A DNA stretch of 64,000 nt from Phoronis australis (lineage: Eukaryota; Animalia; Phoronida). Of the stretch, positions 1 to 64,000 are shown piece by piece. The DNA lies in NCBI GenBank assembly GCA_002633005.1, contig NMRA01000382.1:190307-254306 (forward strand), given 5' to 3'. A program made the position numbers and the translations under genes. Position 1 is the first letter of the stretch, and each line of letters starts with the position of its first letter. The notes beneath the pieces were generated by a model. It was not told the DNA's origin. It did not search any database and saw only the letters and a list, made by a program, of their open reading frames with translations.

Positions 1-495
1 GATATTTTGAACAATTCGATTAAGCTGGAAACTTACAGAACTTTTAAGTTAAATATATGTTTTGAAAACTATTTAGATGTAATTGACAATGTAAATGTTA
101 GATCTGATATGGTGAGATTGAGATGTTCAGCGCATGCACTAATGATTGAAAAGGGTAGACACTTGAAACTTAGCAGAACAGAAAGGTTATGCCCTCTCTG
201 TGTTAGGACATATGTCCAGTCGGAATATCATTTTGTTATCGAATGCCCATTCTACGATGACCTTAGGAAACGATATTTGCCTGCATGGAGCTACAACAAT
301 CCCAATGTTACAAAATTCCACAGACTCATGACTATGGAGGAAAAAGATCTTATATGGTCAACATGTCAATATGTTCATTTTGCATTCAAGCGAAGAAGAA
401 TTCGGTTTACTTCTAGTGTTTGACACTTACCTTTATTGTATTTGATGATTTGATTGTAACAAGGGCCGGAGGCCTAGTTATTGAATAAATATGTA
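1..495 (+). mobile_element. 3' end of a non-LTR retrotransposon (L2/CR1-group ORF2 C-terminus, short 3'UTR)
   Basis: ORF 7-423 has RLRCSAHALMIEKGR..ERLCPLC..SEYHFVIECPFYDDLR, the CCHC-type C-terminal motif of LINE ORF2; AATAAA at ~484 follows the stop codon. Confidence 0.75.
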
Positions 496-1059
496 TGTAC
501 TAGTACCCTATCTGAAATACCTCCCGGCATACACCTGTAGGTCACAATGTACCCAAGTGAACTCTTACCAGTCAACATGTTAACTATTGTTAAGCACAGT
601 GAAACTTGCATAACTCCTATCTAATTGCACCAAATAATTCAATGCAAATAAGGAAAATCTGTGTAATTTCACTTTGGGATTGAGTATGTGCTTTCGAACT
701 TTAACCGGGTTGTGGAATATTAATATGTCGCAAAAGTTTGCATATTCAGACTTAAATTTTCCACATTCAATGCGAGTTCGACTGGTTTTATTGAAATCAA
801 ATATTCCAGTGTCATGGTGAAAGTGATAGTTAATCTGGGTACAACTTTACCTAGGAGCTGAGTTGAGTTGACTCACTAGAATGATCTCCCCATGTACGTA
901 GGAGCATACATGTATTCTTTTCCCTCTAGAAATTTGCTTGGAATCTCAATTTAATATCTTTGCTAGTAAATTGATTGGTAGGAGTAAAGGATGTCGTATT
1001 TTTACTGTAAAGTATTATGGTTACGTAAGACCTCTCGTGAACACCATGCCATTATCTTC

Positions 1060-1214
1060 AATGGTGGATTCAGAGGACAGTTAAGGGGCCTTGGCCCCGG
1101 CCCCCTAAAACGCTACAAGATCAATTCGCACTTGGTGGGGCAGGGGGTGAATTTCTGATGAGCAAAACCCTACTCTGCCCTAACCCCCCAACTCAAAATC
1201 CTGGATCCGCCCGA
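1060..1214. mobile_element. GC-rich MITE nested in repeat copy A
   Basis: Degenerate inverted ends GTGGATTCAGAGG...CCTGGATCCGCCC; also present in copy B at ~27310-27465. Confidence 0.5.
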
Positions 1215-2132
1215 CCGGTGCTGATCTGTATATGGATAACATTCCCTGTAAATTGGTTATGTCTGGATTCTTAAGAAGCTATCACATACTGTTATGTTTG
1301 CTAATATCTCATTGTTTTCATGTGTCTATTAACTTGGCGGAATACTTGGAAGAACTAGACATCCAAACATTTGTATCGAAACAATCACCCAGGGGTAGTA
1401 TTGGGCTGTTTACATCCACATGACAGGTAGAGCTTCATATGTTGTTGAGATAAAAATAGTGCTGCTATCAATGTTTGAATTTGAAACAAGTTACAGAACA
1501 CGATACCTGGTTAGCCTGAAGGCTGACTTTTATTAACACGTTAAGTTTTGTTATATGCACGGTTTGTTCTAGATTGTAATATCATGATAGGTGACCATGT
1601 GCATGTTTTGTATTCAAGTTGTATAGAAGAAAATTGTTTTGAATGTCGCGAATCCAGCATTAAAACTTCATTCAAAACAGTATGTGGAAAACTGACCCAC
1701 TGCAGCACATGTTTGAAGTAAAATTGCAGACTAGTCTTGCACTTGAATCCGGGAGAGTGATTGATTAAATTTTGAGTTTAAAGACTATTTTCTAGGCTGT
1801 GTATATAAGTCAGGAAGTTTTTCAAATCAGTGTTGTATAAACAGCACGATAAATATCCAGCAAGTTAGTTGTCTTATACTGATAGCTTTTATCCGTCTGT
1901 TATTAAAATTTGTTGTCTTTATTGCAGAGTGTGCCTTCAACAATCGTTGGATAAGGAAGGCTACCAAGAAAACACAACGTACGCACATACGAACTGCTGC
2001 TCATGGAACAATTAATTCAGTTATCTGAGCTCAGAAACGCGCGTTTCTAGTCACAAAACATGAATTATTTGCCTGTGAAGCTAAGGGAGCAGATCCAGCT
2101 AAAGAAGATTGAGTGGCTCGTGGTCTACCATA

Positions 2133-2629
2133 GGGACCTTTCACATTGACTTAACTCTTGTCTGAGCGGAGCATCGGCATATACTGCGAATTTAACTGGA
2201 CCGTTCATTCTGGCTTTGGTAGTTAATGAACTTCGAAGTAAACAGTAGGTGACGCTGTCGTGATCGAAGGTATCGCAACGTAACACTGCACGCTAAGATG
2301 TGACAACTTGGGAACATTTACATGTGTTAATTGACACAAAACTTATTTTTTAAATTGATTGGTGATTATTAGAGCAAGAAATAAGCAACTATTAGCCATC
2401 ACACTACTTTGCAATTGTTAATGATAAAGTAGCCCCTGGCAATAACTTCGATAGCACCGAAGTTTATCATTCATACTGCTTGGCAGCGTTGATGCTAAGC
2501 AATTAAATCCACCTGTTTATTGCAAAGTTAACTGGCGCTGTTAAATTCGTTCCCGGACTAAAGTTTAAGCTTTCATACTGACATTAAATCCTAAAAACTT
2601 CGAAGCGTCGATGTTAGTATGAAAGGCCC
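2133..2629. mobile_element. PIF/Harbinger-like MITE nested in repeat copy A
   Basis: Inverted termini GGGACCTTTCACATTGAC / GTTAGTATGAAAGGCCC flanked by TA; internal TTAACTGG repeats; counterpart at ~28807-29288. Confidence 0.55.
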
Positions 2630-3244
2630 TATAGATATGTGTATGAAGTTCAGTAGCTTAAATTAATGGAAAAAAATATTTTTGTGGTCAAAGGTCTAAG
2701 TTTTCTAATTTCCATTTCGTATAATCAGGCTGTACTTAGGGTTACTTTTAGTGATATTTACTGTTTGATTGTCAAGAAAATGAACCTTTGACTTTTCAAT
2801 TGATATTTTAAGGTTGAAAACAATTATATGTGATTCTAAGCACTATTTCTAGCATAAGGATTGTACTTCCCAAAATCAGACCTGTGGCCATTGTCGATAA
2901 ACTTTTAGTTACCTGTTACATTTTATGTTATGCTTTTGTCTCTGCGGATATTCTTGGATTTTGCATATTAAGTGATTTGTTATTCTTGGTGACTGTCATT
3001 GCTGTAATTTTAGTTGAAAAAGTCTGCTGTTGAAACGTAGACTTTTGTTGTAGTCCTTCCTGGCTATGGATGAAAACTAAGTTCATTTTTGTAAGGGTCA
3101 CTTTGTTGTGAAGTGTGTTTTCTTGTTTTTTGATTGTTCTGCACTATCTTTATTTCTATTCAGATCAATACGAAGTTCGCAAACCACATTTGGATGATCA
3201 CATCCACGACATTTGTTATGTTGCCATGAGTTTGGGAATCTAGT

Positions 3245-3585
3245 GCCGGGCTGCATAAAGCAGTCCCAGATTTGGATTCGATCAGTGTCTTTGTTTATTC
3301 ACACATATAATACCTTTTATCAGTACATATTTATTATGAGCTCCTCTTTAACATGGGAACTTGATTCTAACCTAATTAAACGTTGCATGAAAAGGTCCCT
3401 GTATAATATCGATTGAAAATTCAATCTCGAATGCACTCTGGATTTTCATCAAAGCCAAAGATTGACTTAGTATTGAAACTAAAACAGCATAGAAAAGGTC
3501 ATTTAGTGTTTTTATAACCTCAGTAGGCAGTAGATTTATGGAAATTATATGAGTGCCTGTTTGGGACTGTTTCATGCAACCGGGT
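3245..3585. mobile_element. MITE with ~25-bp imperfect TIRs
   Basis: CCGGGCTGCATAAAGCAGTCCCAGA at the left is the inverted match of TTTGGGACTGTTTCATGCAACCGGG at the right. Confidence 0.55.
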
Positions 3586-4377
3586 AGAGAAAATTCTGAT
3601 TTTGTCCCCTTCAGCATGGTTATCATTAGAGTAGTTGGCGTTTTCGTGCTCATCACAATCTCTATCAAACATTTGTGGGGGAAGTACACCCAATACGAAG
3701 ACAGAGGCTTGTAGCAGTGAAACGGAGAATATTCGCCAAAATAGTGAGCGTAGATTAATTAATGAAAGAATGGATAACATTGCATTGTAGTGAAAACCTG
3801 AAAACGCATTTGTGTTTGTGTGACATATCCACTTACTAAGTTTCAGATTGACCCGTCGAATGACTCCAAAACTACATTGTATAGTTCCGTATTTTTTCGA
3901 AATAAGGTAATCGCACGGCCACATTGGGTTTGATTAGAAGGAAGCAAAACTACTTTCGAAGTACTGAGGGGTTGTCAATATAGAAGGTCCGCTAATAATG
4001 AAACTATCTCGTCAGGGACATTTCAAATTGAACTGGACAAAGTTTGTACGATTCTTTCAAACAATGAAACAATGCCTTCAATTAAAAGGTGCAATTGATA
4101 CGAACCTTCGCCATAATGTACGGAAAGTAAGTTGTTGTTGTAATACACTCAGTAGTCGCTAATCTGTTATTCTTGTATGGAATTGTGAATCAACTTGTAA
4201 ATTCCTCGAAGGGCGCGTTTCGTTGGCCTGCTTTAAAACGGATTGCATAGGTAAAGAAATGAACGGAACCGTATCTGTAGTATTATCAAGTAATAACTTA
4301 TCAGTTTTAGACGTTGAACCTGTGCAAAATAAACTATAATAGAATGTACCCTTGTCAGCAACGCTATCTCGCTTCAG

Positions 4378-4662
4378 AACTACCTAACTGCTTCGACGGA
4401 ATACGTGATCATGTAAACAATCCAACATTGGGAAGTCCTGCCTATGTGAACAACGAAACACAAACGCGTTGGAGTTGCCAGAGAAGTTGTAGCGCAATGG
4501 AGTACCCGTTTGCTGCGGTGTGGGGCAAATTCAAGTGTTGGTGCTCTGCAAACTTCTTTGCACTACGATTAAGACCTGGGGAGTGTACTTTACGATGCCC
4601 CGGAAACGTCAACGAGACATGTGGAGGCGTTTCGGCCTCTTGGGTTATGAAGTCTAATCCAG
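4378..4662 (+). CDS. Exon encoding a WSC (carbohydrate-binding-type) domain
   Basis: SCQRSC..YPFAAV..KCWC..ECTLRCPGN.NETCGG is the WSC Cys pattern; acceptor TTCAG at 4373-4377, donor GT at 4663; 285 nt, phase 1-1. Confidence 0.85.
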
Positions 4663-6596
4663 GTTGGTTTCCTATTAATGCACATTCATGACACCTGAGC
4701 AGCATGATTTTTGTAAACGCAATGTACGTCAGCCGTTTCAATTCTTCCACTGTGGGATGAAATTACTAAACATGCATTAATTTACAGCCAACTTTTCCAA
4801 ATACAAGAATGTTTACGGGACCAGTTTTCACGAAATATAAATATTTCTTTCCCAATGTATATTTTCAAGAATATTTGTCGCTCTTCTATATTCTAAGTAA
4901 GAATAAATGCACAGCACTGGGTTGTTACAACTGTATTCTTGTTTACATGAGAAGGTAGTAGTCTTTACGTTTTGAGAACTGCATGCAGCCACTGCGTGGC
5001 GTGAAGCGTTTGAGCGGAAGGAAAATCCCTCAAGAAGTTGGGTTTTGCAATAAAGAAACCGACGAACGTTGTGCCCTTACCATAGTTCTTCTTTTTACCG
5101 GAAGAAGCCTGACATACCTCAGACCAACACGAATTGTAAATATATGGTGCTATGGTCCTGGCGTCACAGATGCATGTCACCCAATCTGTTTTTGAAAGTT
5201 GCTATTGCAAGTAACTTATTAGATGGACTAAACTATCACAATATGCGTTTTGCGATACACCGCAAGTCCTGTGTAGACACAAACATTTTGGGGAATGTTG
5301 ATCTTGAAGACTGAAGGTTCTCAGTGTCTTCTAAACTATTTTTGTCACCGAACAGACCCCAAGTTCCCGCGACCTACCTTTGTAATTTGGCCTAAAGCAT
5401 CTATTAGGCTTCGGCATTTCAAATATCTATGAATCCGTAACATGTAAATAAAACAACACGTTTGTTGAAGAACTCGATGTATTTGTAATTCCTTTACATC
5501 GAATTTTGATGACTTATTGGTGTAAAACAATGAATTCCAGCGATAAGTAAACATGAATAAGCGTGTTGAGAACTGCAGAACAGAGTGCTATCGAACCTAT
5601 AAGGTCGTTGGTTAATTTCAACACCGCCGACTGCCTTTAAACATAATGCTCTGTGGTAAGGTTTCCTATTCATTACCACTATAGAAATACATGCAGGATT
5701 GAGTTCCTAAACATTACGACTCCTGCAGTACTTCAAGTCTTCGCAAATTTCTATCACATTCATGGGTGCTTTTCTATTGCGTTTCTGAAGTTTGAAATTA
5801 AAAACAGATCCTAATAATCCTTCCTCCACTATTAATGCTCTGATGTGGCATTTGTGACAGTTTCACAATTCTGATCGCTTTCCCTAGCCCAATGACACGA
5901 AGTGCATGGTCTCGTTTTAAAGTGACTTATATGCTCTTGATGACGGTGACGGCCAAAGGACAGCCAAAAAGTGGCAAGGTGGGGGGTCAGCCATTCAGAA
6001 CCATAATCAGTCTAATAAATCGCATTAAAGATAAGAGAAATTGGGTGAAGTATGACACGACAGAGTTTGGTGGTTAAGGAGATACACAGAAAGGCTTCTG
6101 GAGGGCAAAATGAGGCACTTTCCTGATGAGGAATGAGTCATTTTTTATTACATTTTCTACTGCAGTTTCTGCTTCAAACAGATTTTTTCTGAATAATTTT
6201 GATGCCACATGATTGGTTCATGACCAGTGTAAGTAAAAACGGCATCGAAACTAATATATCGGTTATCACGGTAACACCTGAACTGTTTCCGTGGCAGTAA
6301 TTTTCATGCTTGTTAAAAAACACCAGTAAGTTATACCTTTATAGCGAAGCTGCCCCACGAGAAAACTGAAAATAATAACATGGACATATATAAAGCTTCA
6401 TGCCCTCAAATCAATACAAAAAAGTTTTTCAGCCATTCGGGCAGGCTTAGTGATAAGTGTCTGAATTTCACTATATTCAGACCGCACAAATGTGTAATGA
6501 GGCTATTCGGAGAATTCTCCTCGTGGTGTCGCTGCTGTACTAGTGGTGATTAAATTGCGCATGCGTGGCTGTCTGCATGTAAACAAATGGTAAAAG

Positions 6597-6826
6597 ATGG
6601 AATTTTTATCAAAATACGTCGTCGCGCTAAGCCTCATTACTGCTAATTTCCCTGGTGCAAGTCTTCGACAGGTGGCCACAAATTCCCAAAAGACCTAAGG
6701 TTACTATATTCGTGGACAATTGCGGTCAACAAGGTCAACTAACTGACAAAAAGTGCGTGAATGCTGAAGCCCCGTGTGAGCTCTATGACTATGCAGTTCC
6801 ATTCAAAGACTACACAACATTACTTG
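6597..6826 (+). CDS. Candidate exon (possible signal-peptide first exon with frameshift, or internal exon with weak acceptor)
   Basis: Open Cys-containing frame ends at a strong phase-1 donor G|GTAAGT (6826/6827). ATG 6597 gives MEFLSKYVVAL, one base out of frame with ASLLLISLVQVF. NRF1-like TGCGCATGCG at 6556. Confidence 0.35.
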
Positions 6827-6962
6827 GTAAGTTTTTAGCAATCAGTTTCTATCAACATCGTTCGGTGATGTTATCCCCACCAGTTACCCCACTGAATAAC
6901 AGCTTTATTGAGTCGAACTAAGCGTTTCTTTTTGGAAACTCACCCGATGCCGGGTAGGCTAG

Positions 6963-7687
6963 NNNNNNNNNNNNNNNNNNNNNNNNNNNNNNNNNNNNNN
7001 NNNNNNNNNNNNNNNNNNNNNNNNNNNNNNNNNNNNNNNNNNNNNNNNNNNNNNNNNNNNNNNNNNNNNNNNNNNNNNNNNNNNNNNNNNNNNNNNNNNN
7101 NNNNNNNNNNNNNNNNNNNNNNNNNNNNNNNNNNNNNNNNNNNNNNNNNNNNNNNNNNNNNNNNNNNNNNNNNNNNNNNNNNNNNNNNNNNNNNNNNNNN
7201 NNNNNNNNNNNNNNNNNNNNNNNNNNNNNNNNNNNNNNNNNNNNNNNNNNNNNNNNNNNNNNNNNNNNNNNNNNNNNNNNNNNNNNNNNNNNNNNNNNNN
7301 NNNNNNNNNNNNNNNNNNNNNNNNNNNNNNNNNNNNNNNNNNNNNNNNNNNNNNNNNNNNNNNNNNNNNNNNNNNNNNNNNNNNNNNNNNNNNNNNNNNN
7401 NNNNNNNNNNNNNNNNNNNNNNNNNNNNNNNNNNNNNNNNNNNNNNNNNNNNNNNNNNNNNNNNNNNNNNNNNNNNNNNNNNNNNNNNNNNNNNNNNNNN
7501 NNNNNNNNNNNNNNNNNNNNNNNNNNNNNNNNNNNNNNNNNNNNNNNNNNNNNNNNNNNNNNNNNNNNNNNNNNNNNNNNNNNNNNNNNNNNNNNNNNNN
7601 NNNNNNNNNNNNNNNNNNNNNNNNNNNNNNNNNNNNNNNNNNNNNNNNNNNNNNNNNNNNNNNNNNNNNNNNNNNNNNNNNNNNNNN
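6963..7687. other. Assembly gap (N run)
   Basis: Run of n characters. Confidence 1.
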
Positions 7688-10600
7688 ATCTGCACTGGAT
7701 GGGAAGATCTTGTTGGTTAGCTGCAGTCAAATGCTAAAAACCAATTTTTGTCCATTCAGGGACGGTGCAGAAGCGATGCATATCTCCTCTGCACGGTACA
7801 AGCCTTCAAACCTAAAAACCAAAGGTTACGTGAAAACTGACGTGATAGATTTCCATTTCAACGTGTAATAGATTTCCAGAAGACATATGATAGGGAGTAA
7901 ACAAATAGTCTAATGCAATGGATATTTATCACTCACGTACCCTTTGCCATTGGGATTGGATTGTAATCTTAACTCATTAACCTGTATCGAGTTGACAGCA
8001 TAAACATTCAGCATTGATTGATGTAACTGTCACTGATAAACTTTTAGAAATCATTCCAAACAATAATGATGCTTTGACGTACGAAAACATCCCGATTGCT
8101 ACGTCAAGTATCGTATCACATATCACTACATACAAAGATTATCCAGACTCTGGCTGGCGACTGACTGCCGCGAAGTCGACATCGGCGAGTGCCTCAGTTA
8201 ACAGGCATCGGTAGAATAATCATGGAATAATCGTTAAAATAATCACAAACCTTACCTTTGTATGAGGTTGTGCTTACTTCCTCCCATAGAAGCACCCTTT
8301 TTACGCAATCTCAGATTCAGTTGGCACGGCTGCAAGCCATTTCACCGTGTATTTAAAGGGCTCGCGAAATCGAGGCTGTTAATCTATCACCACTAGTACA
8401 CGCACGCCCTCTAGTTCTTTTAGATTTTCCGAATAGCCCTATTGTCGTGTTGAACCAATCGTTAGTTGTGCGCCGTTTCTACGCATTGAAATGCCGTGGT
8501 ATAATACAACACTTCAAAGAGTTTTTTTTAGTTAATTACAACGATACAAGCAGTTCCCCAGTAAGATATGAAATTGTGCTAGAGTTGTTCGTCCAACTCA
8601 CTGAATACCAAAATAAAGCATACAATATGCGTTAGTTGAATGATGGCTGATCTGAAGTGCAGGAGTTTGCGAATTTATCTATTTGCTTGTCACTGCCAGT
8701 CGCATCAAATGTGGTGTTTTTACAAATTGCCGAGAGAACTGACTTTGATAACTCTTAAGACATGCACAAGGAATATAGCGATAAGGTACATGTATGCATC
8801 AGGAGCTAGATTATGTACCGAGGTAGATTCACTTGCCCGAATCATCCTTACAACCCTCAACACAACCGCAGCACACAAGATGGAATTCAACTGAGTTCTG
8901 AAAAAGGACCAAATATGTTAAGTCAAGGGTCAACGTTCTGCTTCGTGCGAGCTCAGGTAGGAATCACCAAAGCACAGGTGCCGGTCACACCCTAAGGAAT
9001 ATTTTTAGGAGCATGTCACTCATGCAAAATTACTTTTATTGACGCACCGTGATTGCTTATAACTTGCGCCTTATTTCTTAATAATGTCTTATTTCAAATG
9101 TCTTGAAGTATATAAAGTGTATGTATATATTGACATAGAAAATAGGTAGTTATCATAAGTTTTCATAATGACAACCAAATGTATTTAAATTTTTACACAA
9201 CTTCTGCCCACGACCCACTTTTAGAGACTAGAGAGTACATGTACATATATGTTATGTCCGCCATAGAATTTGTGTGATTGAATATGTCATGTCCGTCAAA
9301 AATACATTGGTATTAAGATGTGATTTTGCCAATAGTGACGCTTGTAAAGATGGTTAGGCTAAAAATGGAACGAAACTCAAAAAAGTGGAACTGATATATG
9401 CCTAAAGTGTAAATCAGAGTTTTGCTCAATCACCCATCGCTGAGGGAGAAGGCAGTCGCACATCAAAATGCACCCTCCCAAAGTTGGAATAAAAAGACCC
9501 TAATTTTAACATGGCCAATACTTCCCCCAAATAACCCCATTGACTTGAGGCCCTGAAGGGACAATTGATCTGTTAACCACGTAAAGGACTTTGATGTTGT
9601 TTTATGCATGCTGAATTTGCAGTAGAGTTCAGAAGTCCTGTTCACCTCATATGATTGCCAAAATGTGCGGAATTTCTGGATTTTAGGGTAAACTAACGAA
9701 AATAATCAGTGACTGTTGCGAGAGTTCCACAATATTTATCGAGTATCTTGAAACTGTGATTTCCATATTAAACATGTGCATGAAAGACAGTGTATGCTAT
9801 GTATGTAATGGATTACAAAAAACACAATTACACAAGTCAGATGTGTGTTCGGATATGTGTCATGTTGAAATGACTAACTTGTTGTGCTCATCATGAGGGT
9901 GGACTCATGTGAAGTGCGGAATGGTATTCCTCAACTTTGGGGTCATATTAGCTGCCATCTACTGTTCCTTGTTATAAAAAACAGGGTGGTAGTGAATTAG
10001 GGTGGATAGATCTTGTACGACTGCATTGGGGATTTTCGGTGGTTTTGCTAGAAACTTCATGGCAAATACATATTATACTTTGGCAGCTACTCAATCACAT
10101 TAAAGTAACCACTTCTATTAAGGCTCTGCTGATTTTTATTTGGTTGATCCCTATAGTGTATGACTGTGAGCTTGCAACAAAAGATATTTCCAATACAGGA
10201 ATACAGAATTTTCAGGAATTTGCAGAAGCTGCCGGACAAAACAGGCTGACATAATGAAATTTCAGAAGAGAAATGTAATACGCAACTCATTCATTTCACG
10301 ATGAACGCTGGCACATAGGTATGGCGGATAATTTTAATCGGTTTCAATATTTTCTACATGTAATATGCCATAATTCTGTTTTATACCTTTGTCCTACCGT
10401 CAGGTACATAGAAATGCATTTGGTATTTTTTATAATCAAATATGAATGCCATATCAGAGGTGCCTTCACTTTAGCTTTGTATTCTTATTTTTCTCAGCTG
10501 AAATGGCCACATTAAATTTAATATGTTTAATTTTTTTCATTAATACAATTTTAGGAATCAGGAAAGGCTCCTGCTGAAGTTGGAAACCTGCTGATTATTA

Positions 10601-13600
10601 GTAAAGACTGCGTATGGAAAAGTTGAATACCAGCAAGAAGATACCTTCCCGTTCAACTAGGTGAGGGGGCTAAAGAGAGGCCGAAAATTCTAGTCTCAGA
10701 AGAACGACTGGGGAAAAGTATTTGCCAAATATTACTGGCTAATACCACAACATATCCAAAGTAAATTGTTGAGATAGGCCACTCTCACCAACTGTGGGGA
10801 AACTGGGACAGTTGGATGTACTGTAGGAGATATGACAGAGGAGGTGGAGTATGTTTTGGAAAGAGACAATCTGCGCTTTAAGATAGTCAATGATGTAGCA
10901 TTTTAAAAATTCAAAGGGAGGAAACATTACAGTCTTAGGACCTGTAAATACTCTGGCGGGTCTGCTAAATCCAGTGGTGGTATTATTGTCAGCACAGCTG
11001 TGTAGGGTTTTGTATTGTTGTAAGATTTGTTTGCACTAGAATTGCTGGTGAACAGGACAAGTCTAAATTTACCTGTGTTGAATTTTTGTCCAGCCAGCGA
11101 TCATGATCCTGGGCCAGTGGATTATATCGGTACAGCCGCATGGTGATTGGGACAATGTTCGTTTTATTAAGCCTCTGGATTTTTTGGTCTGATAGGATTT
11201 CTCAGTGTGGTCAACACATTTAGACGTTTGTTTCGTGATTTCTGAGCAGTGTACAGTTTCTTTTCCTTGAAATTTTGAAATTGTAAAATTGATCTGAATT
11301 TTTGTTTCCGCATTTTATTAACCATTATAGATTTTCTGTTTGTAAATCAGCATTTATTACTGACATTTTAGCCCCTCTTTCAGTTAGGCTGGTTTTGTTT
11401 ACTTATCTTTTAGTCTGGGTTGTAAACCCGTATTACGTCCACCACGTAAAGTTTTGATTTAAACCACTTATCTCGACTAACTTTTTTCAATTTTTTCCAT
11501 GTGCAGATGAAAAGTGGTTTCTGGAATTGCAACGATTTGACAGTTTGCTGTTCCTCGAGACCATGCTATGTGCATAAAATCACACACTGTTACACAAAAG
11601 CCATCGTATAGGGCCTGATCTCTAGCAAATGCATATTGCCAGCTCTTTCGAAATTCTGAAATTGCTGAAAAGTGACCAGGGAATAATATCTATTCCCTCA
11701 TGGTAAATTATCTTTATCAAAAGCTGCTTTATGTGATAGTAGGCGGGTTTATGTCCACTTCTAATATTTTTTGTTCCAGTACTACTGAAAGTGTTGGCAC
11801 ATTAACTCTGGTGACTCCTTGGTTTTTGGTGAATTGACCATAAGGTGCCCATGAGTAATTTTGCAACTGGTCTAGTATGTATGTAAACCTGTAATCGCAG
11901 GGCAATTGCAATTTAAACCATGTTGCAAAAGTAATATCCATGACCATTTCATTGCAAAATGTTGTCTAATAGGAACCGACAAGCCAATTTTTCATTGATG
12001 TGGTACCTACAGCTACCTCAAGTTTGTGAAGACGAAATTTACAGTGTTGCCAGCGACATTGTGAATCCCTTTTTCGCAGCGAGGCTACATCACCTTATAT
12101 GTAATTTCCTGACTTGATGGGTTTTGTGTGGTTGAATCTGTTCTTGTGTTGAAAAGATGCAGAAGGCAATTTTTTATTAGAGTCATAAACTTTGCACTTT
12201 TTACTCTACAGTTATCTTTGTGTTGTATTATGGAAACATATTTTGTAGTTTACAACTCTCTGGTTTATGTTTTATATCTTATCACAACATAGATGTGTTG
12301 TCTGTGAGGTAGACAACTTTCAAATGAGTCAAGAATTAAAATTGCCAAACATGATTTACTTCTTAGACGTTTGATAACTTTTAACTAAACGGTGCATATT
12401 TTAATGTTTGCTCTTCATTTAAAAGAGAATAAATGCATAAAATTCATTGTCTAGAAATTACACTCAAACTACATATAACAGGGTTTGGAATTGGTATCTT
12501 AATATAACGGAATCTGAACCCGCACCATGATAAGTCCAACGCAAAACATGGATATTGAAATATTGGTGTTTAGGTTACACATAAAGGATTCGTGTGCGCG
12601 GTAACAGTTACTGAGATGCATGAGAAGTTTTTGTGGATACTTTGGGATTCCCCTTCTGTTGTCGTCCAAGGGAGACTTGGCCGCATAGATTAGCATCGTC
12701 ATTGCTTCCGTTGTTATAGTAAAGATAATAACGAGCATTTATCGGCTAGGATCGGATGTACGCCCAAGGTTCTATATCCGTCAAACCTGTGTTTTTGTAT
12801 TCAACAACGACACGATAAAGAAAAACAATGATACGATCGATGTGCGATATGCGTGGGACAAGTTCCCATGGACATTGGTGTACTTTGTATTGTCATTCGA
12901 ATGCTTTTAGAACTGCAAACTCGTCAGCAAAATTCCTGCGGCCTTTTATTTTAAGTCGTATGAAAAAATGTGGTCATGCCACTAAACTTATCATTCATTT
13001 GATATTACAATGCATTACATGAGTATTTGATCAAAAAAAATCTGGCTTGAATAGGTGTAAAGAATACCTATGAGGAAATTGCAAACCATATCAACTGTCA
13101 ATCAAAATTATCTTCATTTGTCGATTTCATGTCCAACCCTGTAGACTTAAAAAAATCAAAGATTTCGAAATCCGCCAAGTAGTATAGACATACGGCCTGC
13201 TGTTAGCAATTCCTTGTTCAATAGACGGTTATATGACACCTCGAACGTATTAGTTTCATCTTTTGATTCACCACTGTAGTGATCTTCAGGGCTCCTTTAC
13301 AAAAAACTAAAATTGATTTGTGCTAACTTGAACATAACATGACAATCTGAAAAACATAATCCCACGTTTATTGTTTAGTAATATCTCGGAGACACATAAT
13401 TCACATTCAGTATTACACAATGTTGAAGAAATATGTAGGATGCAATTGGTGAATTGAATGATATGGTAAATTTTGTTTTTATTTAATTGAGAAATTGCAA
13501 TCACATTTCCTTTTTAATTGAAATGTTCTAAGTGAACTCTTGAAACTACAGATTTAATCTAATTCACAGAGGAAAAACATAGTATTTAGTTATGTTGATC

Positions 13601-14448
13601 AAACCTGAGAATTCACTTCTACTTCTTGTCAAAAATAGGGTTAACTTTCTGAAATGATGGTCTCAGGATATTGCGGAAGGACAGTTCTTTTCATTGTCTA
13701 ATGGAAACCTAGTGGTAATCCGAATGGTTTGAGTCGTTTTCTCCCACCTAGAGTTGAAATGTGGGAGAAAAATTAGCAAATTATAAAAGAAAACTCACGG
13801 AAAAACTACGTTTGTTTGTCAAGAAAAATTTTTAATATAAAATTAACAATTTGTTTTCATCGTGGAAACTATCCAAACCCCCTGACTCTCCTGAAATTAA
13901 AATCTCGTGTTACAAAATCCTTTAAGTATCTTTGTACTGAAGCCATTTGTTATCGAATGAAAGTACATGTATATGAAACAGTCTTAAACGCATTTAAAAA
14001 TGTGTACATTCCATGACTCCCCAGAATGTGTTGTTGCTATCAGCACGTAAAATTCATCCCAGGTGTTTTCATTTATTGCAATTTAATGTTACGAATTTAA
14101 TGAATAACCCATTTTTGCTACTTCGGCAACAAACCTGTTAGTCCTGTTGGAGGGTGTTCGCTGAAACATAAGGAAAGCCAGTCATCAAGAGAATTTTGTC
14201 TTGAATAACAATTTCTTGAAGAGTAACAGCCTTAAAAGAAGTATCCCCTCACGTCTGAGTGGCACGTCCCTTATATCTCTTCCATTGGTTGCACCCCCAC
14301 CCATGACCATGTTCTACCAATTTGGACTTGGGTGAGTTTCGTTTCAAAACCAATTATTCGACTGAATAAAACTCATTATGAATTGGGGGTAACTGATTGG
14401 ATAATATCACTGAACGATGTGTATGAAAACTGATTGCTAAAAGCTTAC

Positions 14449-14647
14449 CAGGAAACGCATTGAGCACAGGCGGTCATGAGACTTTGGCGTCCACACACTT
14501 GTCGTCACTTGGTCGACCATGTTGACCGTGGTTCTCTATCTTTGTAGTTACCTTGGATCTCTTGGAAACTTGTAAACACCTATCTAGGATATGACCACGG
14601 CACACAGTTATAATCAAGCGCAATGCCGTACTTTGATAATAGCTCAT
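14449..14647 (-). pseudogene. Degenerate THAP zinc-finger exon (DNA-transposon remnant)
   Basis: Minus-strand reading VYKFPRDPR*LQR*..VWTPKSHDRLCSMRF followed by a GTAAG donor matches the THAP FP..W..LCS.HF pattern, with stop codons. Confidence 0.6.
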
Positions 14648-15202
14648 TCTTCTTGCCAACTGTTTACATACAGACAACAACGCAAGCGCAGTTCAATCAC
14701 CACTAGTACACAATCTGTGCTAGGGAAATAGCCCTAATCTCCCACTGTCTATTTATTACAAGTTTACAACTTTGTCTAAAATTTAAAACATTAGACGTGT
14801 TTGGGAAGACATGAACACCAAATACGATCCGAAAAACCTTCAATTTCTTGAAGCAAATCGAAATGAGATAATTAAATACTTGCAATTTAAATTATTCCAA
14901 AAGTGATGTGCGAGGGAAATTCATTGAAAGAGTTGATCTATATTCTGGTATTCAATTTCATCGTCTCATCTATTCAAACTAACCCCTATTCTGCATTGGC
15001 ACAAAGTTTTGTACAGGCATCTCTGGTCCGCTTTTAGGTTTGACAGTGCTTTTGAAATAGTGAGCACAGAAATCTTGTAAATTGTTTTTGAGCACCTGGA
15101 TTGCACTTTTCTCAACTTATATGTAGACGTATAAGAAATTCCCTGAAGGATAATGAGTTACTCAGTGACTTCCTATTATGTACAAGCACTACGGTTTACC
15201 GG

Positions 15203-15353
15203 CATGGGCGGCGCACAGTGGGGGACTGGGAGGGGGGCTATAGCCCCACTTTTTTAATGCTGCACCGCGCATGGTCTAAGGGCTTTGCACCACAAGGAGA
15301 CTTGAGAGATGGAGTGCTATAGCACCTCTTTTTCCACTGCTTCACCGCCCATG
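15203..15353. mobile_element. Short MITE
   Basis: TIRs CATGGGCGG / CCGCCCATG around a G-rich core. Confidence 0.55.
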
Positions 15354-15584
15354 GCCGCTCAATTCAACTAGCGTGTCCACCATTAGTGTATCAGAAGTAC
15401 CAGCACGTGCTGTTCAAATGTTGTGAAACCTGAAGACAGTCGAAGAAATGATTTAAATACCGTGCCAAAGTAAATAGACTGGCATTGGTTTTCAAAAGAA
15501 AATCGACTTTAAAATATATGTTATTATCTCATCACGTTCTGTGTGTTGAAATGCAATCGTCTTCTTATTCCTCCGATGTTTTAG

Positions 15585-15899
15585 TAGTGGACGTTACGTG
15601 TCTGAAAGATCAACGCGGCCTAAACTACAGAGGGAAGGTAGCGGTTTCTGCACGGTTCCAACAGCCGTGCATGCAGTGGTCTCGTGTACTTGCGTCACTC
15701 GAGGCAGAAAAGTCCTACCAGAGCTTCAAATTCCTACGTAACTGGGTCAGTAGCTACAACAAAATGAATCCATGGGATAGAAATACCACGTACTGCAGAA
15801 ACATCGATAACGACGAAAATGGACCGTGGTGCTTTATAAAATCTCAATCCCCTGGCTGGTCAAAGGCGTACTGTTACATACCAATATGTCCCAGTTATG
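15585..15899 (+). CDS. Kringle-domain exon 1
   Basis: C..GLNYRG..PCMQW..YCRNID..GPWCF..YC..IC, six Cys; acceptor TTTTAG(TAG), donor G|GTAATG; 315 nt, phase 1-1. Confidence 0.9.
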
Positions 15900-16240
15900 G
15901 TAATGTTCGTGTTTGTAGCAGCCTAATAAGTACTTTAGGTTATAAGTTAACTAAAAACTACGGAACTTTGAAATCTTCCTGTCCTTGGAATACACAACCT
16001 CAAAAACGATTTTTTGAGCTTTTTTGTTTAACGACAATAACACATGTTGAAAATGCCAAGCTCGACGCAGTAATAGGTGAGCTAACCATAGTCGAGTCTG
16101 CTTTGTACATTTAAACCTATTATACCTTTAGATATGTTTCAGTGGTTTTTAATCGTTGAAACAAGAATTCGTGGTTAATGTGTTTCAGATGTGTTGTTCT
16201 GTTCCAATTAGTGGGGTGATAGTCAATATCTGTTTTTCAG

Positions 16241-16261
16241 TGAAAGAGTCAACAACAACCG
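16241..16261 (+). CDS. Probable 21-nt micro-exon (linker KESTTT)
   Basis: TGTTTTTCAG|TGAAAGAGTCAACAACAACCG|GTGAGT: near-consensus splice sites, phase 1-1, frame-preserving. Confidence 0.55.
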
Positions 16262-16699
16262 GTGAGTATAGATTAGGGTTATTTTCCCCCACGTTGGAAA
16301 CGACTGGTGATTTTGATATCTTAATCATTGTAGTTTTAGGTTATGTTAGTGGCAAATGGGACAGTGTTCCTAGTGTATTAGGTACAGCGTGGAAGGTCGT
16401 CATGCTCTTGCTAGCGTTTCCGTCCATTTCCCTTAAAAGATCGATGTAACACTAATAGGCCACACGTCTTCAGAGATGAATTCAGCACTTCTATGGTGGA
16501 GAATTCAAGGTGATTACGCTTACACTGTAGGCCTGATTTAAAAGGTGCGAATGTTCAGCAAGCGGACGTATTGACACGAACACGATGGAAATAGTGAGCT
16601 GTTGAAGATACAGATGACATACTCAAAATCAAGAGATATTGTGGTACATGTACATGTATGTTTTTTATGCGGTGAGAACTTCACAGCTCAGATAGCGAA

Positions 16700-17065
16700 T
16701 ATTACCTAGGATAAGGAGTGTAGGAAGTGATTCAGGAGGAAGAGAGTTTTTCAGAAGCAACAGTGCATCAATGCAGAATCTAAGGAACATGGCCGGAAGG
16801 TGCCCGTAGTAGATGGAGCCTAGTGTACTTGGAAGGCGCTTGACATTGTCAGATCTATGGATCAAGAAGCCACTTCTCATCATTACCCTGTTGAGACCGG
16901 TTAATGTTCTACCAATGATATCTTGTCAGTGAATAATTGCCGAAGATTCAAATAGCCAGCTATGTGGTAGGAACGGAACACTTACTCATGTTTTATAGAG
17001 ATGCAAGGCTACTTTGCAGCAATCCTGGTATTGATAGAGGCACGGTCAGGTGCTAAAGCCAGGAC
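16700..17065 (+). mobile_element. Decayed RLE-type non-LTR retrotransposon fragment (Hero/R2-group-like)
   Basis: Broken reading LTLSDLW..LCGRNGTLTHVL*RCKATLQQ..RHGQVLK resembles the C.LC..TL.HIL..C..WRH.QVL zinc knuckle. Confidence 0.55.
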
Positions 17066-18849
17066 ATGAGGAAAAGATCGGCGAATCCAAAACGAGATCT
17101 ATCAGTTTTGTCTGCGCAGAAGAAAAGTGTCAACTTGGTGGTGTGCAAGATATTCCTATAGTACAGCCACTGAATTATTACACTTCGTCCGACTAGGTGT
17201 GACAATAATCGGTGACAGACCGGAGAGTGAGGCGTGAACAATGAGCGAGCAAGCCATGAAGCAGTCGTGAGCAAGACGATCTTGGCCAGGCAGGAGTTTC
17301 TCTGCCTTCACTACAGTCGAAACAATATTAATTGTTATCCTCAGTAGTTTATCGTGACAAAGTACAGTGTCGTATTTCTAATGACACTTCGTTTGTAGTG
17401 TTCACTACTTACCAAAGTGTACAAAGATTACTGTGGGAGGTGTACACCAGAGGCTGATATATTACTACACCAGTTTTCAAATAAAAATAGCTTGATTTGG
17501 AACACAATTATACAAAACAACTGAATGGAAAATTTAGGTGAAGGTTACGCAATTATATCGGTGAAGTTAAGGCCAGTGTCATGAAATCGTCGGTATAGTA
17601 CATGTAAGTACGCCAGTTCTTGCGATCCTTCAAAGAACTACCTCCAGTGAAAATGACCTTCCGCAGAGTCAAACCTTCGGTGCAGAAGATTCACTTTGAA
17701 ACTTGTGAAAATCATGTCTGAGGACATTTAAAAAACGCTTGCAATGGTCTGTCGATCATTTGACGACCTTATTTTTGTTTTAGGACTTATCTAGTTTCGT
17801 GGTAAACATGTTTTTGGAAGAGCAATATTGACTTTCACGTTTCAAGAATTTCCTTTTCTGAATACACATAACGAGTGTTGGTTTCACAACTTCTAAAATT
17901 AATGCTGTTTTACAAAAATGGAAAGTGCATTGATATTTACGTCCAAAACACAAAAGTGTTGAAATGCTTCAGCCAACGTTTGCAGGTTTTCTTACATAAT
18001 GGCTCCTGGACTTTTAAGGCATCATGGAAAGTTTTATATCTAAAATTCAGTTTGTTGATTACCCCAGGTATATATTTCAGTTAGTTATAGCTCTCGTAAC
18101 TTATTTACTTGTTCATGCCCTTTTTCGGAAGTGACGCGCTGGGGGTCAGAATTTCCTGGCATTTTGGTTCTGGGTTTGAATTAACAGTGAGCATGTGTTC
18201 TAGTGTTGTTTCCGGGCTGGTTTCCTAAAATATTTGTCGCCACTTGCCATCGATGAGTACGATACGAAAAGCTAGGCTGTTACAGAACGCATTGACAAAA
18301 AAGAGATGTCCGTTTGTGTTTTCACAAACTGAATGGTGCTTAATTGAACACCATGCCACTGGACGTGGTCAAGCGGGTCTTTAGCATTCCACAGACAAAT
18401 GTTCCACTTGTCCGGGTGTTCCGTCAGGCAGTCCTACTGGGACTTGACCGGAACACCTTAACTGCTTACAATACGACGTGTGATTTCATCGTCGCATAAC
18501 TGGCACTTTCTGAATAGCACCAATACTTTGATCAAGTCCACAAGAAACTTATTGTTGTTTGACTAACAGGCTTGGGGCCCGTCCCAACAAAATTGACTTA
18601 GCTAAGACAAATCTTATTTTTTGTAAATTTTAAAATAAAAGTTAAATTTGTCTCAAAACCAATTCAGGAAAGAGATCTTAAGTTTGTTTTAAATGCTTGA
18701 TATATTTTTGTCTTAATTTTGACTTGATTGCCTAATGTGGAAGTTTCAAAGTGTGGAAGTTAAGACAAATCTTAAACCTTAGTCAAAAATGAACTTAAGT
18801 CAGATTCTTGGAACTCTAAACTGGGTGAATAACTGGGTCTGTTCACTCC

Positions 18850-19640
18850 CACTATTCAACGTCGCTGCAGGGTAGATTGGCAGGCTCTGGGATGGGGCCA
18901 ACACAAGCAAAGGCGAATCACTGCTACTTCCTGGAGGTGCACAGTCTGGGGTTACACTCAGTGGCATGTGCGACGATACCTGTAGGGCTTTTAGTCACTG
19001 AAAAGCAAAAAGCCCATGAGGCTTCTCGCTTCACCAATGTATCTCTCGGTAGAGGTAACAGGGCATCAACGGGCTCAACAGCGACGGTATGGCATCTTTC
19101 TACGAGTACAGCCTTTGTTTTGCAAGAACCTTCATCAAATCCGCGTATTTTTTATCTTTTATGCCAAGGCAGAAAATGTCTGTCCCAAATTTGGTAGTTT
19201 TCTACAGCACTGGACTATGGCCAGCTTTAGATAACATTCAAGTGTGTCGGTTTACATAGGGAGTGTATTTGTATATACTGCTCTTAAAAGTATTTTACCT
19301 TGTATCTTTTTCTGTAATTATTAACGTAATCACGTATATTATAATTGTAATAACAGTATGTTGCGCAGACGACTAACATTCCTTCTTCGCCCCTCAACGA
19401 GGCAAATGCGGCGGAGTGTGTCATGCGTTGGAAAGCGATGCAATGGCATACCCATACATATGAGACGACAATGTGTACATCACGGTACGTAGGAAAGGTG
19501 CACCTTGCTGCTTTTGTGTTAAACAATCGTAAACGACGAAGAGATTTGTCACAACCGGGGTAAAACAATGACTGACTCGATGGCTCACTCAGTCAGGCAT
19601 TATGGAAGCAGAATGACGGAAAATTTTAGACTCCAAAACG
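18850..19640 (-). pseudogene. Degenerate THAP-domain element, paralogue of 60600-61230
   Basis: Minus-strand CTHCRL..LHRFPTHDTLRR; shared nucleotide blocks with the 60.6-61.2 kb copy (GCGACGGTATGG, GGCGAATCACTGCTA, ACAATGACTGACTCGA); AT-rich insertion at ~19210-19380. Confidence 0.65.
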
Positions 19641-21161
19641 TCACTTCTAGAATAGATCAAGACCAATTAAATAAACCACGGGAAACCGTAATTAATTTCT
19701 GGGATTATCAACAAACCGTGTTTTTACTCAAAAACTACGTGGCAAAAGGCTGTTTAAAGTCCAGGGTATTGCGTTTATCGGACAGATTGTTGTCTCAATA
19801 TTTTTATTACACATCCCAACATCGCCACGTAGACATTTTATATACATGTATTGTTGACATTTGTACGTTAGTAGACAGGTTAAAAGCGAACACTTGCAGT
19901 AAGAAAGGGATGGGAGTTAGGAGACCAGTCGAGCCATCAAGTGCAATTCCTGGAATTTAAAAATGGGCTCTCGGAAAAAAGGCGACAGCATGCTTCTTTT
20001 CAGTGTGTGAACATTACAAGGAAACAACTGATTGGCAAAAAAGCCACAGATATTGAAAGCACTCGTCCCGTTAAGGCTGCTTTCAACCAACACACCAAGA
20101 TATCTGCGTTGGACCCAAATGATGGCCCTTCTTTCAGAATTATCGTCTTCAAGTTGATGATGATCGACCAAGAAGCCTGTTGGGTGATGAATATCAGAAG
20201 AATCAGGATTTTGAAGGAACATCATGCGACGATAAGAACTGCTTCAGAGGTCATATCAAATGTTATAAGGCGTCTCTTCATTACAGAGTCTTTCGTCAAT
20301 CCAGTGGACAGGTTTATAATACGACCTGTCTGACTGAAAACAGTTCAGAACCGCTTGGACACAACTTCGATCATGAATAATAACAATTCGATTGCAACTT
20401 GCGATACCTACGAAAACGAAAAAAAAAATCCAGCGTTGTTGGTGCTTTTGACGAAGTTGTCCTATTATTAAAATCGCAACATTGTGTTAAATTGATAATA
20501 AACCTTTTCTTAGCTCAAAGTAGTAATGTTATGCTACTCCAACTGCCATTTGCTAGTACATTTACTGGTTATGATTTATAATACATTGTAAAAAGCATGT
20601 CCCCCACAATATCAAACTATTCCAAACAAGCGATTACTTATATCTTGAAAACGTGTACATGTTTGTTACAAATTGAATGAGATGGCTCAATTTCTGAACA
20701 AAATCTCCGAAGCTTACTGTATAATTATATCAAGTTTGATATAATATCATCACGTACATGTACCTAACCAAGTAGGCCTTCCCTGTCAGGAAACAAACTT
20801 GAATCCCTTTCAACTTCAACATTCCTTCGAAATTAAACCAGCCGTTACATGTTGAAGTGGTGTCACTGGGTCAAAAGAAAGACAAGTTCAAACATTCTTG
20901 ATGGATCACTCATTCATACATTGTACATGTAACTTTACAGATGCTCTCGTAAAGGTCATGTTTCCGGCGTGCTAGTTTCGTTTCGATTTCTTTTCGCTGT
21001 GTTAATACGGTGGCAACTACCGGCTGTCTAGTTGCTAGCTTAGTCTCTAGGATTACTCGATGACATAATTGGAATCTAGTGATGTGACAACTAATTTAAT
21101 GTGTTTTATTTTGTCAGTTGATTACTACATTATTAAGTTAACAATATGTCATGTTCCGTAG

Positions 21162-21434
21162 AACCATGCACAATTCACCTGTTTGGGAGGGACAATCTTG
21201 AATCGAAATCGACTACTTCCAAAGGGGAACGGTGCATGACCTGGTCACACTCGGATGTGGTCGTAAGACTTCACGAGACAGAAATAGGAATGAAGGGATT
21301 TAACAACATGCCTATACAAGTGCAGAGGTCAAACCTCTGTAGAAATCCAGACAACCGTGCAAAAGGCCCATGGTGCTATATTGACGGCAAATTCCCATCG
21401 TGGGACTACTGCAGAGTTGAACACTGTAAAAAGG
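21162..21434 (+). CDS. Kringle-domain exon 2
   Basis: C..STTSKGERCMTW..NLCRNPDNRAKGPWCY..WDYC..HC; acceptor CCGTAG, donor G|GTGAGT; 273 nt, phase 1-1. Confidence 0.9.
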
Positions 21435-22039
21435 GTGAGTTTCAATTGCATGACACACTTGATCGAAAATATCATACTTAAACTATTTTGGCATTTTGTT
21501 CAGTGCGGAATACTTTCCAACGATGCAATGATTGTTGAAATCTTCCTCATAAAGATAATGATATCGGTGTCTAAGCCAAGGTCTAAAGGAAAAACTCGCC
21601 AGAAACGTCTTTATTTGTGGCGAAGAGGAGCTAACCAGGCTTTTTCCTAGGGAGCATATCACAGAACAGCCGTTCGGAAAATACATGTTGGTCGAGAATA
21701 AATGAGTGATCATAAAGAAGCTATTATTATCGTATCCATGGTGGTACAACAATTCACAAATCAAATTTTTTGATACTATTGTTAATACCAATAATTTTTC
21801 AAGTATTTATTATCATTTAATTACAAGTACAGAAATCAAACAAACAAACAATCACATAAGTACACCCATTCATTCACGCGTCCACACCTCGGGAGAGACC
21901 ATTCTCGTATATCATATGCAGTAAATAGCTCCTACATGTACATGGAGTTAAAGTGAACAATGGAATTTCCCCAATTCCCATAAAAGCTGTCATATACAAA
22001 TTTATTAATGCATTATAGTACTAATAATTATATGTAACG

Positions 22040-24330
22040 AACTTGTGAAAATTAGGTATATTTTTCTGACATCTCTCCTTGTAAATGTACTGTGTGGCTA
22101 GTAGAAGCAAAATGTTAAATAGAAAATCGCGCGTCTTATGAAGTCTAAGAATTACACCATCTTAAGAGAGACAGGTGGGAAGATGAATGCCACACTTTTC
22201 AAGTAGCTTTCTGAATTCCTTCCAGAAACCTTGTGCAAGGCTACATTCCCAAAAAGGGTGTGACAGAGTCTCTGGAGCTTAATTGTAGTATTCTAAATTG
22301 GAACCATCTAATATTTGGATCCTTTGTAATTTCATAATGCAATTCGTATGTTTTCTTAAATTCTAAACTATCTTCTAACTCTATTTTCCATTTACACTCT
22401 GACTTAGAAGGTTTCTTAACGTCATTAAAGACTGAACAAACATGTCTACAACCCTTTGAATCTTTACATAAGTGAGTAATTGCTAAAGGCATGCAAGGAG
22501 AGTAGACATTAAAACGTTTTAATTTACTTTGAAATAGACATTTTGAAGCCTTTTTAGATCAGAAACAACACCATTATATTCTACACACCTGTTTTTATGT
22601 GGATCAAACTAACAAAACCACCATCAGAGGTATACATATATCTAATAAATCTTAATCCTTTTACAAATTAGTGCTTAAAAGGAAGACCTGTGCCTCCGAT
22701 CGCCAAGTTACTATTGAACCACAAAGGTTGATTCAAAAAGTCTTCCTTACTCGCAACAATTATTTTCTTGTAGAAAGATGACTTAGTTCCAAATATGTCG
22801 TGCCAGTAGGAATTAACAAATTTCGCAAAAAATCTCCACGCACAATATAAAATTGTTGGGAGACAAAGTGGCAACTCGTCTGCAGCCACGCGAAATATTG
22901 AAACAAGAAGATGGCTGACCATTTACGGCAACGCAAGACTTTCTTCCAAATTCTGCTCGACCAACCAAATATAAGGAAAGATAAAAAATTCTTTGAATAA
23001 AATTCCACGACAATCAATCAAATGCTTTCTCAAAATCAATTAGTGAAAGCAACCCTGGTTTGTTAGCTGCCTGGGCATAAAACGTAAAATCATACGCACG
23101 CGGATATTTTCGTTCATATTTATTCCAGAAACGAAACCTGTCTGGTCCTTACTGAACACATTTCCCAAAACGGATTTTAGCCATTCAGCCTCAGCCGAAG
23201 AAGCCAATTGACCTATCGTAAGCTCCGCTCCCTTGTGTAATGTCGACTAACAAACAATACGTTTTACCCGGCAACCTACTGTTTGTCGGGTAAAAATGGC
23301 GACTTGGAAATGAAGGTGTGTAAAGAATGATGAGTTCTAAATGGTCCGTAAAGCCGTCATTCAAAATCCTGGCGATAGGTCAATTTATGTGTCAAATTGA
23401 GTAAGGAAATGTGTTTCCAGATTTTCAAATAATGTTTATATTTATATTTATATTTATATTTATCTGCTCCCTTAGGGATGCAGGTAATCAGGCCCTCTTT
23501 TTGTGTTGAGGATAACTGGCCAACAGCAAAACCAGTTTTAAGTGAGTGAACAACGAAATGTCCAATACAAACACCACAAATTTATAAAGTTCCACCTAAA
23601 AACCATCAGAGCCCGGGTTGTTGTTGTTTTTTTTTTGTCTTCAACCATTGTGTGACTACTTCACATGTAATAAGATCTTATAATTCTTCTTTTTTCTGTC
23701 TCATTCAGCTTGGAGACACAAAATTTAGCAACAAGAAATTCTAAAGCAGTATCGTTAGACTGTCTATATTTGTATAGATAATCATAAAAAGTTTTGATTT
23801 CCTGAATAACCTCTTCTTCACTTATGGTGTTTGTATTGTCAGATTTCCACAAAAAAGGCATAATCTTAGTTGTGTAATGCCTAATATCCTAATGAAAAAA
23901 TATTTGGAAGGTTTTTTACCCTCATCAATCCATCTTGCTCTCGACCTAGTCATAAGACCTCTTAACTCATTTTGCCTTAGCTCGCCAAGTCGATTATTTT
24001 TTTGTTCCAGGATTTCCCTGTCGAGGCTTAGACATTTTTCCAATAAGCTTATTTCTTTGATAAGTTGCTTTTCAACTCCAGCACTATTTCTTTTTAAGTA
24101 AGTAGCAAAGGAAATTGTTTTGAAGCGAATCTCCATTAACAACGTTTCGAGAAAAAGCTCATCATTTGTAGACAGTTGTAATTCTGAATTACATGTTCTT
24201 GTACTTGTACTATCAACTTTCTGAATGTCGTCAGTCATACACTGTCGTTTAACTAATTTAATAGTATTCTTGACTTCAGCAATCTGCTCAGGGTTTTTTA
24301 GGAGATAGTTATTTAAGAGACAGTCCATAT
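22040..24330 (-). mobile_element. Fragmented L1/Tx1-clade LINE ORF2, interrupted by other sequence
   Basis: RSRARWIDEGKKPSKYFF, NPGSDGF..ELYK (~23600), QPLWFNSNL and WFQFRIL motifs occur in the expected order on the minus strand. Confidence 0.8.
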
Positions 24331-24989
24331 AAAAACCAGTACATTTTCAAAAATCAGTCTATACGTCAAAATTTAAAATAACTTCATTTTTGTACATGGG
24401 TAGGTATCCTAACATAAACCTAAATGCCAAATTTTGTGCATTCAATGACCCCTAATTTCGCCGCTGGAGCATGACAACACAAATTGGCACAATTGGGCAT
24501 ATTAGCCGTCTCAAAAATCGCATGTTTTCAGCAACAGAAATGAGTAAAATACAAAATAGATCAAAAGCTATATTTTGGTGGCTGAAATAAACAACATATA
24601 CTGTACATAATTCTGTGCCATTTATTAAAATCTGACAGTTTTGTTCTAGACAGGGGAGATAATCCACAGACCACTTTTTGGGGCTATTGTTAGAGGCCAT
24701 TTGTGTGACCTTCTTACTGCCATAAAACACCGTGTAGCTTTATGTGACGTTTTGAGCATACAGCTTAAGAGTTAGTCTTGATGACTGAGCAACAAAAAAT
24801 CTTGCCTTAACTTTGCACCTTAGTGAAATTTGTCTTGTAAAACTGTCTATTTTCATAGTTTGGAAATGACGAGCAGAGTTTACAGACCATTTGAACACAC
24901 TTTTAGGTAATAAGTCTGCTTTAAATACTTAGAGAAACCAAGTCTAAACTCTTTCAAATGAAAACAAGATGTTTTCTAGGTTTATTACT

Positions 24990-25460
24990 CGGCTAATTAA
25001 CTTAAATTTTTTGCTGAAAACCTAAGTTTTTGGAAATTAACTTATATTTTAGAGGAAAAACCTAAGTTCTTCCGAAAAGTTTTTAAAACTTAAGTTTTTC
25101 GCTAAAAACTTATGTTTTTCAGCACATTGTGCAGTTTTTATGAGAACTTAAGTTTTTTCAAGTATAAAACTTAAGTTTTCACAAATAAACTGAAGTTTCA
25201 AGTAATAACTTAAGTTTTCATGAAAACTTAAGTTTTTTGTACAAACAAAACTTAGGTTTTTCTGATAACTTAAGTTTATCACAAAACTTAAGTTTTCCTG
25301 ACTTCTTAAGTTTTTCGCAAACTTTAGTTTTTCCAGTTATAGAAACTTAAGTTTTCCTGATTTCTTAAGTTTTTCAGAAAACTAGACTTTTTCATGTGTG
25401 GAAAACTTGAATTTTCTAAAAACTCTAAGGTTGAAAATTTGCGTTTTTTAAGTTTTTAAA
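24990..25460. repeat. Array of the palindromic unit AAAACTTAAGTTTT (left array)
   Basis: Many degenerate AAACTTAAGTTT copies at irregular short spacing. Confidence 0.9.
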
Positions 25461-26711
25461 TTTTGAATGTTGTGAGATATTTTATTTTTGGTTCGAAAAT
25501 GTTCCCATTATTTTCCAACAAAAATTATTGTTTGCTCATGCAAAACCCATCATCTCATAAAAATGTTGCCCGAATGTTTCCTTAACATTTGTATAGATAC
25601 AAACCATGAAACGACGAACGTTTAACCTGGTCAGTACAGATTTAGTGTAATTACGTAATCATTATCGCACGTCTTTGTAAATTTAAATGTAGACGAACAT
25701 CCGGTGACCAACAGCAGTAAGAATGCACCCAATGTTAATCCCCTGAGTCACTGACCTGGTCAGTACAATGTATTTAATAGAACTCATGCAATTCTTTAAA
25801 AAACGTAGTTATTGTGCAAGTTTCCTTTGTGCTGTGTTGTATTCGTAAGGCAGTTTCCACCGGAAGTCAAGGGCTTGAAAAAGTCGTGTGTTGGCTAGCC
25901 CGCGACAATGAAAGATAAATTACTACGAGCAGAGCCAGCCAGAAGACATTTCAGAAGATTTGGAAGTCAGGTTAGTGCCAGAGCGTTCTAAAATCGATTG
26001 GCCACAATCGGTTATGTGATTTCCAACCTGTTAAGTTCAGTTGTTATTGTCAGCCACTCACGAGTCACGCTGTCACATACCGACATGCCGACATGGACTC
26101 ATTCTGTGTGTGAATTCTCTAAACTTCCAACACGTAATATACTTCTGGAGGTCCATCAGAGGAACCCATAACGTTCACATAAGGCTATAATTACTCTATT
26201 ATATTTCTGTCTTCTGAGGTTGTGTCAGTGAGCATCAATGCAAAGGGGGACTACCAAGGCAAAGTGTAATCATTTCCCAAGTTGGGTATATTGGCATTGG
26301 TTGTGTGTGCTTATGTTTATATTCGTAGTAATTCTTGGAAGCTCCTGATTTTGAAATTTCATATCACTACAGGTCAATAATTTGCACGGTTCACTTGCCT
26401 CATCCACGCACCAATCCTAAAATATGGGGGGTGCTCAAATTTTTGGGCATGTTGACCTTTTACTAAAAAACGGGGTATGTTCAGAGCTGTGCACAGTGCA
26501 TTCCTCAATAACAGCTTTTTAGTGGATTTGTGTCTCGTTTTCTCATTTTTCGTTCCTATGAGGCTGACCTTTCATACTCGTTCGAGCCTACCCTGAGTGC
26601 GCGCATGTGCCTGTTTCTCAAAATTAAGAATCACCAGTGTAACTATTGTATTGCCTATTTTGACTGATTTGCTCAGGTTTAACGGGAGCATCTAGGACAT
26701 CCCGATCCCAC

Positions 26712-29470
26712 TACTAGTGCCCTCTCTGGAATACCCCCCCAACCCGGCATAGGTCACAATGTACCCAATTGAACTCTCACCATTCAAAATGTTAACTATT
26801 GTTACGCACAGTGAAACTTGCATAATTCCTATCTAATTGCACCAAATAATTCAATGCAAATAAGGAAAATCTGTGTGATTTGACTCTGGGATTGAGTATG
26901 TGCTTTCGAATTTTTACCGGGTTGTGGAATACTAGAATGTCGCAAAACGTTGCATATTCAAGTTTCACATTCAATCCGAGTTCGACTGGTTTTATTGAAA
27001 TCAAGTATTTCAGTGTCATGGTGAAATTGATAGTTAATCTGGGTACAACTTTACCTAGGAGTTGAGTTGAGTTGAATATGGACTGACTAGAATGATCTCC
27101 CCATGTGCGTAGGAGCATATTATTTTCCCTCAAGAAATTTGCTTGGAACCTCAATTTAATATCTTTGCAAATGTCATCCGGTAAGGTGATTGGTAGGAGT
27201 ACAGGGTATAGTATTTTATGTTTACTATAGTACATGAGATAATTTTATTTTTACTGTAAACTATTATGGTTACATAAGATCTCTCGTGAAGACCATGCCA
27301 GTACCTTCAATGGTGGATTGAGAGGACAGCTAAGGGGTCATGTTTCCGGCCCCCTAAGACGCTACAAGATCATTTGGCAGTTGGGGGGGGGCAGGGGGTA
27401 AATGTCTGATGGGCAAAACCCTACTCTGCCCTAACCCCCCAACTCAAAATCCTGGACCCCCACCATCCCTGATCTTTACATGGATAACATTCCGTGTAAA
27501 TGGGTTATGTCTGGATTCTTAAGAAGCTATCACATACTGTTATGTATGCTAATATCTCATTGTTTTCAGGTCTCCATTAACTTGGTGGAGTACTTGGAAG
27601 AACTGGACATCCAAACATTTGCATCGAAACAATCACCAAGGGGTTGTATTGGGCTGTGTAAATCCACATGGCAGGTAGAGCTTCATATGCTTCATTGTTT
27701 AGTTAAAAATAGTGCTGCTATCAAGGTTTGAATTTGAAACAATATGAAATATGTCCTTGATTTAGCCAATGGGCTTATAATCTTTAACAAGCTCACTGAT
27801 TCTTGTAGCCATTTGGTCAAGTCAATGTAAAGCTTCTTGGTTTTGTTTTAAGTTTCAAAAAGTACACGTGGACGTACACATATGAGATTAAACTTTCAGT
27901 TCTAACCCTGGTTGCCGGCTAAATGTCCATGAAACATTAGTAAGAAGACAATTCAGTTCTATGCTGGCTGGAGACAGCTGGTTAGAATACAACTAGCTCT
28001 GCTCATTATGTAGAGTTGTGCATTGTCTTATTAGATTAACGAATTGAACAATGAAAAGTTCATCAAAATACTGGGAATTGTAGTTTATTGCAGTTGCCAA
28101 CAGTTTCATCATTTGATAAAGATATTCAGTAATTTGTCATAGAATTTCAACTAAAAAGTTACAGAACACGATACTTGGTTAGCCTAAAGTCCAACTTTTA
28201 TTAACACAATACGTAACTTTTTTTATATGAACGGTTTGTTCTAGATTGTGATAGCATGGTAGGTGACCATGTGCATGTTTTCTATTCATGTTGTGTAGAA
28301 TAAGCTTAATTTTTAATGTCGCGAATCCAGGATTGAAACTTCATTCAAAACAGTATGTGGAAAACTGACCCACTGCAGCACATGTTTGAAGTAAAATTGC
28401 AGACTAGTCTTGCACTTGAATCCGGGAGAGTGATTGATTAAATTTTGAGTTTAAAGACTATTTTCTAGGCTCTGTATATAAGTCAGGAAGTTTTACGAAT
28501 CAGTGTTGTATAAACAGCGCGATAAATATCCAGCAAGTTAAGTTGTCTTATACTGATAGCTTTTACCCGTCTGTTATTAAAATTTGTTGTCTTTATTGAA
28601 GAGTGTGCCTTTAACAATTGTTGGATGAGGAAAGCTAGCCAGAGAACACACCGTACGCACTTACGGACTGCAGCTCATGAACCTATGAGTTCAGTTATCT
28701 AAGCTCAGAAACGCGAATTTGTAGTCACAAAACGTGGATTATTTGCCTTTGAAGCTAAGCGCGCAGATCCAGCTAAAGAAGATTGAGTGGCTTGTGGTCT
28801 AGCATAGGGCCCTTTCACATTGACTTAACTCTTGTCTGAACGGAGCATCGACGTATACTCCGAACTTAACTGGACCGTTCATTCTGGCTTTGGTAGTTAA
28901 TGAACTTCGAAGTAAACAGTAGGTGACGATGTCGTGATCAAAGGTATCGCAAGGTAGCACTGCACGCTAAGATGTGACAATTTGGAAACATTTAATTGAC
29001 ATAAAACATATTTTTAAATTGATTGATGATTATAAGAGTAAGGTATAAGCAAATACTAGCCATCACACTACTATGCAATTGTTAATGATAACAGTGGCCC
29101 CTGGCAATAACTTCGATAGGACCGAAGTTGATCGTTGATACTGCGTGGCAGCGTTGACGCTAAGCACTTAAATCCAACTGTTTAGTGGGAAGTTAACTGG
29201 CGTTGTTAACTTCCTTTCCGGACCAAAGTTTAAGCTTTCATACTGACATCAACTCCCAACGACGTGTCGATATTAGTATGACAGGCTCTATAGATAAGGG
29301 TATGAAGTTCAGTACCTTTAAATTAAAGGAAAAAGAATATTTTTGGGGTCAAAGGTCTAAGTTTTCTAATTTCCATCTCGTATAACCAGGTTGTACTCAG
29401 GGTTACTTTTAGTGAAACTTGTTCGCACCATGGAGTGTATTGGATTTACTGTTATTATGATTGTCAACAA
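26712..29470. repeat. Dispersed repeat copy B (homologous to 497-2780, with ~0.4 kb extra at ~27743-28155)
   Basis: Direct alignment by eye with copy A. Confidence 0.9.
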
Positions 29471-29819
29471 ATTGTACATTCCATTTTGCTCCCTCAGTTA
29501 TCGCATAATTGTAATAGACTGAGAACGATGCAAATATCAAGATATTATTAGCCTAATTTAATTTTCACTGCACTGTATGCATGACACTTGATGAACTGAT
29601 TTTTAAAATGTTTCTGGTTTTTAAGGTTTTGATATTTCACTTATTGTCACTTATTTTAAGGAACTAGTGTATTTTAGGAAGTGCATTTCAATGAAATGTT
29701 AATAAAACTCTAGTTTGTTAAATCTTGATGAGAATCATTAAATTTGTTACTGTACTCCACTCTTGTTTTAGTGAAAATCGACATTTTTGAATGCCTGTCC
29801 TATTGAAACTCATTGTTTT

Positions 29820-30443
29820 AGAAAACTTCAGTTTTCAAAAGTTAGTTCCTTGAAAGCTTATGATCGGAAAACTTAGTTTTCAAAAACTTAAGTTTTGATG
29901 ACTTATGTTTGTTACCAAAAACTTGTTCCAAAAACTTAAGTATTTTGGAACAAGTTTTTTGGAAGGAACTTAAGTTTTTAAAACTTAAGTTTTCAGAAAA
30001 CTTAAGTTTTTCAAACATTTAACTTTCCAAAAACTTAAGTTTCCAAAAACTTAAGTTTTAAAAACTTAAGACTTTTAAAAACTTAAGTTTTTCAAACATT
30101 TAAGTTTCCAAAAAATTAAGTTTCCAAAAACTTAAGTTTCCAAAAACTTAAGTTTTTGAAAAACTTAAGTTTTTTAAAACTTCAGTTTTTGAAAACTTAA
30201 GTTCGTTCCAAAAACTTGTTCCAAAATACTTAAGTTTCCGCTAAAAACTTAAGTTTTCGCGAATGAAAACTTAAGTTTTTCAAACTAAAAACTTAAGTTT
30301 TTAAAACTTAAGTTTTTGAAAAACTTAAGTTTATACAACTTAAGTTTTCGCTAAAAACTTGAGTTTTCGCGAATGATAACTTAAGTTTTTCAAACTAAAA
30401 ACTTAAGTTTTTCGATGAAAACTTAAGTTCAGTTTTGTAAGGG
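29820..30443. repeat. Array of the palindromic unit AAAACTTAAGTTTT (right array), possible transposon terminus
   Basis: Dense, more homogeneous copies ending abruptly at TTGTAAGGG. Confidence 0.9.
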
Positions 30444-30699
30444 CTTGGCCCATTGAGGAATCAGTTGACGTTAAGCTTGAGGATATGTAAAAAATGTACG
30501 TGTAACCCTCTTGTATTCTTTCATTTCTTTTACATTATCAGGTTTATTTAAATACTCTGTACAGATTTTAAATGGAAATAAATGCCTTTAACATTAAACG
30601 AATAAGAATTGATATTTGTAATGACTGTGTTTGAAAGAAGCAAGTGCATTTTTAAAAGACAAAATGGCGGACGATGTCGATTGGCCGTCATGTTTCTTT

Positions 30700-31800
30700 A
30701 GAGTTTATTCTGCAAAAATCACAAAAGCTTTGTGCTTTAGTGAGTTATGTCAAAGACACCACTGAACATTTGACATACAGGAAACTACGTCACAAAGCAA
30801 GGCCTGTGCCAGAGTATGGACTCGTACTACCCAGAGTCGGTGAATTTCTGACTGAAAAGGACCAGTCATGGAAGAGTCAGGTAATGCTGGATGTTACCAC
30901 TCTGCTCCCCTCCTCCTGAACGTAGCAGCCTTGTCAAATTCTACCGGCATTTCTGTTTCGAAATATGACTTTCGTGAGAGTCAGAATGGAAAGGATCTCT
31001 GTGATCGCAAGATCGCTCCACTCAAACAACATGCAAAGCACTTTCTGGATTTGAAAGAAGCATTACTTTCCAATGGCCGTGTGAAGGGATGTCATGCGTA
31101 TGCAGTCAATGCAACAATGTCTTTTCCAAAATACTCAGTTCCTGGTATAAGCAAATTCCCAATATTCCACCCAAGGAATTCGCGTGTGGAAATCATTCCA
31201 TGTAGGTGACGGTAAGTTCTTACAAATACTGAGAAAATGGGAAACCTATTTCTCTAAAATACACTAACATCTCTAGTCATGGCGGATTTTCAACACCAAG
31301 AGTTAAGGCTGGCATTGTATCTAGTGAAGAGCCTCAACAAAAGTTCCCTTGTACCCAGCAAGGTTACTCGAATTTTTTGCTACAGACGCAGAACTAGGTC
31401 AGCATTTGGATGTGGGTAACCACACTGAACATGTACAAAGGGAAACCACGTATTACCACATCGCACGACAGTGGTCAGAAATATTTTCAAATGCAAGAAC
31501 CGGAGCGTCATTTGAGACAGCCTCAGAGTACTATTTGAATGAGACGAATACTGAAGCAATAGGTTAGGCATTGAAAAAAGGTAAAAGGTCAACAAGATTT
31601 TCAGCAAAAGATGAGATCTTTCTGACGAACATATTCGATGAAGGAGATAAGTCAGGTAAAAACGTTCACCCTCGGAAGTGCCAAAATGGATTACGAGAAC
31701 CACTGGTAAAGTTTTTAGCTGTGATATTAAGTGAATCGCAGATTGGAGGATTTTTTCGACGTTGTCTGTAGCAATGTTTATGACGATGCAATTTCTGCTG
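30700..31800 (+). pseudogene. Decayed DDE transposase (Sola-like, possibly Sola3)
   Basis: NAGCYH..YDFRESQNGKDLCDRKIA, a C2H2-like ELGQHLDVGNH, and G*ALKK..TRFS..FL..F..G..SG motifs, broken by frameshifts. The superfamily call is from memory. Confidence 0.55.
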
Positions 31801-32639
31801 AAGATGCTGTTATGTCGTACTCAAATCTGACACTCATACTCGAGTTGCTATGGAACTCTTTATGATGTGAAATGCAAAATCACGCAAAGCCGCGCTGATT
31901 CATCGCTCCCTATTGGAATAGACCACCCCAGGAACTAGGCCTACATTATCGTTTGCTGTCGCAACAACTACAAGAGAGTTCTGTAACTGTTATTCATTTT
32001 TTAGTTTCAATAAATATTCTTATGCCATTTCTTTGATACATTTGGCAATTATTAAGCTTTACTTCTTGAGTTCCTCACCCAGTCCCGAAAATGTCTTAAG
32101 AAATGTGTAACAGCTTATCACATCACATCTCTGTTGCTAATTTAGTCTTGACTTAAAACCTATTGCTGTGTATGCCTACGCTGATGTCAAACTTTGATAC
32201 TGTATCTTTGTATTTTACCGGGATGTATCAAGTGAGTTGACATTTGGCACGTGAGTTAAAAAACAATACTTGTGCAGGCATTCAGAGTTCACCAGTGGCA
32301 GTGAACGGGACGAGACGTCTTCTTAGAAATCGGCAAACAAAATCTGTAATTCCATTTGGGGATTGAGGAATTATAGATGACTAAGTTATGATGAGAAATG
32401 TACCTGACAGGGAAGCGAACTATTNTCTCACAACTGCTTTTGACGCTTGTTATGACTCGCCGACAAGGGATTACAATGCGCCTGTTAACATACAGTGATA
32501 CGACGGGTTAATGAGGTGAAGAATATGAAGATTTAGATGAAAACTATTATCTCTTAACTGAAATTGAAGTGCTGAGATACGGCAAGAGGACTTATCTTTT
32601 TAGATTTGCTGTGTTTCTTGGTTACCTTTCGATATTTTG

Positions 32640-32925
32640 TTCTCTGGCTCGTATTTATTTTCGAGTACGATTTCAAGCACACTGCCATACCAAACTTGAA
32701 ATTTGGGCATAGACTACGAAATTTTACTCAAAATCGTACTAGAAATATAGATGAGATTCACTTCAGTTCGAGTATACTCGAAAACTGAGTACGTGCTCGA
32801 AATTTCGAGTACAGATTTTTCGAGTATGACATTGAATACACCAAAGCTGAGTCTGTACTCGAGTTGAGTATGAAGTTTGAGTTTGAGCATGATTCGAGTC
32901 TGAGTACGGGGATTGGAGACAGGGC
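32640..32925. repeat. Cluster of GAGTAC/CTCGAG motifs (non-autonomous DNA transposon subterminal-type repeats)
   Basis: Repeated TCGAGTA, GTACTCGA and GAGTTTGAG motifs in both orientations. Confidence 0.5.
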
Positions 32926-33349
32926 CCAGATTTCTGGCAACTGGTGGCGACTAAAATTTTTAGCAACCAGCAGGGACATTGCAATATGAACCCAAAGATA
33001 CAATGACTATTGACAAGTTGAAGGATTTTTGCACTGAACACTAGGGGGCCATATCCACCTTGTGCGCCTTCCTTTGCCTGAGGCACGAACAAGGCAGATA
33101 GAAAACAAGGCAGGGGTGAGTTCAGTAACACTAGAACCTCTCTAAAATTTATCAGAACCACGTGTTCTTATTTGAAATGCAGGGCAATATCTCGCGAAGT
33201 CTTGAATTAGGTCCTCGTGTTACTGCTCTTATTCTAGATGCGTCTTCAGTCTCTACGTAAACAAAAGCAGCGCCATCTATCATTTAGAACCACGCATGCC
33301 AGTTGATTTACGTTACATAGTTTTTGTAAGCAATAATCATCAATGCCGT

Positions 33350-34246
33350 TGTCAGACGATTGTCTGTGTAGGTTTGTTTAAAAGATAGCTATGCTTTGAA
33401 GTTGTGCATAGATGGAGAGTGGATAATCAAATCCAGTAATTAATTTATTACATGATAACCCCTAATTAGACAAAGGAAACCTATTGTTAATTAAGTAATC
33501 AACTACAAAGAGAAACTACGCTAGCGCCCTCTTTAAAGATTACTTTAATAAAACAAACAAACGATCAAATGTCTTATCTGCTATCCAAGCTAGGACTCTC
33601 CACTTGTTGGATGTCTGTCCTGTTGGTGAATCTTCGAACTACACACACACTGTATAGCGACAGTGTACTTGTTGGTCACCGTCTCTGGTGATGCAACACT
33701 TGCAGGCAATTTCTTCTACCCGCGATTCTTCTTGCTGGTCACAGTCTCTGGCTGATGACGCAACACTTCAGGTAGTATCTTACTACCCACAATGCAAGTG
33801 ACAATGCAACTTAACTTCCTGTTCGTTAACCCTTGCCCTTGCCAAGATCCTTTCTAAAATCTTCCACGAGATGGCTTTGTCGTACAACTGCTTCTGTACA
33901 CTGTAGCAAGTCTTTATGCTTCAACTACTTTAGCGCATCTGATTATCTTCTTGATTCCAGCCCATAATATAACATTCTACTTATTTAGTGATTGGCTAAT
34001 AAAAACCACATGATCATACCCACTCGAATTATTGGCAGTGACAATTTGTTCTCAGAATATTCTAGAATTTCTAGAGTACTTTGACTCCAGAACCCAAAGT
34101 TGTAAACACCATCTAAAAATAAATTTTGACGTTAAAATACATGTCAACAAGTCTGACCCCATGATTTAAAGTACATATGCACAAATTTTGGGCAACTTAA
34201 AATGGATCTATTCTTACTTATTACTTAATCAATATTTATTCTGACA
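33350..34246 (-). mobile_element. Solo LTR (897 bp) with 5-bp TSD
   Basis: Starts TGTCAGA, ends TCTGACA, flanked by GCCGT at 33345-33349 and 34247-34251. Strand is tentative, from a minus-strand AATAAA at ~33443. Confidence 0.8.
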
Positions 34247-35576
34247 GCCGTTTTCAGAGAATGGTAGTTAATAATGCTGTCTGCCTTTTCTCCAAAATAC
34301 AAGGTTTTTATGTCGTGTTTCGCAAGCTAATTATGTTACAAGAGCCCCCTATTGGCAGCAGAGGCAAATGAGAACATGCAAAATGACGAAGTGCAGTTTG
34401 TGTAATGCTTCGTACGCAAAGACTACATTAGAGGCAAGATTTTTTTATTTTAGATTATGAACAGGTTAGGAATGACTAAAAAATTATTATAAAGTCAGGG
34501 ATTTCGGACAATTTCATTAGGGGTCTTATCATGGACCGGATGAGGTCAATCAGTGCAATGTTATTGAACGCTTAAATTGTTATTTCTCTCATATTTTTAG
34601 GGCAATCTCTTCAATTTCAGCAAGGAAATGTAGGCTTCCGTCCCAACAAAATAAAACCCTTTACTAAGCAATCGGGTCATCCGAACAGAAACAATATGCC
34701 AAAGGTCAACCATTGCAAACTGTGATTTTGAGTTTGACACTTCAATTACACATACCACCAAGGTATATGCGTTTCATTTCTTAAGTTTCCTGTAATTTGG
34801 GGCAAGGAGTGGGACATGAGTGCATTTTTCTTCTGAATTTCAGGCGTATTCATTCAACGCGTGACCCAATGTTTCAGCAGTGATTCTCAGCATCATCATT
34901 AAAGGAGAATTTCACGCGATCTAATTAGTTTTTGTTACCGTCTTAAATGGCTTATTTCCACATCACCTCCTCTGCAGTTGAATTAACCTAGCCGAAAGGT
35001 GTGGAGTGAAGCTGTGAGGAAGGTGTTTACGAGACGCAACGACGACAACAGTTTTTGAGCTCAGTGTGTGCCGTTATAGTGTGGGGTACCGTTCCCGGTT
35101 GTGTGAATCATGAAGGTGCGACAAAAGCGCGTATATTGTTATTTTGATTTCCTCCAAAACCCGATATTCTTTGGAACTGATTCCGGGCAGTTAAGAACCA
35201 AAAGCACGCCATTAACGCCACGTATGATACCGCTGTGAAAAATATCGATGCCTGTGGTAGGCATTATTCTGTTTCAACACGAATTAGTAATGTTCCTATA
35301 AACTGAAACAAAAAGTGAAAGTCTCTCTCTGTTTATATAATTTGTAAAGCACTAGAAATGTTTGTGAGTGCAAATGTTTCGCAAAATCCACAATGAATTG
35401 ATCGTAATGCGTTGACGGCTTCATATGCAATAAAAGTAATTGACTGGGCAGCAGCCCGTGTAAGTGCAAGCTAACTCACTATTTGGTGAGAAGTTCTGAA
35501 ACTGTAACCCTATTTCAGATGATAGGAGAATCTTTAGCCACTTAACTATTAGATTTCGTCAGGGCTGCATCACGGC

Positions 35577-36260
35577 TAGCCTGACAGGAGAGTAACCGGA
35601 ACGCACGCGTGAGGCAAATCCTTCACGGTATTCTCACGCCTAATTTTAGGGTATCTCTAACTTTTATCTCCGGTTTGGTAAACTCCTTTCTCACGCTTTC
35701 CCCACGCTTTACCCAAGCTTCTCTGACGCTTCCCCCAAACTTCTCTCCCCTTCAGAAGCTGTGGCAACCTAACATGGTGATGTGCCAGGCTAATAAATTT
35801 GAGTGAACACATGTCGTTGTTGGTGTACCTCTCGAGTAATCCGCTGTTTTGTCACCTTATACTAATGAGTTTCTACAAACTACAATTCCTCGTCTTAACC
35901 ATACAATGGAACTCCTTTGCCTAGTCTGGTGTTATATTTATGTTGTCCAATTTATTGCTCTAAATCACATCCCATCAACGACTTCACCGTGGTTAGTAAA
36001 CCCTTAGACCATTTTAGTTGCCTGACCTAAAGTTGAACAAACGCGACCCTCTATGCGTTCTCAGTCATGTCTAGAATGATGCGGACTCCATGAAACTCAT
36101 CACATCTGGATATACTTAATTCGCCCTAAAATAGCCCATACGTCTTGATTCCCGTACTCATGTATTGTCGATTCGTGGATTCTTTCATCGCACTCGTGGA
36201 ACAGAAAATCACAATAAGCTCCGGTGATTGTGCAAATCGCAACCCCGAAACCCTACAGCG
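35577..36260. repeat. MITE plus adjacent ~450-bp repeat, homologous to 44690-45390
   Basis: TAGCCTGACA...TGCCAGGCTA inverted ends, then GTACCT..CGAGTAATCCG, CCGTGGTTAGTAAA and GCACTCGTGGAACAGAAAAT shared with the 45-kb copy. Confidence 0.7.
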
Positions 36261-36979
36261 GGGTTATTCGTAACCCCATCCCCTTAGCATTTCGGGCCCA
36301 CGTAGTCCATTTATCTGACTCATCATATAGCTGTGTTCACTTTCTCCGCATGATGCAGGGATTCGGGAAATGATAATTCAATATGTTGGTGTTGCTTATA
36401 AAGCCAATAAGTGGAAACTTGGTCGAACTGACCAATCACAGGTTTAATTGTTAATTATGCTAAATGCTACGTTACTGAAGGTTACTTGGTTTTCAAGTGA
36501 AATCCAATGGAATCGTCATTCTCGTTGCCTAAAGTTTCCAAAATTCATCTCTAAAGTTTACATGATTCTGTTATATAAACAAAATACTGGTGGTTAACCC
36601 CAGGGGCAAAATACAGTTCAAAAAAGTTCGTTGAAAAGTTGACCGAGAGAAAAGCTGGGATACGATTTACACCTTGGTTCATCCATTATAAGACCAGTTA
36701 GGGATGGGATAAGTCCGAAGCAAGATTCACAAGTAATTTCACCAAAAACATCTGATAGTTACATGATGTACATGAAATACTTGTTAATTTCGGTGCATTC
36801 TATATACAGTGCTAGAGTGCAAAATAGTCATGGAAAATAGGCACACGCAATGTTTAATATAGCTGACATTAAATCAAAAAACAACCATGATAAGTAAATA
36901 CGATGGGCGACAAAACACCTACTTTAATAACAGATTTACAATTTGATACGCTTGTGAACGACAAAAGGCCGAGTTATCA

Positions 36980-37600
36980 AAGGTTCTATACATTTGAAAC
37001 ACACACGTTATATCACAAACTACCGAGACTATGTCGAAGAGCTGGCTGACCTTGTTGAAGATGCTTTACGAGCTAATAGATACCAGAAATGAATGCTCAC
37101 AGATAGGCCTATTGTAAATCTACTAAAAAAACGATGGTCACTCGGTTGCCATTCCATACATACATGTAAGAGGAGTGTCTGAACGCCTACAACAGACTTA
37201 CAGAACACACGGAATTTCTTCTTACATGAAACGTATCAACACCCTCCGATCCCTACTAGTCAGACCCAACGACCCAACCCCAATGGATTAACAATGTGGG
37301 GAAATATACCAGCTAAAATGTGACCAGGATCCTAACCACACCTACATTGGAGAAATCAAGAGACCGTTCCTTACCAGATTCAAACAACCTCAAAAACTAG
37401 ACAGACCAACAGCTGTGGGTGAACATATATTGGCGACTTGGCATTCCATCTCACTGGCGACATCCAAGATTCTAGCCAAAGTACGAAACTGGTGTGCTAA
37501 AATAGTACATAAACATTAGCAGTAAGCGCCCCCTCTTGAACCGGGACTGAGGTTTCCAACTACCCCCGTGTATTCCAAACATTATTAATCGGCGAATGGC
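36980..37600 (+). mobile_element. Penelope-like retroelement remnant (RT thumb/linker plus GIY-YIG endonuclease)
   Basis: Broken reading AIPY..GVSERL..NTLRSLLVRP.DP..IYQLKC..TYIGE.KR..RF..TAVGEH..LNRD.G. Confidence 0.8.
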
Positions 37601-40339
37601 GGGAAATTCCTCATTCATTGATAAGGACCTGGCGGACCTGATCGACGCGTCTGCAAACAACATATTACGTCTCTAAGTAAGTGATCATCTTATACTACAA
37701 TGCCTCTAGAGACCAATGACGAACCTATTCCCCAGCACTTAATGCATCACGTTAAATTTAGAATCATAATGGGTACAACTGAAAGTGCAATTTTTCAAAA
37801 AATAAGTATGATTAAGTTTCACTATTATTCCAGTATACCAAAAAAGTGGATATCAATTATCACATCAATCAAAATGAAATGAAACAAAATAGCATATTAC
37901 TATCATTAAAACCTCGCCTTCACAATCTCTTATAGCATACAATTAAATTGCTTCAGAATGGTTGTATCCATCATTTAGGGGATGTGTCAGTACAGTAATG
38001 TTTACTGAACTGTAGAATCGGACAACTTTTGTTTTAATTTGAACTGCAATTTAGTACTAAGCTTCATGGGACACTCAATGAAAGTTATATGTGTGTCATC
38101 CATTTAGTCTTGTAAGAATTTATTTTTGGTTGCATCATACAATGTTGTTTTAATTGCAAAAGTGTTGTTTTGAAATATCCATATTTCACATCGTAAGGTT
38201 TTTTTTTTATTCAAACCTGCTGAATGTAGTCGGAACGTCTTTGAGAAGGCAACGTGTTTCTGTTTTGTCAATAGTTTTTGTCATCTTGCTTTCAAAAATA
38301 CCGTCTTTAATGAGAAAAATCTGCCCCACATTGACACCTCAAATTGGAAAAAATGTCATCTTGTCAGTCAAAACGATCCACGTTGACCATGCACAGTTTG
38401 CAGTCAAACATAAAAAATCAAGGAACGTTATAAAGTACATGTAGATACACATATAAATGTATGTGTACTTGTATAACTTTGAACCAAAAAGAGCTGCTTC
38501 CAAGACCTACTTTGTACTGACATAATCTAATGAAGTGCAATTCAAGAATTTTCAATCTTTGTTACATCATTTCCATTTCTGAAGTTTGGTGCAATTAAGC
38601 TCGTCAATTTTATCTAAATCCAAATGTTCATGACCAAAACGCGCTGGATCAGTGTGACTTGTTTTAAAACTATGAACAAACTTGTGTTTGGATTAGTTCA
38701 CCTGCTTATTTTTTTTTCGATCATCAACGTGTACCAGTTACAGATTTTCCACCCACAAGAAGAGTTAGTGAGATAGAATAAATTTACTATCGGTTAAAAG
38801 CCTTTGCTCTAGAAGGAATGGTTTCACGTCACTCATGAGAGCAGGGCAGATATTGCAAATGCCCTGGGTTTTAATTTGACTCCGATGTAGTTTTAATAGC
38901 ATTGGCTAAGACGGTGTATAGAAACGCCTTTAAAAATGTATAGTTTCGAGTATGTAGTTTGGTTAAGAAATTAGTAATCTCTCGGTACGCTTATTCCCTA
39001 GGTTTTCAAACTTCTCACAAGTAAGCCAAACACATAGTGGCAAAATTTTAACTCTATGCAGTAACAAGTCAACACACTTTATGGGGAACACTGCTAGTCT
39101 CTTTTATCGTTGCTGACTTTTTGTCATTTCGTTATTTGTATTGTGAGTTACACAACTAATGATGCAACGTATGAACACAACGCATCCAGAATCAGAGTCT
39201 AGTTTTGATAAATGGCTTCAATTAAAATATCAATTTAAAATGTAAATTTGATTTCCATCACACATTAAAACCACAAACGTAAACAAAAATAACGTTTATT
39301 TATCTTTTTGGATCGCATTTTAAGTTTGTAACCCCCACTAGGGTGATACACTGCATCAGCCTAGATTTGTGAAAAGATAACCGGTGCCCATACATTCAAA
39401 GTTTTCTTTTGTCCCCGATATAAGCTACAAACTATCAGCACAGAGAATCAAAAGTTCAAACGTTTTTCGTTTCCCGTTTTAACCATTCATTTTCATGATA
39501 TATGTATGTCCTGTTGTGGAATATTACGGATACATGTAATAGGAAACACCCACATTTTTAAATTTTGGGTTCAAAGTGAATTGTGAACAAAGACAGTTTC
39601 AAGTTTTGGAGGTTTCCACCATCAGGTCAGGTATTATCCCAGTAAACATGATAGTATTGGCACATTGCTTAGCCTAGCTATGATTTGCTTGTAACCACGT
39701 GTATCGCATGCCTTTTTACATTTCTGTGCCACTAATAACCCAATACCGTCCAACGACACTCACCGAGTGACCATTAATTAAACACAAACGGTACTGTCGT
39801 CATAACGCTTGAGCGGTAAACACAGAGTTGAACTCATGAGGGCACTTATTGGCTTACCCACAGGAGGTCGCTTACTATTTTAAGACTAAAAACTGTTAAG
39901 TTTTCTTTAAAAAATGCCAGCATACAGGGGACAGAAAAAGTTTTTAACTTTTGTAAAAGACAATTTTATTACCACTCTTCCCAAATACTAAATACAAGAG
40001 AAATGCGACAGTGATTGACAGCTCTATGAACAGAACATGTAAAGTAGGAAACAATGTAAAAATAACTCAGGCAAGTTCATGAAACCCTGCAACTCATGAC
40101 AAACTGGAGAACCCTAGAAATCACCAGCCCTGGCAGAGTACGGTAAACGAGGGATCACTGCCAGTAAAGTGACTCATACTATCCAAGAGAAAAAACTATA
40201 GAAGGATACTGACCAGAATTGTTTTGTGAGACATAAAGATAATTCTCTAGTTATCAATTTTATCATTATATTTCTTATTTGTTCTGAGCCACTTGATTTG
40301 TTAATGTCCATACTATTTTTAGCTAGTCTACCTTCTTCA

Positions 40340-41620
40340 GTATTTTTTTGTAGAACAGTGAGCTGGTAGTTGAGTGACTGCGTCTTGTACAGTCGGGCTG
40401 ATGTGACCTTTGTTTGTAAAGTACATGAATTCTAGAAATAATGAGTATTTTTCCAATGTTGTATCGGCAAGTTTGAATAAGTCTTTACAAGAGATAGTAG
40501 GAAATGTGTTATTGGGCGAATATCCTCTTATTTCGTTAAGAAAAATATTCAATTCTTTGAATGAGGCTTTTATTCTGACCATGTTTTGTGGTTTTTATTA
40601 TATTTTCTACGTGTTTAGAATGTTCATTGCATTGGTTAAAATGAAGAGGTTCACCAGATTGTTTGAGTGCTCTATAACATAGTGCGTTTTAAGCTCGCGC
40701 CTAATCTGGTCTAAAAACATGTTTGTTTTTTTTTGATAGCAAGAGCTTTAAACTTGGATGTAATGTTTTTCTCTACGCTGTTTGTTAGTTCTTTATTGAA
40801 TCAAGATACTACAGTATCGAGACCATTTCCACTGAGAATTGTATCCCACTCGTGGTTGATTTAGTCGCTGTGCAATTCAATTTGATTGATGTGCGGTATT
40901 TCCAATCACGTTTTTAAGAGAGGCTTCTTTGTGAGCTTAACATTATGGTACGGTCGTATGTGTATGAGTGACCGAGGGGGGCAGAACGAACGTGGACAAA
41001 TATGTATTTGAGGTTGTTGGTAAAACACAAGTTAATGCAAGATTTGGGATTTGCGGGGATTCTTGTAGGCTCGTTGATCAATTGTACAAAGTTGTTTTCA
41101 AGTAGAACGTCGAATAGTTCTATTCCCGCATGGTGATCTTAGTCGTCAGGAAACCAGGTAATTTTTCAAGCGTTGAAATCATCGTTCACGATGACTGCTT
41201 GATTATGTTAAGAAATTTCAAGATGGTGTTTGGATAAAAGATTGAAATCTGCATTGCACTCGGCAGAAGAAATCCCAGTTAAGTGTCTTAAAATTTGCGT
41301 GTTATTCAATCCACCATGTGCATACGTTTCTCTAATTTTATCAGAAAACACCTTATATCCAACAGATTTATCAATAAACAAGATTATAGCTCGGTCACTG
41401 TTACTATGATATGCCAAAGCATAATCAGGAATAGATATTTTTTCTTAAATTTGTCGCCAAAAAATTCCAGATTCGCATATTGCAACAGGTTTGTAGTAGC
41501 ATTCAGCAACAGTGTGATGTTAATTGATGTTTGTGGAAGGTATATCAAACTTGTTAGATCCAGGGTTGGATTCATTGTCACCAGATCTAAGGAGAAGAAA
41601 GGACCGAGATGAGAACAATT
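40340..41620 (-). mobile_element. Decayed CR1/L2-group LINE: 2A-like N-terminus, APE endonuclease and linker
   Basis: Minus-strand FLLLRSGDNESNPGS (41600-41556) and FVQLINEPTR..SCINLCFTNN (~41020-41095), then a K-rich post-endonuclease region. Confidence 0.7.
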
Positions 41621-42602
41621 TTTATACCTGGTTGCGTCGAAGTGCCATGTTTCAAACTCCTGTTTTTCACAAATGCAACCAGGTTGCGTGCACTTACCAT
41701 CAAGACAGTTAATTAAACCAAAAACTGATTTAAATAATTAAATCAGTTGTTGGCCACGGTAACACTAAAAATCAGACAACTGCAGCACAAATAAAAAGTT
41801 AGTGTTAAATCACCGTTTTGGATATTCATTAGACATCATCAGGATCCCATTTACAAGAATTTAGGATAACCCTTCAAAACCAGCACGCCGCTGATTCTCT
41901 GAATAACATGCAGAGCTCAGTGACTTTGCAATTCTGGTGATGACCAGGTACTGACTATATTCCCCGTATCTCTCACTTCACTTTATGGATGTTACTCGAC
42001 CTGTATGTTGGCACTTGTTGTTCTAAATCGTTGTAAATATGATCTTGATGATGTCTAATGAATAGACGGAACGTTGATTTGACATGAACTTTTTTATTTC
42101 TGCGGCGAATGTCCGGCTTTTAACATTACGACAACATTGCTAAATTGCTAATTGACTTGTGTTTTTGAGTGATAAGGTGTTGCTGGATTTAAGAGTTTTA
42201 TGTTCAATGAGTATATATTCAATACATACTATTGGCTTTCCACCGCAAACATTCACATGTAGTATGAAAATTGTATGCACATACACGAAAAGTGTAACAG
42301 TGGAACTAATCGTTTGAATTCGTCACGAGCAATTATTTTTATGACTTCAAGGAAGAACGGGATAAAACACAATGAATAACCTAAATAAACGGAATGAACT
42401 TAAATTAAACGGCTGGGGAGATAGCAACCCGTCATGCGAGAAGGATACAGACAACCAAAATGGATTGTCACTCACGTTTTGTTAGGCTCATTTTTTTGAA
42501 AATGTATCCTCCGAACTGGCCGTTTAAGAGGTCTGTTTTCAAATCCAGACACATCAATGACAGTTAATTGCCAAAGTGTGCCCGGTGGTACATTTACACC
42601 AA

Positions 42603-42745
42603 CTCTATCGATAAAGTTAGTAAGTGTATCGATAAAATTTATAAGTCTACCAATAAACTTATTAATTCTATCGATAGTTATAGTAAGTGTATCGCTAGAT
42701 TTTATAATTTCGCCATTAAAGTTAGTAAGTCTATCTATAGAGTTT
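42603..42745. repeat. 21-bp minisatellite (consensus ~TCTATCGATAAAGTTAGTAAG), about 7 units, inside a probable MITE
   Basis: Periodic TATCGATA/GTAAGT units; flanks CGGTGG..(42583) and GCCACCGTA (42781) are partly inverted. Confidence 0.75.
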
Positions 42746-44388
42746 GCAACGGAGAAAAAAGTTGCGTGCCGTCCTTTACAGCCACCGTAGTTAACACGCA
42801 GGTTCCACTTAACGATTGAATCAACTGAACCCCTTTTAAGGTAAATGGTCAATGTGCGCAAAACTTTTTTGAGCTAGACTTTTACATTTCACACATCAGG
42901 TTATTATGGTAATGGAAAGCTTTTTACTGAGCTTGATGGTTAATAGGTGCAATTTTGGGACTGTTACATGATCTTTCTTTTTCAGGTTACGCACCCACGC
43001 AGTAAAATGGGTATCCTGATTGACTGGTCGGCCAGTTTTTTAGTGTTTATCACGAAATATCCAATACAATGAATAATATATAACCCAGAAAGCGCCAATA
43101 CGAATTATATCGGGGTTAAATGAATACAAAGAAAACTATAGACAATTATTATACACAAATACATCAATTTAAAGTGGTATTAAGCTTTTACTGACATAAG
43201 ATTACGAATGTTAATAAACCGTTTCCATACACTTGTATACAATTCTATCTACTGGCAGTCGGCATACAGTCGTGTCATTATCAGGTTTACAGTTTCAAAC
43301 CATGTTTACATAATACAGCCCACTTATTATCTGCTTTCATATGATCAGCCCATTTTTAGCCAACATATCGAAAATCCACAGGCCAGGCGAAAAAAAACAT
43401 GCACAGGTCCACCTTCTTGGGAGTTAAATATAATACCACAACTAATTGTGAATAGAAAATAATTAATAAAAAGTAATAGTTAACAAACTGTGTCGGAAAC
43501 CATCCGAGGACGTGTTAGCAATACAATCGCACGAAAGTCTCGTTTTGCGAAACCACTTAATATGTATTACTATGGTAATTTGTCACCCTTACCCTAATTG
43601 AACAAGGCACACCTTTTGGGATGTGTTCCTGTCTTTATGAAATTACGAGTACTATGCTGGTCTACACGTTCCCACATGTCTTTAAGTGTGTCGGTTGTTG
43701 AGTTTTCTTTAAAGCTGCATATTCCTTATCAACTCTTACTTTTCCTGATTGTACTTGCACACACCTTTCACCAGGAATTCAAAAAGTGGACCTTGAAACA
43801 TATTTAAATTTCCACGGTTTTAATAGGGCATAGCATTTTTAGGTTGCTATTCAAGCCCTTAGCCCCAAAAGTCAAAGGTCAGGTGAAGAAACATGTCATA
43901 CATCCAAGTCACCGTGTGATAGAATACATGAGGACACAAGAATGGTCTAAACAAAAATGGAATTTTGAAACGTACTCTTTGGGTTGGAACCTGAAGTCCC
44001 TAATAACCTTTATCAAGTTAAAACCCAAAACATTCAGCATTGGTGGAGTATACTGTCATTGATCAACATGTTAGGAAACATATCTATGTCAAATATCGTC
44101 ACAGCTATTGCAACAAACGTTAACTGGGCTGCTGCGACGCCTATATCGGCCAGCATCACAGTTAAATGCATCTTAGTGTTCCAAAATGTTCACGCAATCT
44201 CAGCTTCGTTTGGCGGTGTAAGTCACCTGCCGTAAACTATTTCGCCATGTACATGTATTGAAGGCCTCGCAAAATGGAGGCTGCATAATTAACCATCGAA
44301 AGTAAGCGTGACTTACATCGCGGTACATACTTTTTACATTTCTGAATCCTTTGTCAAACATAGTGCCATGACATGTTTTTACTTGCAG

Positions 44389-44670
44389 AGATAAACCCCG
44401 ATTGCAAAGTTGACGTTAAAGGATTTGGCTATGACGGTGAGGTTCAGTACGCCAGGACTGGAGATGAGTGCAGGATATGGGCTAGTCCGGAAGTTCAGAG
44501 ACACATGGTCACAAGGGAAAGTTTAATGACATCATATACCATGTGGTCAAGAGCCGTACAACTTTCGAACTTTTGTCGAAATCCGGATCATTCGAATGAG
44601 GGTCCTTGGTGTTACGTAAAATCAGAGGATGTGCCTTCGTGGCGTACTTGTGAAATCAAAATTTGTAACG
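44389..44670 (+). CDS. Kringle-domain exon 3
   Basis: C..G.GYDG..RTGDECRIW..NFCRNPD..GPWCY..WRTC..IC; acceptor TTGCAG, donor G|GTGAGT; 282 nt, phase 1-1. Confidence 0.92.
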
Positions 44671-44689
44671 GTGAGTTTTTGGTGTTTGT

Positions 44690-45390
44690 CCGGACTGCCT
44701 CATGGTGAGCCATACCGGAGCGTAACCGGAAAGCAGGCATGAGAGAAACCCGTCACTGTCTTCTCATGTTTGCTATCTTGGTAGTGCTTAGTACCCACGG
44801 CTTGGCGAACACATTCTTCATGCTTCCCTCGCGCCTCACTCACGCTTATCTCGCGCTTTTTTAACGCATTTGGTAGTTGTGGATAAGTACCGTGATGGTG
44901 CGCCAGGCTAAAAAAAATCTATAGCTGCATATACATGAGACATTGTTTGTGTACACTGTACCTCCCGAGTAATCCGTTGCTTCGGCATCTTACACCAACC
45001 AGTACCGACTAACTCCGTAATTTCACGTATTTGTCACACAAAATAACTTCATTAACTCATTTGCCGTTACATTTATGTTGTCCAGTTCATGCATCCACAG
45101 CCTGTCCCATCAACGGCTTATCCGTGGTTAGTAAAGACTTAGACCAATTTAGTGGCCTGAGGTATAAATGAACAAACGCATGCCTCTACCGACCTTCACT
45201 GTCGTGTTTACAACGTTTCGCGGATGGTTATATTAATTCGCCCTAAACTTAGTTCACGCATCTATATATGTGAATGTACACATGCACTTTCACTCTGTCC
45301 ATTCTTGTGCGGCACTCGTGGAACAGAAAATTCCAATAAGCTCCATCGGGAGGCGGCATCTGAACTACCTGTTCCCTATTGCAAGCGTAT
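44690..45390. repeat. Second copy of the MITE+repeat at 35577-36260
   Basis: Shared blocks GTAACCGGAA, GCCAGGCTA, CGAGTAATCCG and CCCATCAACG. Confidence 0.7.
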
Positions 45391-45482
45391 GTTAAACCCC
45401 AAACCCCAGGCCGTGTTCCAAGTACCATTTCAGAAGCGGGGTCGCCAAAAGAATTTTCGCACCAAAAAAATTTCCCACCAGA

Positions 45483-45710
45483 GATATTTTTCCGATGTTC
45501 TATCGGCAACTTTGAGAAAGTCTTTACAAGAGATAGGAGGAAATGTGTTATTGGGCGAATATCCTCTTATTTCGTTAAGAATTTTCCAGTAGCCTAAGAG
45601 TTTTTAAAAAAATATTTAATTCTTTGAATGAGGCCGTTATTCTGACCATGTTTTGTGGTTTTTATTATATTTTCTACGTGTTTAGAATGTTCATTGCATT
45701 GGTTAAAATA
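45483..45710 (-). mobile_element. Fragment of the same LINE family as 40340-41620, abutting the Maverick left junction
   Basis: Near-identical to 40443-40640; minus strand reads YWKILNEIRGYSPNNTFPPI. Confidence 0.75.
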
Positions 45711-45715
45711 ACAGC

Positions 45716-45981
45716 GTGTGATTGGTCAGTATTTAGGTATTGCGAAACCAGAGTTTTCGTTTGTCGGGTCTGCCCAAACGTGCCCGAACGTGTCTGAAGT
45801 AACCCTATCGGCCTACACCGATTAGACTCACGTGATCTCAAATGCTAACACGTGATTGGTTAATATTTGCGTATTAAATTTCGAGTGATGTCGCGTGTTG
45901 GGCCTGCCCAAACCTGCCCGAACGTGTCTACAACGGGTAGCAGTGCCTATAAATTGAGCGACTCCGTGTTTCAAGTCATTC
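45716..45981 (+). promoter_or_regulatory. Promoter of the PC4-like gene: duplicated upstream module, TATA box and initiator
   Basis: GTGATTGG (reverse CCAAT) at ~45718 and ~45852; TGCCCAAAC.TGCCCGAACGTGTCT at ~45771 and ~45905; TATAAA at 45948; TCATTC at 45976. Confidence 0.6.
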
Positions 45982-46013
45982 GACGATATTTTCGCAGAAC
46001 GGAACACACCAAA

Positions 46014-46382
46014 ATGGAACAGACTAAAATGCATCCACTTGGCAGGAACATATTTGTAACCGTGCAGGACTTCAAGGGTCGTAAAGTGGTACACATTCGA
46101 CGTTATGACGAAGACAACGCTCGACCGGGCGTACTTTTCCCGACAAAGACTGGAATCTGTCTCACTGAAGGTGAATACGAGAAACTCAAGGGATTCATTG
46201 AGATCGTGAACGAAGACCTGAAAAAAATTAAAGAAAAAACCAGTGTGCCTACCAAGAAACGTAAAACGACCGCTCCTCCAAACCTACCGGTTTTGAACCC
46301 AGCGCAAGGAACAGAGAACAAATGTGCGTTTGAAATACGGAATTGGACCGACAACGCTACCGACAGCCAAGAACTCTTTTGA
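46014..46382 (+). CDS. PC4/Sub1-like ssDNA-binding transcriptional coactivator domain protein
   Basis: LGRNIFVTVQDFKGRKVVHIRRY..PTKTGICLT..EYEKL is the PC4 fold signature; NLS-like KKRK; ATG at 46014. Confidence 0.85.
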   Translation: MEQTKMHPLGRNIFVTVQDFKGRKVVHIRRYDEDNARPGVLFPTKTGICLTEGEYEKLKGFIEIVNEDLKKIKEKTSVPTKKRKTTAPPNLPVLNPAQGTENKCAFEIRNWTDNATDSQELF

Positions 46383-46561
46383 AATGACAGACAGCCAAGA
46401 ACTCTTTTGAACCGAAGAGACCAGCAAACGATATAGACAGAGGCAGTAACTTAGCGTGACAAGAGACGGGGAATGGAACTGCCAAGAGACACTAAATTTA
46501 AATATCTGATTAATGTTGCACTGATCTGAATACTGTGTTAGTCAAGATTTGATAACGATAA

Positions 46562-46600
46562 AATAAATCAATTGTTGAAATCGTTTCCATTGTTGTTCTT
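46562..46600 (+). terminator. Poly(A) signal of the PC4-like gene
   Basis: AATAAA at 46562 followed by the GT/T-rich tract TTGTTGTTCTTG. Confidence 0.55.
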
Positions 46601-46665
46601 GTAACCCGTACAAAATTAATGTAAGTAACTCCTATCGTTCAGTCTGTCACGAGATACAGCGCAGC

Positions 46666-47289
46666 ATGGACGTGAGACTCGCTCACCCGTTCACCATGAT
46701 TGTCAGTGGTCCAACGTCGAGTGGAAAAACTCAATGGACCATGCGACTTTTGCAAAACACCACTACGATGATTCATCCTCCCCCGGACACTGTGACGTAT
46801 TGTTTCGGCGAATATCAAGACGTATTTGCTAATTTGACCCACGTCCACTTTGTCGAAGGGTTGCCCGAACTTTCCAGTTTCGATAGACGCAAGCGACATC
46901 TCGTGGTGATCGACGACATGATGAGTGAAATGGATGGAAGCGTGACAAACTTATTTACTAAAGGCAGTCATCATAGAAACGTGTCCGTTATTTTGATAGT
47001 TCAAAACTTGTTCTCTAAAAACAAAGAGATGCGCACCATTAGTCTAAACGCGCACTATCTTGTGTTGTTTAAAAACCCCCGAGATAAAACACAAATTGTG
47101 CATCTGGCTAAGCAGATGTATCCGGGAAATACCAGATTCGTACAGGAATCGTTTGCCGATGCTACCAACGAACCTTTCGGTTATCTTTTCGTGGATCTAA
47201 AACAATTTACTCCAGAACACATGCGGTTGAGGACGCGCGTTTTTCCAGATGAAACGCAATATGCCTACCTTCCCAAAAAATTGAAATAG
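46666..47289 (+). CDS. A32/FtsK-like genome packaging ATPase
   Basis: Walker A GPTSSGKT, Walker B LVVIDD, SHHRNVSVILIVQN and RTISLNAHY motifs typical of Maverick ATPases. Confidence 0.93.
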   Translation: MDVRLAHPFTMIVSGPTSSGKTQWTMRLLQNTTTMIHPPPDTVTYCFGEYQDVFANLTHVHFVEGLPELSSFDRRKRHLVVIDDMMSEMDGSVTNLFTKGSHHRNVSVILIVQNLFSKNKEMRTISLNAHYLVLFKNPRDKTQIVHLAKQMYPGNTRFVQESFADATNEPFGYLFVDLKQFTPEHMRLRTRVFPDETQYAYLPKKLK

Positions 47290-47317
47290 ACCAGTAAGCT
47301 ATGAGTTACGTCAGTCG

Positions 47318-47686
47318 ATGTCCAGACTTTGCACGCGTAAGATGCCCTCTGAAAGGTTGAGGAGACATTCGGATACACTCAAACTACTATCCAATTGTAA
47401 ACCTAGTATTGTCAAAACAATAATTAAACACGCCGACAAGGATCTCATCCACTGCATTTGCGAAGTAGCTGTCAACGAATTGAACGGAAACCTACCGCTC
47501 ACCGCCAATCAGACATCGAAGCTTCGTAAACACAAAACAAGCCTGCGCACTCTTGTAAAGAAGAAGACGCCTCTGAAAACTAAAAGGCATATTTTACAAC
47601 GAGGCGGATTTCTCGGAGCAGTACTAGCGCCTCTCATCGGTGGCTTGGCGGGAACAATTCTTCCCGGGTTATTCGGTCGAAGGTAA
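47318..47686 (+). CDS. Basic virion core/cement protein (pVII-like) with C-terminal hydrophobic peptide
   Basis: K/R-rich; LIHCICE..NELNGNLPL..LRTL..LQRGGFLGAVLAPLIGGL pattern of Maverick core proteins. The start may be ATG 47342. Confidence 0.7.
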   Translation: MSRLCTRKMPSERLRRHSDTLKLLSNCKPSIVKTIIKHADKDLIHCICEVAVNELNGNLPLTANQTSKLRKHKTSLRTLVKKKTPLKTKRHILQRGGFLGAVLAPLIGGLAGTILPGLFGRR

Positions 47687-47687
47687 A

Positions 47688-48341
47688 ATGGAGTACGCAA
47701 AGAAAATGGCTCTCGTTGACCCTCGCTTATTAGAGTCACTCTCCACACCTAAGTCACCCCCTAGTCTTCCCGTCAAAGCTTTGAGTGGGTTGGACCAAGA
47801 CATGCAAAAAATCGTGGAGCGGAAAGACGTTGATGAGAGTCAGAAAGTGAAAATGTACAATCAGATTCTTCGGCGATTTGTTACCTACCACGACAAAATG
47901 AATCAACCCGTAAAAGTGGAAATTAGGGAGTCAAAGCCGGCCGAAGATAAAAACGAGGAAAAGAATATTTCTAAAACAATGGATGCGGATATTGTTGACT
48001 CCGTCCCGGTCTCTATGCGTCGTAAGGCCCAGTTGCTGCTGGAAAAGATTAAAAAGAATACGAGAATGAGCTGGGACGAACGAGGTCGTGTCTACGTTGA
48101 CGGATCACCCATTGAATCTTCAAACATCACCGATCTCTTGAATGACGTGCTCAGGAAACGAAAACGGATGGCACCATCGGGCTGGAAAGAATTTTCTCGG
48201 GAATTGAGAAATGCGAATGTTCCACGGGAACTTATTGGAAATAAAGAACGTTGGTCGTTACTACAAGAGAGCACGGAAACGACTCCCAAAATAAAGAAAC
48301 GAAAAAGGGTTGTATCGCGACCGCGTTGGACCCCATATTAA
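47688..48341 (+). CDS. Conserved Maverick hypothetical protein
   Basis: 217-aa ORF from ATG 47688 with MALVDP, LSGLDQDM, SNITDLL and PSGW..F..L..NVP..LIGN motifs; located between the core protein and integrase genes. Confidence 0.7.
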   Translation: MEYAKKMALVDPRLLESLSTPKSPPSLPVKALSGLDQDMQKIVERKDVDESQKVKMYNQILRRFVTYHDKMNQPVKVEIRESKPAEDKNEEKNISKTMDADIVDSVPVSMRRKAQLLLEKIKKNTRMSWDERGRVYVDGSPIESSNITDLLNDVLRKRKRMAPSGWKEFSRELRNANVPRELIGNKERWSLLQESTETTPKIKKRKRVVSRPRWTPY

Positions 48342-48372
48342 CGACCGACACCACCTAGACCTCTCATTCGCA

Positions 48373-49464
48373 ATGAGACAAAAGGGAAAGAAACAACGCG
48401 ACATTGATGGAAAATTAAGATGCGTGTACTACGATCCAAGGCACCCGGGAAGTTTTGGAGGATTAGACTCCACTCATAGAGGCCTAAAAGGCAAATTGAA
48501 GAAACGAATTGTGAAAAACTGGCTTAGTAACCAAGACACTTACATTCGGCACAAACCTCTGGTTAGAAATTTTACGAGACGACGCGTTATCGTTGGATCC
48601 ATCGATCAACAATTCCAAGCGGACCTCGTAGACGTCTCCAAGTTGGCAAAATTCAATGACGGTGACAGGTACATTCTTACCTGCATAGACGTACTCTCGA
48701 AATACGCTTTCGCTGTTCCACTCCTAGACAAGACGGGAAAAAGCTTAGTTGAAGCTTTCAAACTTATTTTCGACAGTGGACGGAAATGCAAGACCTTGCA
48801 GACTGATAAAGGAACGGAGTTTACGAATCGTGCCTTTCAGAAATTTCTCAAAGAGGAAGGAGTTGGTTTCTTTACTACCCATAACGAAGAGACCAAGGCA
48901 AGCATCGCCGAGCGTTTTAATCGCACCTTAAAAACAAAAATGTGGAAGTTCTTTACGTCTAAAAACACCTTGAGATACGTTGACGTATTACACGATCTAG
49001 TGAGGTCCTACAACAACACGTACCATCGATCTATCAAGACCACGCCCTCGTCTGTCACACGAGCCAATCAAGAGACAGTATGGCAGACCCTTTACGGATC
49101 GTATACGAAGCAGACCCAACCGAAATTTAAGACCGGTGACCGAGTTGTTATAAGCGTGACAAAGCGTCCTTTCAAGAAGGGTTATTTACCCAATTGGACT
49201 GAAGAATTTTTCACTATTGATAAAGTGCTCTCAAGCACACCGACAACATACACGGTGATGGATGATCACGGAGAAATACTCGAAGGAACGTTTTATCAAC
49301 AAGAGCTACAAAAGGTAGCCAATAGAAACGTGTACAAGGTAGAGAACGTCCTCAAAACGCGTCAAAGAAAAAAGCAGACCGAATATCTCGTGAAGTGGGC
49401 GGGATATCCCGACTCCTTCAATTCGTGGGTTAACCAGCGTCAATTTGTCACCTATAACAATTGA
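48373..49464 (+). CDS. Retroviral-type (rve) DDE integrase with C-terminal chromodomain
   Basis: YYDP.HPGSFGG, QADLVD, LQTDKGTEF, SIAERFNRTLK, and chromodomain YKVENVL..EYLVKWAGYPDSFNSWV; frame intact. Confidence 0.95.
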   Translation: MRQKGKKQRDIDGKLRCVYYDPRHPGSFGGLDSTHRGLKGKLKKRIVKNWLSNQDTYIRHKPLVRNFTRRRVIVGSIDQQFQADLVDVSKLAKFNDGDRYILTCIDVLSKYAFAVPLLDKTGKSLVEAFKLIFDSGRKCKTLQTDKGTEFTNRAFQKFLKEEGVGFFTTHNEETKASIAERFNRTLKTKMWKFFTSKNTLRYVDVLHDLVRSYNNTYHRSIKTTPSSVTRANQETVWQTLYGSYTKQTQPKFKTGDRVVISVTKRPFKKGYLPNWTEEFFTIDKVLSSTPTTYTVMDDHGEILEGTFYQQELQKVANRNVYKVENVLKTRQRKKQTEYLVKWAGYPDSFNSWVNQRQFVTYNN

Positions 49465-49493
49465 TACTTACAACATTGTCCTCATTCACTAGC

Positions 49494-49757
49494 ATGAGTT
49501 CCAACCAAACGGACGCACCCGACGAGAATTTTGAACTTGGTAATATAACAGAGAAAAACTGGCTGTTATTCGGACGAAAAGTACCGAAGAAGGAAATCGT
49601 CTTTTTCAGTCAAATGATCGTTCTATTCACCGTCATAGTGTGGAGTTTATACAATTTGACAACAGGGGACGACAAGCAGACTCTTTGGGTGACGCTGATT
49701 AGTGCTTCACTCGGTATCGTCTTACCTAATCCGTCTTTAAACAAGAATGACAGCTGA
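49494..49757 (+). CDS. Small two-transmembrane protein
   Basis: Hydrophobic segments IVFFSQMIVLFTVIVWSLYNL and LWVTLISASLGIVLPNP; has its own TATA/Inr; overlaps the minor capsid start. Confidence 0.7.
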   Translation: MSSNQTDAPDENFELGNITEKNWLLFGRKVPKKEIVFFSQMIVLFTVIVWSLYNLTTGDDKQTLWVTLISASLGIVLPNPSLNKNDS

Positions 49758-50520
49758 ATCGATGTTCTATCTTACACTTCCGAGCAACAGCTCCATGAAC
49801 TATTTCCCCGACAACACGCTCGCGCAATTTAAGACTAAGCTTCCCAGAGACATAGACCTGGACGGACGTTGGGAGGTAGGACTTGCAGAAATTCAATTTC
49901 CTAACACGTACTACAACATAAGACACGGCGAAGCTTGGATGAGAACGAAACTAGGAAAGGACGACGGGTATGCGCTCAAGACTCTCGCTCCGGGATTTTA
50001 TTACAGCCCAAAAGAACTGGTCAAGAGCGTTCACGCCATGCTTAAAGGACCCTGGGGTTCAGACAGAGATCAAAAAATTAAATTGGGTTATAACGACGTG
50101 ACTAATAAGATGCATATGCGTGTCAAGAAAGGAGCTGAAATTACGTTCAGTCCTAAATTAAAAGACATGTTGGGACTCGATCGGGAGAGTTATACCGACG
50201 ATCCGGGTATTTATTACCCCACACAGATGGTCGATGTTCATCGAGGATTTTACGCTCTCTACGTCTACTGCGATCTCGTGGAATCGGTCGTTGTGGGAGA
50301 CACACTCGCACCGCTGTTGAGGATTGTCCCCTTGAAAGGAAAGCCTGCGGAGACAGTAGTTCGTGTTTTTGAGACCATTCAGTTCAAACCTCTACAACGA
50401 AATCACTTTGGTACCATTGAAATTGACATTCGTGACGATGTGGGCGATGTCATTCCGTTCAATCGTGGCAAGGTTGTGGTCACTCTCGCTCTGAGACGTG
50501 CCCGTTCTTCGTATTTTTAA
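49747..50520 (+). CDS. Minor capsid protein (penton, single jelly-roll)
   Basis: FYLTLPSNSS..FPDNT..F.T.L..L.G.WEVGL.EI and LYVYCDLV..VGDT.APLLR..IEIDIRD motifs of Maverick pentons. Confidence 0.9.
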   Translation: MTAESMFYLTLPSNSSMNYFPDNTLAQFKTKLPRDIDLDGRWEVGLAEIQFPNTYYNIRHGEAWMRTKLGKDDGYALKTLAPGFYYSPKELVKSVHAMLKGPWGSDRDQKIKLGYNDVTNKMHMRVKKGAEITFSPKLKDMLGLDRESYTDDPGIYYPTQMVDVHRGFYALYVYCDLVESVVVGDTLAPLLRIVPLKGKPAETVVRVFETIQFKPLQRNHFGTIEIDIRDDVGDVIPFNRGKVVVTLALRRARSSYF

Positions 50521-50589
50521 CAACCCATAAAAGAGATTGAATAAGCCGCGAACCCTCATTCTACAAGAGGCAACTGTGCTCAACACAAG

Positions 50590-51036
50590 ATGAGACGATC
50601 TAAAAATTTATATAGCTCCGAAAGCAACCGCCACCTCTACGACGACTACTACGCCGTGCAAGCGGGGAGCGGTCTTCCCATTTTTGTCGGCGCTCGCACG
50701 CAAAGGGGGCACGGCATTGGTTCCGTTATCGGGGGACTCTTTCGTTCGGCTCTACCCCTGATCAAAAAAGGAGCCGCTGCAATTGGGAAGCAAGCTTTAC
50801 GGACTGGAATTGACTTTGCGGGTGACTTGTTGGAAGGGAAAAATGCAAAAGCAGCCGCCGTAGAACGGTCCAGGAAGGCTGCGGGCGAGTTGTTGAACAG
50901 AGCTTCCTCGTTTGTTGGTGCACGCCCCCCGGGTACGCCGCACAAGGCTATAAAACGTAGAGTATCGACCAAAAGAGTTAGTTCAAAACGAGGAAAGAAA
51001 AGAGCAACATCGCAACGCAGAGACATCTTTTCTTAA
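50590..51036 (+). CDS. Basic virion protein with amphipathic helix (pX/pVI-like)
   Basis: YY..QAGSGLP.FVG..QRGHGIGSVIGGLFRSALPLIKKGA, basic tail ending RDIFS; lies directly upstream of the major capsid gene. Confidence 0.75.
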   Translation: MRRSKNLYSSESNRHLYDDYYAVQAGSGLPIFVGARTQRGHGIGSVIGGLFRSALPLIKKGAAAIGKQALRTGIDFAGDLLEGKNAKAAAVERSRKAAGELLNRASSFVGARPPGTPHKAIKRRVSTKRVSSKRGKKRATSQRRDIFS

Positions 51037-51037
51037 A

Positions 51038-52010
51038 ATGGCTTTCGTACACGACAAGTCCTGTGAGTGTGTCAAAAGTGAGCTCGATTTGTTTGCCGTA
51101 CCTCCTACTCAGACAAGCATAGAACACGGTCAGTGGGTGGAACACAACCCCATCTCCAGCGTCAAGGACGACGGGCCGCTGCAATTTTTTGTGTCTGGTT
51201 CGGGTGACGAATACGTGGATTTGGCAAATACAGAATTTTACGTCAGGGCAAAAATAACCAACGCGGATGGATCGGATGTCGCCGCGGATGCTGACTGCGC
51301 CCCTACCAACTTATGGCTACATTCGATGTTCAGTCAAGTGGACATCTCTTTGAACGAAAAATTGATTTCTCCTTCAACCAACACTTACGGTTACAGAGCC
51401 TACTTGGAAACATTGTTGTCTTACGGCAGCGAGGCCAAGAACGGACACTTGACTGCAGCGCTATGGTACAAGGATACGAGCGAGAAATTTGACACCCTAA
51501 GCGACGTTAATTTAGGATATAAGACGCGTAAAACTCTTGCGGCAGGAAGCGCTACCATCGACATGAAAGGGAAACTGCACAGTGACATATTTATGCAAGA
51601 CAGATACCTACTCAACAACGTTGACATAAAGATAAGACTGGTGCGAAGCAAGAACTCGTTCGCCGTCATGTCCCCGACACCGGGTGTGAATTTCAAAATC
51701 AAGATCCAAGACGCCGCCTTATTCGTTAGAAAAGTGAAACTCAGTCCCACTGTACAGCTAGCACACATAAAGGCACTCGTGAAAAGCACCGCAAAATACA
51801 CTCTGCGATGCGTCGAATGCAAAGTGTGTTCAATCCCAACAGGACACCTGTCTATGACACAAGAGAATTTGTTTTTAGGTCAAATTCCTAAGTAAGTTAT
51901 TGTGGGCTTTTGCGATACAGGCGCCTATAACGGATCATATGCCAAGAACCCTTTCAATTTTAAACATTACAACATTAATTATTTCTCTCTTTACGTCGAC
52001 GGGGTGCAGG
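51038..52010 (+). pseudogene. Major capsid protein (double jelly-roll, hexon-like) with premature stop and 3' truncation
   Basis: KSELDLF.VPPTQTSI, LHSMFSQVD and YRAYLETLL motifs; TAA at 51893-51895, then in-frame VIVGF..AYNG..NPFNFKH..SLYVDG until homology ends at ~52010. Confidence 0.9.
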
Positions 52011-52597
52011 CTCTTGATAAGGGGGATAGCGACTGAGAACATGTAATAATCTATTTATACCGCATACTGAACGAGAAACATTGCAATGAATCGATCTACC
52101 TTCCTCGACTCGCCTTGGCTTTGTAACGACATTCTACGTCAGAGGCCCGGGGTCGGAGGTCGTGACCTTTTAAGAAAAGCCGAGCTATTTTTTCAAATAA
52201 GGCTTTTCCTCAAAACCAATTGAAAAATAAAACAAAATAGAAATAAAGTGAATCTATAAATTGAGGTTTAGCAGCTATTATAGGTTACTACACATCATAT
52301 CACGCTAAGCTTCGACCTGGAAAATTTCGTCTGCTAAAGTAGGTTACCACTAGTAACTGGCTATAATGCTCAAGTCAAAGGATCCCGACGACACGATACT
52401 CGCATTCAAATTGGAGATCGGTGATTTACGAGTGAGAGATTATGAGAGAAAAATTTCACTGAATTAAAATATCGTTTTTTTGAAATTATGCGTCTTATTT
52501 TTCATAGCGTATAAATGTCGGTGCAATGCCCTTTGCTAAACATGCGATTGTTGCGCGTGCTCATTAAAGTATTCTATTTTTACGTTCAATGACGTCA

Positions 52598-52672
52598 GCC
52601 GCTGAGTGGTGAAGTGGTAAAGTGGGCGACTCGAAACCCCTTGAGGCCCGGGTTCGATTCCGGCCTCGGTTT
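52598..52672 (+). ncRNA. tRNA-derived sequence (pseudo-tRNA or SINE head)
   Basis: A-box TGGTGAAGTGG, B-box GGTTCGATTCC, loop CTCGAAA; stems imperfect and no T-run terminator. Confidence 0.55.
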
Positions 52673-54510
52673 CCCGCCAAAATGTTATCTCACTAGTGAG
52701 ATAACTTTATGGGTTATTACACGGTTGTATCTGCCATTCGAGGGTAATATTGTGGTATAATAAAAAATATCAGTAAAATAATACAAAAACGAAAGACTGG
52801 ACACTGAGTACGTGAAATGAAATAAAAAAACAAAAAAATTTAAAAAATCCCTAAGAGAAGAGTTTAGAAAATTTCGAACAGTTGTCGTAAATATAGAATG
52901 AGATCACTTTCCGAAATTATACTGGTCCTCACTTTGAAATCGTTTTCTTTCCTTGTGAAGACAGAGAATATACATCGTTTACATATGCACCCCGTGTTTA
53001 TACATTCGGTGACGGGTCACATGTCCAATATCGTATTACCAAATATAGTCGCGTGGAGAACTCGGAGGAATGAAATTAATATTATGACATAATGCATTCT
53101 GTGCACCCGTCGGCCTTTTGCAGCTAATGTTGGATATACCATCTAACATGTCATTAACTTTGAGAAACTCCAAGGGCTAGTCTGAGAAAAGGGGGAATAT
53201 TCGAACAGAAGAAAGCTTATGTAATCAAACGGGTTAATTGATGGGACACGTGTCCAGTACGAGACAGAGGGAAAAATAGAACGGAAGAAAAATTAATAAG
53301 AAAAATTTTGTAATCGAATACGTTAATTTATGTGACCTTTGTCTAGTCCGACAGCTGTGAAGTACATAGGAAAATATTACGATGACGCCGGTTCATTGAA
53401 GTTAGAATTCGAAAGGCAATGGCTACATCACGCTTTGCTAAAAATGTATTACGTGGTTAGGACGAGGGTAAATCTCGTTTTAGCCGTAAAGGAGTACGAC
53501 GGTACCAGGAGTACTACTACAGAGAAATGAAATCGGCAATCAAAGTGTCTTGTTATTAGTATATGAGGTATGACGTCATTGAGACTTCCTTCCGGTATGC
53601 GGATGGCGTCAATTCCGGTTGCACTCGTTACACTTGACCTTTGACCTTTCGCCTTTGACTTGTGACCTTTGAATCGAGAACCGCTGAAACAGGGTGCCAG
53701 AACCTCATACTATACTGGTCTCACTTTTTAGAAAGTATGAAGAAAACATAAAGTCTTGCCTCAGTCTTCAGATAAATCATGACACACGTCTGCTTACTAT
53801 CGGCGACCAATAAAACTCCTCGATAAAACTCAAAACTGCCCCATAGCAAGAATATCTAACATACCTAACAACTACTGTTTATCAGAAAGTCACAAGAAGG
53901 TGCTGGATGCAAACTTGTTTAATAGCGGTTTTAAGCAGCATAGCAAATCCCAAGCCCAAAACGCACAGGTCACGCGAAAAAAACATGATATGTTTCCATG
54001 CCCGGAGGAAATAGATTACGTGACGACACAGGGTGTACAGGGATGGCCTAAACTTGAGATCGATATTTGAAGCGTACCTCACTAACAACCATCATCAACT
54101 TAACGCCCCAAAGATTCAGTATTGATTTAGTCCCATGTCATTGATAAACGTCTTAGAAAACATCTTGGACACTAATAATATCGTCTTAATCCATGAAATA
54201 TTCCCGAGACTTACGTCAAATAAACTTACAGCTATGACAACAAAAATTTTCTCTACTGCTGAGATGCCGACATCGGCTAGCATCCCAGTTAACGTGTGTC
54301 TTAGTACTGCACCATTTTCAATCAAACTCAGTTCAGTTGGCAATGTAAGTCTCCGGTGGGAAGCCGTTTCACCTTGTCTTAAACGGCTTGAGAAATCGAG
54401 GGTGCATAGTCAACCACAACTAGTAAGTCCATAATACATCGTAGTTGATGCTTTCTACATTTCTGAAACCTCATTCAAACATAGTGTCGTAGATTGATTT
54501 TTTCTTGCAG

Positions 54511-54792
54511 AGGCAAGCCTCGGATGCAAAGTTGACGTTAAAGGAACTGACTATAACGGTAAGATTAACTACGCCAGGACTGGAGATGTGTGCAGAGTGT
54601 GGAGTAGTCTTGAAGTTCAAAGGCACATGTCCAAAAGTGAACGTTTAATGTCATCTTATAACAGATGGTCAGGAGCTGTGAAACTTTCGAACTTTTGTCG
54701 AAATCCGGATAATGAGGAGGGCGGTCCTTGGTGTTACATACAAGCAGAGGATGTACCTTCGTGGCGTACTTGTGATATCGAGATTTGTGACA
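54511..54792 (+). CDS. Kringle-domain exon 4 (duplicate of exon 3)
   Basis: Acceptor TTTCTTGCAG, donor A|GTAAGT; 282 nt, phase 1-1, six Cys; 61 of 94 residues identical to kringle 3 by hand count. Confidence 0.92.
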
Positions 54793-57700
54793 GTAAGTTC
54801 TAGCGCGCCACAAAATATCAGATTTAGAAGCTAAGGGCTGTGCTGTTGTGAATTCATACTCATATTTTTCTTTTATGCACTACTGAAAGATACGTAAAGA
54901 TACTCCTAACGTCGAAAGTACACCATACATCTTTAGTACACATCAACTTGGTGTCTACGGTACGAATACACGTACGTCGCCTATGCACGAAACAAGCTCG
55001 TGCGATACGATTTCTGTCGATATCCGTGTGACGTTATCTTGTATAAGGTTCCTTCGACCAATATCACGATGTGCAGCAAAATTGGCGGAAAATCATATTT
55101 TGACAAAATATATATACACTAACTAGGAACAACATTCACTTCCCATAATTACTCGCTCGATGGAAAAAGGACTTTCAGGGTTAAGGTGACACTGCTTTTA
55201 GTTTTAAATTTCAATGCTTGTAAGTGTACATGTATATAGCAATTGACTGAAATAACTCAAAAAGAAGAGCCAGAGGTGAGGTGGTTTTCTTTCGTGTAAT
55301 TGGCTGAATGGGAAATAATACTCGATTTAACAAAACCGCAGTCTGTAATATTTTAGGGCTTATTGTACGTTTTTGGAATGGTAAGTCAGATTCTGGAAAA
55401 ATCAAGCATGCCATTGAATTGGTTAAAATACCTAGAAAATGGTGAGATATCATAAATACCGAGACACGGGTTAGTGGCAATGAGTTGAAAAGTTGAAATG
55501 GGGTTGTCTGTCTGTCTGTTTATTGCTAAAAGTTGTCAGTACCTTTCCCTATGCGTCAATGAACACTGCTGAATGAGGTGATTGCAAGGCTTAGGGAAAA
55601 ACTCGTTTGGACTAAGAAACCAATTATTTAAATACATGTACATCACGGTAAACATTAACGGTAGGATTTTACCCACCTTTTTTCAACCAACACTTAACAC
55701 TCGCCAGAAGCTTCTATCTGAATATAACACTTTTTACGTGTCAGTAAGAGTAGCATGTCAACAACAAGTCATGAACACCATTACTCCTTCGTCCGGGTTT
55801 GGAACTGGAAAGGATTTGCAACTGATACCTTGCTACCCAGTTAAAGTAATGTGATTTCACCTTCGGATAACCTTTAATTTCAAACTGATGCCACATCTTC
55901 AGGATGATCACAGGCAGTTGGTTGTCGTTGGTACTCATCGACGAGGCCGTACTTAGTGGAAATCTCAGTGCTAGTAATGTATCTAGACCCCAGGCATTTG
56001 CTGGCCAGCAGGACGTTGGCGACTTCAGATATTACAAAGCATTAGGTAAACGATGTCATACTATACTCCGTCACCTGGGAAGGACATCTCTGTGCACTTA
56101 AGGACACACAATCTTTAACTGAGTAAAATATGCGTGTTTGAGAATAAATCAGTCAAATTTATGAATTGGTTATCAAATGAAGGTCTTTGGACAATAGGTT
56201 GCAACGCATTTTTCGGATGTGGACGAGAAAAATTAAATTTCTTCCAGGAAGAAACGATGCCACCTACTAAGATTGTACCGCAGTAGGTCCTGGGACTCAT
56301 GTGACACTACATTAGAAATGTTTGGATAAAAAAGCAAAGACAGACACACCATCGACAGACTTACATGTATTGACAAACAGCCAGCTGAAGAAATCATCAA
56401 GCCCAACTTTCATGACTACGCGTTTTGTAAGCTAAACCAAGCATTCGGGAGTAGTCCGATCCCGTGAGTGCCATACTTCACGCAGAAATTCAAGTTAGGA
56501 CTGAAGCAAAATATGATACCTTAGAGGGAGTCTAATCGCATGATTTGTGCAATGTAACTTTGCTTATTAAGTGTGGAAGAAATGGGTGACATTACTAGAG
56601 AGACGGGAACGATTTTTGTCAGTAATGTATACCGTTAAACGCTTCCAGTTTTATATCTACATGTGTATAAGGCCAAGCTAGTACGTGATGCGTACATCAC
56701 CCAGTGTAATACAGAACTGAACTGCTTTGATTTTACGGTTTACCAGCTCCCGGTATGTGTATATAAAGTTATCTAAACTGTTTTTCTGTCGGCACATTTG
56801 TCAGCCATCTCTTCTTAACTCAACAGATTCTGAAGGAACTGCTGCCTTTGGAGGTGTTGATCACGGAAATCAACTTAGGCCCATAACCCATATTCCTCTC
56901 TACAGCCTTGCTGGCATAATTGTCTATTGGAAACTTCAGTATGCGTAAGTAAATTTCCGTCTTGGAAGTGCATTTTTGTGTTTTCCAATATCAATTGTCT
57001 TTCCAAGATTGGTTCTTTGGCGAAAACATCTTTTATCCTGGTCTACAACTACTTTTCCTAAGAATTCAGTGACCGTTATTGACTGTTGCGTTCAAACCTG
57101 TTCAGTGGGAACACACACTTGTTCCACGTGGCAGATTGTCATGCATATGGTTGTCGGTCGTGTTGTAAAAATCAATTTGTCCTTCATCAATGATGCAGAT
57201 AAGCAGCGACCCCCTGACACCCGACAGTTTAAACTGCAAATGTGGTATGCTTATTCACACTTTCGGTTGAGAAATCATGTCTATGGTGACATGGGAATGG
57301 AAGCTACGTCTTTATGAGTACTCAATCACTTCCCAATCTACTTTTAAACAACGCCCTGCGGATTGCGCATATACTCCTTACGCATTACGGCCAGGTGGGG
57401 CCATTTATTTAGAGTGATGGTTATTAAGGAAGCCTGGAATGCAACCAACAAAAAAACGAAAGTGGTTCTATGCCAATGAAGTAGTATTCAGCCTGCTTAC
57501 CAGGATTTTTTCGGTATGTTCGTAAATATTTTGAACTTCTCTCGATATCAAACCATGCCTGTTTACTTTCCGGATGTCGATCTCATATCTGCTCGCCTTT
57601 TCGTTGATTTTTCTCTCACAAGCGAAATCCTATCTTCTTATATCATATGGCAAGAAGTACACGTATTACACTTCCCTTTCACTTGTGTGGAAAGTGAGAG

Positions 57701-58437
57701 CTTTAACCGCAACTGACTCCAAGCATCTGAGTAGATGCATAAGTGCATGCGTGTACATGTATATATCGTGAGTGGCATACTCTAGCTGTGGTAACCACAG
57801 AGATTTTCCTTCGCGCGTACAGGAGTATCACAAGCATCATGGATTTGAGATATTTTTCTGAAAATATCTCACGGGAAAGTGAATTACTCTGTACTAAGAC
57901 TTGTGAAATAGTACTTCCGTATAGAAATGTTTAAATATCTTGTAATGAGCTTTCGCATTCCACGTCTCTTTTGCCACGTATCGCGTGCAGTAAGTTACCC
58001 ATAATGCACACACGTAAGAAAGAAGAAAAGGCCCATATCACCCGTTCTTTAATCCCCTCAAACTTAAGGGACCTGTTCCTAGAAATGGCTGCTGAATGTT
58101 GCCTTCAGCTATAATTCAATTCTTTGTGAACACATGGTAATTGATTGTTCTCTTTTGAGAATCTCGAAAAGTTTTTTGTTTTGCTTAGTCAAGCAGACCA
58201 CGGATATCTGTCGTTTAACTTGGAGGTCTTGGCAGATTTAATGGCTCTAAGTCTTAGCCTGTGCCGCTGAAGCAGGCTAAGTCACTCGTTAATTTATTTT
58301 AGCTGGAAGTTACGCAAAAGCCAAAATAGTCTTCGATTTACGAAACACACTGGCAACGCAAGGCCGATTCCAACGGTGACAGTTTGAAAAATAATTACCG
58401 AATCACTAACCCCGTTCTTATTTTTAATGTGTTTCAG

Positions 58438-58514
58438 GTAAATCCCTGGGATGGATCCTCGAAGCGAAAACAAACAACGGAATGGAATCTATTTTTCTTA
58501 CCAAATGTAACAAA
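58438..58514 (+). CDS. Candidate small exon
   Basis: Branch point CACTAAC (58404), pyrimidine tract and TTTCAG acceptor; open phase-1 reading KSLGWILEAKTNNGMESIFLTKCNK; donor ambiguous (58515 or 58520). Confidence 0.3.
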
Positions 58515-60599
58515 GTAAAGTAAATAACATGCAAGTGGATACAGAGTTGTTGTTTCGATCACAACATAGTTGGTTGCACCGCAGTGCTAGAAACTGAAGA
58601 GCAATTGTTAGTCCATTATACTGTTGGCCTGAAAATACTCCTTATTGTAATAGATTTCAATTTCCACAACACCCTCCGAGTGGAAGGCAACGCGTCCATT
58701 TGCTACTTTGGAATTTTCAAATTTAGATTTGGCCAAATTCAGCTCCCCGTCACGTTTCTTAGGGTCGTTGATGGTATCGATTATTCTATTGGCACTGGTA
58801 AGGAATATTTTATATGTATTTCATGAGAGTGAAATACCCATTGCAATTGTAATAATTCAGGTAAACAAAGTCCAAATGCATCTTTATTTACAAGCAATCT
58901 ATTCAAAATTCCTACACGTTTAGGGTTCATATTTTTTGCTAAATGCTTAAGGCCCGTAACTTCAAGGTTTTTTCTAACAAGCTAAATTCTAATGCAAATA
59001 CAGTCCACTAATTTATAAATAATTATATGTTATGATGAACTAAAGTAGGAACGTTGCATGGGAAGATCAGTTAATTTTCATTGATAGGGAAAATCAACGT
59101 AGAGATCACTCTCACTTTGTATCAAGGCCAATGAGTGACTTTGTAATGAACGTAAAACACCTTCGACAAGCAGATAACTCAAAATTCCTGCACCTGAAGG
59201 TTTCACGTTTTTTGCTAAAAGCGATGACCCAATACATCAAGGTTATTTCTAAGGAGGGAAATGCTAATGCATTTACTAATTTATAAACAAATACTTTTCT
59301 GTTATAATAAACTAGGAATTTGGTAATGCTTCGGCAATATTTGATGAATGGAAAATCTCCATCCACTCTGATCCAAAGAGAACAATGAGTGAATGTTCTT
59401 CACTAGTCCGCACATTCCTAACATAGAGTTTGGGTGAATTTGACTTAGGATGGCTAAATACTGCAATTGATTTACTATTCGCTTGCACGCGGGATAAGCT
59501 ACTGAAAGCTAGGGTGCCAAATTCCGACCAAGGATATTGAAGCTGACGCTAAATAAGTTTCCAAAAACATGTGAACAGTCAATTACAAAGTGTACATCTT
59601 CCATGCCCGACCATAATAAAGTGACCATTCCCAAAACCAAATATTAAAGGTGAATCATCACCACCTTTACACAAGGCAGTGAGAGTACATGCATTTCCTT
59701 TAATAGTGTACGTGGGACTGTACCCTGTGAAAAAGTACACGTACCTTTCTGCACACATGCCTTATAGCCAAAGTGTATCCTAAGCAAGTGAAGCTTGCAT
59801 TTGTACCTCATTTATACCTTCGGGTGATATTTCAAATAATGTATAACCGAAGTTTGCAAGACGTTGTTACGTCTGCTCAGTAACCCAGGGTTATGATACT
59901 TCTCTCTCTGATTATTCAATTTCCGCGGTACGGTGTAGGCTTTTGATACGTTAGTTTTATACCACCAATAGCGCGCTTTTGACGTCATTTAAAATCCAGA
60001 AAAGACACCCCGCAAGGTCAATACCATCCCCTGTTCACGTAACATCCAACGGTCTTAAAGCAGACTCGGCGTCCAAGTCTAGTGATTAGCGATACCCAAT
60101 TTTTGTGACTACGTACACAGGGGTTGCACCCTGATATAAGCAATGCCCTGCGCCTACTTTACGACAGAGTGTGACACAATGGCGAAGACATTTAGGATGT
60201 GACACTAAGGTGGTAGCGATCAGGAACAACAACGAGAACACGATGAATTAGTGAAGTTGAACTATTCTAAGCCACCCTTTTCTATTTCAAATTTATCAAG
60301 CTATGGTCGAGGTTCACTGAAGAATTACTCTTAAAAGTTGCAGCTTGATGTAAATCGGGACTCGTCTCTAGGAGTGACTTGGTTGTGGAGGCAAACTGGA
60401 TGGAGTCCATGGAAAAAGGAGAGTTTGATTGGTCGCGCTGTCGTTTTTAACCTGCATTACAAATAATCCTGCGCCTGTGTATAAGCGTCACGAATTTATT
60501 AAAAACAGTCTTGTAGATTCACCAAGGGGAGCGATAGACATGGATAAGTGAAATACATGAACACGGACAAGCACAAAACCGTTAGAGAATTTGACGAAG

Positions 60600-61230
60600 G
60601 ATGCACTACTCAACATCGCTGCAGGGCTGCTTACAGGCTCTGGGCTAGAGACAACAGCATAGGGCGAATCACTGCTAGTTCCCGGAATTGCAGGCAATGG
60701 GGTACGTTCGGAGGCACGGGTGACAGTAGATGAAGTGCCTCCAGTCACTGTATATAGTGGCCACAGCTCGCGAGAGTTCTATTCAAAAACGCACTTCTCG
60801 GGGTTGGCGACGGGGCAATGCCGGGAATCAACAGCGACGGTATGGTACCCTTCTTCAGGCGTTGTTTCGCAGGGACCTTCATGAATTCAGCGTTCATATC
60901 TGTCATAATCTGACGGTAGAAAATGCTTGCCACACACTCGGTAACCCTCCACTGCTTTGTACGTTGCGTGGACGGGTAGCGCTGCGTTCTTCACATGAAC
61001 GAGCTAGCCAAGCACGGCGAAGTGTGTCATCCTTCGGAAAGCGACGCAAGGTACCCAAAGCGCGTGTGAGACGATAATGAGTACATCCCGGCTCGCAACA
61101 ACAGCGTGGCATGTTGACTGACTTGTAAACAAAACCAAACGACGACCGAACTTACCACAACCGAGGTAGTACAATGACTGACTCGACAGCTCTCACAGTA
61201 TGACTATAATGAAAAGAATTTTGCGCGAAA
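60600..61230 (-). pseudogene. Frameshifted THAP-domain gene (DNA-transposon-derived)
   Basis: MPRCCCEPGC..RRFPKD..RRAWL / RVCGKHFLPSDY / RLKKGTIPSL: a complete THAP signature split over three frames. Confidence 0.8.
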
Positions 61231-64000
61231 CTCTATTAATTGGGTCACATGACTGTTTGTTTTCAGATTATGAAGGTTAGCAAAAACAATGGTACATAAT
61301 AAGCAAAACAAACGTATCCGTAACCTGACCAAATTCTTTTCAGTATAAATGTTCAAGAAAAAATCTCAAAAAGGTGTTAAAGTTAAAAATCATGATTTCG
61401 ATTTCCTTTTACGGAACTTTTGATTTGTTTCATAAAATTCATAACAGTCCTATTTTTTGATAGCACCTCCTGTAAAAGTGAAGAATTTTAAAAACAATAA
61501 TATTACTAATAGAATTTTGTAGAAAAGTGCATAAATCGTGGCGCCGGAAAGCCAATTCAGAGATAACACGTTCCGAAATTTGTCAAATTTGGACATGTTC
61601 AGGGTGCCACGTGTTGCAACCTTTAGGGTCCCTCCCCCGGTTTAGCTGGTTGAATAAAATGGAAAATCGAATGAACTCTTTTACTCTCATAAAATCAGTC
61701 TCATAATATGCGTTCAGTACCGTGATGTGATTTTATTTCCGAAATGAAAATATTTGCTAGTTGAAGAAGTACAGATACTTTTGCATAAGTGTGGATACAT
61801 TGTAGAGTTTGAATCTTGACCTACATGTATTCCAATACAATCGTGTTATACAATGCATATGTTCTAATAAAGCACTTTGCACAACTTATTGCAAATCAAT
61901 ATCATAATTTCATTTTCGTTACATCTAAACTGCACTTTTTGTCTAAAGGTAGTCTTCGAGCTCCTGATATGATGTATATTCATAGTACCGTGCGACGGAT
62001 GCAAGAAATAAGAAATAAACTCGCCTTACGTGCAATCCACTCTTTCCCAGGGCTACGAGAGGCATGTTCAGATAGATGGCGCTGCAACAGAGTGTATAGT
62101 GGCATCTTCTGACGTGCACTATACATATAGCTTTCTGGGGTATTTCTTTTTGAGGGTGGCCTTTGCTTTGTTTTCCTCGGTTCAGATCATAACATGAATG
62201 TTGTCAACGGAAAATGACAAGAACATTCTATTACTACAAATTGTTTATGTTCACTAATGCAAAGTTTCTGCTAATATTTTGGACTGAAGTCACATTGAAA
62301 CAACTTGTTAGGGTATTGTTTTGGTTCAAGTAAAAATGATGAGATTTTTAAGTGAATTGAAAAAGAAAGAGGATGTTTAAATCATCTGTGATCTACATGT
62401 ATATAAGAAATTAAATCAGTCGTCGAATGCATGTCCAGGTTCGTGTGTTTTCACGTCCGGACAATCGATTTGTTAAAGATTAAAATAAGAAAGTTACTCA
62501 ACGAAATCCCGAAATTATCATCAAATTATCATGTTGCCATGGTAACGTTTTGGTTGCGAGCATTTCGGTTATTTACCTAAAGGCCCTTTCCTATACCTTC
62601 AAGTTCGCTACAATCGAAGTGTCCATTTTAACTGTGCTTAATCCCGAAGATAAGCGTGATTTGTACAGTAGTTCAGCAAAGTCGCATGGCGGCGCTAATA
62701 TGATTTTCAGCTTCTGCAAATATGGACGGTGCATTCTCAAACGTTCATTGATTTTTTATGTTTTTAAGGAAAGTATCTGCAAGCAAATAGACAAAATGAA
62801 ACAGAAAGATAACACTGCCAAAATGGCAAATATTGGACCAAAATACTAAAAAATTTTAACCAGTTATCGCCCGCTGTTGGCGAACGCAGTGACGCCTATT
62901 GATCACCCCGATGGCATCGAAGTGTTTTCGTTATATTGCGACATCGACGATTCGTTGTTAAATCTGCGTCTTAATTTCGGAGTTAACTGGCGATGTTGAC
63001 TTCGATAACTAAACTAAATTATGCTGCCACTGACCGATGCTTCTGTACATGTAATACTGAAGCTTCGGAGGCAGTGGGAAAGGCATTTAACACTAGCAAA
63101 CACGATTAGTTCTCATATTTTGTTAAGATGTTCGTGAGTTGGAAGAACTTTTATTCTAATTGTCGCGCATGCCGAAAGGGTACTTTTATGTTAACCCACC
63201 CAAGTAAAGTCTTCGCCAAATCTTTAAACAAGCGGGAAGCTTTCAGCAGCATGGTTCTTCATCTCTCAGCAAACAAAACAGATAGGATAACATAAATAAT
63301 CTATTAAATACATATAAACACATAACGTACCTGCCTACGCAAACGTTTAGCTACGATTTAATGACAAATTTGATTAAGTGTTCCATAATGTATAATGTAT
63401 GGATTTTCGTTCAGTTCGCCACAGTTTTTCTGGTAACATTTCATGACATATAGGCAAAAGGTCAACGTAAGATAAATAATTTCAAATCTGTTATCATCAG
63501 ATCGTCTTTTCATGTTCCCAATCATTTGTGTGTCAACACCACGCGCGTGTGAATCGGACCACATCGTGAGTGTTTGCAGCTTTCGCCGGTCTCGGCGGTG
63601 AACATCAGAATTTAATTTATTAGATTCTTGGCATGTGCTTCACTGATATCCAATGAGCTTGTGTTCGTCTCTCTTTTCAGTGAAACTGACTTTTGACGAG
63701 TGGGTGCTTCTGCCATTTAGATGCTTAGTCGAATGCCACTACGTACCTCGGCAACAAAATCCTTTGTACATTGCATGGTTTGCTGTTCTGGTTGCAAAAA
63801 TACAAGCAACGGAGTTTGGAGGACATTTCACATCACAAAAACCTAGGGAAAATGTTCTAAAGAGTGGCCAGGCAGTTGCATAATTGGGGTTAGTTTACTA
63901 CTGTGCACTAGATCATAGGCGGATTACGGCCGGGGTCAACCCCCCTTCGAGCACGCCGAAACGGTTTAAATCTTCTGGAAACCTTAAGCTTAACGAAAAA

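Follow-up and report, generated by a model that had tools for sequence, protein, structure and literature searches.

A probably young, truncated copy of a multi-copy Maverick/adintovirus family between two kringle exons of Phoronis australis

Animal Mavericks (Polintons) and adintoviruses encode, in the accessible parts of the reports that describe them, an A32-type packaging ATPase and an rve-chromodomain integrase (PMC8097293; PMC4028283; PMC8502044). Their ORFs are intronless and tightly packed, two conserved ORFs follow the ATPase gene, the penton gene lies one gene before that of the double-jelly-roll major capsid protein (MCP), and they occur at low to moderate copy number with most copies broken. 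Intact Mavericks end in terminal inverted repeats (TIRs) with AG/AGT end motifs and a 6-bp target duplication, and vertebrate Mavericks at large are mostly degraded and without TIRs, with a median of 8 copies per genome, as far as the accessible text of this source goes (PMC8097293). The block that we describe here resembles Mavericks in these features of gene content and arrangement, and in being a broken copy of a multi-copy family. Unlike them, it lacks pPolB, protease, TIRs and end motifs, and it carries a PC4 gene directly upstream of the ATPase gene. Its genes are all on one strand, as in Xenopus tropicalis, whereas vertebrate Mavericks mostly have two convergent modules.

The block lies in a 64,000-nt stretch of contig NMRA01000382.1, hereafter the window, and is a run of about 6 kb with nine virus genes, all on the + strand: eight open ORFs and one MCP gene. 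Coding sequence makes up 93% of 46014-52009, and the observed/expected CpG ratio is 1.22 in the block versus 0.81 elsewhere in the window. The first gene (46014..46382) encodes a PC4-fold, ssDNA-binding-like protein of 122 aa from its likely ATG (Pfam PC4, E 3.1e-13); the ORF is open from 45888 and an AATAAA lies at 46562. The region before it (45711..46013, + strand) is likely a promoter or subterminal region, judging from a 78-nt unit that occurs twice (76%) and has an inverted CCAAT box, ATTGG, in both occurrences, and from a TATAAA at 45948. The A32/FtsK-type packaging ATPase (46666..47289, 207 aa; Pfam Pox_A32, E 1.7e-05; 46-61% to relatives) carries both Walker motifs, A at residue 15 and B at residue 81. 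A basic 122-aa ORF kept in relatives (47318..47686) and a 217-aa ORF (47688..48341; 31-39% to L001, L002, L082, L084 and L085) come next, and by position alone would correspond to PM and PZ of vertebrate Mavericks, as these appear in the accessible part of the source (PMC8097293). The 217-aa ORF has no Pfam match, and an Atlas search gave only low-score, unrelated leads.

The retroviral-type integrase (48373..49464, 363 aa) retains its D-D-E motifs and ends in a C-terminal chromodomain (Pfam rve, E 2.4e-10; Chromo, E 1.2e-09). It is followed by an 87-aa ORF (49494..49757) whose hydropathy profile shows a clear hydrophobic stretch and a second, weaker one; this ORF has counterparts of 37-52% in L001, L002, L052, L084 and others. 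The modelled fold of the 257-aa product of 49747..50520 (AlphaFold pLDDT 92.7; 616 homologs) identifies it as the penton, or minor capsid protein, the best Foldseek matches being the mavirus penton (E 8e-12) and then adenovirus penton bases. Between penton and MCP, in the PW position, lies a basic 148-aa ORF (50590..51036) that is found in nearly all related loci (33-60%) and may encode a pX-like core protein. Alpha and Beta adintoviruses are distinguished by their class of PolB and by their accessory genes, PLA2X versus GasderminX/Cupiennin; Pfam detected no PLA2 domain in the nine ORFs. The last gene (51038..52009) is a broken double-jelly-roll MCP gene, recognized by homology and by the fold of its open part, which matches D13 and the MCPs of iridovirus, mavirus and PBCV-1 (74 matches at E<=0.001). 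The block thus combines a double-jelly-roll MCP with a nearby penton, an rve-chromodomain integrase and an A32/FtsK ATPase, and the initial annotation was right to recognize here the virion-morphogenesis and integrase module of a Maverick/adintovirus: Pfam supports the ATPase, integrase and PC4, the folds support penton and MCP, and the gene order is that of relatives.

The element probably sits in an intron, judging from splice signals: kringle exons of 282 nt flank it at 44389..44670 (Pfam Kringle, E 3.6e-16) and 54511..54792 (E 2.1e-16), both in phase 1-1, with AG/GT boundaries and on the strand of the block, the downstream one being a duplicate of the upstream one (81% DNA identity). These exons bear out the proposed location in a kringle gene, on the host-gene strand. 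On the left, a 225-nt repeat (45485..45710) with a second occurrence at 40446-40642 may be a host repeat or the element's own edge, which places the left boundary of the element at or between 45485 and 45711. On the right, a very high-copy host repeat without its own head (52009..52760; depth 184,642 versus ~40 in single-copy contigs) abuts the MCP gene; its pieces listed at 52009-52714 diverge by ~8-13% from the window in DNA contigs, and by this comparison the repeat is older than the block. This divergence and the absence of any long TE ORF from the window fit the claim that the surrounding TEs are decayed. The right flank showed no tRNA/SINE and no Rfam family.

The MCP gene is damaged twice. 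It has an in-frame stop at codon 286 (51893-51895), absent from all DNA contigs compared at that place, and its homology to full-length relatives of 433-437 aa stops at codon ~324 (52009), leaving it without the last ~110 of ~435 codons. The eight open ORFs and the single stop reported initially are there, but the MCP gene is also cut and, being short by about a quarter, makes "near-intact" an overstatement. Since the gene ends where the headless repeat, with its depth of ~184,000, begins, we interpret 52009 as a deletion junction; contigs with loose ends before this position number 31 in X1 and 28 in X2. Insertion of the element into this repeat, splitting it, was rejected, as the missing head has 0 matches in the window with 3 mismatches allowed. 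Some adintovirus sequences have a shortened MCP, a C-truncated hexon, according to the accessible part of one report (bioRxiv 10.1101/2024.03.25.586562), whereas the junction into a host repeat and the private stop seen here amount to damage to one copy.

As the initial annotation had noted, pPolB, the adenain protease and TIRs are missing. Searches of the 64 kb by tblastn and HMM with 9 pPolB and 10 protease relatives gave no credible remnant, the best protease matches (E 6e-4 and 3e-3, ~38-70 aa) lying far from the block; no inverted repeat pair flanks the block, let alone AG/AGT-ended TIRs with a 6-bp target duplication, and the end motif AGTAGT/AGAGAG/ACACACA is absent from 44672-46014. 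The protease gene lies directly 3' of the MCP gene in 54/54 relative loci with room for it, so a single deletion would have taken both the MCP tail and the protease. Of the two trimmed ends that had been proposed, the right-hand loss is thus shown to be real by the cut MCP and the position of the protease. Trimming at the left end is only likely: pPolB is upstream of the ATPase gene in 15 of the 16 loci with room, but pPolB may instead have been on the deleted right side, as it is downstream in L069.

The order ATPase-ORF-(ORF)-integrase-(TM)-penton-ORF-MCP recurs across 80 metagenome loci, one of which, L084, has the full order with the same nine-gene module as the window, yet keeps pPolB upstream and the protease downstream. 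The layout of the window, with PC4 before the ATPase gene, was found in none of the 80, where the window PC4 had 0 tblastn matches and weak phmmer matches (best E 0.001), the PC4 counts in these loci resting on L069/L075 queries; a literature search on polintons with PC4 gave no relevant report. Among 1,735 MCP relatives found, P0001, a full-length 435-aa MCP in contrast to that of the window, is its sister (support 100/99) within a clade of four (100/100). The closest relatives of MCP (P0001, 83%), penton (P0121, 72%) and PC4 (P0242, 56%) are each on a 7,431-nt ENA contig, likely one and the same; the MCPs P0002 and P0003 group as near relatives alongside this element. Invertebrate "F54H12.2-like" MCPs (Littorina, Holothuria, Apostichopus, Lytechinus, Antedon, Anneissia) are 55-59% identical and on separate branches, and IMG/VR gave no relative (0/13 and 0/37 pattern matches). 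The suggested undescribed lineage is therefore one in a weak sense, a clade with no named member among these many relatives, and on the reading favoured below the block serves mainly to mark recent activity of an adintovirus family of this clade in its invertebrate host.

We consider it most likely, with a probability of about 0.8, that the block is an ordinary copy of a multi-copy Maverick (polinton/adintovirus) that integrated recently and was then truncated, and that can neither make particles nor replicate alone. A member of an active family would have inserted by means of its own rve integrase, probably into an intron, after which a deletion running from codon ~324 of the MCP gene into the older neighbouring host repeat would have cost the element its protease gene and right end along with the MCP tail. 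pPolB would have gone in the same event, if it was right-sided like that of L069, or else in another loss at the left. Against this reading, no member of this particular family with a pPolB was seen. DNA contigs of X1 and X2 (one sample) match the window in its flanks, and among them bins of the block reach a depth 13-21 times that of the contigs over single-copy flanks. This points to a multi-copy family and not a lone relic, although contig depth does not equal copy number and may include free viral DNA. Up to 9-10 different contigs overlap at single places of the block, a rearranged copy with a joint from 50468 to 46796 is present at single-copy depth, and in X5, a second study of low depth, the block and repeats alone assemble (88-98% identity).

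The few disruptions point to a young copy. With the 1,847 codons expected to gain 248 stops for each unit of divergence, the probability of at most one disruption is 0.36-0.65 at 0.5% divergence and falls to 0.002-0.04 at 2%; open frames are thus expected in a copy less than ~1% diverged, and would reflect shortness of time without any upkeep by host selection. This expectation and the multi-copy depth favour the young insertion among the alternatives offered initially. Third codon positions hold 11 of the 18 listed coding differences from DNA contigs (p 0.014 against 1/3), in a biased draw of 40 of 1,759 rows, so the divergence is not all neutral decay; this excess fits divergence during replication of the lineage, and host selection would give the same. 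Proteins show no acceleration relative to the sister (9 versus 7, p 0.80; 4 versus 3, p 1.0). Departures from conserved columns seemed in excess in the ATPase (18/104), integrase (36/143) and 122-aa ORF (7/29), a test that we rejected as confounded because the homolog sets of these three lack close relatives; penton (1/41) and MCP (5/84) showed no excess.

The family might instead lack pPolB natively, being a ~7.4-kb satellite-like element with PC4, ATPase, integrase, capsid and protease genes that uses the polymerase of a helper Maverick, and of which this copy lost its right end only. PC4 and its promoter-like region occupy the place where relatives end pPolB (gap 143-740 nt), the 7,431-nt contig of the closest relatives has no room for a 3.5-kb pPolB, and none of the 19 closest MCP matches is on a contig longer than 7,613 nt. 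We nevertheless regard this as rather unlikely. Among 27 loci that include the ATPase start, 10 begin <=700 nt from the ATPase gene (5.5-10 kb, three of them 7.0-7.6 kb), mostly from the set in which longer contigs show pPolB; ~7.4-kb contigs can thus arise from assembly breaks, which weakens them as proof of a unit-length genome, and L084 combines the same module with pPolB. If the satellite reading held, animal Mavericks would have an integrating satellite with capsid genes of its own, of which our literature search found no description, and helper-dependence could be put to the test in animal polintons. Slightly more doubtful still is an extended version, in which such a polymerase-less class packages and integrates itself with a helper's pPolB and is now multiplying in this host, the 13-21-fold depth being partly free viral DNA.

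An assembly artefact, in which a collapsed repeat or a free-virus contig was misjoined into the kringle locus, is improbable. Repeats lie at both ends of the block, no contig piece among the 32 listed of ~10,700 spans either junction, and several places, the stop codon included, differ from all DNA contigs compared and could be consensus errors. However, low-depth variants within collapsed repeats get dropped from contigs, and the stop, the cut inside the gene and the differences private to the window are as expected of a distinct decayed copy and not of a collapsed consensus; the flanks on either side are identical to X1 contigs along 675-1,615 nt and form one kringle tandem unit pair. Retention by the host, for example as an antiviral decoy capsid or for an integrase function, is the least probable reading, since the eight open frames, the third-position excess and the host-gene strand that speak for a selectively retained viral block are set against a multi-copy family, an MCP both stopped and truncated, frames explained by youth alone, the keeping of an entire viral operon instead of a single gene, and ancient placental Mavericks that are neutral and degraded in the accessible text of their description (PMC9683012). 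Domesticated viral elements are recognized by one orthologous locus that is fixed, by purifying selection in the host lineage and by expression.

A 248-nt piece from X9 over the PC4 gene was rejected as a sign of expression, the RNA status of this run being a guess and its set of pieces also covering repeats. At the one place listed, the X9 piece agrees with the other contigs and differs from the window.

Our analysis showed that the window holds a real, truncated Maverick/adintovirus copy, likely a young one from a multi-copy family. Eight plus-strand ORFs run without interruption from 46014 to 51036, followed by the major capsid protein (MCP) gene, which starts at 51038 and has an in-frame stop at 51893-51895. 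This block is 93% coding, is the sole long-ORF cluster of the window outside an N gap and has a CpG observed/expected ratio of 1.22 (0.81 in the rest of the window). Three genes have Pfam matches: PC4, an ATPase of the A32 type and a chromodomain-bearing rve integrase. The 49747-50520 product is a penton (AlphaFold pLDDT 92.7; Foldseek: mavirus penton, E 8e-12, and adenovirus penton bases). As far as its frame stays open, the MCP is a double jelly roll (pLDDT 66.6); capsids of poxvirus (D13), iridovirus, mavirus and PBCV-1 head its 74 Foldseek matches at E<=0.001. The vertebrate Maverick names PM (47318-47686), PZ (47688-48341) and PW (50590-51036) were given to ORFs from position alone; the last, a 148-aa ORF between penton and MCP, may be pX-like. 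These Pfam and structural identities agree with the gene inventory of the initial annotation and its eight open ORFs, but an MCP gene merely "with one stop" understates the damage: similarity runs on beyond the stop and ceases at codon ~324 (position 52009), and since full-length relatives have 433-437 aa, about one quarter of the gene is also missing.

At 52009 a repeat starts whose summed contig depth is ~184,000, versus ~40 for single-copy contigs. The point lies internally in this repeat, with further letters upstream of it in 31 contigs of X1 and 28 of X2 (two sequencing runs of one sample), so the repeat lacks its head here; a motif from that missing head was not found elsewhere in the 64-kb window. 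The junction reads as a probable deletion that removed the virus end together with the start of an older repeat. No credible trace of the protein-primed polymerase (pPolB) or the protease was found within the 64-kb window, nor a terminal inverted repeat (TIR) or Maverick end motif at the block, in agreement with the absences first noted by eye. The left edge is adjoined by a repeat at 45485-45709, with further pieces at 40446-40642 and 55412-55430 (94-95% identical), which is either a host repeat or the element edge.

Homologs were found for MCP (1,735) and penton (616), the named MCP homologs being invertebrate "F54H12.2-like" proteins at 55-59% identity. In an MCP tree of 49 rows (34 database proteins, 14 loci and the window; none dropped), the window is sister to the database protein P0001 (support 100/99); the clade around them has four rows and consists of unnamed contigs. 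Among 578 metagenome loci, the best 80 repeatedly show the order ATPase, ORF, (ORF), integrase, (TM ORF), penton, ORF, MCP. Another related locus, L084, carries all nine genes in window order, preceded by pPolB and followed by the protease; the window has neither. Where there is room, the protease follows MCP in 54/54 loci and pPolB lies upstream of ATPase in 15/16; in L069 it is downstream on the opposite strand. Module orientations are rearranged in L009, L014, L044 and L069, and ~19-nt tandem repeats resembling an element end begin ~200 nt past the protease in L002 (6325-6766). Eleven contigs of bacterial MAGs, several from animal symbionts, also carry Maverick capsid loci (L081-L091), likely host DNA contamination of the bins.

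It is unlikely, though worth considering, that the copy belongs to a satellite family natively devoid of pPolB. Its MCP, penton and PC4 all have their nearest relatives on a contig of 7,431 nt, probably one and the same, with no room for pPolB; however, 10 of 27 control loci (L001-L080) also begin <=700 nt upstream of ATPase and two more at 701-2,000 nt, which suggests that the junction of the polymerase and virion modules varies. Of these best 80 loci, 26 have PC4-like genes, in 25 cases on the opposite strand from MCP (two examined by Pfam, one of them below cutoff), and PC4 is thus part of the family's kit; its place immediately before ATPase is unusual. A literature search with limited reach into subscription journals turned up no account of PC4 in animal polintons, nor of an animal satellite devoid of pPolB. 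Right after its stop, the PC4 ORF has a tandem duplicate of its final 25 nt (46359-46411), and the relative P0241 ends with a similar short tail.

Misassembly of the block into the kringle locus is very improbable in our estimate, even though no junction-spanning piece occurs among the 32 pieces listed. The block flanks show 0 differences from X1/X2 contigs across 675-1,615 nt, and the window's sequence may derive from these two runs. In X1 and X2 the depth of block bins is 13-21x the median of the single-copy contigs listed, which, contig depth being no copy number, we take solely as many related molecules. Single places in the block are overlapped by several contigs, and in X5, a low-depth run of a second study, only the block and repeats assemble, at 88-98% identity to the window. 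From these contigs we take the block to belong to a multi-copy Maverick/adintovirus family. A joint at single-copy depth leads from 50468 in the penton gene back to 46796 in the ATPase gene and marks another, internally rearranged family copy.

At the listed block places, among them the stop codon, the window differs from every aligned contig; such differences either belong to this copy alone or are assembly errors. Of 22 such places, three make up the stop codon and a fourth is non-coding; 11 of the other 18 fall on third codon positions (p 0.014, from a biased 40 of 1,759 rows). The proteins are not accelerated relative to the sister (MCP 9 vs 7 changes, penton 4 vs 3), and four of the window MCP's nine cluster at residues 248-264. 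Analytically, 248 stops are expected per unit divergence over 1,847 codons, making at most one disruption likely at <=0.5% divergence and unlikely at 2%; the insertion is therefore young, as one branch of the initial annotation proposed, and its open frames require no host selection. Nothing specific favours the other branch, a selectively retained block, and domestication by the host is very improbable.

An active family member would have integrated through its rve integrase, after which a deletion would have removed the end of the MCP gene together with the protease and the element's right end; the loss of pPolB would have happened on that side or the other. The result is a derived fragment, not an intact member, with nothing working alone: lacking pPolB, protease, a whole MCP and TIRs, it would be incapable of self-replication, particle maturation or self-excision (PMC4028283; PMC8502044; PMC11161782). 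Were it transcribed, the most it could provide in trans would be ATPase, integrase or penton. PMC8097293 describes vertebrate Mavericks with the same module genes, a median of 8 copies per genome, and 134 intact elements versus 2,166 without TIRs. Other sources record C-truncated hexons (bioRxiv 10.1101/2024.03.25.586562), neutral, degraded insertions (PMC9683012) and coral elements with core genes missing (PMC11131425).

Host gene(s) on the plus strand contribute a WSC exon (4311-4688) and kringle exons at 15587-15889, 21143-21448, 44389-44670 and 54511-54792. The last two flank the block and are a tandem duplicate: each measures 282 nt, is in phase 1-1 and has canonical splice signals, and the two share 81% identity and ~850 nt of upstream intron. 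Most simply, the block would lie within a ~9.8-kb intron of a kringle gene; tandem gene copies or unseen exons could stand in its place. A joint from 44446 to 54687 (depth 56, single-copy), out of register between these exons, likely represents a third paralogous exon elsewhere or a recombinant allele without the interval. High-copy repeats occupy 41329-43320; among them are inverted arms at 41793-41870 and 42017-42094, as well as a 21-nt palindromic tandem array at 42601-42747. A ~2.3-kb repeat occurs at 498-2754 and 26712-29415 with 84-89% identity and a ~400-nt insertion in one copy.
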